Source: Octopus bimaculoides (lineage: Eukaryota). Taken from it: 56,608 nucleotides of DNA. The stretch spans positions 88,057,478 through 88,114,085 of the forward strand of contig NC_068989.1 of the NCBI RefSeq assembly GCF_001194135.2, given 5' to 3'. Of this stretch, positions 1-56,608 are shown in pieces. How positions within the stretch are numbered: the stretch's first letter is position 1; the number at the start of each line of letters is the position of its first letter. Made by a program: the position numbers and the translations under genes. Below the pieces are notes generated by a model. That model had not been told where the DNA came from, searched no databases, and was given only the letters and a program-made list of their open reading frames with translations.

Positions 1-280
1 CCTAACGCCAACCACTCAGAGAGTGTAGTGGGTGCTTTTACGTGTCACCTGCACGAGGCCAGTCAGGCGATACTGGCAACGATCTCGCTCGAAACTAACA
101 CTTAAAAAAAAAAATAATCATCACCGTCATCACAATTTACTCTTTTACTTGTTTCAGTCATTTGACTGCGGCCATGCTAGAGCACCGCCTTTGGTCGAGC
201 AAATCGATGCCAGGACTTATTCTTTGTAAGCCTAGTACTTATTCTATCAGTCAATTTTGCCGAACCACTAAGTTACGGGA

Positions 281-394
281 ACTCAGATTCCACATTCATT
301 GCTGCAGTCCTTCAGTTTTTCTAAGCCCTGTAAAAGAACTCGGAAAGTTGGGCCTTGTGATACCCTTAAAGCCAGGAACTTTTCAGCACCCCTG
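281..394 (-). mobile_element. Mariner-derived non-autonomous remnant
   Basis: Begins CAGGGGTGCTGAAAAGTTCCTGGC (TIR-like), followed by a decayed segment resembling a mariner C-terminus (FY.G..KL..R...CV). Confidence 0.4.
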
Positions 395-689
395 CATATG
401 TATAAACATACAACAAATAAAATAAAAAGAATGGTAACCAGAGAGTGGCTGCATTAATGCTAATGCAGTATTTAGTTTTGTCCACTTGGAGATTTGAATT
501 CAAATACTTCCAGAGGCAATGTCTGTAATCTTATCCTCTCATCATTGTGTTTATTCTCACCTTTCTATGCTTGTATGGGTCAGATGAATTGCATTGAGGC
601 AGATTTTCTACAGCCAGTCGCTCTTGTTGTCAACATGCATTTGTTTCCAAGCAGGGTAATATTTCCTCACAGCATTCATACACAAACAG

Positions 690-835
690 CACAAGGGCTA
701 AATGTGTTTTACAGAAGGTTGCAAACAATGTTAAAAGTACATGTGTCTGTGGAGTGTTCAGCCACTTGCACGTTATTTTCATGAGCAGGCTGTTCCATTA
801 ATCAGATCAACTGGAGCCCTCATCGTCAAAAGTGA
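690..835 (-). mobile_element. SINE body fragment (same family as 43470-43790)
   Basis: Reverse complement of the gatcaacggaacaaccagctcatgaaattaatgtgcaagtggctgagcactccacagac block. Confidence 0.6.
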
Positions 836-1276
836 CAGAGTGGTAAGTTATATGAGTGTGTGTGTCTCTTCATGATGGCATGGCACAATAGTGTCACTGT
901 CGTAGAAGCAGTGACATTAATTTCCAACTGTCCATGAAAGCGTCATGAGGAAAATATTAAATTGCTTGAAAACAAGTAAAGGTTGATGATGGGAAAGGCA
1001 GACATTTGACCACAGAAAATCTGCTTCAACAAATTCCATCTGATCCAGGCAAGCAAAGAAAAGCGAATGCGGAGCAGCAGTACAGTCCCAGATCTATGAG
1101 CAATACTCGACACTCTAGTGGAAGTCTTACTCAAGTTCTGTAGAGAAAAAGTAGAGCTGGACTATTGTCTGGTCCTGAAGAGAAGGCTTAGTTTTTGGGA
1201 TAAAAAAATATTCAAGTTCGTTCAACATGAGAGACGAGAAAAAATTTAAACTCCATTTGGAGTCTCTCTGACAGCA

Positions 1277-1378
1277 TTAATTAGCTATTAACTGCCTACA
1301 ATTATACAGCTTTAATTATCTAGTGATTAACTGTACCCAATTATACAGTTTTAATTAGCAATTGATTAACTGTACAGT
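1277..1378. repeat. AT-rich ~39 bp tandem unit (attatacagctttaattagct..tgattaactgtac), ~2.6 copies; another copy at 2135-2170
   Basis: Direct inspection. Confidence 0.65.
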
Positions 1379-2259
1379 TTTACTGTTTATCCTTTATCTT
1401 TCACTTGTTTCAGTCATTGGACTGTGGCCAAGCTGGAGCGCTGTCTTGAAATTTTTAGTTAAACAAATCAACCCCAGTACTTATGTTTTTTAAGCTTAGT
1501 ACTCATTCTATTGGTCTCTTTTGCTGAACTGTTAAGTTACAAGAACATAAACACAACAACACCAGTTGTCAAGAGGTGATAGCAAACAGAGACATATATA
1601 TAATTACTAGCTGACCATGTGCCATTGATAAATGACGGCTAATTATAGTATTTTATATATAAATAAGTTACAAAATAAGGTACATAATAATCACACATAC
1701 AAACATTAACATACTTCCCTTGTACAGGCATACACACATATACTCACACAAAATTGAAATGTTGATTTTTTTCACCCCTTCCTTCCTCTCATTGCTATTA
1801 CTTTCTCTCACTCCCTCTTAGTCAGGGCTATTACTCTCACTACTTCACCTTCACTGAATTACTAATTTCTCTCTTCTGCGTTCAGCGTGATTCTGGACAA
1901 ATATATATATATATATATATAAAAACACTACGCTCATTATTATATTAGGATATATATATATATATATATATTCAATGGGCTTCTTTCAGTTTCTGTAGAC
2001 CAAAACCACTCACAGGGCTTTGTTTGGCCAGAGGCAAAAGCAGACACTTGCCCGAGGTGCCACACAGTGGGACTGAACCTGGAACCATATGGTTAAAAAG
2101 CAAACTTCTTACCACATAATCATGCCTACACTTAATTATACAGCTTTAATTAGCTGTTGATTAACTGTACGTAATTATCCAGACACCATTGCAGAACACA
2201 CTCATCCAATTCTGCCGTTCAGAGAACAAGAAAAGACCACCAATAAAGAAAGTACGTAC

Positions 2260-2421
2260 CTGAGACAATTTCACAATATTAACATTCTGTTCGATTTGTT
2301 CTGGGTTGCGAGCTCCAACGATGACAGACCGGACGTTCTGCTGTTGTAGTAACCATGACAGACTGGCCACAGGCATATTGATATCAGCTTCTGTACAGAT
2401 TTCTTTCAACTTCCCAAGTGT
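2260..2421 (-). CDS. AKR exon 7 (TLGKLKEICTEADINMPVASLSWLLQQQNVRSVIVGARNPEQIEQNVNIVKLSQ)
   Basis: 162 nt, phase 0/0. Acceptor ttttctctttgtag|ACA, donor CAG|GTACGT. AKR C-terminal motif (A.L.WLL......VIVGA....Q...N). Confidence 0.92.
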
Positions 2422-2884
2422 CTACAAAGAGAAAATAGGATAAAGTCAGATTTATTTCCACATGATTTCACACTTTCAAATTGCGACCTGACCTACCTAT
2501 CCACCCATCCAATCCTCCTGTGTTCACTTCCATATAACTTGAGTCTACGCCCTGGCACCTCTTCACCAATGTTTTCTCTCCTTTTCTAATACTTCACTCC
2601 TACTCAGTTGAGGAGGCTTGTCTTGCAAGTGACTTAGTGACCTTACTGGTGCTCGTATCACATGAAAAGCACTTAGTACATTCTGTGAAGTGGTTGGCGT
2701 TGGGAAGGGCATCCAGGTGCAGAAACCATGCCAAAGCAGACATATTAGAACTTGGCACTATCCTTTCGTCCATCAGCACCTCTTAAAATGTCCAACCCAT
2801 GCCAGCATGGAAAACAAACATTAAACAATGATGTTGATACTGCAAAGACAATAGCAAAATCAATCTACACATTCTATTAAGGTA

Positions 2885-3290
2885 TTAATCGGATTTAATT
2901 GGGCCTCAGAGAGGCAAAGTGACCAAGTTCTTTTCGAGTGTTGGGCCTCACGGAAGCAAAGTAGCTGAGTTCCTTTCGAGAGCTGGGCTTCAGAGGTAAT
3001 GACCAAGACCTCTGGCATTATGTCGTGCTTGAGAAGAAGACCCATCAAGCTGAGAAAAATCGTAGTTGTGGCAGATACTGGTGTCATGCAAATGGCACCC
3101 ATGTCAGTGGCACATAAAAGCACCCATTACACTCTCGGAGTGGTTGGCATTAGGAAGGGCATCCAGATGTAGAAACCATATTAAATCAAACTGGAGTCTG
3201 GTGTAGCCTTCCAGCTAACCAGCCCTGATCAAACCATCCAACCCATGCCAGCATGGACAATGGACATTAAATGATGATGATGTGTGGGGT
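2885..3290 (+). mobile_element. RTE-type LINE 3' end with (GAT)n tail; internal 42 bp unit x3 (2899, 2941, 2983)
   Basis: The triplicated unit corresponds to the RTE C-terminal LGLTEA..SD.DLW segment also seen at 3855-3900. It ends in the ccatgccagcatgga...ttaaatgatgatgatg tail. Confidence 0.75.
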
Positions 3291-4290
3291 GTAAGGATGG
3301 AGGTAGCACAGAAAACAGCTTCCGTCACATTCCAGGGAGAAAAACTAGAGGTAGTTGATAGCTTCCATTACCAAGGTGACCAAGTCAGTGGTGGGGGTGG
3401 ATGCTCTGAAAGTGTAGCTGCTAGAATAAGAATAGCCTGGGCAAAGTTCGGGGGGCTCCTACCTCTGCTGGTGACAAGGGGCCTCTTGCTCAGAGTAAAA
3501 GGTAGACTGTATGATGCATGTGTGCGAACAGCCATGCTACATGGCAGTGAACATGGGCCGTGACTGCTGAGGACATGTGTAAGCTTGCAAGGAACGAAGC
3601 CAGTATGCTCTGCTGGATGTGTAATGTCAGTGTGCATACTCGACAGAGTGTAAGCACCCTGAGAGAGATAAGTTGGACATAAGAAGCATCAGATGTGGTG
3701 TGCAAGAGAGATGACTGCGCTGCTATGGTCATATGTTGCAGATGGATGAGGATAGCTGTATGAAAAAGTGCCACACCCTAGCAGTAGAGGAAACCTGTGG
3801 AAGAGGTAGACCCAAGAAGATCTAGGATGAGATGGTGAAACATGACCTTCGAACATTGGGCCTCACCGAGGCAATGACAAGTGACCAAGACCTTTGGAGA
3901 TATGCTGTGCTTGAGAAGACCCGACAAGCCAAGTGAGACCGTAACCATGGCCTATGCCAGTGCAGCATAACCAGCCCATTTAAGAGCACCCTTCAATCAC
4001 TGGGCAATAAATTGCACTTGCAAAAACCTGTTGAGGCAAGTGAAATCGTTGTCATGGCCGATGACAGTACCGCCTGATTGGCACCTGTGCCAGCAACACG
4101 TTAAAAACACCATTCGGACATGATCGTTGCCAGTGTCACCTGACTGGTTCCCGTGCCAGTGGCACGTAAAAAGCACCATTCAAGCATGATCAATGCCAGT
4201 GCTGGCTGACTGGCTCCCATGCAGGTGGAATGTTAATAAGCACCATTCAAGCGTGGTCGATGCCAGTACCACCTGACTGGCCCTTGTGCT
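3290..4290 (+). mobile_element. RTE-clade LINE fragment (ORF C-terminus, decayed) plus 3' UTR with 66 bp tandem units x4
   Basis: Peptide LEVVDSFHY.GD....GGCSESVAARIRIAWAKF..LLPLL....KGRLYDACVRTAMLHGSE, then LRWYGH-like and GRGRPKK.W motifs with stops. Repeat anchors at 4073, 4139, 4205, 4272. Confidence 0.88.
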
Positions 4291-4472
4291 AGTGTGAGTT
4301 TGTCTGCCTCCAATGCCAAAAAATTCCTGTCATCAAAGCTGGTTGAACCTCCAATCAGCCCATACCAGATCATCTCAATCCATGGACATAGCTAGACCCA
4401 CTACTAAATGCCTACACACAAGGACCCAAGTTGAGAACCACTGGTTGAAATTTAAAATATAAAAATACTTAC

Positions 4473-4524
4473 TTCAAATAGAAGTTTTTCGTGGCCATCC
4501 TGACCATGGCGGGACATTGTAGTA
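4473..4524 (-). CDS. AKR exon 6 ([S]TTMSRHGQDGHEKLLFE)
   Basis: 52 nt. Acceptor ttttatttttcag|T, donor GAA|GTAAGT. Phase 2 in and phase 0 out, exactly bridging exons 5 and 7. Confidence 0.85.
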
Positions 4525-4544
4525 CTGAAAAATAAAACATAAAT

Positions 4545-4983
4545 GTAACAGCAAGATTATTATTGTTGTTGTTTTTTTTTCTTCTTTCTTCAAATTTTCT
4601 TCCATTTCTCACCGAGTGTTTTCCGTACACCTAGGGCAGAGAAGCTCATTGTATGCATTCCTAGTTTACACACGCAAATTCACAGGTAAAATACATAGTT
4701 AAAAAAAAAAATTAATAAATAAATAAATTCATGAATGGATGGATGTTGTTTTCACAGCGATAATGCTCTTCTCAGTACATAAGTCATTCCAGTTTACACG
4801 ATTTTTTGCACTTCCTATAGGGATGGTAAGCCTGGTGTCATTTTCAAATAGGTTTCAGTACCTTTTTTTATCATTCCTAGAGATCTTACAATCACTGGTA
4901 TGGTAGTCGCCTTGAGGTGCCACATTTTTTCAATTTCTATTAGCAAATCTTTATATTTACTGATCTTGTCAAATTCTTTCGCC
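4545..4983 (-). mobile_element. R4/Dong-like non-LTR retrotransposon 3' fragment (restriction-like endonuclease C-terminus)
   Basis: The minus strand translates as KEFDKISKYKDLLIEIEKMWHLKATTIPVIVRSLGMIKKG...EVQK...LRRALS with stops. Confidence 0.72.
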
Positions 4984-5181
4984 GCTATTATTATTATTAT
5001 TGCCTTTACTACATAGTCAAAACGACTCCAGCCATGACCCTTCCATCCTTTATTCAGACACTGTATCTAGGACTACATAATCTGCTGTATATCTTTACAG
5101 GTTAGAAGCTTCTTTCTCAATCACATGGTCTTGTATGTACGTATATCTATATGTATGTGTGTGTGTATATATATATATATA

Positions 5182-5330
5182 TCGGAGAATTTACGAAAAA
5201 AACAACAGACGAAGACAGATGGTGTAAACAACAAAAGGATGTATTAGTTTAACGCTTGGGAATAGAGAAAATATTTGACGTTTCGAGCCTACGCTCTTCA
5301 ACTGAAAGGAACACAGAAAGAAATAAGGAG
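5182..5330 (-). mobile_element. Penelope-like element terminal fragment
   Basis: TGAAGAGCGTAGGCTCGAAACGTC ... GCGTTAAACTAATACATC, ending in an (AT)n run, resembles PLE terminal repeats. Confidence 0.5.
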
Positions 5331-5711
5331 AGAAACAAGGAGAAAAAAAATATAAATGTAGTGGTCAGCGAACTATCATGGCGAATGATATTTTTGTCCA
5401 GAATCACGCCGGACGCGGAGGAGGAGAGTGAAGGAGAAGTAGTGAGAGTAACAGCCCTGACTGAGAGGGAGTGAGAGAAAGTAATAGCGATGAGAGAAAG
5501 GAAGGGGTGATAGATGAATAAGGAAGGAAGGGATGTAAAAAAAAATCAGCGTTTCAACTCTGTGTGAGTATATGAGTGTATGTGTGCGTGTACAAGGGAA
5601 ATATGTTAATGTTTGTATGCGTGATTATTATGTAGCTTACTTTGTACCTTATTTATATATAAAATACTACAATTAGCCATCAATATCAATGGAATGTGGT
5701 AGAATAATATC

Positions 5712-6649
5712 TTGCAGTGTGGGATCGCGCATTGTCCTGATGAAACATCACTCCTTTTCGATTCACTAAAGCGGGTCTTTTTTTCTTCAAAGCTTGGTTT
5801 AAACGCTCTCATTGCTGACAGTAGACTTGAGTATTGATTGTTGCATTAGGTAGTAACAATTCAAAGTGAATTACTCCTTTGCAATCCCACCAGATAGAGA
5901 GAAGAACCTTTTTCCGATGAAGTTCCCTTCTCGGTTGTGGTTGAGCTTTTTCCCTTTTACCAAGCCACTGTTTACAACGTTTAACATTTCGATAGAAGAT
6001 CCATTTTGCGTCACCAGTCACGAATCTATCCAAAAAGGGGGAAATTAGTTTGCGAGAATAGAGAGAAGAGCAGATGTCAACTCGGGATTTGCGGTTGCTT
6101 TCGGACAATTCATGAGGCACCCATTTTCCAAGTTTAGGAACCTTTCCAAGTTGTTGAAGATAACAATGAACAGTTGTCTGGTTTGAACTAAGCTTTATTG
6201 CCAATTCTTCAACTGATAATGCAGGATTTTCTTCAAGTAATGCCTCAAGGAGCTTATCATCAAACTCAACTGGACGTTCGATCTTCATCTTCAAGGCTGA
6301 AATCTCCACTTCTGAATTTTGCAAACCATCTTCTGCAAGTTCTTTCATTCAAGCATTCTTTCCCATAAACTGAGTGGATGTTTCGAATCGCTTCGGCTGC
6401 AGAGTTTCCTTTTTTTTGTACTCATAAAGCATTATGTGCCTCAAATGTTCTTTGGATACTTTCATGTTAGAAAAGGTTTTAATCAAAGAAATTTTAATTC
6501 TATTATTCTGTAAAATAATATTTAATTAGTTTAAATGCACACAAATGCATTAAAATAATTTTTAATTCCATTAGACATTCTAAAATACTATTAAATTTCA
6601 TTCGATTTTAAAAAAGGTAAAATCGGACAGAACTTATGGGATGACCTGA
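5712..6649 (-). pseudogene. Decayed mariner (Tc1/mariner) transposon, 3'-truncated, with frameshifts
   Basis: One TIR (TCAGGTCATCCCATAAGTTCTGTCCGA) next to TA at 6650-6651. ATG at 6465. Motifs WFAKFRSGDFSLED, WVPHEL, VTGD.KW, WWD.KG and FHQDNARSH are spread over several frames. The sequence stops just after the second catalytic Asp. Confidence 0.9.
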
Positions 6650-6984
6650 TATTTGCTTCAGTCGTTAGACTGTGGCCATGCTGGGGCACCGCCTGAAGAA
6701 TTTTAGTTGAATGAATTAACCCCAGTACTTATTTCATTTTTAAGCCGGGTACTTATTCTGTGAGTCTCTTTTGCTGAAATGCTAAGTTACAGGGACATAA
6801 ACACACCAACACCGGTTATCAAACGGTGTGTGGGAGACATGTATGTATGTGTGTGTGTGTAAAACAGAAAGAGACTGTGTACACCAATGTAAATACTTGG
6901 TAAAGTTTAACAAGGAAAGATAACTCGTGAAAGACTAAGTGAACACAGCCCAATGCATCAAGCCATTGAAAATTTGCCTCAGCA

Positions 6985-7375
6985 AATTCTATCTGACCCA
7001 TGAAGTGTGATAAGAAGCTTGCTTCCCAACTACATGGTTCCAGGTTCAGTCCCATGCCATGGCAATGTGGGTAAGTGTCTTCTACTGTAGCCTAGTGGCT
7101 GACCAAAGCCCTGTGAATGGATTTGGTAGATGGAAATTGAATGAAGTGTGTGTGTGTGTGTGTGTGTGTGTATTCTTCACCACCACATGACAACTGGTGT
7201 TGGTGTGTGTATTTATGTCTCTGTAACTTAACAGTTCAGCAAAATGAAACTGATAGAATAAGTAACAAGCTTTCAAAAAAACATAAGTCCTGGAGTCAAT
7301 TCATTCAAATAAAACTTCTTCAAGGCAGTGCCCCAGCATGGCCACAGTCTACTGGCTGAAACAGGTAAAAGACAA
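6985..7375 (+). mobile_element. CORE-like tRNA-derived SINE (family A); a 3' half in the opposite orientation lies at 6655-6860
   Basis: tRNA-like head (ggttcagtcccat), core gggtaagtgtcttctactgtagcc, central (TG)n, tail actggctgaaacaggtaaaaga. Confidence 0.75.
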
Positions 7376-7497
7376 AAGATGCAAAAGATGCAAAAGATGC
7401 AGGCAAGGAAAAGGAGGCAGGAAAACGGTGATGATGATGAATGAAAAGGAGTAACTCAAAATTTGAGAGTTTTATGGTTTCAGTCACAAGTCCTTAC

Positions 7498-7676
7498 CTG
7501 GATTTAGAGAAGAGCTTGCCACGTCGTCGACCCTCAGGTAAACTGTCAGGGGCCAGGTATTTGCCAGAAAGAAGACCTTGCTGTAGAGGTGAGTAAGCCA
7601 AAATGGAAATGTTTTTCTCCTTACAAATTGGTTGAACTTCGTGTTCGATTGAACGCCACAGTAAACTGTAACCTAG
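7498..7676 (-). CDS. AKR exon 5 (LGYSLLWRSIEHEVQPICKEKNISILAYSPLQQGLLSGKYLAPDSLPEGRRRGKLFSKS+2 nt)
   Basis: 179 nt, phase 0 in and phase 2 out. Acceptor tttgtcgttgcag|CTA, donor AG|GTAAGG. Contains the NADPH-binding AYSPL..GLLSGKY motif. Confidence 0.93.
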
Positions 7677-7724
7677 CTGCAACGACAAAGAATAGTTAAG
7701 TTGAACAGGTTGTATATGAATCAT

Positions 7725-7945
7725 CATCATCGTTTAACGTCCGCTTTCCATGCTAGCATGGGTTGGACGATTTGACTGAGGACTAGCAAACCAGATGGCT
7801 ACACCAGGCTCCAATCTGATTTGGCAGAGTTTCTACAGCTGGATGCCCTTCCTAATGCCAACCACTCCGAGAGTGTAGTGGGTGCTTTTACGTGCCACCG
7901 GCACGAAGGCCAGTCAGGCGGTATTGGCAACAGCCACGCTCTTAG
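7725..7945 (-). mobile_element. RTE-tail short repeat (family C), abutting AKR exon 5 acceptor region
   Basis: catcatcatcgtttaacgtccgctttccatgctagcatgg...cttcctaatgccaaccactcc. Confidence 0.85.
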
Positions 7946-8582
7946 GGTATTCGGCCTGGGCTCAGTTGCAGAACTTCCACAAACCTTCAGTGAAACCCAC
8001 ATTAGAATACAGTTCCCTTATCTAAGATGATGTTGTTGACACACCAACAAACACCTTTGATCACATCCCCAAATTAAGGCCATCCAGCTGATTACCAAGT
8101 TCCCATTCATCAACATATAACAACCAATCTACAAGATGTGCTGATTCCTCACTCAACCGATTCCACAGTCATTACAACAGCCTCTGATCCTGGAAACTAA
8201 CTAGACGCACACCAACAATTCCCAGACCAAACCCTGTCTTTGCCCTACCCCTATGGTTAATCCTTCATCAGCAAAACATTATCCCTCTGGAACACCCAAC
8301 CAGTCCATGTTTTTTCCTGCAGCCATTGACTTATAATGTTCAAGCTAAATACTCAAGTGAAGGTCATTGATGGACCGACTCCTTCCTCATGAATGAAATA
8401 TTAAAAAACAAAAAAAACACACACACATTGCAACACCACCATTATCTCCCATGACCAACACAAACACCCACCACCATCATCCTCCACCATTTCCACTATT
8501 CCACTACCCCCCCCCCTCCAACATCCCCACTCACCACCATCTACCCAAACATCACTATTCACCTCTTCCACCATCAATATAC

Positions 8583-8741
8583 CTGGTTAGAAATAGGTTG
8601 ACCACCAGCTTCAAGAATGCTCTTCATGTTTTTCGGTCCAAAGTTGCAGACACCATAGTAATGTATCCTTCCTTTAGCAACTTGTCTCTTCAGTTCTTCC
8701 ACAGTGGCTGTGTAGTCAGAAACCATGTTTGGCCAATGGAT
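8583..8741 (-). CDS. AKR exon 4 (IHWPNMVSDYTATVEELKRQVAKGRIHYYGVCNFGPKNMKSILEAGGQPISNQ); catalytic His
   Basis: 159 nt, phase 0/0. Acceptor tctttttag|ATC, donor CAG|GTATAT. Absent from the ORF track because it has no start codon and is short. Confidence 0.93.
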
Positions 8742-8898
8742 CTAAAAAGACAACAGAGCAACAGAATAGATTTTACATTCCACTGAATTGGGGAGAAGCA
8801 ATCACAGAGATGGGCAAGATTAACAAAGCCAGTGATTTTTGGAGATGTTTTTCTTTCTATTTTTTAGCTTAGTTTTAACATTTTTCAAATAAAAGAGG

Positions 8899-9096
8899 TG
8901 CCATATTTTCCAGCATACAAGTCAAATTTTTCAGATCAAAATTTAAAAGTCAAAAACATAGGTCTACTTATACACTAAGACTACTTTAGAGAACCAGAAG
9001 TTCCATGTGAAATGCAACAGGATTTGAAAAGATATTGGCAATGTTTGAATATTTACACCATACACTAGGTCAACTCGCATGCCAGAAAATATGGCA
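8899..9096. mobile_element. pogo/Tigger-type MITE (CpG-decayed TIRs)
   Basis: TIRs tgccatattttccagcatacaagt / actcgcatgccagaaaatatggca resemble TACCGTATTTT...AAAATACGGTA ends. Confidence 0.55.
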
Positions 9097-9235
9097 CATC
9101 TTATAGACGGGTACATATGGCAAATTTTCAAGAAAATGGATCAATGAAGGTTTTATTTTAAAGAACATACATTTGGAGATAGGTCCTTGGACTGACTCTT
9201 CATTACCCCCACCACTGCTTAATGCTATATCTTAC

Positions 9236-9421
9236 CTGATAGATATCGATGTAGTTGGTTTTTAAGCTCTGTAGGGAGGTAGTGATCGCAGCATCAATCG
9301 CTTCAGCTGTGTAGCTCTCACTGGGACCAGTGGAACGGAAACCATACTTGCTTGCAATCACAGCATTGTGGCGTCTTCCTTCTAGACATTTTCCTAGGAC
9401 ACCTTCAGAGCGGGGATACGC
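9236..9421 (-). CDS. AKR exon 3 (AYPRSEGVLGKCLEGRRHNAVIASKYGFRSTGPSESYTAEAIDAAITTSLQSLKTNYIDIYQ); catalytic Tyr and Lys
   Basis: 186 nt, phase 0/0. Acceptor ctttcctgaaccag|GCG, donor CAG|GTAAGA. Confidence 0.93.
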
Positions 9422-9475
9422 CTGGTTCAGGAAAGAAAGATTCAAAAGACTTACAAATGACGGAAAAAATAAATA

Positions 9476-9772
9476 CAGGGTGTCCACAAAGTCTGGGTAC
9501 ATGGGGATTAATACATACTTTAAGAAATTATTATTTCTTATATTTAATTGGCTATGTTATGATTTTATTTACTCCATGTACCCACATGGGAATTGACACA
9601 TATTTTAAGAAATTACTATTTCTTATATTTAATTGGTTTTGTTATGATTTTATTTACTCCATGTACCCATATGGGGATTGACACATATTTTAAGAAATTA
9701 CTATTTCTTATATTTAATTGGTTATGTTATAATTTTATTTACTCCACATACCCAGACCTTGTGGACACCCTG
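9476..9772. mobile_element. Tc1/mariner-type MITE with TA TSD and internal 3 x 85 bp tandem repeat
   Basis: TA at 9474-9475 and 9773-9774. TIRs CAGGGTGTCCACAAAGTCTGGGTA / TACCCAGACCTTGTGGACACCCTG. Units start at 9501, 9586, 9671. Confidence 0.9.
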
Positions 9773-10560
9773 TACATTGTGTCATGCAACTGGCACCTGT
9801 GCCGGTGGCATGTAAAAGCACCCATTACACTCTTGGAGTGGTTAGTGTTAGGAAGAGCATCCAGCCATAGAAACCATGCCAAATCAGACTGGAGTCTGAT
9901 GTAGACACTCAGATTGCCAGCCCTGGTCAAACCATCCAACCCAAGCCAGCACGGACAACAGACGTTAAATGATGAGGATGATGGTGATTCCAGCACAAAT
10001 ATACACACAAGAGAAAGACAAGCATTGGGTTGTCAGATCAAAATTTTTCTGTACTTGGCACTCTGTTGTCCTATGTCTGAGGTAAACTTTATTTGAATTC
10101 CAAAAACAAGAAGCACAAGTTGTAGAAGAAGAATAGAGCTACAAAAACCCCATAAAATACTGCAATAAAAATATTTTTGTCTTAATTCAGATAACACTGG
10201 AAAGATTAACCTTTTATCATTCAGATTACTGTCAAACATAAGGTTTATTTATTCACAATGGTTTGTATTAATCCTGTATTATCTTGTAGCTTCAACATTT
10301 CAATGATGTGACTATTCTTTTTTTTTTTTTATCTGTTTTAGTCATTTGACTGCGGCCATGCTGGAGCACCGCCTTTAGTCGAGCAAATCGACCCAAGGAC
10401 TTATTCTTTGTAAGCCTAGCACTTATTCTATTGATCATTTTTGCCAAACTACTTAGTTACGGGGGACGTAAACACACCAGTATTGGTTGTCAAGCGATGG
10501 TTGGGGGAACAAACACAGACATAAATAACATATACATACAGAACCGCCTGACTGACCCTC

Positions 10561-10750
10561 GTGCTGGTGGCATGTAGAAAGCATCCACAACACTCTCGGA
10601 GTGGTTGGCGTTAGGAAGGGCATTCAGCTGTAGAAACATTGCCAGATCTGATTGGAGCCTGGTGCAGCCTTTTGGCATGCCAGCCCTCGGTCAAACCGTC
10701 CAACCCATGCCAGCATGGAAAGTGGACGTTAAATGACGATGATGATGATG
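10561..10750 (+). mobile_element. Family C RTE-tail repeat, left arm of an inverted pair
   Basis: Ends ...gtggacgttaaatgacgatgatgatgatg. Confidence 0.85.
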
Positions 10751-10933
10751 TCATCATCATCATCGTTTAACGTCCGCTTTCCATACTAGCATGGGTTGGA
10801 CGATTTGACTGAGGACTGGTGAAACCGGATGGCAACACCAGGCTCCAGTCTGATTTGGCAGAGTTTCTACAGCTGGATGCCCTTCCTAACGCCAACCACT
10901 CAGAGAGTGTAGTGGGTGCTTTTACGTGTCACC
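10751..10933 (-). mobile_element. Family C RTE-tail repeat, right arm of an inverted pair, runs into an N gap
   Basis: Starts tcatcatcatcatcgtttaacgtccgc directly after the left arm. Confidence 0.85.
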
Positions 10934-11809
10934 NNNNNNNNNNNNNNNNNNNNNNNNNNNNNNNNNNNNNNNNNNNNNNNNNNNNNNNNNNNNNNNNNNN
11001 NNNNNNNNNNNNNNNNNNNNNNNNNNNNNNNNNNNNNNNNNNNNNNNNNNNNNNNNNNNNNNNNNNNNNNNNNNNNNNNNNNNNNNNNNNNNNNNNNNNN
11101 NNNNNNNNNNNNNNNNNNNNNNNNNNNNNNNNNNNNNNNNNNNNNNNNNNNNNNNNNNNNNNNNNNNNNNNNNNNNNNNNNNNNNNNNNNNNNNNNNNNN
11201 NNNNNNNNNNNNNNNNNNNNNNNNNNNNNNNNNNNNNNNNNNNNNNNNNNNNNNNNNNNNNNNNNNNNNNNNNNNNNNNNNNNNNNNNNNNNNNNNNNNN
11301 NNNNNNNNNNNNNNNNNNNNNNNNNNNNNNNNNNNNNNNNNNNNNNNNNNNNNNNNNNNNNNNNNNNNNNNNNNNNNNNNNNNNNNNNNNNNNNNNNNNN
11401 NNNNNNNNNNNNNNNNNNNNNNNNNNNNNNNNNNNNNNNNNNNNNNNNNNNNNNNNNNNNNNNNNNNNNNNNNNNNNNNNNNNNNNNNNNNNNNNNNNNN
11501 NNNNNNNNNNNNNNNNNNNNNNNNNNNNNNNNNNNNNNNNNNNNNNNNNNNNNNNNNNNNNNNNNNNNNNNNNNNNNNNNNNNNNNNNNNNNNNNNNNNN
11601 NNNNNNNNNNNNNNNNNNNNNNNNNNNNNNNNNNNNNNNNNNNNNNNNNNNNNNNNNNNNNNNNNNNNNNNNNNNNNNNNNNNNNNNNNNNNNNNNNNNN
11701 NNNNNNNNNNNNNNNNNNNNNNNNNNNNNNNNNNNNNNNNNNNNNNNNNNNNNNNNNNNNNNNNNNNNNNNNNNNNNNNNNNNNNNNNNNNNNNNNNNNN
11801 NNNNNNNNN
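10934..11809. other. Assembly gap (other gaps: 12618-12895, 21605-22109, 38114-38694, 42493-42650, 43863-44724, 54188-54227)
   Basis: Runs of N. All long X-containing ORFs in the track are artefacts of these gaps. Confidence 0.99.
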
Positions 11810-11960
11810 TTCCTGTTTGTTTGCAGTCTTTATTGCACCTGAACATCTGCCACAAACAAAAACTAACTTGCTAGTTAACCTGCCTTTGATGTTGCTGCAC
11901 CTCTTATGTGTCCATAGCTTGCACCGGGTACATCTTATAGAGTTACTACCTACTCCTTTT
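11810..11960 (-). mobile_element. RTE-clade LINE fragment, Cys-rich (PHD-like) segment
   Basis: The minus strand reads NSIRCTRCKLWTHKRCSNIKGRLTSKLVFVCGRCSG. Confidence 0.75.
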
Positions 11961-12354
11961 CTACATACTGAGCAGGGCCATCTACCTGAAGGGGTTTACA
12001 CACACATATATACAATGGGCTTCTTTCAGTTTCCATCTACCAAATCCACTCAAAAAGCTTTGGTCGGCCCGAGGCTATAGTAAAAGACACATGCCCAAGG
12101 TGCCACGCAGTGGGATTGAACCCGGAACCATGTGGTTAGTAAGCATGCTACTTACCACACAACCACAATGACATTGTAGGATAGGTGTGAGAGGCCTGAT
12201 CTAGTTAGATTGAACATAAAACAGGTAGAATTTTGGGGCTGAATAAGGGTGGTTTGAATGTTAAAAGGTTAAAATAAATGGGAAAAAACATCTTCCAACA
12301 TACATCCACAGAGATGCATCAACACATTCTTTAAGACATTTGTGTAAATGTGTG

Positions 12355-12617
12355 AAAAGACACACACACACACCCTCATCCACAGACACAACTAAGCACC
12401 CTCACACACAGATCCAGATATACCTACACACACACACAGATCCACTGATATACCTGCACACACACACACACACACACAAACAAGTCTACACCACACATAT
12501 CCACACACACACACACACACAAACAAGTCTATGCCACACATCCACACACACACACAAACAAACAAGTCTACAACACACATATCCACACACACACACAAGT
12601 CTACACCACACATATCC
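12355..12617. repeat. Compound (CA)n minisatellite with recurring acaagtctacaccacacatatcc unit
   Basis: At least 4 copies of caagtcta(c/t) separated by CA runs. Continues into an N gap. Confidence 0.8.
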
Positions 12618-13024
12618 NNNNNNNNNNNNNNNNNNNNNNNNNNNNNNNNNNNNNNNNNNNNNNNNNNNNNNNNNNNNNNNNNNNNNNNNNNNNNNNNNNN
12701 NNNNNNNNNNNNNNNNNNNNNNNNNNNNNNNNNNNNNNNNNNNNNNNNNNNNNNNNNNNNNNNNNNNNNNNNNNNNNNNNNNNNNNNNNNNNNNNNNNNN
12801 NNNNNNNNNNNNNNNNNNNNNNNNNNNNNNNNNNNNNNNNNNNNNNNNNNNNNNNNNNNNNNNNNNNNNNNNNNNNNNNNNNNNNNNNNNNNNNNAGATA
12901 AACCAATATCATTATCATTTTTATGTCTGTTTTTTCTATTCTTGGTGAATTGGACAAATCCTCTCCAACACGGCATCCCATCACTTGTTGCGTTCCTTTG
13001 TCCAGCTTCCTGAGACAGCCTTCA

Positions 13025-13328
13025 CTATTTCTTATTTCTTTATTGCCCACAAGGGGCTAAACATAGAGGGGACAAACAAGGACAGACAAAGGGATTAAGT
13101 CAATTACATCGACCCCAGTGCGTAACTGGTACTTAATTTATCAACCCCAGTGCGTAAATGGTACTTAATTTATCGACCCCAGTGCGTAACTGGTACTTAA
13201 TTTATCGACCCCGAAAGGATGAAAGGCAAAGTCGACCTCAGTGGAATTTGAACTCAGAATGTAACGGCAGACGAAATACCGCTACGCATTTCACCCGGTG
13301 TGCTAACATTTCTGCTAACTCACCGCCT
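13025..13328 (-). mobile_element. tRNA-derived SINE (family B), full length, with internal 32 bp triplication at 13108-13203
   Basis: Head aggcggtgagttagcag...tctgagttcaaattcc, core gtcgactttgcctttcatcctttcggggtcgataaattaagtaccag, tail gggcaataaagaaataag. Confidence 0.85.
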
Positions 13329-13329
13329 T

Positions 13330-13735
13330 CACTATTTCAGCCCATGTCTTCTTCGGTTTCCTCCTCTATTAAACCCTTCTAAATAAAATCTCCTGGCACT
13401 GCACCACCTGTCTTTACCTGTGCTCCTCCTTGCACATCACATGTCCAGACCAGTCTTGTACAATACAATTGACCCCTCTTTTTGACGCCAATTTTTCTGC
13501 CTCACCTCATTTGTATCTTATCATTCTAGCACAATAACACCACACCCCAGTGAGTCAGGTTTCCTTCATTTCCTTCCAACCCTCACCCAGCCCCTACATT
13601 CAGTCCCCATGTCTCACTATCGTGCAGCACCACAGTTCATACACACGCATTATACACTCTGCTCTTCACTCAGAGAGAGAATCCCTTGTTGTCAGTAGAG
13701 ATAATAGCACCCTAAACTTTCTCATTCAATTTTAA
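13330..13735 (-). mobile_element. Older RTE LINE fragment
   Basis: Decayed KFRVLLSLL...RVYNACV..VVLH.SETW ... GRPKKTW, homologous to 3400-3830. Confidence 0.7.
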
Positions 13736-13737
13736 TT

Positions 13738-14080
13738 CATCATCATCATCTTTTAACGTCCACTTTCCATGCTAGCATGGGTTGGACAGATTGACTGAGG
13801 CCTGGCAAGCCAGGAGGCTGCACCAGGCTCCAATCTGTTCTGGCATAGTTTCTACAGCTGGATGCCTTTCCTAACACCAACCACTCCAAGAGTGTAGTGG
13901 GTGCTTTTTACGTGCCACCGGCACAGGAGTCAGTCAGGAGGCACTGACAATGACCATGATTGAATGGTGCTTTTTACATGCCACTGGCACAGGAACCATT
14001 CAGGTGGCACTGGCATCAACCATGCTTGAATGGTGCCTTTTACGTGCCACCGGCACAGGAGCGAGTCAGGCAGCACTGGC
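13738..14080 (-). mobile_element. Family C RTE-tail repeat with three 66 bp-type tandem units
   Basis: (CAT)n tail, then repeated ggtgctttttacgtgccaccggcacaggag units. Confidence 0.8.
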
Positions 14081-16444
14081 ATTGGCTACTATATCCTCTA
14101 TTCCCTTGCTAGATTAGGTCACTTAGGTAAGAGAAGCTATCAACCATGTGAGCATTGCAAAAAACTTATTTTACTGGTGTTCCAGTGGGGGGGGGGTCTC
14201 ACTACTTTTGTATATCTACCACAAGCAAAGGTCTCGTGTATCATTTGCCCTTGATTCTGCTACACCTCTTATGCAACTATAGATTACATAGGGTTCACTG
14301 AATGGAATCTTTATATACCACTCTTCTGTATATGGAGCATGGCCATTTCCTTGCTTGGAAACAGGTGAGAGTTGGTAACAGGAAGAGCATCTAGTTGTAG
14401 AAAATCTGCCTCAACAAAATTCCATCCGACTCATGCAAGTAAGGGAAAAGGACATCAAATGGTAGTGATTATGTACACAAACTTATGTATACATATATTA
14501 CATTTGGCCTTGGTCAAGAGGATTGGCCTTGGTCAAGAGGATCGGCCTGCACGAGTCTTGTGTCGGTGCCACATAAAAAGCACTTGTGCCAATGTCACAT
14601 TAAAAGCACACTTTGTGAAGTGGTTGGCATTAGGAAGGGCATCCAGCTGTAGAAACCAAACCAAATCAGGCTGGAACCTGGTACAGCTTGCTGGCTCTGG
14701 TCAAACTGTCCAACCAATGCCAACATGGAAGATGCATGCTAAAGGATAATGATGATGATGATGATGGTGACACACTATTGGGAGACTGTAGACTCTCTTG
14801 AGTTCATCTGCACTCTGACAGGTTTTGTTTCACAAGTTGCAATATTTTTGGTTGACTAATCTTACTTCAAAAATATTATCTCAGATCTTTGTCTGTCTAG
14901 AACAACTGAGTATTTATTTATGATTGATTGATTGATTGATTGAGATAGACAGACAGATAAATAAATAAATAGACAGACACAGATACATAGAGCTTGTGGG
15001 TCTGGTTCTTGGGCCAAGTTTATTTATCAAGGCTTAGGACTCCTTCAATTCACTACTATGGGATCAGAAATCAGTCAGTTGGCTCTTTTTTTTTTTTTTT
15101 TCAACTATATGCATGGCTATATGGTAAGAAGCTCACTTTGCAGTCACATGGTTTTGGGTTCACTTTCATTGCTTGGCACCTCAGGCAAGTGTCTTTTACT
15201 AAAGTTCTAGGTTGACAAATGCCTTGTGAGTGGCAGAAACTGAGTGGAAGCTCCATGTAAGCATGGAAAAGTCGAAGTTGAAACGAGGATGATGAATATA
15301 TAAGTGTGTGTGTTTTTACCCCACCACTACCACCAACACCACCACTAGACAACCAATGTTGGTTTGTTAATGTCCCCAGTAGTTCGGCAAAAGTAAACAA
15401 TAGAATGAGCACCACACATGAAAATAAGTACTGGGGTCGATAGAGGGAACAGTAAAAAAAACCAAACAGCATGACAATTTTCGGGTCCTGTGGTGGTAAA
15501 CCCCACACTTTCTCTAGCGACAACCTGGTGTGTTTGGCCAGCAGCCCTGACTTCTCTCCTCGTCAAACAAAGACAAAATTTCAAAATATCAGCCGCAAGA
15601 TTTGTGTTTGAGCCTGTGGCAGTGGAGAACTCCTGCGTTCTTGGTCCACCGGACTACATCTCTGCTCACTTCTATCAGGCCAGAGATCGCTACCCGTAAG
15701 TGCAATCCCCAGAGTAGCTGTTCCAACATGTCTCCCTTGCCAATTTTCAGGGAAACGCCTTTTTCATTTTGTCCGTCGGTACAATGAGGCAGACTGACAA
15801 GTTTTTTTTTAGTTGCAGCTGTTGTATCTCTTAAGACTACACATATCCTCTTAAATGTTCCCACAAAAATATGCAGCCGTTATTTTCCAACACTGAAAAC
15901 CTGTAAGCTCACCTATAGCGTAGGATTAAAGAAAGCGCATCTTGAAGTTGTCGACACAGTGGCGCCTGACATAGTCACTTGGTATACTTGAAACAACAGC
16001 TAGATCTTCTCAAATCACATCCAGCCCAGAGCCGTCTTAAGGCATGGGCAGAATGGGCAATTGCCTAGGGGCTCATGAGTCTAGGGGCCAATTCTAATTT
16101 ATGCATGTTGTGGCTACTATCAATAAATACTACAATCTGATTCATTGACTGCAAAGACAGCTCTAACCTAAACATGCTAATTAAGAACACATTTGATAAT
16201 GTAGCCCCAGGTATACATTTTTCTTTTTAGTGCTTAGTCAAAGCAGGAAAGGCAATGCCCAAGGCCTTTCGGGAGTGGGGACTCTGAGACTGAGTGGAAG
16301 GGGGGATGTTATCATCAAACCAGAAATATAGCACGGATTCTGTAAAAGGACCAAATGGTGACATAAAACTGAGCGATGGATTAAGTCCATTACACGAGAA
16401 CACAGAGGGCAGATATAAATTACAAGGTATCTTATCCTACGTTC

Positions 16445-17006
16445 GGATCTTTTTTAAAACGGGGGCCACATTTTTCATTAACGAAACACTTTGAAACTTG
16501 GAACACTGGTAGAATGTGTCATATAAAACATCTTTTTCTCTTAGTCTTCTTTTAAAAAAAAGAAATCCATAAATTATTCCATGTTAAAGTTGTCGTATTT
16601 CTGTAATTTCAACCAATCACTGACGTCCATTCAGCCGATATACATTAAGTGCCGACTACATAAACAAATGATTCTGAAACAATTAACCCTAACTCTAACG
16701 TTAGGGTTAGGGTTAAAGCAAATTTAAAATGAAAAAAGCAAATAAAACGAAGGTATGGAGATTAAATACGCTTTACATCGCTTAATCAGCCAAAGGAGTA
16801 AATATAAACAACTGAATACTTGTCAGTGATTGGTTGAAATTATCGAAATAAGACAATTTTTTACATGAAATAAATTCGAATACAAAAATATTTTTCTGTT
16901 CTATAACACAAAATAGATAAGTATACGAAGTTTGAAAGTCTTTCGGTACCAAAAACACTACGTAAAACATTAATGAAAAATGTGGCCCCCGTTTTAAAAA
17001 AGATCC
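16445..17006. mobile_element. Palindromic MITE with 37 bp perfect TIRs, perfect 8 bp TSD (CTACGTTC) and a central inverted TTAGGG-like repeat
   Basis: TIR GGATCTTTTTTAAAACGGGGGCCACATTTTTCATTAA at both ends. TSD at 16437-16444 and 17007-17014. Inner inverted pair tttcaaccaatcactgac / gtcagtgattggttgaaa. Centre aaccctaactctaacgttagggttagggtt. Confidence 0.92.
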
Positions 17007-17584
17007 CTACGTTCTAACAATTCCGTCCTTGGTCTGACACGGTTCGAACGCATTTGATCATAGATCCGTTACCTTACAGTAAGCCTGTGGTTAAACAATA
17101 GCAGTTATGTAGTGGCGCAAACAAAACAAAATAGACTTGGAGACGGGTGAAGCCTTTACGTGGTCGCTTGATATGTTAGAAATAGCAGCCAAATCTCCTT
17201 GCCATCTCTAAAATAGGACATGTAGCAAAATGTGATGTTCATGGATCAATGTAAGTTGTCGGGTGTAGAAGTTGTCCGGCATCGATGGAAAAGAATGAAG
17301 AAATAGGAATGAAGTTTACATCATTTTGGTTTCAAATCTCAGGCAGGGCCAAGCGAGGTCCCTACAGATACACTGGATAGTGTAGTCCGGCGAAAGTAAA
17401 AAGTACGCACATTTGGTGTTCAGGGTTAGGGCGGTACACCATCCGAAAACGGGTGGTGTGCCGTTGTGTAGTCTTATATGCAAAATTCCCCACGAAAAGA
17501 TACGACGGTACTGCCATGGCTGGAACGCCATTTATCATAGGCCGCTTTGATGAGATTGAAGGCCAAATAACGGAACCTCTATAA

Positions 17585-17721
17585 CAGGCATGGGCAGCCT
17601 TATCCAAGAAGCTAGCAGCACGAGACAAGGCTCATAGTCAGGCAGATAATACTAAAAACATGTAAGTTTTTCGTAGGCGTGTCTTTCAGAATGTCTCGCG
17701 GGCCTCAGTTTGCCCATGGTG
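17585..17721. mobile_element. Possible hAT-type MITE remnant
   Basis: Imperfect TIRs caggcatgggcagcct / agtttgcccatggtg. No clean TSD. Confidence 0.4.
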
Positions 17722-18010
17722 CTACGTAGTCGCTCGAGTAGCTAGAAACAGCAACGAAATTCCTTTCACTCAACTGTTTTATATTTAAAACAAAAACAGA
17801 CATATCAATTATTGCAAACTGATATGAATTATGCCTAAGAAGGTGGATGGTCTTGGCTGGAATATCTTTCGACATTGGCCAGCCTGGTGCTAAAACAGCA
17901 GCAACATGGGACAAAGAGGAGGAGAACTGAAACAGCAACAACATGGAACGAGGTGGTGCTGTAATGAAATTAAATAATAACGAACGACGACAGACAAAAA
18001 CATAGCTCAC

Positions 18011-18124
18011 CTCTTCTGTCTGTGCATCCCAAGTATTGTTGGTGATACCATTGTTAAACTGCCATGTACCGAGACACACAGGAGACACTTTCAGATCGGT
18101 GCCGAGAAGGGTTATGAGTTCCAT
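18011..18124 (-). CDS. AKR coding exon 1 (MELITLLGTDLKVSPVCLGTWQFNNGITNNTWDAQTEE)
   Basis: ATG at 18124. Typical AKR N-terminus (LG.TDLKVSPVCLGTW). Donor GAG|GTGAGC, phase 0, 114 nt. Confidence 0.9.
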
Positions 18125-19233
18125 AGTTGATTCGATCTTGAATAAAGAAATCTGAAGTTGCGAGTTTTGAAGCCGGGAAAAGAAGAAATGACGTGGTGAG
18201 AGGAGAACTATAAGTGATAGTGGGAGGAGGAGAACTGAAAGAGAATGCAGTGGTGGTGGTTGTGGTGCTGAGGGTTATAAAAGGAGAAGGAAGACCAGAA
18301 TGGTAATGTTACTGATGGATAAAGAAGATGATATGGTGCTAATAATTGTAGTGAGAGATGGGAAGGGGAGGTGTTCATGGTGGTAGTAGGAGGAATGGAA
18401 ATAAAGATATTCTAATATGGTAGTTGTGGTAGGAGGGAATTCACACGCTAGTCATGAGGGTAGTGGTGGTGGAGACGTAAGCTATAGTAGGGGGAGGCGA
18501 AACATTAAAAGTATTGGGGGGTAGGAGTCACATTGGTGGTGATAGTGAGAGATGAAGAATGTAATGTAGTGACTGTAACAGTGGTGGTAGTAGTAAGAGA
18601 TAGAAACATTAGGTAATACCGGTGCGAGTTACTTTTTAACCCTAGGTCAGGCTAGATCAAACCGGCATGTAATCAAAAATGTTCCTTTTGTGACAATCCA
18701 GCCTTTGTTTGTTATTTTTTAAACATAATGTACCCTGGACTACATTATCCCATACGTCATTATTTTTCTTTAGGCAGATAGGGTATGATTTGAAGGAAAT
18801 TTGGCTGCCATTTCTAGCATGCTGAACGACCACTGCTGGTGGTGGTGATAGTGAGGGATAAAAAAAGAACTAAAACTTAGCGGCAGTGGTGAAGACAGAA
18901 ATAAAGTAGGTTACAATGTGGTGAACGTGGTGAGAATATATAAAGTTACGTCGGTGGTACCCTGTAGTGATAGCGGGAGGACTTTGTCTGAAGGTAATAG
19001 TCACAGATAAGATCAAAGTGGAAGTTGTCTTAGTAAAAGGACGATGCAAGGAAATGATGTCGCTGGTGCGGAAAACGAAACTTATGAAAGATCTATTGTA
19101 ATTCCACTCACGTCTGGGACGTATCAGAGAAATAACAATATCGTCCCCTGTTTATTTTACCGACTCTACAAAGCTCACTTCGGCGGAACGTGAATGAACT
19201 CAGAATTTAAAAGGCTGTTGTAACCAGATTCTG

Positions 19234-19442
19234 GGTAATTTTTCAGATTAACACCCGTACGATCTTCACTAGGGTGTTAGGATTAGGGTTTTAGGATCAG
19301 GGTTAGGGTTAGTGTTTAGGGTTACGGTTAGGGACGGAATTCCCTAACCCTAACCCTTACCCTAAAACCCTAACCCTGACCCTAAAACCCTAACCCTAAC
19401 ACCCTAGTGAAGATCGTGCGGGTGTTAATCTGAAAAATTACC
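19234..19442. mobile_element. Palindromic MITE (GGTAA...TTACC) with inverted (TTAGGG)n/(CCCTAA)n core
   Basis: About 48 bp TIRs ggtaatttttcagattaacacccg(t/c)acgatcttcactagggtgttagg. GATTCTG direct repeat at 19227-19233 and 19443-19449. Confidence 0.9.
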
Positions 19443-19449
19443 GATTCTG

Positions 19450-20530
19450 TAAGGGTATTATTGCAAACAACGATCTGCATTGAACAAACCACATCTCTAA
19501 GATTGTCAAGATTGCTGAGGGTGTCTTAGCACCACTCAACCGTTCTCCAGCTATCTATTTAATGCTGTATGTGACTATGGTACGTCCACAGAGCTTGCAT
19601 CACCATTCTGGAACCCCTATCTTGCTCAGCATATCAATCTACTGGAAAACTGTTCAGGAAAATGGAACCACACGAATACAAGCCGCCAGGCATCTACCAT
19701 TCTTCGAAAGTTTTGTTTCCCTGGGCATGGGACACATTAAAGCTTCTACGTCTGGCAACTGAGTTGGCAGACACCCACAAGATTATCCACCATCTTTCCA
19801 ACAACAACCTCGGGCACCTTTTTTGAATTCCATATGTCTAACATTCTCTTTTACTCTTTTACTTGTTTCAGTCATTTGACTGCGGCCATGCTGGAGCACC
19901 GCCTTTAGTCGAGCAAATTGACCCAAGGACTTATTCTTTGTAAGCCTAGTACTTATTCTCTTGGTCTCTTTTGCCGAACCGCTAAGTTACAGGAACGTAA
20001 ACACAACAGTATCGGTTGTGAAGCAATGTTGGGGGGGGGGGGCAAACACAAACACACAAACATATATACACACACAAACATACATATATATATATATACA
20101 TATATACGACGGGCTTCTTTCAGCTTCCGTCTACAAAATCCACTCACAAGGCTTTGGTCGGCCCGAGGCTATAGTTGAAAGACGCTTGCCCAAGGTGCCA
20201 CGCAGTGGGACTGAACCCGGAACCATGTAGCTCGTAAGCAAGCTACTTACCACAGCAACAGACATGCTTACAAAATTAAAAAACAACACAGCACCCATAA
20301 CTTTCGGAAACATTTTTTCACGCTCAGAATTGCTGAAGCATGGAATAAACTACCCGCATCAGGTGTTAGCTGTCGAGACACTCCATCCTTCAAAACTTCC
20401 TTGCTTCCTGAAATTCGCCAGCAATACACCTGATGTCCCCTACCTCTCTTTCCTTTATTATTAATGTTAATTTTAGTTGTAGTACATCTGAGCACTGTAT
20501 ACGACAAATTTCATTATATGTAAAAAAAAA
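19450..20530 (+). mobile_element. CR1-clade LINE 3' portion, interrupted by a family A SINE
   Basis: Decayed LY.TMVRP.LE.ASPFWNPY...I.LLE.VQ, then after the SINE FRKHFFTLRIAEAWNKLPAS..S....SFK, followed by an A-rich tail. Confidence 0.8.
19845..20253 (-). mobile_element. CORE-like SINE family A, near full length, nested in CR1
   Basis: Reverse complement of the 46621-47019 copy. Confidence 0.9.
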
Positions 20531-21279
20531 ATTTGTCCGACGCGCAGACAAGAATGATAGTCCGTGTTGGGAAAAGTCCACTAGGTTCAATTCCTGTGAA
20601 CAGGGCTGTCTCAGTAGCTTTATAAGCCTCCAGGCAAATCACTGCAACTGGGCCCTTTAGTATTCATTCATTAACAGCAAGCCACAGCATACGTAGATAA
20701 GAATTGACCCCTAGGTCTATGAGGCACCCAAGCAAATGCAAAAATGTGCTCGTGACTTAAGACGGCACTGACTGTGAGACATTTATCTTCTTTAAGATGT
20801 ACATATGTGCGCGTGCACAAAAATTAATATTCATACGAATTAGGGTATGCGAGGACAGTTGAACGAAACAGAATTACCGAAAAACGATTGACCGAATTAA
20901 CAGTTTCTCAAATCAATAATCAATCGAATTATAGCATGTAGTTTCGGGTTTAGTCCCACTGCACAGCACCTTGGGCATGTGCCTTCTGTACTATAGCCCC
21001 AGGATGTCCGATGCCTTGTGAGTGGATTTGGCAGATGAAAACTGTGTGCCCTTCACATCTGTGTATGTGTGTGTGTGTATTTGCTGCCCATCACAGCTCA
21101 ACAACCGTGCTGGTTTATTTACGTCCTCGTAACTTAGCTGTTCGCCAAAAGGGTCAGTATAAAGAGCAGATTTTAAAATAAGTACTGGGGTCATTTCAAC
21201 TAAAACCCGTCAAGTTGGTACCTCTGCATGGCTGTAGTCCAATGACTGAAACAAGAAAAAGATAAAAGATAAATATAAA

Positions 21280-22448
21280 TCTATATATATAAAAATGAGA
21301 ATGTGTGTCTGTCTGTCTGTGTGAATCCCTAAAACTCGAGAACTACGCAACCAATTTCATTCAAATTTTACAGATGCCTTACTTAGGGTTCCAGTTGTGT
21401 TTTAGTCAAAAAAAATTTTAACTTCTTGCAGAGTTCGAGCCCACGGCAACATAATATCTCCTCCACTATTTAAGTATTACGTGTCAAAAGTGAAACAAAA
21501 ACACTCATGTCAAATACTTTCACTTCAAAAATGAAACTATTCTACTAACTGAAACAATCACATTTTGATACTGTAATGACATACTTTCAGAGAGAAAGAG
21601 AGAGNNNNNNNNNNNNNNNNNNNNNNNNNNNNNNNNNNNNNNNNNNNNNNNNNNNNNNNNNNNNNNNNNNNNNNNNNNNNNNNNNNNNNNNNNNNNNNNN
21701 NNNNNNNNNNNNNNNNNNNNNNNNNNNNNNNNNNNNNNNNNNNNNNNNNNNNNNNNNNNNNNNNNNNNNNNNNNNNNNNNNNNNNNNNNNNNNNNNNNNN
21801 NNNNNNNNNNNNNNNNNNNNNNNNNNNNNNNNNNNNNNNNNNNNNNNNNNNNNNNNNNNNNNNNNNNNNNNNNNNNNNNNNNNNNNNNNNNNNNNNNNNN
21901 NNNNNNNNNNNNNNNNNNNNNNNNNNNNNNNNNNNNNNNNNNNNNNNNNNNNNNNNNNNNNNNNNNNNNNNNNNNNNNNNNNNNNNNNNNNNNNNNNNNN
22001 NNNNNNNNNNNNNNNNNNNNNNNNNNNNNNNNNNNNNNNNNNNNNNNNNNNNNNNNNNNNNNNNNNNNNNNNNNNNNNNNNNNNNNNNNNNNNNNNNNNN
22101 NNNNNNNNNGGTGCATAAATTGTCAAGTAAATGAGACGCATCTTTGCCTCCACTGATTCACTTGCAAAGTGTTGAGTAAAATTATTTCGTTGCAGACCTC
22201 CTTTGGGTCTTTTTATTATCACTGCGACACACATAATCCCCAGTTGGTAACATTGATTTCAAGGCCCTCCTAGATGAGAGACTGGCATTCCACTTAATGT
22301 CTATGTTCCATGCTGGCATGGATTGGAGAGTTATTAATGTAGAAATATGGTATCGTAGCTACTAACAGTTGAGGGTTGCGTAGTCTAGACGGCGTTTTTA
22401 GATTTCATTATTCTCTTTAACCCGGGCAAAGCCGGGTATTTCTGCTAG
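21280..22448 (+). mobile_element. Non-autonomous Helitron (spans an N gap)
   Basis: 5' A|TCTATATATATAAAA. 3' hairpin CCCGG-GCAAAG-CCGGG at 22421-22436, then CTAG|T. No TSD; A/T insertion site. Confidence 0.8.
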
Positions 22449-22801
22449 TAAATAAATAAATAAAACAGTGTCATTTCTTTATCTTTGAGCAAGTTAGGTT
22501 TATCAGGGCAAAACAAATGGATTTTAACTGTAAGCGTGACAGATATATATAAGCATATGTGCAGATACCCAAATATGAGATTTTATACTGTTCGAGATGT
22601 ATTTGAATTTTTTTTAAAAATCCGTTTGGAAGAAAATGCGACAATATAGCCTTCCTCTATATTCTAGAATTTGTAATTCGATCTTTAGTTTATTTAAGCA
22701 GGTGTGATTTGAGTCTTTTATCTTCTGCTTGTTTCAGTTAATGGAATGCGGCCATGCTGGGGCACCGCATTCAAGGGTTTGATAAAACAAATTGCTCCAA
22801 G

Positions 22802-22839
<38 letters not shown>

Positions 22840-24021
22840 TTAAATCTGGCACTTGTTCTATCGGTCACTTATGCCGAACTGCTATGTTACGGGGACGTAA
22901 ACAAACCAACACCTACTGTCAAGCAACTGGGGGACGAACACACGCGCACACACATGCATATATATATGTATATATTTACAATGAACGAGGGAAGTGGAAA
23001 ATGGAGTTACCTAGAATTTTTATTCAATACAACGATCATTTCAACCGATCCTGCATCTGTCACTTACGGGTGAGATATAGCACAGCTAGTTGTGTTGTTG
23101 CATCCATATTTGCATGTTGCATCTCGTCAGGTGTCGTGTTTTAAATAAGATACTAGGTTACATATACTCGGTTTTGTTAGGCATGTTGTGGTCATCTGTA
23201 GGATGTTAGCTATACTATATATGTAAATATACTACATAAATAATATTTTTATAAACAAACCCGAAAGGTTTTGCGAGAGAAAGCTACTATGGAAGGCCCA
23301 TAGTATAATAACTGTATAATAATAACTAAATTTGACTGAAATTGATGGGTGAGCGATTTGTGAGTTCAATTCCGCCTGAGGTTCGCTCATCATTTTTCGT
23401 TTATTTGTTTATTTTTAAAAATTGTCACTTCAAATTGGAGAATAAATATCATTATAATATATATTAAATACAGTTATTATATTTTTATGACCGACTTCTT
23501 TTAGTTTCCATCTATCAAATCCACTCACAAACTTTAGTCAGCCTTAGACTATAGTGCAAGGTACATGTCCAAGGATCCATGCAGTGAGACTAAACCCAAA
23601 AGCATTGGGTTTAGAAAGTAAACTTCTTAATACAGCCACACCAGCAGCAAGCAACTGATTTCCAGAAATTAATCCCTAAACCCACAACAGCTTCATCATC
23701 ATCATTTTAGTAGAAAGTGGGTTATACATCTTTAGATTGTATACCTGACTTTCTACTATAAAATTGAAGAAATAGATGGAACGCTGAACTCCAGACTAAA
23801 CAACATTTATTTAGGTGATAAACATACATATCTTTTAGTTATACATCTTTAGAGGTGAGAATAACGAACTGTCGAGTATAAGACCGAAAGATGTAGAGAC
23901 AGCTTTAAACACACGTCCTTGCTCAATCGCTGGCCAGCGAGAAAGAGAATGAATTGAGCGGGAAACGCTTGCTTATTTTATTCTACGCATGCGCAGGCGT
24001 TACTACATCATCATTTAACAT

Positions 24022-24176
24022 ACGTGTGGTAAGTAGCATGCTTACCAATCACATGGTCCCAGGTTCAGTCCCACTGCGTGACACCTTGGCAAGTGTCTTC
24101 TACTATAGCCTCGGGCTAACCAAAGGCTTGTGAGTGGACTTGGTAGACGGAAACTGGAAGAAGTCCGTCGTATATG

Positions 24177-24213
<37 letters not shown>

Positions 24214-24632
24214 ATTTGTTTATGTGTCTGTGTTTGTCCCTCCAACATCGCTTGACAACTGATGCTGGTGTGTTTACGTGCCCGTAACTTAGCGTTTCGG
24301 CAAAAGGGACTGATAGAATAAGTACTAGGCTTACAAAGAATAAGCTCTGGGGCCGATGTGCTCGACTAAAGGCGGTGCTCCAGCATGGCCGCAATCAAAT
24401 GACTGAAACAAGTAAAAGAGTATGTATATGTATGTATTTATCTGTGTCTGTGTTTGTCCCCCCAACATCGCTTGACAACCGATGCTGGTGTGTTCACATC
24501 CCTGTAACTCAGTGCTTCAGCAAAAAAGATAAGTACTAGGCTTACAAAGAATAAGTCCTGTGGTCGATTTGTTTGATTAAAAGGCGGTGCTCCAGCATGG
24601 CCGCAGTCAAACGAGTGAAACAAGTAAAAGAA
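24022..24632 (+). mobile_element. Family A SINE with tandem duplication of its 3' half (24421-24632)
   Basis: The block tttgtcccccc aacatcgcttgacaaccgatgctgg...aaacaagtaaaag occurs twice in tandem. Confidence 0.85.
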
Positions 24633-25540
24633 TAACATAAGAACCCAGAAATTTGGTTCAAGGAGTTTTATTACAACTTTTAATGATAACAAAACACTTT
24701 GAGAGAAAACATTTGAAGGTATTTAATGTGAAGATTTAATCATGCAACTGATAGGAACATTTTATCATGTGTCCTGATAACAATTATTTGCAGTAATAGG
24801 TGTTCTTTTTATCAGCTATTTTAAAATTGTTTTAGTTATTGGACTGAGACCCTGCTGGGGCAATGCTTTGAACAAAGAACTTCAGTTCAACGAATCTTTC
24901 GCGGTACAGTTTTTGTCTTTTTTTTTTTCTTCCTAAGCCTGGTACTTACTCGATTGGTCTCTTTTGCCGAACTGCTAAGTTACAAGAATGTAAAAAAAAC
25001 CAACACCAGTTGTCAAACAATGGTGAGGAGTGGGGGAGGCAAAAAACAGACACAAAGACACAAATGCGAAATTGCATTTGTCCCCCTGGCTGATATCTGA
25101 GGAAGAGTTGCTGACCTTCTGTGTCTGATTTCCATTTGTTTGTGCGTTTATTATGAGGAATCGATGCTAGATGTTTCGAAACAATTGTCGTGATTAATAA
25201 TAGATTATCGTATATTCCATCTTTCAGCTTTCATTTGCCATATCATCATCATCATCATTTAACGTCTGTTTTCCATGCTAGCATAGATTGGATGGTTTGA
25301 CTGGGGTCTGGGAAGCCAGGAGGCTGCACCCAGGCTCCAGTCTGATCTAGCAGTGTTTCTACAGCTGGAAGCCCTTCCTAACGCCAACCACTCTGTGAGT
25401 GTAGTGGATGCTTTTTACGTGCCACCGGCACAGGGGCCAGAGGAGACTGGCAACAGCCACAAATCGTTGGTGCTTTTTACGTGCCACCAGCATGGGGATC
25501 ACAACTACAATTTCCATTTGATGTTGATATATATGTATGT

Positions 25541-25648
25541 GAAGGCGCATGGCTCAGTGGTTAAAGCATCGAGCTTACTATCGTGAGGTTGTGGGTTTGA
25601 TTCCCGGACTGGGTTGCATGTTGTGTTCTTGAGCAAGACACTCTATTT
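25541..25648 (+). mobile_element. tRNA-derived SINE head (family F)
   Basis: gaaggcgcatggctcagtggttaaagcatc...gggtttgattccc...gttcttgagcaagaca; same family as 48847. Confidence 0.7.
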
Positions 25649-26837
25649 TTTACAGCTGGATGCCCTTCCTAACACCAACCACCTGGCAGAGTGGACTGAG
25701 TACTTTTTATGTGGCACAAGAACAGACGAGGTCAGTTTTGGCAAGGTTTTTACAGCTGGATGCTCTTCCTAACACCAACCACTTTAAAGTGTGGACTGGG
25801 TGCTTTTAGGTGGCACCTGCACTGACAGGGTCACCAAATACTTGCAAGACAAGATTAAGAAAAAAAAGAAAATGCTAAAATATTATTCAGGATGCCTTAT
25901 CGCTACAAAGTATAGAAGGAGATGTGTTGTGTAAGATTAATTTTTAAGATCTGATCACAGATTTTGCAATTAAAAAAATTTTTTTCAGATATAAATAAAG
26001 TGGAAGTATACAAAAATAAACATTATTTTCTGTATTACTGTTTGTTAATTTTGTTTCATTTTGGAAAGTAAAAATTTATTTTATGGTTTGTTATTGCTTG
26101 TATTTTGAATTACGTGAAGGTGGTACGTAAAAAACATCATTTGAGCGTAGCTGTTGCCAGTACCGCCTGGTACTGCCAGTAGCACGTAAAAAGCACCCAT
26201 TACACTCTTGGAGTGGTTGGCATTAGGAAGGGCATCCAGCTGTAGAAACTCTACTAGATCAGATTGGAGCCTGGTGCAGCCATCTGGCTCACCAGTCCTC
26301 AGTCAAACCGTCCAACCCGTGCCAGCATGGAAAGCGGATGTTAAACAATGATGATGATGATGATGTTTTTAAGTGCTTAGGCTACTATGGGTCTTAATCC
26401 AGCCCTGAATGAAAGAGTCTACTAGGAGAAAAGTTTTAGGGGCCTTGGCATAGAGCTTTCTTCATTAACTTGTCTAAAGTATAGTGATGAGAGGAGAAGG
26501 AGGAGGAGAGAAAGAGAGAGAGAGAGAGAGAAAGACAAGTGGGTAAGAAATGCTTGAGAATAGATTAAATAAGCTTAACAAGATCCAGAGCAAAGACAAT
26601 TATCATTGCTGTCAAAAAGGAAGAGATAGAGGAGGTGGCACACCAGTGTGTCGGGGGCTTGAGTGCATCTGAGAAAGATTTTATGAATGAGTCAGATGAA
26701 TGACTCTTTTCTGGATGAAGTCAAGAATGTCTGTGTGCAGTAGCAGCAGCAGCTGCATTCCAACTGTGAGAGCAATATACTCCACCGAAGTCTTCGTCTG
26801 AGCTTTGTAGAGTGTCAATAATTATTGAGGACCAAGG

Positions 26838-27040
26838 TGGTGAGCTGACTGGAACGTTAGCATGCTGGGCGAAATGCTTAGCAGTATTTCTTCTGTCTTT
26901 ATGTCCTGAGTTCAAATTCTGTCGAGGTCGACTTTGCCTTTCATCCTTTCAGGGTCGATAAATTAAGTACCAGTTGCATAATGGGGTCAATCTAATCGAC
27001 TGACCCCCCTCCCCCAAAATTTCAGGCCTTGTGCCTAGAG
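26838..27040 (+). mobile_element. Family B SINE
   Basis: gagctgactggaacgttagcatgctgggcgaaatg...gtcgactttgcctttcatcc. Confidence 0.8.
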
Positions 27041-27061
27041 TAATATAACGTCGCCCTTTCA

Positions 27062-27363
27062 AAGCCTAGCCAGGCTCATGGGCCTGGTTTCCTGGTTTCT
27101 ATGGCATATGTGTTTCCCCCCCCACCAGCTAGACAGGACGCCAGTCCATCGCAGCGTTACTCAAGAAACAGGAAGAAAGAGTAAGTTGGGAGAGAAAGTT
27201 GGGGCAAAAGAGTACAACAGGGGTCGCCACCACCCTCTGCCGGAGCCTTGTGGAGCTTTTAAGTGTTTTTGCTCAATAGACACCCACAACACCTGGTCTG
27301 GGAATCGAAACCATGATCCTCCGGCTGCGAGTCCGCTGCCCTAACCACAGGGCCATTGCACCT
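27062..27363 (-). mobile_element. tRNA-derived SINE (family G); second copy at 42740-42992
   Basis: The minus strand has a tRNA-like head (tggccctgtggttagggcagcggact...gtttcgattcccagacc) and the body ctgcgatggactggcgtcctgtc. Confidence 0.7.
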
Positions 27364-28029
27364 AGAGTAGAAAAGAATAATTATTGAGGACTGAAAATAT
27401 GTTTGCATGCTCATGAATTAGTTGATTTGTGTAGCTTTCATCCATCAGAGTGTCTTTGAAAGATGGTAATGCTCATTGTGTCATTGCTCCTCACAGGAAT
27501 ACTGTGGCTGTTGGGGTTTATACCCTCCCCCTCCCTTAAAGCACAAACAACAGTAATAATGTTTATACAGGATTCTCAGTCGTTGATCTCTTTGAAGAAA
27601 TTATGGAGACACTACTTGATAAGGGCTGACTTGGGTTTAAACGACAACAACGGCAACAGCCACCTTTGCCCTTGTTTGTGATTAGAAATTCAGTGCAGAA
27701 ATCAGTTTATAGATTAAGAAAAGGTCCATTAAGGATTGCCTGAAGTTGAAAAGTACTTGAACATCATGTTTTTATCTGACTTTCAGTTGTTGACTGTGGC
27801 CTTGGATTTATATAAGCTGTCTATTTGGGCTGTTGATAGGGGAAGGAATTGAAGGCGGTTAGAGAAATCATTCATTAATGGGCTTTTGTTGTCGTAAAGG
27901 ATTAAGATAAAAGATCTATTTAATCCTAACTGTTGGTCTTTAGCCCCAGGTTAGTTCAAGAATAGACATATAATCAAGGCTGTTCTAGATGTGACAATTT
28001 TTTTTTTCCCAGATATACTATATCTACGC

Positions 28030-28296
28030 TGGACTGGCTCCTGTGCAGGTGGCACGTAAAATACACCATTTTGAGCATGGCTGTTGCCAGTACCACCTGA
28101 CTGGCCTTCGTGCCGGTGGCACATAAAAGCACCCACTACACTCTCAGAGTGGTTGGCGTTAGGAAGGGCATCCAGCTGTAGAAACTCTGCCAAATCAGAT
28201 TGGAGCCTGGTGTAGCCATCTGGTTTCACCAGTCCTCAGTCAAATCGTCCAACCCATGCTAGCATGGAAAGCGGACGTTAAACGATGATGATGATG
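28030..28296 (+). mobile_element. Young family C RTE-tail repeat
   Basis: Nearly identical to 39402-39667; (GAT)n tail. Confidence 0.9.
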
Positions 28297-30268
28297 AGGA
28301 CCATATTATGTAACATTTCTCCCCATTTTTAAGTAGCTGTGATTTGAGAGAGATTTAGCTGCTATTTCTAGTAGTTTTTGTTATCAGTTTATTAAGGTGA
28401 CAGAGGAAAAGTATGAATGTGATACAATTTAATCTTCAGTGTGTTGGGAATTAGTGAGCTTGTCCCTTAATAACAAAGTAGTTAGTGGGAGTGAGAAATT
28501 AGCTGAAACAACCAAGTGACTAATTAAATCCATCATATTAGTATCAAGTTATTTTGGGTTCTGAGTTCAAATGATGTCTCAGCCAACTTTTGTCTTCCCT
28601 CCAGCAGTAAATAAATTAAGATATCAAAATTAAAAAATAAAATTCATCAATAATTAACCAAAATCCATTCAGCCAATTTATAATAATCACCCACATATGA
28701 AAACTGGCCCTGGATTGCTGTGCTTGAGAAGACACCTCACACTTAGTGAAACGATGGGCGTGGTTAGTGCCAGTGACATGTTATAGACACCCAGTACACT
28801 CTGTAAGGTGGTTGGCATTAGGAACGGCATTCATAGAAAACCATGCCACAACAGGTGACTGAAGCCTAGTGTAGCACTCCAGCTTATCAGCTCCTGTCAA
28901 ACCATCCGACCCATGCCAGCATGGAGAGCAGACGTTAAATGATGATATTTAAGCAGAAAATGTTTCAATTCTCAATTAAGCTCTTTCGTTTTACCGAATG
29001 TACTAAATTCATTTTTGAAGGCCAACACAACACATTGCAATTTTCCGTTATTCTTGGTAGAATCTTGAATCCAAAAAAGACGATTCTGCAATTCCTTGGT
29101 GAATAGCTCCACCACCACCACCAAGACAAACGGTTTGTTTATAGTGATTAAAATCTTGTATCATACATTAGCTCAATCCCTCCATCAAATGTAAAAGTGA
29201 TTGCAGAACAATACGAGATGAAGTGTTTTGCTTTGCCTGGGGCAGGAATTGAAACCACAATCTTATGATTGTGAGTGTGACAATCCAACCACTAATATTC
29301 ATCAACTGAATTGGGCTGTTAAATATTTTTGAAATATTTCTGTTTTTGGACCATAAAATCTGGGATTCCCTAAGTTTTTCTCAAATGGACAGTAAAAGAA
29401 TTTAGAATTTACCCCCACCTCTCCTGTGAGAGAGAGAGAAAGAAAGAGACATTTGGTCTCTGTAACGTGATGCAATAAGGTGTTCCTCTGATCATCCCTT
29501 GTGGTTAATGGAGAGATGGCAAGACAAAAAAAAAAAAACGGTAAAATATATTTGGGGAACAAATAATGTAAACAAACATTTCTCAGTAATAACCAAATCA
29601 CATTATTGGAAGCTAACTGGATGATGATAATAATTCAACACTAGTCATACAGCTAATAGTATGTACAGGATATACTTATGTACTAAATAACAATTCAATC
29701 ACGAACCATTGAGAAATTGTTTCAAAACTCAATGAAAACAAAAGTTACCTCCCTTAAATTACCAATTCAATGTTTATCTCCCTTTGAAATATATGATTTA
29801 GTTCAAGTTTTTCTTTGGTTCAGAGTTAGATGTAATGTCCTCTCTTTTATTTTTACTGACTGCAATTTGTGGCTTTCGGAAGATTTACAGAGACGTTCAT
29901 GGAATGACGGGAAACATTTTCAACTAAAGTGTTATATCTGTCAGCCAAATATCGCTATTTTCTTTTTCTTTCAACAAATAACCCTATATTTTGTTACTGT
30001 GACACCACCTTGCATTTTTTGTCAAATGAATCAACCCCACTACTCATTCTATTGGTATCTTTTGCTGAACCGCTAGCTTACAGGGACGTAAACACACCAA
30101 CATTGGTCAAGCAGTGGGGTATGGAGAGACAGACTATTTTTTTTTCAGTTTCCATCCACAAAACCCACACAGAAGTCTTTGGTTGGCCCGAGGCCATAAT
30201 AAAAGACATTTACCCAAGGTGTCACAGTGAGATTGAACACGGAACCATGTGGTTGAGAAGCAAGACAC

Positions 30269-30299
<31 letters not shown>

Positions 30300-32319
30300 G
30301 AGATGCATACATACACACGCACACGTGAATGAGGCTAGGTGCCTTGTATGCCGTTTTGTTTTTTCTTTCTCGAATTTTCTTCAAGCTAAAGTTTATTGAC
30401 CTCACCTACAACACTAATAATACCTCAGTGAAAGGTATGCACAGTCAGTTACCTTCGCAATACTTACCTGTATTTAATGCTCCCTTTTCCATGCTTGCAT
30501 GGGTCAGACGAAATTCAAGATAAATCTTTCGACTTTCCTTTCACCATCCCTCACCCATTTCCATGTAAGGTAATATTTCCCATGACTACAGGTTTTTTTT
30601 TTTCCAGACTGTAAACACCATTTGTATGACGATGATGCATATTTACAACCACTGAGTGATATCAAGACAAGGGTATGCACACACACACACATTATATATA
30701 TATATATATATACACATGCATATATGGGTACAGGACATCAAAAAAACGTAGACAAAATGAGAAACGAGAACATAAAAAACAAAAACATAGAAAACGAACA
30801 TTTTTCGAACGAAAGAAACAGAGAAATGAGACATGCAACATAAAGAACATTACCTCCATCAGTTGTCCCGTTTTATCTACTCTGCATTTCGGAAGTAGGG
30901 ACAATATATATATATATATATACATATGTAACTACACTCTCGGAGTGGTTGGCGTTAGGAAGGGCATCCGAGCTGTAGAAACTCTGCCAGATCAGATTGG
31001 AGCTTTGTGCAGCCGTCTAGTTCGCCAGTCCTCAGTCAAATCGTCCAACCCATGCTAGCAAGGAAAGCAGACGTTTAAACGATGATGATGTATATATAAA
31101 ATCATCCATCATTTAATGTCAACCTTCCATGGGTTGGATGCTTAGACAGGAGCTAGCAAGCAAGAGGACTGTGCCAAGCTCCCTCTTTCTCTGTCCTATC
31201 ATTTAATGTGAGATTTTCCATGCTGGCATGGATTGGACATTTTGACAGGAGCTGGCAGGTGAGAGAACTGGACCAGGAACCAATTGCCTGTTTTTGCATG
31301 GATTCCAGAGTCCAATGTCCTTCCTAACAGCAACCACTTTACAGAGTGTACTGGGTGCTTTTTAGGTGGGCACTAGCATGGGAGTTTTTTTACATACACA
31401 ACGGACTCCACTGTATTTTTTCCCACTAAATTTGCTCTATGACCTGGTGGTATGATATAAGATACATGCCTAAGGTTCCCCATAATAGAACTGAACTTTA
31501 CCTGTAATTTCAGAACAGAAGTTTAGCAATTTCAATACCTGCCGCATACATAAAGCACCAACCGTTTGTAACCGATGCCAGTACCCACTGACTGGCTCTT
31601 GTGCCAGTGGCATGTAAAAAGCACCATCCAAACATGATCGATGCCAGGTCCGCTTGACTGGCTCCAGTGCTGGTGGCACATAAAAAGCACCAACTACACT
31701 CTCGGAGTGGTTGGCATCCAGATCAGATTGGAGCCTGGTGCAGCCACTGGCTCTCCAGACTTAAGTCAAACCGTCCAACGGTTGGAAAACGGACATTAAA
31801 CAATCATGATGATGCACACACATTAAAATGTTTAAACAAATATCAAATTTTTAAAACAAACAATACTTTAGGTTTTTTGTCAAGTTTTTCTTTCTAGTTT
31901 TATTTTTTTAATTTTTTTGTTTAGTTTTTCAGCATTTTTCAACTTTTTCTTTTTAACAGTTTTTTTGTCTTTATTTTTCAATTGTTTGTTTTTTGTTGTA
32001 TTTTTTTATTTTTTTAAATATTTTTTAAAGTTGTATTTCTCCAACGATGTCTGAATTTAAGTTATTGGAAGTCAAATGTATTGTCAATAGTTTAGAAACA
32101 TCATTAAAAGAGTTCAAAAGTGTGTGGGTTATTTTTTTTTAGAAGGATGAGAGGGAGGGGAGGAGAGAGGGGATGTGAGAGACGGGGAAGAGGATGAGAG
32201 GGAGTTCTCCCATATTTTTTTTTTTTTTTTTTTGGTTTCCAACAAATTTTCAAAATTCTGACATTTTCCCTTCATTTCACCTTCCTATTTCAAGCATCAT
32301 CATCATCATCATTAACAAT

Positions 32320-32532
32320 AGTTTCAAATTTTGGCACAAGGCCAGTAATTTCCGGGAAGGAGGTAAGTCGATCACATCGACCCAGTACACAACTGGTACT
32401 GATTTTATTGACTCCGAAAGGATGAAATGCAAAGTCGACCTCAGCGGAAATTGAACTCAGAACGTTAAGACAGACAAAATGTTGCAAAGCATCTTGCCCG
32501 GCGTGCTAATGATTCTGCCAGCTCGCCACCTT
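32320..32532 (-). mobile_element. Family B SINE
   Basis: ttggcacaaggccag...gaaaggatgaaatgcaaagtcgacctc...ccagctcgccacc. Confidence 0.8.
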
Positions 32533-32755
32533 CAGTAATAATAGTAATAATAATGTTGCTGTTGTCATTGTTATTGTCCTTTGTGCAGTAGTTTAGCCCA
32601 AGGTCAGCCATCATTGAGTAGATAGACCAGACCGAAGATCAAAGACTTTCCATCTCTGCACCCCACTCCCATCCATTTATTATTTTTTTTTTTTTGGTCG
32701 TTCTTAATTGTTGCCGTTTGGAATTAGAATGGAAATTAACTAAGGAGACAGGGGA

Positions 32756-32792
<37 letters not shown>

Positions 32793-33418
32793 AAGAGAGG
32801 GGGTGTTATTCCATTTTGCCTAATAAATTTTTTAAAGAATTAGTGTTGTAGGATGAAGGAAAAAAGAAAATTCAGTCAAATGATGAAAAGATTCACCACC
32901 AGATTTTTTTGTGGGGTGGGTCAGACCTGGTAAAAATCTGACCTCTGAACCCCTACAATATTGGCTGCAGCTCTGCAGTCAGATGTCCACAGCAATATCC
33001 CTCCTAACTTTTAACAATCACAATCATAGTAGTAGTAGTAGTAGTAGTAGTGGTGGCCCTTTCTGTGTCAACAACAACCAAAGCAACTACAGCATTTGTA
33101 GCGCCAACAATGACAACAACAAGACCAGCATTTTTCTCTTTTTAGATAGTGTATGGATTTGTTCTCCATCTGTGATGTTGCTGTGAAAGAAGAGGTGGGG
33201 TGGAGGAGTGTGTGACAGAAGAGTGAAAGAGGGAGAGAGAGAGAGAGGGGAGGGAGAGGGAGAATTAGAGAGGGTGGAGAGTAAATTTTCATTTTTTTTT
33301 TCTTCTTTTAGTACAGTGCAGCAGTTGTCACTCATTGCACAATTTGTGCTGTTGATTACATGCAACCTGGAAAACAAAACTGCTGTAATGACAAGGAATT
33401 TGCTACAAGAAATGACAC

Positions 33419-33457
<39 letters not shown>

Positions 33458-33618
33458 AGAGAGAAGGTAAAAAAGACAAGAAAAAAAATCCTTCAGTTGA
33501 GCAATAGGTTGGGAGGAGTTGGGGCAATGTGTGAGATTACATTGTTCAAGGGTTTAATTTGTGTGTGTGAATTGTATTTAAAAAAAAACATAACAGTGAC
33601 AAAAAATAACAAGATAAC

Positions 33619-33656
<38 letters not shown>

Positions 33657-33832
33657 GAGCAAAAAAAAATTCAAGGAAATAATTTCTCACATTAAGAAAG
33701 GAACAAAAAAAAAAAAATAAACAGAACCTCTGTCTCTCCTCCATTAATACACCAAGGAGAGGGCTAGAGGAATAAGGGGCTCTCGGGGACAAATGTTGAT
33801 ACAGCAAAACAAAGACACACACACATACATAT

Positions 33833-33865
<33 letters not shown>

Positions 33866-34339
33866 CTAAATGGGATAATACATTCACACATGAATCCCTT
33901 CAGATCTGTCTCAGCAGCAACCCCCACCTGGGACTACAAGCATTTAGGAACCGACTGGCTTATGCAAGCAATGTAACCTTACAGACACAGGACTGCCTTG
34001 ATTCATGGCCCCGCCTCCACCATACAATGAATAAACCAGGGTACGTCATCAGAGAGCACAGTATTGGCAGTGGTGGTGGTGGTAGTGGCAGTGATGAAGT
34101 TTTCAATATCAGATGGTGCAGGAGTGATATGTATGGAATACTGGACATACGGATCATACCTAATAGTTCAAAAGATTATTTTCTATGGTGTATGCACTGG
34201 GCAAGTGTCATCTCCTATAACACTAGGCCAACCAAAGCCTTGGGTGGATTCGGTAGAGGGAAATTGAAAGAAACCTGTTTTGTGTGTGTGTGTGTGTGTG
34301 TGAAATTACGATTAATCAAAAAATCTTAAATATGTCTCA

Positions 34340-34520
34340 AGGAAGAGGGATCAAAGGTCGACTACTTTGCAATACCTTGCCAAAGGGCCTCAGAGATGTA
34401 CAAGGTGTTGATGTGAAGGTGTTTAGGGAACATTGACATTTTTTTTTCTCTTCTAGACTTGATGAACCAACATCATGGCAAGAAACACAAAGAAAGGCAG
34501 CTCTGTCCAAGTCACAGCTT
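34340..34520 (+). mobile_element. CR1-like LINE 3' fragment
   Basis: Decayed NTLPKGLRDVQGVDVKVF...RLDEPTSWQETQRKAA. Confidence 0.55.
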
Positions 34521-35424
34521 CACCAGGACCGATTCTGAAGACGGGGTCAGGAAACGAACGTCTAATGAACGCTAATGGCAATGCACCAGCATGGGCACAG
34601 CCTTTGGCTCAAACTGATACTAAGATAATAGAATGCTTCAACACTATCGGACCTCAACAGATAAGAATAATTTTACCAATACATACAGATAGAACAGAGA
34701 GTTTATTTTTTAAGTTGAGATCAGTGAATGACTAATAATTATTTCATTGATTTCAGATGAGGCAGTGTGTGTGTGTGTGTGTGTGGGGAGTTAGGGCAAA
34801 AGGTAAAAAAAAAAAAGAAAAAAAAATAAGCAGCAGGAGTTAAAACTCAGAGGATAGGGTGGCCTCACTTTCTGGTCCTGTTGTTAACCAGGTGAAGAGA
34901 AACAAGCAAAGTTATGCCTTTTGCTCAAATTGATCAAAGAAGGAAGATGGTTCCCCCACCACCACCACATACACAGAACATTACTAAGTAATCTTGCAGT
35001 TTAATACAAACGTTGACTATGTCATCACAGGTATTAAGTCCAGCACCTCACCTAACCACCCCAACACCACCACCTACTGTGCCCATTATAAGGGGTTTTG
35101 ATTTTCTTTTATCAAGCATTTCATCCTAAATATACTGATTAGACAAAAAAAAAAAAAAAAAAAAAACATTCTTCCCGTGAGCATGCACACACACACACAC
35201 ACACATGCCTTCCATACAACAAAACAAATCTCACCACTAACTCTACCACAACACCATAACATCACTCAACACACACACACACGTTTGTTGTCTGTGAGAC
35301 AGGCCTGAAAGCTTTCAGGTGAATGGTAATTGAGCAGGTCTCTCCCCTAAGGGATTCCCAGCCATGGCTTTGCTTTCTTAATCTCAGTGTACCCTGTACC
35401 TAGGATTGTGATATCCTTTTCTAC

Positions 35425-35635
35425 TCTAGGCACAAGGCCCGAAATTTTTGGGGAGGAGGGGGGGCCAGTCGATTAGATCAACCCCAGTACGCAACTGGTA
35501 CTTAATTTATCGACCCCGAAAGGATGAAAGGCAAAGTTGGCCTCGGCGGAATTTGAACTCAGAACATAACGACTGATGAAATACTGCTAAGCATTTCGCC
35601 CTGCGTGCTAACCACTCTGCCAGCTCACCACCTTA
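35425..35635 (-). mobile_element. Family B SINE inside the putative LSM12 3' UTR
   Basis: ggcacaaggcccgaaatt...cgaccccgaaaggatgaaaggcaaag...gccagctcaccacc. Confidence 0.85.
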
Positions 35636-36543
35636 CCTAGGGTTGTAATATCAAAACATGTTTGAGAGAGAGAGACACACAGACACACAAAACTGTGATG
35701 TCCATGCCTTACAAACCATTCTGGGCCAATAACAACCCCCTACCCCTGTCTTTGGGGTTATATAAGCAAAGCATCATTAAACCAGGAAGTGAAACGGTGA
35801 GTTCTAAAAGGATTGAAGTCAATTAAGAGGAAGGACAGTACCCATGGCTTCAGAAACACCACCCCCATCTATCATCATTCGTGCATATTACCTCCACCAC
35901 ACACACAGCACTACCCACACACCTACACATCACATGGCTACATTCATGTGTAACTTACACAGACATGAAAACATTTTTTTGTTTGTTTGTTTGTTTGTTT
36001 GTTTGTTGGTAGCAAAGTGCAAAGACCCTACATTTTTTTAAAAGGGAGTGGAGTTTGGTGAAAGGGGAGGGGGGGAAAGAGGGATTGTGATGTTCATTAT
36101 ATTCCCACCTCCCCAAGGATAATTAATTCGCTTTAGCTTGGATCTGAAATCTGGTTGGGAAGATGGTGGGGGTCACTCAACGGTAGCCAACTGACCAACT
36201 AAATCTCCCCCCTCCCCACCAACTTGTTCAATGACACACAGACAAAACCCCTGCCACACACTTAAGCTAAATAAATAAATATAAAAATATAATTAAAAAA
36301 ATATATGTAAAAACAAAACAAAACGCAGGGGCTTTGCTGTGTGGGAAGCAGAGGGGATGGAGAGGGGGTTCCAACCAAGATCCCGGAAAATCACTGTCTT
36401 TAGTCTCTATAGCAAACTGGGGGGTGGGGGTGAGAAAGAACGGCAGAAGGACCAGAAGAAAGTTGGCAGGGAAAAGGTGCTGGTGAGAAGAGAAAAGAAA
36501 AAAAAAAGTAGAAAACAAGATGAAGGAAAGATAGAAGGGAGTT

Positions 36544-36595
<52 letters not shown>

Positions 36596-36611
36596 CTAAG
36601 TGAGAGAATCT

Positions 36612-36707
36612 TTAAGAAGATGTAGCCGGCGATGGCGATGGGGATAAAGATTTCCTGAGATTGTTTGGTAACTGTGAATCTATCATCTTACTCATGTGTT
36701 TGTGAAC
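36612..36707 (-). CDS. LSM12: LSM12 terminal coding exon (VHKHMSKMIDSQLPNNLRKSLSPSPSPATSS*)
   Basis: Acceptor ttctattttacag|GTT, phase 0, TAA at 36614-36612. V.KH matches the LSM12 V(E)KH start of the last exon. Total CDS 588 nt = 195 aa + stop. Confidence 0.88.
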   Translation of the reverse strand, partial: VHKHMSKMIDSQLPNNLRKSLSPSPSPATSS

Positions 36708-36982
36708 CTGTAAAATAGAAGCAAACAAAAATTGAATGTTGGATGAGAGCAGAGAAAAGAATAAGGCAAAACATTAACCAAACGTTTTCCAAGCCACTAA
36801 ACCAGTCAAAGAGGTTAAAATAACTTAGTTATCATTAAGCTACAGTTAGGAACATAAACTGTGATTAAGGTTTGGTGGAAGATTTTAATTCAAAACTTAT
36901 GAAAACAAGACATTTGTACTACAGAGCCAGAGGCAGTTTCAGTCAGGTTGGTATCGAAAGGGTGAAATTAATCATTTGTTAA

Positions 36983-37204
36983 CCCTTTTGTTACCATATT
37001 TCTGTTGAGATGCTCTGTGTTTCTTTCAATTGATTTTAAATATAACAAAGAATTTAGTAAAATAACTTAGTTATCATTCAGCTGGTGTTAGGCACATAAA
37101 TTGTGACTAAGGTTTCATGGAAGATTTTAATTCAGAACTTTCGAAAACAAGGCATTTGTACTACAGAGCCAGAGCTGGTTTTAGCCAGGTTGGTAACGAA
37201 AGGG
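36983..37204. mobile_element. piggyBac-type MITE (TTAA TSD); a degenerate tandem sister copy lies at ~36800-36967
   Basis: TTAA|CCCTTTTGTTACCA ... TGGTAACGAAAGGG|TTAA (TTAA at 36979-36982 and 37205-37208). Confidence 0.85.
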
Positions 37205-38695
37205 TTAAGGTTCCATAAAAAATTTTGGTTTTGATGTATTTATTACAAGAAACAACTGACTTTTTAGATGGTTCAACTGACACGGGTGAATGTATGATAA
37301 ACAAAATAGGAATTTTAAAAGAAGTTTCTATAAAACTAGCTTTTAAACATTGAATGGCTATTGGGGGAGAGGGTCCACCAGAGAACAGTAACGTAAATGG
37401 ACCATAGGTGGAGAACCATTTAGTGACAGAAAATGGATTGTCTGTTGGTTGAGTCATAACTCCAGCACTGTGTCACAGTTACTCATCAGGGTGGATCTCT
37501 CTATTTTTCAACAATGACAATTCAGTTGTTCAATCAACTGAAATACCTGCTCCTACACTAACAGGTAAGTTGCTGAGCGTTCTACAGACAGGTGTGCTCT
37601 TAGTATAATTCTCAGGTATGGTTGTATGGGTAACAAGCTTGCATCCCAACCACAAGGTCTTGGGTTCAGTCCCATTGCATGGCACCTTGGGCAAGTGTCC
37701 CCTTTTATAGCCCCAGATCAACCAAAGTCTTGTCAGGGGACTTGATAGGCTGAGACCTGGTAAATGGATATTTGAGAGACAGAAATTGAGAGAAATCCGT
37801 CATATAAATGTGTGTGTGTGTGTGTGTCTGGTTGTAAACAAGCACTGTTTATTTCCAGTCTTCCCTAAAAACGTCTGACTATGGGAAAACCTGTGGAATA
37901 TTTGGTTCAGATATGGTTGGTTTAAATGCTAAAGTGTTAAGTTGAGGATTGTGATGTAAAAGATTTTAATTCTTTTTTAGAAAAAAGTTATTAAAATATC
38001 AATTTTGCAATAAATGCAGAATATAACAGTCTGCATACAATAATGTTTAACCCATAAAACATGACAGGCCACAATCATGGCTGCCAGAAACAAGTTGACA
38101 GGCCACGATCATGNNNNNNNNNNNNNNNNNNNNNNNNNNNNNNNNNNNNNNNNNNNNNNNNNNNNNNNNNNNNNNNNNNNNNNNNNNNNNNNNNNNNNNN
38201 NNNNNNNNNNNNNNNNNNNNNNNNNNNNNNNNNNNNNNNNNNNNNNNNNNNNNNNNNNNNNNNNNNNNNNNNNNNNNNNNNNNNNNNNNNNNNNNNNNNN
38301 NNNNNNNNNNNNNNNNNNNNNNNNNNNNNNNNNNNNNNNNNNNNNNNNNNNNNNNNNNNNNNNNNNNNNNNNNNNNNNNNNNNNNNNNNNNNNNNNNNNN
38401 NNNNNNNNNNNNNNNNNNNNNNNNNNNNNNNNNNNNNNNNNNNNNNNNNNNNNNNNNNNNNNNNNNNNNNNNNNNNNNNNNNNNNNNNNNNNNNNNNNNN
38501 NNNNNNNNNNNNNNNNNNNNNNNNNNNNNNNNNNNNNNNNNNNNNNNNNNNNNNNNNNNNNNNNNNNNNNNNNNNNNNNNNNNNNNNNNNNNNNNNNNNN
38601 NNNNNNNNNNNNNNNNNNNNNNNNNNNNNNNNNNNNNNNNNNNNNNNNNNNNNNNNNNNNNNNNNNNNNNNNNNNNNNNNNNNNNNNNNNNNNNA

Positions 38696-38972
<277 letters not shown>

Positions 38973-39401
38973 TTAATGAAGGTAGTGGATCGATAGAGCA
39001 TCAAACAAAATGTCTTTGTGCTCTTAGTTACATTGAATTACTTTCAGGTTTGACATGGCCTTTAATCCTTCTGAAAGCAATGAAATAAATACCAGTTAAA
39101 TATTAGGGATTAGATTTTTAATCAACTGTTTCCTTCCACGAAATTCGTGGCTTTGGATTGTATAAATCACCTCATTAACACTTCATGCTCTGCTAGGTTA
39201 AGATCAGAAGAGCTGAGCGGGTGTCTGTGTCTGTACGTGACTTCTGAGGTACCTAAAACCCATCTGGAAAATGCATGGCACATGCAACCAAATTATACTT
39301 GTCTGTAAGTGATAGTTATAATGCATGTTGCAAATGTTTTCAACATAGGCCCAGGAGCTAAAATTTATGGAGCAGGTGTGGTCAATTGATTACATTAAAT
39401 A

Positions 39402-39667
39402 GCTCCTGTGCAGGTGGCACGTAAAATACACCATTTTGAGCGTGGCCATTGCCAGTACTGCCTGACTGGCCTTCGTGCCGGTGGCACGTAAAAAGCACCC
39501 ACTACACTCTCAGAGTGGTTGGTGTTAGGAAGGGCATCCAGCTGTAGAAACTCTGCCAAATCAGATTGGAGCCTGGTGTAGCCATCTGGTTTGCCAGTCC
39601 TCAGTCAAATCGTCCAACCCATGCTAGCATGGAAAGCGGACATTAAACGATGATGATGATGATGATG
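39402..39667 (+). mobile_element. Young family C RTE-tail repeat in LSM12 intron 3
   Basis: Near-identical to 28030-28296. Confidence 0.9.
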
Positions 39668-40974
39668 AACCCCAGCAAGTACTTGAAGTAGGTTATTCTG
39701 TAAACCCAGGAGAAATGAAAGGTAAAGTTGATTCTGGTGGGATATGAATTCAATAATATTATTACAGGTGCAAACATGGCTGTGTGGTAAGGAATTTGCT
39801 TCCTAATTACATGGTCCCGAGTTGTCTCACTGCGGGGCACCTTGAGTAGTTGTCTTCTACTATAAGTCCCGAGCCAACTAAAGCCTTGTGAGTGGATTTC
39901 ATGGATGGAAACTGAAAGCAGTGGGGGGGGGGAGGGTCTTCAGACCATGTAATAGTTGTAAATGTGTGTCAATGTCTGAATGTAGGGAAACATTGCCTTG
40001 ATCGGAAACTGCTAAGGATTAGTGACAGGAAGAGCATCCAGCTATAGAAAAAAATCTGCTTCAAATAAACTCCATCTGACTGATGCAAGAATGGAAAAGA
40101 GGATGTTAAGTGATGATGATGTCTCTAACATAAGACAAAGCCAGACATTTTGCAGGAGTATTTAGTTGGTTAAATAAACCTCAGTACTTGACTGGGACTT
40201 TATTTTATCAACCCCAGAAAGTTGACAAAAGTGTGCTTAAAAACACAAGCACAACAGCTGAAATTTGAGCGATAGGCACGCTGATAACATGGGCCTTGGT
40301 ATTTCATTAATAGTCTGTTAACTTTGGGATTTGATCTCAGAACTCAAAAGAAGCATTTTTTTTTTGCAGATGCCTTAACAATTCTGCCAATTCCTCATCC
40401 ATTCATAATCTTGGCACAGGGCTAGCAATTTTGAAGTGTGTGTGGGGGGGGGGAGTCGATTACATCAACCCTAACCCTAACCCTGAAAGGATAAAGAAAA
40501 AAAAAAACAAAGTCAACCCCTGTGGTTGACATCACCTTGACAGTGTGTGCAGCTCTCTGACTCAATAATAATAATATTGGTTTCACATTTTGGTACAAGG
40601 CCAGCAATATCAGGTAAGGGGTAAGTCTATTACACCAACATTTTATTGACCCCCAAAAGGATGAAAGACAAAGTAAACTCTTGCAGCATTTGAACTCAGA
40701 ATGTAAAATTGGAAGATATGTTGCAATGCGTTTTTTCCAAACCTTAATAATCGTTTCTACTATAGGCACAAGGCCTGAAACTTATTGACCCCAAAAGGGT
40801 GAAAGGCAAAGTTAACCCGGCAGAACCTGAACTCAGTATGCTGTGGCAGACGAAATACCACTAAGCATTTCACCCAGCATGCTAACGGTTCTGCCAGCTC
40901 ACCGCCTTAATTTTCCAACCTTAATAATAATAATAATAATAGAAGAAAAAAGAAAGAAAAAGAAAAAAACCAAC

Positions 40975-41084
40975 GTTTTGATAATTGCATCAAAGACTGC
41001 CTGTCCTTCGGCTGAAACGCCAACACCAACATGATTGACCCTCTCTTTCTTGTTGTCCACATTCTGTCTTATTCGGCTGGTCAG
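40975..41084 (-). CDS. LSM12: LSM12 coding exon 3 (LTSRIRQNVDNKKERVNHVGVGVSAEGQAVFDAIIK[T])
   Basis: 110 nt. Acceptor tttcatttcag|CTG, donor AC|GTTGGT (phase 2). Matches the anticodon-binding-like domain start (GVS.EGQ.LF..I.KT). Confidence 0.92.
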
Positions 41085-41615
41085 CTGAAATGAAAGAATA
41101 AATCTAACATTAAAACACACGCCTCCATGATATAATATTTATTTATAAGATATTTAAAATATGTTAATATCATTCAAGGCCCAATAGAAAAGTTGTTACA
41201 AAGACCACCATTATCTTATGTGGTCACTTTGTGATGTCATTGCTATGACAATATTGATAGCGTCACACGTGTTTTGCAAATTGATTAAGGAGTATGTTGG
41301 CTACAAGTTCAATGTCAGAACTTGACTATTCAGTTGAATAAAGCTTCTGAATACAAGGAGTGTCTGTCCACAGTTTTACTCTGTTACGTACAATATAACA
41401 CACCAATGCCATCACTGGTTAATAATCCTTTCTATTATAGGCACAAGACCTAAATGTTTGGGGTACTTAATCTATCGACCCCAAAAGGAAAGGTAAAGTC
41501 AAGCTTGGCATGGCAGGAACACCTCTGCTCAATTGGTGTACATTTAGAGCTAAACAATTCAAAAGGCATACAACAAGAGAATATCAGAAAGAAGAAATAA
41601 ATGCTGCAGGCTTAC

Positions 41616-41749
41616 CTTTGCTAGGTTGAGAGGCATCAGCTGTGGAGGCTGTTCTTTAGCATCTGCTAACACAATGACATCTTTCACATAATCAAGATTG
41701 ATAAGTTTCATATCATGAAGATTGGAATTACCATTTGTGGCATTAGATT
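41616..41749 (-). CDS. LSM12: LSM12 coding exon 2 ([K]SNATNGNSNLHDMKLINLDYVKDVIVLADAKEQPPQLMPLNLAK)
   Basis: 134 nt, phase 1 in and phase 0 out. Acceptor ctctcag|AA, donor AAG|GTAAGC. Aligns without gaps to human [45 protein letters not shown] (recalled from memory). Confidence 0.93.
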
Positions 41750-41761
41750 CTGAGAGACTTT

Positions 41762-41770
41762 GTTAAGGAA
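41762..41770 (-). promoter_or_regulatory. U12-type branch point sequence TTCCTTAAC
   Basis: Exact match to the TTCCTTAAC consensus, ending 12 nt upstream of the intron 3' end. Confidence 0.9.
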
Positions 41771-43145
41771 ATCAAATAATGTTACAAAGCAACAAGTCAC
41801 AAATACATACACACATTAAAATATTATATTCCAAGAGACACCTCTTCTATATACACCTTCTATATACACCTTTGAACAAGGCTAAACAGCAACTGTAAAA
41901 TAATTTAGTTATGTAAACATAAGCACAAGCGTAGTCGTGTGGTAAGAAGCTTGCTTTCCAACCATATCGTCCTGAGTTCAGTCCCACTGCATCGCACCTT
42001 GGGCAAATGTCTTCTACTATAGCTTCAGGTCAACTAAAGTGTAACGAGTGGATTTGGTAGATGGAAAATGAAAGAAGCCCATTGTGTGTATGTGTGTCCC
42101 ACCACCACTTGACAACTGGTACTGGTGTGTTTATGTCCCCATTACTGTTGCCATGCACACCCACTACCCTTCACCACCGTAATTTCATTAACCCACTGAT
42201 ATACACACACACACTAACCCTCTTTACAAATAATTTACCAAATATAAGTATTTAAAGTACACACCCTCCCAATTTTGGAGGTCTCTAAAACAGCAGTTCT
42301 CACCTGCCACTCCCAGGACTTTGTGCAACCCTCAAGCATCCTTCTTGCAGCCCTCAACTGACTTTTATAATTTTTTCTTTAACTGACTTGTACTTTACAT
42401 TTTTGGTGTGGCCCCCTAAAAAAAAAACCAGAAGAGGTGAGAACCACTGCTCTAAAGCATAATATCCAATATACTTTGTTGTTCTGCATGACNNNNNNNN
42501 NNNNNNNNNNNNNNNNNNNNNNNNNNNNNNNNNNNNNNNNNNNNNNNNNNNNNNNNNNNNNNNNNNNNNNNNNNNNNNNNNNNNNNNNNNNNNNNNNNNN
42601 NNNNNNNNNNNNNNNNNNNNNNNNNNNNNNNNNNNNNNNNNNNNNNNNNNTAAAGATAGTGGAATGTGTCCCTAAACTCCTCTTTGGTCTTGTGCTCAAA
42701 GCATGTTGTTTGTCCCTTCTCAAGCCATGCTTGGCTCATAAGGGCCACTTTGCTGGTTTCATTGCCGTATAGCTTCCCCCACCTGGACGGGACACCCATC
42801 CATCTTAGGTGAGCTGCTAGATGCAGGAGAAGAGTGAGAGAAAGTTATGGTGAAAGAGTTAGCAGAGTTTGCCATTGCTGCGTGGAGCTTAGGTGTTTCG
42901 CTCATAAACATACACATCGCCTGGTCTGAGATTCGAACCCGTGATGCCTCAACTGCAAGTCCACTGCTCTCACCACTAGGCCATGTGCCTCCATGTTCAA
43001 AGCATTAGCTGCAATAAGGTTATTGATAGAAATGTGGACCAAAAGAATCCAAAGAACAAATGTTTAATAATACAATTAGTGCTAATGAATGGTCAGAGTC
43101 CAAAGGTACACAGACAAAATCTGTCTAGGCACAAAACATAAATAA

Positions 43146-43445
43146 CAAGAGCACTCAGAGAGCGCAAACCTCCAACAATTAGCAGGAGATGATTTTTAAA
43201 ATGAGACTATCTGAAATAAACTCTACTGCTCTCAAAAATTTAAAAATAAGAATAAAAAGGAAAAATAATCCAGAATCCTTGTCTGGTACCGGGTGAATCC
43301 CAAAACCTAATCAGTCCGTGCCAGTCACAAGGCCAAACATCTCTGAAAGTTTCATCTGAATCCTTCCAGCGGTTCTTGAGATATCTTGTCCACAGACAAA
43401 CACAGCTGAAAACAGTACCTCCACCTTCGTTAAGGCGGAGGTAAT
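43146..43445. mobile_element. Helentron-associated (HINE-like) non-autonomous element
   Basis: One end caagagcactcagagagcgcaaacctcc. The other end is the stem-loop tacctccaccttcgttaaggcggaggta (43416-43443). No TSD. Confidence 0.6.
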
Positions 43446-43469
43446 TATGAAAGTAGAAGGATCATCTAT

Positions 43470-43790
43470 TTCATTGATGAGTTTTCAGTCGTTTGATCAA
43501 CTGTGATACCCACCCAAAAGAACTAACGTGTAAATGGCTGAGTATTCCTGACACATGTACGCTTAACATAATTTAGCATACACCTACACAAGTGTGTCCC
43601 ACCCTGACTTTATTTTAATCATTGACACTCTGTTGGTCACAACAAAGAGTGTTCCAGCTGATCCGATCAACGGAACAACCAGCTCATGAAATTAATGTGC
43701 AAGTGGCTGAGCACTCCACAGACATGCATACTTTTAACAAATTTCTCAGGGAGATCCAGCGAGACACAGAATATGACAAGAATATTACAA
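43470..43790 (+). mobile_element. SINE body with duplicated aagtggctgag(c/t)actcc...acac(a)tg...cttaac unit
   Basis: Two similar units at ~43525 and ~43695. An inverted copy lies at 690-835. Confidence 0.55.
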
Positions 43791-45239
43791 CTCCCCGCTT
43801 TCGGTTATTTTTTTTTTTTGCTTAATTTTTCTACAGAAACCCACCTTTTTGAATGCGGAGATNNNNNNNNNNNNNNNNNNNNNNNNNNNNNNNNNNNNNN
43901 NNNNNNNNNNNNNNNNNNNNNNNNNNNNNNNNNNNNNNNNNNNNNNNNNNNNNNNNNNNNNNNNNNNNNNNNNNNNNNNNNNNNNNNNNNNNNNNNNNNN
44001 NNNNNNNNNNNNNNNNNNNNNNNNNNNNNNNNNNNNNNNNNNNNNNNNNNNNNNNNNNNNNNNNNNNNNNNNNNNNNNNNNNNNNNNNNNNNNNNNNNNN
44101 NNNNNNNNNNNNNNNNNNNNNNNNNNNNNNNNNNNNNNNNNNNNNNNNNNNNNNNNNNNNNNNNNNNNNNNNNNNNNNNNNNNNNNNNNNNNNNNNNNNN
44201 NNNNNNNNNNNNNNNNNNNNNNNNNNNNNNNNNNNNNNNNNNNNNNNNNNNNNNNNNNNNNNNNNNNNNNNNNNNNNNNNNNNNNNNNNNNNNNNNNNNN
44301 NNNNNNNNNNNNNNNNNNNNNNNNNNNNNNNNNNNNNNNNNNNNNNNNNNNNNNNNNNNNNNNNNNNNNNNNNNNNNNNNNNNNNNNNNNNNNNNNNNNN
44401 NNNNNNNNNNNNNNNNNNNNNNNNNNNNNNNNNNNNNNNNNNNNNNNNNNNNNNNNNNNNNNNNNNNNNNNNNNNNNNNNNNNNNNNNNNNNNNNNNNNN
44501 NNNNNNNNNNNNNNNNNNNNNNNNNNNNNNNNNNNNNNNNNNNNNNNNNNNNNNNNNNNNNNNNNNNNNNNNNNNNNNNNNNNNNNNNNNNNNNNNNNNN
44601 NNNNNNNNNNNNNNNNNNNNNNNNNNNNNNNNNNNNNNNNNNNNNNNNNNNNNNNNNNNNNNNNNNNNNNNNNNNNNNNNNNNNNNNNNNNNNNNNNNNN
44701 NNNNNNNNNNNNNNNNNNNNNNNATAAATAATCGAAAGGGAGTACGATCCATGTCCTTTACCTCCGCCAATTACTACTACATGCCTATAAGGCAGAATCG
44801 TTAGCATACCAGCAAACTGCTTAGAGGCATTTTACGTTCTGAGTTTGGTTTTGGACCTTAAGTTTCATTTCGTGGACCACGTGTTTGGTAACAAACAACA
44901 AATTAATTGATAATTAAATCAAAGTTAAAACGGATGGATTTGTTTTAGTGATTTTTTTTTAACCCGTTGCCTCAGTTAATAAGGGTTACTATTATGTATT
45001 GAAGCTAATTTCATACAACGTACACGTTAAGGAGAGCTGGAGGAGGGGCGAAGGCCTTAGATAAAACCCATAAAAACTTACGAAATGTGTTTTGGACTTG
45101 CTTAAAATCAGGTTCGGGCATGCGTTGAGGTCGGGAATGTGATAACATGCCTGGACATCATAGATCTTGGCAAATAAGCGCGTGAACATGTATGCGTGTC
45201 GGTTGGTATGTGCGTATTTCTCAAGTGTTTTAATACGTA

Positions 45240-45530
45240 ACTTTATCTTTTTATTGTTTCCGGACTCTGCACTGCGGTCATGCTGCAGCACCGCCTTGAA
45301 GGGTTTTAGTCGAAAAAAATCGACCTTAGTGCTTACTTGTAGAATCTGGTATTCTATCGATCTCTTGTCAAACCGCTAAGTTACATGGGACGTAAAGAAA
45401 CTACCACTGGTTGTCACAGCTTTCCACACAGTGTTCGTCTACCAAATCCACTCACAAGGAACTGGTCGGCCTGGGGCTATATTAGAAGACACTCACCCAA
45501 GGTGCAGCGCAGTGGGACTGAACTTGCGGT
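45240..45530 (-). mobile_element. Family A SINE (diverged) in the LSM12 minor intron
   Basis: Reverse complement of the head, core and tail of family A. Confidence 0.75.
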
Positions 45531-45636
45531 TACAGAATGAGATGATGACATGATACAACCACATCTGCGCCTTAATGCATTGGAAAGTATTAAAAAAAAT
45601 CTTATTTTTAATCGATATTTAAAAGAAAATGTATTC

Positions 45637-45682
<46 letters not shown>

Positions 45683-46003
45683 GTTGCTATTATGCAAAAG
45701 TGTCGCATGTCCAAAACGTTGCTTTTTCAGAAAACGAAACAATAGTTTCACCATTCCATTCGTTTTTACATTAGCAACAGTTTTAGCTCAACAATAATGA
45801 TACTTCGTTGGGTGCATAAAATCGTAACTCCATGCATGTAGGATATTTTCAGTCAGAAATATTTTCGCGAAACTGTCGTATGTGGGACTTGCTACACTTT
45901 TGAAAAATGCTAAACTTTTGGACTACACTTTAACAATTTTTATCTAAAGCAGCTGGAGATACGATAGTTTGACCAAATGAACCGGCTATTGCAAACAAAA
46001 TTA

Positions 46004-46147
46004 GGTAAATTTTCAGATTAACACCCGCACAATCTTCACTGGGATGTTAGCGTTACGGTTAGGGACGGAATTCCTTAACCTTAAAATCCTAACCCTGACC
46101 CTAACTCCCTAGTGAAAATCGTGCCGGTGTTAATCTGAAAATTTACC
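46004..46147. mobile_element. Second copy of the GGTAA...TTACC TTAGGG-core MITE, perfect 8 bp TSD CAAAATTA
   Basis: TSD at 45996-46003 and 46148-46155. TIRs homologous to 19234-19442, with a shorter telomere-like core. Confidence 0.88.
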
Positions 46148-46620
46148 CAAAATTAAATATTGAATAAAAAAAAAAAACGCATTTGGCCAAATTTGGACAT
46201 ACAACAGTTTAACATAATAGCAACGATATACACACACAACCGACATAGATATAGGTTTCATATAAATGTCGTTATTTTACACTCATGAATTAACTCCGAA
46301 ATGGACGACAGACGGTACAACACTAAAGCAGATGATGACATAACACAACGTTTAAAGTGCTTATTCTGGTGTAAACAAACGAAAAAGCAACACGTCCTTC
46401 GCAGAAAGCCCTCACCACCACTACCATCACTATTAAACTGTTGGCCGCAAGATTTGTAGAGCAGCGATGCCCAACCTTTTTGCACCACGAAAAGGGGTCT
46501 CAACGCGCATAACAAAACATGAAGTGAATAATATATGATTTAACTACAATATTATATATACAATGTAAAAAAAAACACCCAGTCTACCGTGATAGTGAAA
46601 ATAGAATTAAAATTTCTTTT

Positions 46621-47019
46621 AGGCGCAGGATGACTATGTGGTAAGTAGCTTGCTTACCAACCACATAGTTCCGGGTTCAGTCCCACTGCATGGCACCTTG
46701 GGCAAGTGTCTTCTACTATAGCCTCGGGCCGACCAAAGAGTTGTGAGTGGATTTGGTAGACGGAAACTGAAAGAAGCCTGTCGTATGTATATATATATAT
46801 GTATGTATGTTTGTGTGTCTGTTTGTCACCCCAACATCGCTTGACAACCGATGCTGGTGTGTTTACGTCCCCGTAACATAGCGGTTCAGCAAAAAGAGAC
46901 CGATAGAATAAGTACTAGGCTTCCAAAGAATAAGTCCTGGGGTCGATATGCTCGACTAAAGGCGATGCTCCAGCATGACCGCAGTCAAATGACTGAAACA
47001 AGTAAAAAAAGTAAAAGAG
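46621..47019 (+). mobile_element. Family A CORE-like SINE, full length
   Basis: A-box-like and B-box-like head (ggttcagtccc). Core gcaccttgggcaagtgtcttctactatagcctcggg resembles the CORE domain. Central (TA)/(TG) microsatellite; gtaaaa-repeat tail. Confidence 0.9.
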
Positions 47020-48221
47020 CGTGAGTGTTTGGGGCAGCCTGTTGTCGAGGGTCGTAGAAAAAAACTTTGCGATGTTGACTTACGTCCCTTGAAATTTGGC
47101 GTCGATTTGAAACTGGTGTCAGCTTTCGTCTGATCGATAAAATAGATATCAGTGATTATAAGGAATTGCCCCACCACCATCGTCAAGTTTGGGGGTTCTC
47201 TGTGCTAAGGTTAAAATATTGTAGGTTCTGTTGATTCATGTCACACAGAACCTCGTTCGGCCTGCTAGAAATAACAGCCAAATTTATCATATCACGATAC
47301 CATAGCACCTTGAAAAATAAATAACTAAAAATGTAAAAACATTGGGTACAGTATTTCTGGATATACTGTGCTTGAATAAAAGATGAGAGAGTCATGGTTG
47401 GCCTGAATCTAAACAGAAATCCTAGTTTTCGCTAACAAAAAAGTTATGGGTTGTGTAGCAGTTTGTGCTCTCTCTAGAGCCCCAACATCTGTTCAAACCC
47501 TTTATTGAAGTTACACAGTGTTCCTTCAACTAATATCACAGTCATCTAGTATCAGCTTTATCCAATCGCAATGCCAAGCTCGCACATTTAACTGTGCACC
47601 CTATTAATAACTACAAGCCCACAGATCCATCAGGCTTGGTTACACGAGACAAGACTGGAGTATTTGAAATTCATACGGCAATCATCATTGTTTTAACGTC
47701 CATTTTTCCATGCTTGCATGGGTCATACAGACTTTATTGAGGCAGATTTTCTACAATTCGAAGCCCCTCCTGTCACCAACCCTCACCGGTTTCCAAGCAA
47801 GGTAATGTTTCCCCGTGACCAAATAGGACTTCACAGAACATTACAAATGATACAATGTCAAGACAACGAAACAACACACATACAAGGGCTTCTTACAGTT
47901 TCCATCTTCCAAATCCACTCACAAGTCTATAGAAAGTGCTACAGTTTCCATCTATCAAACCTGCTCACAAAGATTTGGTCAGACGGAGGCTACTGCAGAA
48001 GATACTTGTCCAAGGTGCTATGTAGCAGGACTGAACCAATGCTGTATCAGTCTACTTTTTCTCAGGCATTAGACTTCTGGTTATCAAACTCATTAAATGT
48101 TTGCATTGAAAGAAATAAGAATGAAAAAAAAATCTCATCTATTTTTCTCTTTCGTAAACCAAGTTTGGATGGGTGTCTATACACCACCAAAGTTATAGAA
48201 TGCCTGGCTGAATGTGTATAA

Positions 48222-48400
48222 GCTAACGTTACGTTCTGAGTTCAAATTCCGCCGAGGTCGACTTTGCCTTTCATCTTTTTGAGGTCGATAAATTAAGTAC
48301 CAGTTACACACTGGTGTCGATGTAATCAACTTAATCCCTTTGTCTGTCCTTGTTTGTCCCCTCTATGTTTAGCCCCTTGTGGGCAATAAAGAAATAAGAA
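48222..48400 (+). mobile_element. Family B SINE, 3' two-thirds with intact tail
   Basis: gttctgagttcaaattccgccgaggtcgactttgcc...gggcaataaagaaataag. Confidence 0.85.
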
Positions 48401-48846
48401 TTTTGTTCCTCTTTACGTTCTCAGTTGATACTCCAGCAAGGTTGACTGCCATTCAGGGTTGATAAAATAAGTATCAGTTGAGAGCTGGTGGGGAGGGGGG
48501 GTCAACGTAACAAACTTACTCCCTCCCCTGAAATTGCTGGCCTTGTGCCAAAATTCGAAGCCAACACCAAGCTGGTGTTTGGAACATAAATTAACAGGAA
48601 ATTTTGAAGGTTTAAATTTTGGTATCAATTTAAACAGGAATTTGTATCATAGAATTAGGGACAATCTCAAGCAGGGTGCTCATTAAATGAGTGAAGTCAC
48701 ATTACAGATCAAGTATGTGGACCTTGCAAAGCAATGTCACACCCCGTCACCCAAAAATGTTTAGTCCTGGTCAGTCTTCATCAAGCAGACCAAACAGATC
48801 AAGAGTTCCAATTGAGACTGTTTTCCATTTTATTCCAAAACAGTGT

Positions 48847-49180
48847 GAAGGCACATGGCTCGATGGTTAGAGTGTTGGGCTCACAATCATGAGGTAGTGA
48901 GTTCGATTCCCAGACCAGGCTACATATTGTGTTCTTGAGCAAGGCATTTTATTTCACATTGCTCCAGTTCACTCAGCTATAGAAATGAGTTACGTCACTG
49001 GTGCCAAGCTGTATCAGCCCCTTTGCCTTTCCCAACATCGGTGGCACGGAGAGGGGAGGCTGATATGCATGGGCGACTGCTGGTCTTCCATACACGACCT
49101 TGCCCAGACTTGTGCCTCAGAAGGGTACTTTCTAGGTGCAATCCCATGGTCATTCATGACCGAAGGGGATCCTCTCCAAA
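48847..49180 (+). mobile_element. tRNA-derived SINE family F, near full length
   Basis: gaaggcacatggctcgatggttagagtg...gagttcgattccc...catgaccgaagggg. Confidence 0.7.
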
Positions 49181-50311
49181 CAGTATAACTTGGATTGTAT
49201 TATTTAATGTGCTCTTCCTTTATGACAGTAGGGAGTGATTTGATACAGCTTTAGCTGCTATTGTTAGTAGGTCAAGCAACAATGTCTTTGCATTACAAGG
49301 TGAAGTGCAATGAAATGGTTTGAACTGGGAACTGAACCAGTGTCTCTTCACTCATTAAAATAGGACACCACATAAAAACACCCTTGCTGGTACCATGTGT
49401 AAAGCACTGGTACTGGTACCACATAAAAAGCACCCAGGAAACTCTGTAAAGGGGTTGGCATTAGGAAGGACATAGAAACAATTCCAAAACAGACAACAGA
49501 GCCTGGCACAGGTCCCAGGCTTATCAGCTCCTGTGAAATCCTCCAATTCATGCCAGCATGGAAAATGGATGTTAAATAATGAAAGATGTTGAAGTAGTGA
49601 AATAATAGAGCATCAGAAAAAAAAGGGGTATAAGTCCCCTTAACATCCAGTGTTCAAATCTCCTAAAGATCAATAAACAAAGGATCAATTAAGTATCAGA
49701 AGTTGATTTCATCAACTACACCCCTTACTTGTAAAGGTGTGGCCCTGCAGCAACAATGTCAGAAAATTAATCTAGAGAAGGCACAGACATGGCTGAGTGG
49801 TCGAGAAATTTGATTCCCAATTACATGGGCTCCGGTTCAGTCCCACTGTGTGGTACTTTGGGCAAGCATTTTATACTCTAGTCAAGGCCAGCTAAAACTG
49901 AGTGGAATTCATCATTATCATTTAACATCCATTGTCTATGCTAGCATGGGTTGGACAATTTGACCAGGACTGGGAAGCTGAGGGGTTGCGCCAGACACCA
50001 GTCTGATTTGCCAGCATGGAAAGCCAACATTAAACAATGATGATGATGATAATAGTTTAACACTATGGAAATGCATATCCACATGTGCACCAAGCTTGAA
50101 AGATTGCTTGGAGACACAAGGTATGTTATGCAAGTCTGCTGGATTATTGCGTTTCCATAGCATGAAATTATTAGCAGCTCTCATTTAAATACTGTCTCTA
50201 CTATATGGCATTTCTCTCTCACTAGACGGACTACTTTTTTTTGTTGATCCTGCCTATAACAAAACAGTAAACTCTCCCTCTCTCTTTATAAATAATATAT
50301 ATATATATATA

Positions 50312-50424
50312 TAGGTGTGGCTGTGTGGTAAAAAGTTTGTCCCCCAAAAACAAGGTTCCAGGTTCAGCCCCACTGTGTGGCACCTTGGGCAAATGCCTTC
50401 TACTATAGCCCATTGTGTGTGTGC

Positions 50425-50475
<51 letters not shown>

Positions 50476-50640
50476 TGTGTGTGTGTCTTGCCTACATCGC
50501 TTGACAACTGATGTTGGTGTGTTTACATCCCCATAACTTAGTTCGGCAAAAGGGACCGATAGAATAAGTACTGGGGTTAATTTCTTCAACTAAAGGCGGT
50601 GCTCTAGCATGGCCGCAGTCAAATGACTGAAACAAGTAAA
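50312..50640 (+). mobile_element. Family A SINE with expanded central (TG)n(TA)n
   Basis: Same architecture as 46621-47019. Confidence 0.8.
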
Positions 50641-52235
50641 AATATATATATATATACACACACATGGACAGGAATGGCTGTGTAGTAAGAAGTTTGCCTC
50701 CCAACCACATGGTTTTGGGTTCAGTCCTGCTGTACGACACCTCAGTCAAGTGTGTTCAACTATAACCCTGGGCCGACCAAACTAGCAGAAGGAAATTGAA
50801 AAGAAGACCATCCTATATACAGATAAGTGAATGTGTGTGCTACTCTACTTGCCTTGACATCATGTGATGGTCATAAATGAGTGACATCATCAGGCAAAAC
50901 AGCGTTCTTTGTCTCCAATCTTCTGTGAAAGTATATTCAGGTATAAAGGAGAGAAAATTTTACTTGGAAACAGGTGAGAGTTGATGACAGGAAAGGCATC
51001 CAGCCATAAAAATAAATCCACAACAAATTTTGTCCAACCCATACAAGCAAGGAAAAGCAGACATTAAAAAATGGTGATACACACACAAACATGCATTTTT
51101 TTAGGGACTCTAATATAGGGATAAGGCCACAACATTTGAGGGCTGGGTAATGTCAAACTCCAACATTGGTCCTATATTTTAGCAACCCCCAGAAAGACAA
51201 AAAAAGTTAGCCATAATAGAATATGAACTTAGAGTGCAAAGGTCCATAATTACATACCACAATGCAGTTCGTCTAACAGCTCAGCGAGTTTGACTAATTA
51301 ATAGCTGCTGAATTTTGTTGAGGCAGATTTTCTACAGCCGAATGCTCTACCAGTCACTAACCCTCACTTGTTTTGAAGCACAGTAATATTTCCCCTATGG
51401 TCAGACATGTTTTTTAGGGAAAACTAGAAACAAACAATGCTGCTTGTAATGATGGAGATGTGCTTTTACAATCATGATGATGTCAAGACAAGGGTACACA
51501 CAAGCACACACCATCACTTAATGTCTGTTTGTCCATGCTTGCACAGGTTGAACAGCTTGAATGGGACTGGTAAGGGCCAGGGGCCAAACCAGGTTCCATA
51601 GTCTGATTTGTCTTGGTTTCTACAGCTGGATGCCCTTCCTAACACCAACCACTTTACAAAGTGTACTGGGGGATTTTTACCTGGCATCATCACCAGTGGT
51701 TTTTACCCAGCACAGGCTTCTTTTCAGTTTCCATCTATCAAATCCACTCCCAAGGCTTTGATTGGCTCAGGACTATAGAAGACACTTGCCCAAAGTGCTG
51801 CACAGTGGGACTGAACCCTAACCCAAATGGTTAGGAAGCAAGCTTTATAACCACAGAACTACTCATCATGATTGTTTAACATCTAGTATCGGTTGTATGG
51901 TTCGACATGGAGCAGGCCAAACTCGACATGGTTTCTATAGCTGGATGCCTTTCCTAATGCCAACCACTTTGCCAAGAGCCTTTTACATGCCACCAGCACA
52001 GGTGTGCTTACACAGCACCGACACAGGTGCTTTTTACGTGGCATCAGCACCTGAAAGGACAAGCCTGTATATCTGGAAGACAGCAATTTTATTTTCCTAT
52101 GCTTATATCAGATGTTATACCATGTGACTCCTACTGTCACTAAATAATCCCTTCACATTTTCTTTTTTAAAGCAGCATGCAGTAAAAGAGGAGACATAGT
52201 GTGATATCCATGCTTTTTTTTTTAATAAGAAAATG

Positions 52236-52626
52236 TAATGGCTGTGTGATAAGTAGCTTGCTTACCAACCACATGGTTCTGGGTTCAGTCCCACTGCGTG
52301 ACACCTGGGGCAAGTGTCTTCTACTATAGCCTCGGGTCGACCAAAGCCTTGTGAGTGGATTTGGTAGACGGAAACTGAAAGAAGCCCGTCGTATATATGT
52401 ATATATATATATGTATGTGTGTGTATATGTTTGTGTGTCTGTGTTTGTCCCTCAACCGATGCTGGTGTGTTTATGTCCCTGTAACTTAGCGGTTTGGCAA
52501 AAGAAACCGATAGAATAAGTACTAGGCTTCCAAAGAATAAGTCCTGGGGTCGATTTGCTCGACTAAAGGCGGTGCTCCAGCATGGCCGCAGTCAAATGAC
52601 TGAAACAAGTAAAAGAGTAAAGAGTA
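52236..52626 (+). mobile_element. Family A SINE, full length, young
   Basis: High similarity to 46621-47019 and 24022-24420. Confidence 0.9.
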
Positions 52627-53493
52627 TACCGGTAGGTTTTCAACCAAAAACTGAACCTACACAAAAGCCTCTGCCAGGTTGTTCCACATGCTAGAAATAG
52701 CAACCGAATCTCAATTCACGTTTTTTGTTGCTAAACAAGTAGGGACCAAGAGTATGAAACTATCATCACCATAAACAGACCTTTGAAAGTCCCCAGGAGG
52801 TGAGGGGTTGTCAGAATTAAATGATAATCTGTTATCAATCATAACCAGTTCAAAGGAATGCCAAGAAGATAGTGAGATGGTGCAAACAAAAATGTAGACC
52901 AGCACTGGAATAAATGCAACCCAGGACTTGGTCCTGTAACTCCCTCCACTCCCACACACTAAGTTCCGAGTTCATATCCCGTCGGGGTTAGCTATTTTTT
53001 TAAATAAATGAGGGAATATCTATATGGTCGCTAGACTTCCTAGAAACAGCAGTCAAAGTCTCAAATTACATATTAGAATTTTTTTTTTTAGACACATTGC
53101 TTAATATAGTCCCCAGTATAACAGTATACAAATAGAAGAGATGGTCACTGTTGGATCGCCTTCACCTGTAGGTTTGCTTAGCTAGGGCTGACCTGTGACT
53201 TAAGAAAGTATTGTATATGCTTCCAAAGCAGAACCAGTAAATATTTACAGAGAATATATCATATCCCAATCTTTTGCCAGGGTTTGTAATTGATTTTATT
53301 CCCGATTCATGCTTTTTTATTAACTGTAGTAGACCCCTGAAGAGACGAAAAGGCCAAATCGATTCTAGCAAGATTTGAAAACGGCAATAATTTTCGCTAA
53401 CTAACGATACTTCTTTCAGATTGTAATTTTATGAGAAAGCCTAAAAAAAAAATTATAAGAAAAAAACAATTTCGAACTACATTTAAACGGGTG

Positions 53494-53539
<46 letters not shown>

Positions 53540-54149
53540 CATATACACACACAAAAGCGAAGAAATACACTCCGACTTAAGTAAAGGAAGCCAAACGTGG
53601 TCGCCAAACCCGTTAGAATAAGCCCAACCTTATTCCAACCAAAGCGTAGTCATTCAAAGAGCACGTTATATAAAATAGTCCTAGATACACACACACCATT
53701 TCAACTAAAGAAAACAATGGGATGGTCACTACTGGAAGGCCTTTGATCGCTGATCAGCTCAGAGCTCAGGTGGGGATCAAGTAACCAAAATATACATCTC
53801 ATAAACAAAAAAGAATGTTACAAAACACTATTATAAAAAGAATATATATCTATATATAAATAATATAGGTCCAACTTTGGTGTACATTTATTCCAGTTGT
53901 ACCCTTCTAACCATTTTTTAAAATCATTTTATTTTTTCACCCATAATCTATTCTGTGACTACATTTGCTAAGCGTATTAAATGTTACGAAGACGGTAAGG
54001 GTGTGATTTAGGGAACGTATATATGTTGTCATGCAGGAAAGACTGACAGAGGTTTTCATTTTCATCTGTGGAATGCGTAATCAGTCATACTGTCGCTACT
54101 CCGAGTTTTGCGTTGCCCTTATTTCGTTCTATAAACACACCCACACACA

Positions 54150-54187
<38 letters not shown>

Positions 54188-54399
54188 NNNNNNNNNNNNN
54201 NNNNNNNNNNNNNNNNNNNNNNNNNNNTATATATATAAATATATATATATGAGTGTATTTTGATAAGCTTAAGAGTTTGGGGAGTAGCAACAATTACTGA
54301 TGAGACAAGGATGAAGAAGAAGAGGTGTTCAGTGTTTGTGTAGTAGTAGTAGTAGTAGTAGTAATACTAGTACAAGAAATTATGTGTATAGTGGTCATC

Positions 54400-55000
54400 A
54401 GAAACAAGCAGTTAAATCTTAATCGACCCGGTAAAAACAGCAGCCAAACCTCCCTCAGTCTGTCTTAGAAACGGAAGGACACACTGTACAGTAGAGTCAT
54501 CGATCTTCGAATTCCACTCACATGTCGGATGCGTTATAGGAATATAAATTGACCTAAGAATATTTTGGTATATATGTGAATAAGAAGATGTTTATTGATG
54601 GAAAGTCTTTGATCGTCGGTACACCCGAAAGGGGCTGACCTGGAACTAATGAATTTCATCTCAACCTGCTAGATTAGATATAGCAGTCAAATCTTCCTCA
54701 TATATCATACTCAACCATTTTAAGGATATACACGAGATAATGGTGTAGTCCTAGATATGCTATTAATAAAACACAGGGTGATCGTAATCATTATGTCTTT
54801 GATAAGGTCTGTCCACACAATCAAAGCTAACCAAATGCTAAACAAGAATTAATAATACTTAACGTGGTAGAAATAGCAGGATAATATACCTCAATTCACA
54901 TCCTACCATTTTTAAGTATCCGAGTACATGGAGTGCTAGATACAGCCATTCATGAACAAAATACACAGGATGGTCACAGCTGACCTGAGGTTAAATAACA
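54400..55000. repeat. Cluster of ~3 degenerate copies of a dispersed repeat (tagaaatagcagccaaatc... family), also at ~5010, 17180, 18780, 47260, 53030
   Basis: Recurring atagcag(c/t)caaa..ct(c/t)cctca and tagtcctagata motifs. Confidence 0.5.
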
Positions 55001-55163
55001 ATAAAAATCTACAAGTATAATTACAACATTAAGTGTTGTTGCCGGCAGAAACTCTTGTCCGTGTCTCTGTCTCTCTCTCTCCGGCACACGGTCCTCTCAC
55101 TACAAAGATATTTACTGCAAAGAACAAAATATACAAACATACAGGAGGTAAAAGCGAAGGTAA

Positions 55164-55172
55164 AAAGGATAC
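55164..55172 (-). promoter_or_regulatory. U12-type 5' splice site GTATCCTTT
   Basis: Exact match to the RTATCCTTT minor-intron donor consensus at the exon boundary predicted by homology. Confidence 0.92.
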
Positions 55173-55290
55173 TAATTATTAGCAATTTGGTACCTATGTC
55201 GAAAGCAGCGACCTCTCCTTCCAGTTTCTCGTTATAAACGGTGGTGCAAGAAATCCGGCTTCCAACAATGAAACATTCACTGTCCGCCAT
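55173..55290 (-). CDS. LSM12: LSM12 coding exon 1 (MADSECFIVGSRISCTTVYNEKLEGEVAAFDIGTKLLII + 1 nt)
   Basis: ATG at 55290. The peptide resembles the N-terminal Sm-like fold of LSM12 (F.VG..VSC.T...EGEV.AFD..TK.L.L). 118 nt, ends in phase 1 at A|GTATCCTTT. An in-frame ATG also exists 6 codons upstream (55308). Confidence 0.93.
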
Positions 55291-56608
55291 ATTTTGATAC
55301 AGCTTCATTTTCACCTTAGTGAAGACGGTTTCAGGCAGTGAATAAAAAAAAAAATACATATCAAATTCAAAAGTTTATTGCAGGCTCAAAAAATTTCATA
55401 ACTATTACAGTAGCAAAAATTTTCGAAATTGTTTCCAGCATCTATAAGCATTTAAGAAAAATAAAATAAATTTCTACCAAATAATAATTTAGATTATTTG
55501 CATGCAGAAGAAAAAGGGGAGAAAATGAAGTACAGCATTGTTAAAATACGGAAGATTAAAAGGGTAATAATTTGTATGCCGTGAAGTAAATGACGAAATT
55601 ACATTTCTATCATTTTTAACGATTTATGTGAAAATTTAATAAAGAATTTTAAGCATAGCATTTATCCTCTGAAATAAATCTGGATAGTAATAAAGTATAA
55701 ATTAAAAGAAAAAGGTAATTACAAGATGTATGTTATGTCATTCCGTAATTTGCTTCTGTAGGCGTTAAGCTTTGATGCACCATACCTTAATTTTTCAAGA
55801 GGTGGGGAACCGATAGAGTAATGTTTTATAATATAATCATTTTATTATCCAGAAAAGCATTAACTTTATGCAATATTTAAGAAGTAATTTTTTTAATTTC
55901 CCAAGGAAATTGTGATTTATATTTAATGAATCGGGAAATGATTCGAAGCTAGAAAACTCAGAATGGAGCTCATCACGTAAAACGTGGTTACAGAGCACCA
56001 TGTGGACACGAATAACAAACATGGACTTTGCTTTGCCACTTGTGATTAGAAACCAAGTTGAGGGTGAGTAGTCGCTCCATACATCCGTTATGTATGTACC
56101 TGATTGCTTGCGTGTCGTGATCAAGTTACCCTTAATTGCGATTCAATTCTAAAGGTATTTAATTTAACTTTATATATTAATGTTTACCTTTCAATCACAG
56201 TAAATATATATGTATATATATATAGTATATACACATATAATTAAATATACATACCCACATTTTGTATTACAGGTTGTTGAGTGAAGATGTATTTAAAAAA
56301 AACGAATTCAGTGTTGGGAATGAAGAACTAAAAATTAAAGCCTAATTAATTGATAATTACAAATATATTTTCTTTCTAACCATTATATATTTATCGAAAG
56401 TTCATTCTTCCAACTAATCTTTTACCATTTCTACTCACTAAATACTAATTATCTCCTTTAGCTGTTACCATGTTAAAAGTTGCTTGCTTTTTTTTTTTAA
56501 TGAACTTTACCCTCTACATTATTTTGTGCTATCGTTATTAAAAATATGTATATATTTCTCTACTTTCTTTAACAATAACTTTCTCTTCTTTTTTTTTTTT
56601 TTTTTTTT

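What the first reader, a model, noticed from the sequence alone, without database searches (positions are those of the whole stretch)
41750..55172. A ~13.4 kb U12-type (minor spliceosome) intron in cephalopod LSM12
Seen: exon 1 ends at A|GTATCCTTTTTAC, and exon 2 is preceded by TTCCTTAAC exactly 12 nt before the AG, with only a weak pyrimidine tract. The join is in frame (A|AA = Lys), and the 134 nt exon 2 matches vertebrate exon size as I recall it. Established: these are the U11 and U12 snRNA recognition motifs of GT-AG subtype minor introns, which are rare. From memory, LSM12 carries a minor intron at this position in vertebrates and Drosophila (CG15735). Inference: an ancient bilaterian minor intron has been retained in a mollusc while swelling with many transposon fragments. 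That makes LSM12 output (an Ataxin-2 adaptor and reported NAADP-binding protein) potentially rate-limited by the minor spliceosome. Gene finders and the ORF track miss the link because exon 1 reads through as a 112 aa hydrophobic ORF.
Basis: partly seen in the sequence, partly recalled or inferred. Interest (0 to 1): 0.82.

Follow-up and report, generated by a model that had tools for sequence, protein, structure and literature searches.

The report
Conserved minor-spliceosome intron in octopus LSM12
The first coding intron of the Octopus bimaculoides LSM12 gene carries the signals of the rare minor (U12-type) spliceosome, but it is the octopus copy of a minor intron already known in human and fly LSM12, and the gene is already annotated with this junction, so the find is correct but ordinary.

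Summary
On the minus strand, LSM12 coding exon 1 ends at 55173 and is followed by GTATCCTTT. TTCCTTAAC (41770-41762) lies 12 nt before exon 2 (41749-41616, 134 nt). The join is in phase 1 (A|AA, Lys).

The window is identical to the O. bimaculoides assembly GCA_001194135.2. All three assembly gaps lie inside the intron, and their flanks are collinear with the gap-free O. sinensis intron (18,054 nt).

The same intron position carries U12-type signals in nine species examined here: two octopuses, a cuttlefish, three bivalves, a chiton, a gastropod and a macaque. Cuttlefish RNA-seq contigs show this intron removed at exactly these sites.

Published work already lists LSM12 intron 1 as U12-type in human and Drosophila. 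RefSeq (XP_014771223.1) and UniProt (A0A0L8HM05) already join these exons, so the claim that gene finders miss the link is wrong.

About 30% of the readable intron is interspersed repeat, mainly a roughly 385-bp SINE-like element.

Rate limitation by minor splicing is plausible by analogy with fly but was not tested here.

Verdict: a real minor intron, a new member of a known kind, of low interest. One side observation is a cuttlefish transcript that joins the upstream U2-type donor directly to this acceptor, skipping exon 1.

The parts
56255..56260 (-). Coding end of a short upstream exon ('exon 0', ATGTGG) used by the RefSeq model. Its donor is TGG|GTATGT, which is U2-type.
   Evidence: Base 3001 of the RefSeq-derived locus L008 corresponds to window 56260. 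The homologous exon 0 in cuttlefish ends AAG|GTAAGC.
55173..55314 (-). LSM12 coding exon 1, the N-terminal half of the LSM domain. In-frame ATGs lie at 55308 (MKLYQN...) and 55290 (MADSE...).
   Evidence: Pfam LSM12_LSM.
55164..55172 (-). U12-type 5' splice site GTATCCTTT, the site expected to pair with U11 and then U6atac.
   Evidence: It matches only 3 of 9 positions of the U2 consensus MAG|GTRAGT. GTATCCTT is kept in 8 of the 9 species examined.
41750..55172 (-). The intron: 13,423 nt as assembled, including 1,059 N, in phase 1.
   Evidence: It is collinear with the 18,054-nt O. sinensis intron. It holds no Rfam match, no tRNA, and no Pfam-matching ORF.
54188..54227 (.). Assembly gap (40 N) inside a (TA)n microsatellite, within the intron.
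   Evidence: It is spanned by a single alignment to O. sinensis.
43863..44723 (.). Assembly gap (861 N), within the intron.
   Evidence: Its flanks map to L001 positions 16998 and 17809, 811 nt apart and collinear.
42493..42650 (.). Assembly gap (158 N), within the intron.
   Evidence: Its flanks map to L001 positions 21389 and 21434, which are collinear.
52214..52628 (+). Full-length copy of a roughly 385-bp SINE-like interspersed repeat. Further copies in the intron lie at 46626-47019, 50313-50656, 41931-42139, 51712-51862 and 45241-45526.
   Evidence: There are about 30 copies or fragments in the window, on both strands.
41762..41770 (-). U12-type branch-point sequence TTCCTTAAC. The candidate branch adenosines are at 41764 and 41763, 13-14 nt from the intron end.
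   Evidence: It is conserved at 7-8 of 8 positions, with spacing of 10-18 nt, in the 9 species.
41750..41751 (-). 3' splice site AG. AAAGTCTCTC is all that lies between the branch site and the AG, so there is no long pyrimidine tract.
41616..41749 (-). LSM12 exon 2 (134 nt). Its donor is AAG|GTAAGC, which is U2-type.
40975..41084 (-). LSM12 exon 3.
38751..38880 (-). LSM12 exon 4.
36612..36707 (-). LSM12 last coding exon, up to the TAA stop.
   Evidence: The full product is identical to P0003 and P0006.

Best explanation
Window 55172-41750 (minus strand) is the GT-AG U12-type (minor-spliceosome) intron of Octopus bimaculoides LSM12.

How it works (inferred from the established minor-splicing pathway). 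The U11/U12 di-snRNP recognises the 5' splice site GTATCCTTT and the branch site TTCCTTAAC together. U6atac then replaces U11 at the 5' splice site. Branching occurs at an adenosine 13-14 nt from the AG, and exon 1 is joined to exon 2 inside a lysine codon within the LSM domain.

Origin. It is the orthologue of the LSM12 intron 1 already classified as U12-type in human, mouse, zebrafish and Drosophila, so it is inherited from the bilaterian ancestor rather than newly gained. Its large size (13.4 kb here, 18.1 kb in O. sinensis, 9.3 kb in cuttlefish, against 1.7-5 kb in most other molluscs and macaque) reflects the repeat-rich cephalopod genome.

What is shown and what is inferred.
- Shown: the signals, their exact placement, their conservation, and splicing at exactly these sites in cuttlefish RNA.
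- Inferred: that the minor spliceosome performs the reaction in octopus, and that its efficiency affects LSM12 output.
For: - Exact signals. The 5' splice site matches RTATCCTTT at 9 of 9 positions and the branch site matches TCCTTAAC at 8 of 8, ending 12 nt before exon 2.
- Poor U2 fit. The donor matches the U2 consensus at 3 of 9 positions. It lacks G at -1 and G at +5. The other introns of the gene score 6-8 of 9 and have clear pyrimidine tracts.
- Gene identity. The spliced product is LSM12 (Pfam LSM12_LSM and AD) and is identical to XP_014771223.1 and A0A0L8HM05.
- Conservation. The same codon position and phase carry U12-type signals in O. sinensis, Acanthosepion pharaonis, Pecten, Mya, Mactra, Liolophura, Batillaria and Macaca. 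Between octopus and cuttlefish only the first ~11 intron bases, the 9-nt branch site and its 12-nt spacing are conserved; the flanking intron sequence diverges.
- Transcripts. Cuttlefish RNA-seq contigs L002 and L003 read ATTATTA|AATCAAATTC, which is exact removal of L016:2053-11378.
- Literature. LSM12/CG15735 intron 1 is U12-type in fly and human (PMC2831892). LSM12 is listed among human genes with U12 introns (PMC1874599). Its orthologous intron cluster is shown as minor in human, mouse and zebrafish and minor-like in fly (bioRxiv 10.1101/2022.10.12.511939). Molluscs are relatively rich in minor introns, and most mollusc orthologues of human minor introns are classed as minor (PMC10639083; PMC11347168).
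- Phase. Phase 1 fits the known bias of minor introns away from phase 0.
Against: - There is no RNA evidence from O. bimaculoides itself. The junction rests on protein homology, the RefSeq model and cuttlefish cDNA.
- No formal PWM or intronIC score could be computed, because no matrices were available.
- Octopus minor snRNAs were not examined here. The window has no Rfam match.
- One cuttlefish contig (L012) joins a U2-type donor to the same acceptor. This AG can therefore apparently also be used in a reaction that starts from a major-type 5' splice site.
- 1,059 nt of the intron are unread.
Confidence: 0.93

Rival explanations
1. It is an ordinary U2-type intron whose ends resemble U12 signals by chance.
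For: Each 9-mer taken alone is expected about 0.5-0.6 times in a window of this size. The intron has GT-AG termini. TTAAC also fits the loose U2 branch consensus YTNAY.
Against: The joint placement at the homology-defined boundaries has a probability of about 4e-8. The donor matches the U2 consensus at only 3 of 9 positions. The same motifs sit at the same codon in nine species spanning molluscs and a primate. The orthologous intron is published as U12-type.
Confidence: 0.02
2. The interval is not one intron. An unread gap or a mis-join hides another exon or a break in continuity.
For: There are three gaps (1,059 N) inside the interval. The chromosome-level v2 assembly keeps the same gaps.
Against: The flanks of all three gaps are collinear with the gap-free O. 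sinensis intron, at matching distances. tblastn finds no further LSM12 coding pieces there. The protein alignment runs through the junction without a missing segment. Cuttlefish cDNA joins the two exons directly. No gene other than LSM12 is called inside the interval in O. sinensis or O. bimaculoides.
Confidence: 0.02
3. The acceptor is shared. Besides minor splicing of exon 1 to exon 2, the upstream U2-type donor of exon 0 is spliced directly to the same AG in a substantial fraction of octopus transcripts. This skips exon 1 and gives an mRNA that lacks half of the LSM domain, so that competition between the two routes, not minor-splicing speed alone, sets LSM12 output.
For: Cuttlefish contig L012 reads ...AAAATAAG|AATCAAATTC. 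That is exon 0 (genomic donor AAG|GTAAGC) joined to the first base of exon 2. Octopus has the homologous exon 0 with a U2-type donor.
Against: This rests on one contig from one run, whereas proteins that carry the normal junction sit on 7 and 14 contigs (P0002, P0008). No octopus transcript was available. The branch-site-to-AG spacing and the thin pyrimidine tract in octopus are poor for U2 use.
Confidence: 0.12

Closest known systems
Vertebrate LSM12 intron 1 (human, mouse, zebrafish; macaque examined here), a GT-AG U12-type intron
   Same: It has the same codon position and phase (A|AA Lys after L-x-[IL]) and the same 134-nt exon 2. The 5' splice site is GTATCCTT and the branch site is TTCCTTAAC (L015). 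It is published as U12-type.
   Different: The macaque intron is 2,956 nt, against 13,423 nt here. Its branch site lies 18 nt from the intron end and is followed by a long T-rich tract. In octopus the distance is 13 nt and there is almost no pyrimidine tract.
Drosophila Lsm12a / CG15735 intron 1
   Same: It is the orthologous first intron, GT-AG, and is listed as U12-type. It is retained, and Lsm12a protein falls, when minor splicing is impaired (PMC12084885).
   Different: The fly branch site is degenerate, so one classification calls it 'minor-like'. The octopus intron keeps perfect consensus at both sites. The fly locus was not read here.
LSM12 intron 1 of other molluscs (Pecten, Mya, Mactra, Liolophura, Batillaria) and of the cuttlefish Acanthosepion pharaonis
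   Same: The position, the phase and U12-type signals are the same. The cuttlefish has an identical branch-site 9-mer and spacing, and its cDNA proves splicing at these sites.
   Different: Several have a one-base deviation: Mya GTATCT and TTCTTAAC, Pecten TCCTTTAC, chiton TCCTCAAC, Batillaria GCCTTAAC. Most are much shorter (1.7-5.1 kb); Mya is 13.7 kb.

Membership tests
U12-type (minor spliceosomal) intron, GT-AG subtype | The 5' splice site matches /RTATCCTTT directly at the exon boundary. | tested here: met
   A|GTATCCTTT at 55172-55164, 9 of 9 positions.
U12-type (minor spliceosomal) intron, GT-AG subtype | The branch-point sequence matches TTCCTTRAY (core TCCTTAAC). | tested here: met
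   TTCCTTAAC at 41770-41762, 8 of 8 core positions.
U12-type (minor spliceosomal) intron, GT-AG subtype | The distance from the branch site to the 3' splice site is short and constrained (roughly 10-20 nt). | tested here: met
   The second A of the motif lies 13 nt from the last intron base. The distance is 10-18 nt in the eight orthologues checked for it.
U12-type (minor spliceosomal) intron, GT-AG subtype | There is no strong polypyrimidine tract, and the donor fits the U2-type consensus poorly. | tested here: met
   Only AAAGTCTCTC lies between the branch site and the AG. The donor matches MAG|GTRAGT at 3 of 9 positions, against 6-8 of 9 for the gene's other introns.
U12-type (minor spliceosomal) intron, GT-AG subtype | A quantitative classifier score (intronIC, U12DB or MIDB PWMs) falls in the minor range. 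| not testable with these tools
   No matrices or classifier were available. Only consensus matching and chance estimates were done.
U12-type (minor spliceosomal) intron, GT-AG subtype | The orthologous intron is of minor type in other lineages. | tested here: met
   Nine species were read here. It is published for human and fly and for mouse and zebrafish.
U12-type (minor spliceosomal) intron, GT-AG subtype | Transcripts are spliced at exactly these sites. | tested here: inconclusive
   This is met for the cuttlefish orthologue, by comparing cDNA L002/L003 with genome L016. For O. bimaculoides there is only the RefSeq model and protein homology. No transcript contig was found, and the read-through ORF is not on record.
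U12-type (minor spliceosomal) intron, GT-AG subtype | The host has the minor spliceosome (U11, U12, U4atac and U6atac snRNAs and its specific proteins). | not tested
   The window holds no snRNA gene and the genome could not be searched. In the literature, O. sinensis is used as a species with minor introns and molluscs are described as minor-intron rich (PMC10639083).
U12-type (minor spliceosomal) intron, GT-AG subtype | Removal depends on the minor spliceosome, shown by knock-down or mutation of U12, U6atac or another minor-spliceosome component. | not testable with these tools
   This needs an experiment. It has been shown only for fly lsm12a, in miso mutants.
LSM12 protein family | An N-terminal LSM12-type LSM domain plus a C-terminal AD (anticodon-binding) domain. 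| tested here: met
   PF21166 at 3.4e-26 and PF09793 at 1.6e-26, both above their cut-offs.

The most novel reading that the evidence does not exclude
In cephalopods the acceptor of this minor intron is shared with the major-type donor of the upstream 5' exon. Exon 1 skipping, as seen once in cuttlefish RNA, would then be a regulated switch. When minor splicing of the very long intron is slow or down-regulated, transcripts are diverted to an mRNA that cannot encode an intact LSM domain. This would couple LSM12 (Ataxin-2 partner) dosage to minor-spliceosome activity through competition between the two spliceosomes at a single AG.
Probability: 0.1. Interest if true: 0.45.

Novelty: new member of a known kind. 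Interest (0 to 1): 0.2.

Why it matters
The result adds little that is new. LSM12 intron 1 is a textbook conserved minor intron, and surveys already report that molluscs keep most ancestral minor introns.

It has three modest uses:
- It documents directly, across four mollusc classes (Cephalopoda, Bivalvia, Gastropoda, Polyplacophora) and a primate, that this one intron has kept minor-type signals since the bilaterian ancestor.
- It shows that a minor intron tolerates growth to 9-18 kb through SINE insertions while only about 11 nt at the 5' end, the 9-nt branch site and its spacing stay fixed.
- It offers a convenient reporter intron for anyone testing minor-spliceosome function in cephalopods.

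Any link to LSM12 dosage, and so to Ataxin-2 or NAADP biology, remains speculation.

Tried and rejected
- Rfam (gathering thresholds) and ARAGORN on the whole window found nothing. The window therefore holds no snRNA or tRNA gene, and the SINE-like repeat is not recognised as a tRNA.
- ORFs inside the intron. Only gap-spanning artefacts and one 167-aa ORF without any Pfam match were found, so there is no sign of a nested gene or an intact transposase.
- Intron-retention evidence. I looked up the 112-aa exon 1 read-through ORF in the assembly collection, and it is not on record.
- Supplementary tables of the MIDB paper and the pan-eukaryotic survey were checked for an explicit octopus LSM12 entry, but no usable text is held. 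I cannot say whether this exact intron is already in MIDB, IAOD or intronIC data.
- Other U12-like strings in the window are chance matches. GTATCCTT at 8663 (+) lies inside a minus-strand aldo/keto-reductase exon. ATATCCTTT at 35411 (+) lies in a repeat. TTCCTTAAC at 46071 (+) is antisense inside the intron.
- The word-indexed protein search found few relatives: 2 hits, then 31 with a profile. The exhaustive representative search was needed to reach the chiton, gastropod and primate orthologues.
- No PWM scoring was attempted, because I had no published matrices and would not invent frequencies.

Full report
**What is in the sequence**

The gene lies on the minus strand. Exon 1 reads ...GGTACCAAATTGCTAATAATTA and is followed by GTATCCTTTTTACC. 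The last exon base is 55173 and the first intron base is 55172.

At the other end...TTATTTGATTTCCTTAACAAAGTCTCTCAG precedes AATCTAATGCC. The last intron base is 41750 and exon 2 starts at 41749. Exon 2 runs to 41616, is 134 nt long, and ends at AAG|GTAAGC.

The join gives ATT A|AA TCT (Ile-Lys-Ser), phase 1. The spliced translation aligns along its whole length with LSM12. Pfam finds the LSM12_LSM and AD domains above their cut-offs.

The only imprecision is that TTCCTTAAC ends 12 nt before the exon, not 12 nt before the AG. The 112-aa read-through ORF of exon 1 also exists.

**Is it more than chance?**

As bare strings the two 9-mers are unremarkable. GTATCCTTT occurs once against 0.61 expected, and TTCCTTAAC occurs twice against 0.53 expected.

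What is improbable is the placement. The exon boundaries are fixed independently by protein homology. Finding ATCCTT directly after that GT, together with TCCTTAAC at one of about seven allowed offsets before that AG, has a composition-based probability of about 4e-8. It is the only TCCTTAAC-N6-14-AG in the window on either strand.

The donor matches the U2 consensus MAG|GTRAGT at only 3 of 9 positions, with no G at -1 or at +5. The gene's other introns score 6-8 of 9 and have obvious pyrimidine tracts. The other U12-like strings in the window lie inside a coding exon of another gene, inside a repeat, or on the antisense strand.

**Origin of the window, and the gaps**

The spliced protein is identical to O. 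bimaculoides XP_014771223.1 and UniProt A0A0L8HM05. The window is base-for-base identical, gaps included, to GCA_001194135.2 chromosome CM046609.1.

All three flagged gaps lie inside the intron, so reading frame is not at issue. Continuity was tested against the gap-free O. sinensis locus (L001), where the orthologous intron is 18,054 nt with identical splice signals.
- The 40-N gap sits in a (TA)n run within one 4-kb alignment.
- The flanks of the 158-N gap map 45 nt apart.
- The flanks of the 861-N gap map 811 nt apart.
- Everything is collinear.

The size difference between the two octopuses comes from a few kilobase-scale insertions or deletions. No further LSM12 coding pieces and no other called genes lie in the interval.

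**Comparative evidence**

Using the exhaustive protein search and the genome look-ups, I read the orthologous junction in seven more species. The table lists the intron length, the 5' splice site and the branch site, with its distance from the second A of the motif to the intron end where this was measured.

| Species | Intron length (nt) | 5' splice site | Branch site (distance to intron end) |
|---|---|---|---|
| Cuttlefish Acanthosepion pharaonis | 9,326 | GTATCCTTTTTT | TTCCTTAAC (motif ends 12 nt before exon 2) |
| Pecten maximus | 3,788 | GTATCCTTT | TCCTTTAC (10 nt) |
| Mya arenaria | 13,718 | GTATCTTTT | TTCTTAAC (10 nt) |
| Mactra antiquata | 5,112 | GTATCCTTG | TCCTTAAC (12 nt) |
| Chiton Liolophura sinensis | 2,164 | GTATCCTTT | TCCTCAAC (10 nt) |
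| Gastropod Batillaria attramentaria | 1,727 | GTATCCTTG | GCCTTAAC (11 nt) |
| Macaca mulatta | 2,956 | GTATCCTTC | TCCTTAAC (18 nt) |

In every case the intron interrupts the same lysine codon after its first base. Between octopus and cuttlefish the intron sequence diverges. Only about the first 11 bases, the 9-nt branch site and its exact 12-nt spacing are kept. That is the footprint expected of functional U11/U6atac and U12 recognition sites.

**Transcript evidence**

Logan RNA-seq contigs from cuttlefish (L002-L007) carry an uninterrupted LSM12 CDS. Aligned to the cuttlefish genome, they show ATTATTA|AATCAAATTC, which is removal of exactly the GTATCC...CCAG interval.

No transcript contig from an Octopus species was found, so for O. 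bimaculoides the junction rests on the RefSeq model and on homology.

**Literature**

- Lin et al. 2010 list CG15735/LSM12 intron 1 of 4 as GT-AG and U12-type in both fly and human (PMC2831892).
- LSM12 is in an early list of human genes with U12 introns (PMC1874599).
- Olthof and colleagues show the LSM12 orthologous intron cluster as minor in human, mouse and zebrafish and 'minor-like' in fly, because of a degenerate branch site (bioRxiv 10.1101/2022.10.12.511939).
- Larue and Roy use O. sinensis among species with conserved minor introns and note that molluscs are relatively rich in them (PMC10639083).
- The MIDB paper states that most mollusc orthologues of human minor introns are themselves minor (PMC11347168).

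Retention of this intron in an octopus is therefore what the field would predict.

**Mechanism**

The mechanism is inferred from the established minor-splicing pathway, not tested here. The U11/U12 di-snRNP binds the 5' splice site and the branch site cooperatively. The U4atac/U6atac.U5 tri-snRNP joins, and U6atac replaces U11 at the 5' splice site. The short distance from branch site to AG substitutes for a pyrimidine tract.

The intron lies inside the LSM domain, so an unspliced or mis-spliced transcript cannot give functional protein. The read-through ORF stops after 112 codons.

**The side claims**

- Swelling by transposons is supported. About 30% of the 12,364 readable intron bases have other copies within this window alone, which is a lower bound. 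Most of it is a roughly 385-bp SINE-like element with about 30 copies or fragments in the window. There are also several microsatellites.
- 'Gene finders miss the link' is refuted by the RefSeq and UniProt entries.
- 'Rate-limited by the minor spliceosome' is only an analogy. In fly ovaries lacking Miso, the lsm12a minor intron is retained and Lsm12a protein falls (PMC12084885). In the U6atac mutant microarray study, CG15735 was among the genes with non-significant change (PMC2952598).

**An unexpected detail**

One cuttlefish contig (L012, one run) reads ...GTAATCAAAATAAG|AATCAAATTC. That joins the upstream 5' exon, whose genomic donor is the U2-type AAG|GTAAGC, directly to the first base of exon 2, skipping exon 1. 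The longest ORF then starts at a Met inside exon 2 and lacks half of the LSM domain (P0009).

Octopus has the homologous upstream exon with a U2-type donor, TGG|GTATGT. This could be a low-level by-product of the kind reported around minor introns, or a real alternative route. With one contig, it cannot be decided.

**Verdict**

The feature is a new member of a well-known kind: the conserved LSM12 minor intron in another, already annotated species. Interest is low.

Noticed in passing
L012:1-60, compared with L002:1630-1870 and L016:1150-1230 and 11310-11400: One cuttlefish RNA-seq contig joins the 5' exon (genomic donor AAG|GTAAGC, U2-type) directly to the first base of exon 2. It skips coding exon 1 and uses the same AG as the U12-type intron. 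The resulting ORF (P0009, 145 aa) starts inside exon 2.
   Followed up: partly
window 55314-55288 and 56260-56255 (minus strand): The start codon is ambiguous. An in-frame upstream ATG (55308, MKLYQN...) is conserved at protein level in octopus, argonaut and cuttlefish models. The RefSeq model adds 'MW' from a separate upstream exon (ATGTGG|GTATGT).
   Followed up: partly
window 52214-52628 (+), with about 30 further copies or fragments across the window, e.g. 19850-20254, 24024-24422, 46630-47015, 7005-7379: A roughly 385-bp interspersed SINE-like element occurs in both orientations at 68-91% identity. It has an internal GGGTTCAGTCCCA box reminiscent of a tRNA B box, and a TG/TA microsatellite in its middle. 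ARAGORN and Rfam do not recognise it.
   Followed up: partly
window 5809-6348 (minus strand): A 179-aa ORF matches Pfam Transposase_1 (a mariner-type partial DDE domain, E 7e-23). It is probably a transposon remnant.
   Followed up: partly
window about 8585-8742 (minus strand); possibly also 17705-18124: This is an exon of an aldo/keto-reductase family gene on the minus strand (Pfam PF00248, E 1.7e-7 for the 53-aa exon translation), downstream of LSM12. The GTATCCTT at 8663 (+) lies inside it and is a chance match.
   Followed up: partly
L001:1175-2245, L016:1-291, L002:366-1406: An intronless RRM_1-domain gene lies head-to-head just upstream of LSM12 in O. sinensis and in the cuttlefish. In cuttlefish RNA-seq assemblies the two genes are even merged on one contig, which suggests overlapping divergent transcripts or a shared promoter. 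In O. bimaculoides this gene would lie just beyond the window end.
   Followed up: no
L013:3000-4400 (chiton Liolophura, LSM12 intron 2 region): There are many weak tblastn matches of LSM12 residues ~78-95 (a proline-rich stretch) to a repetitive tract. It is probably low-complexity tandem repeat rather than exon copies.
   Followed up: no
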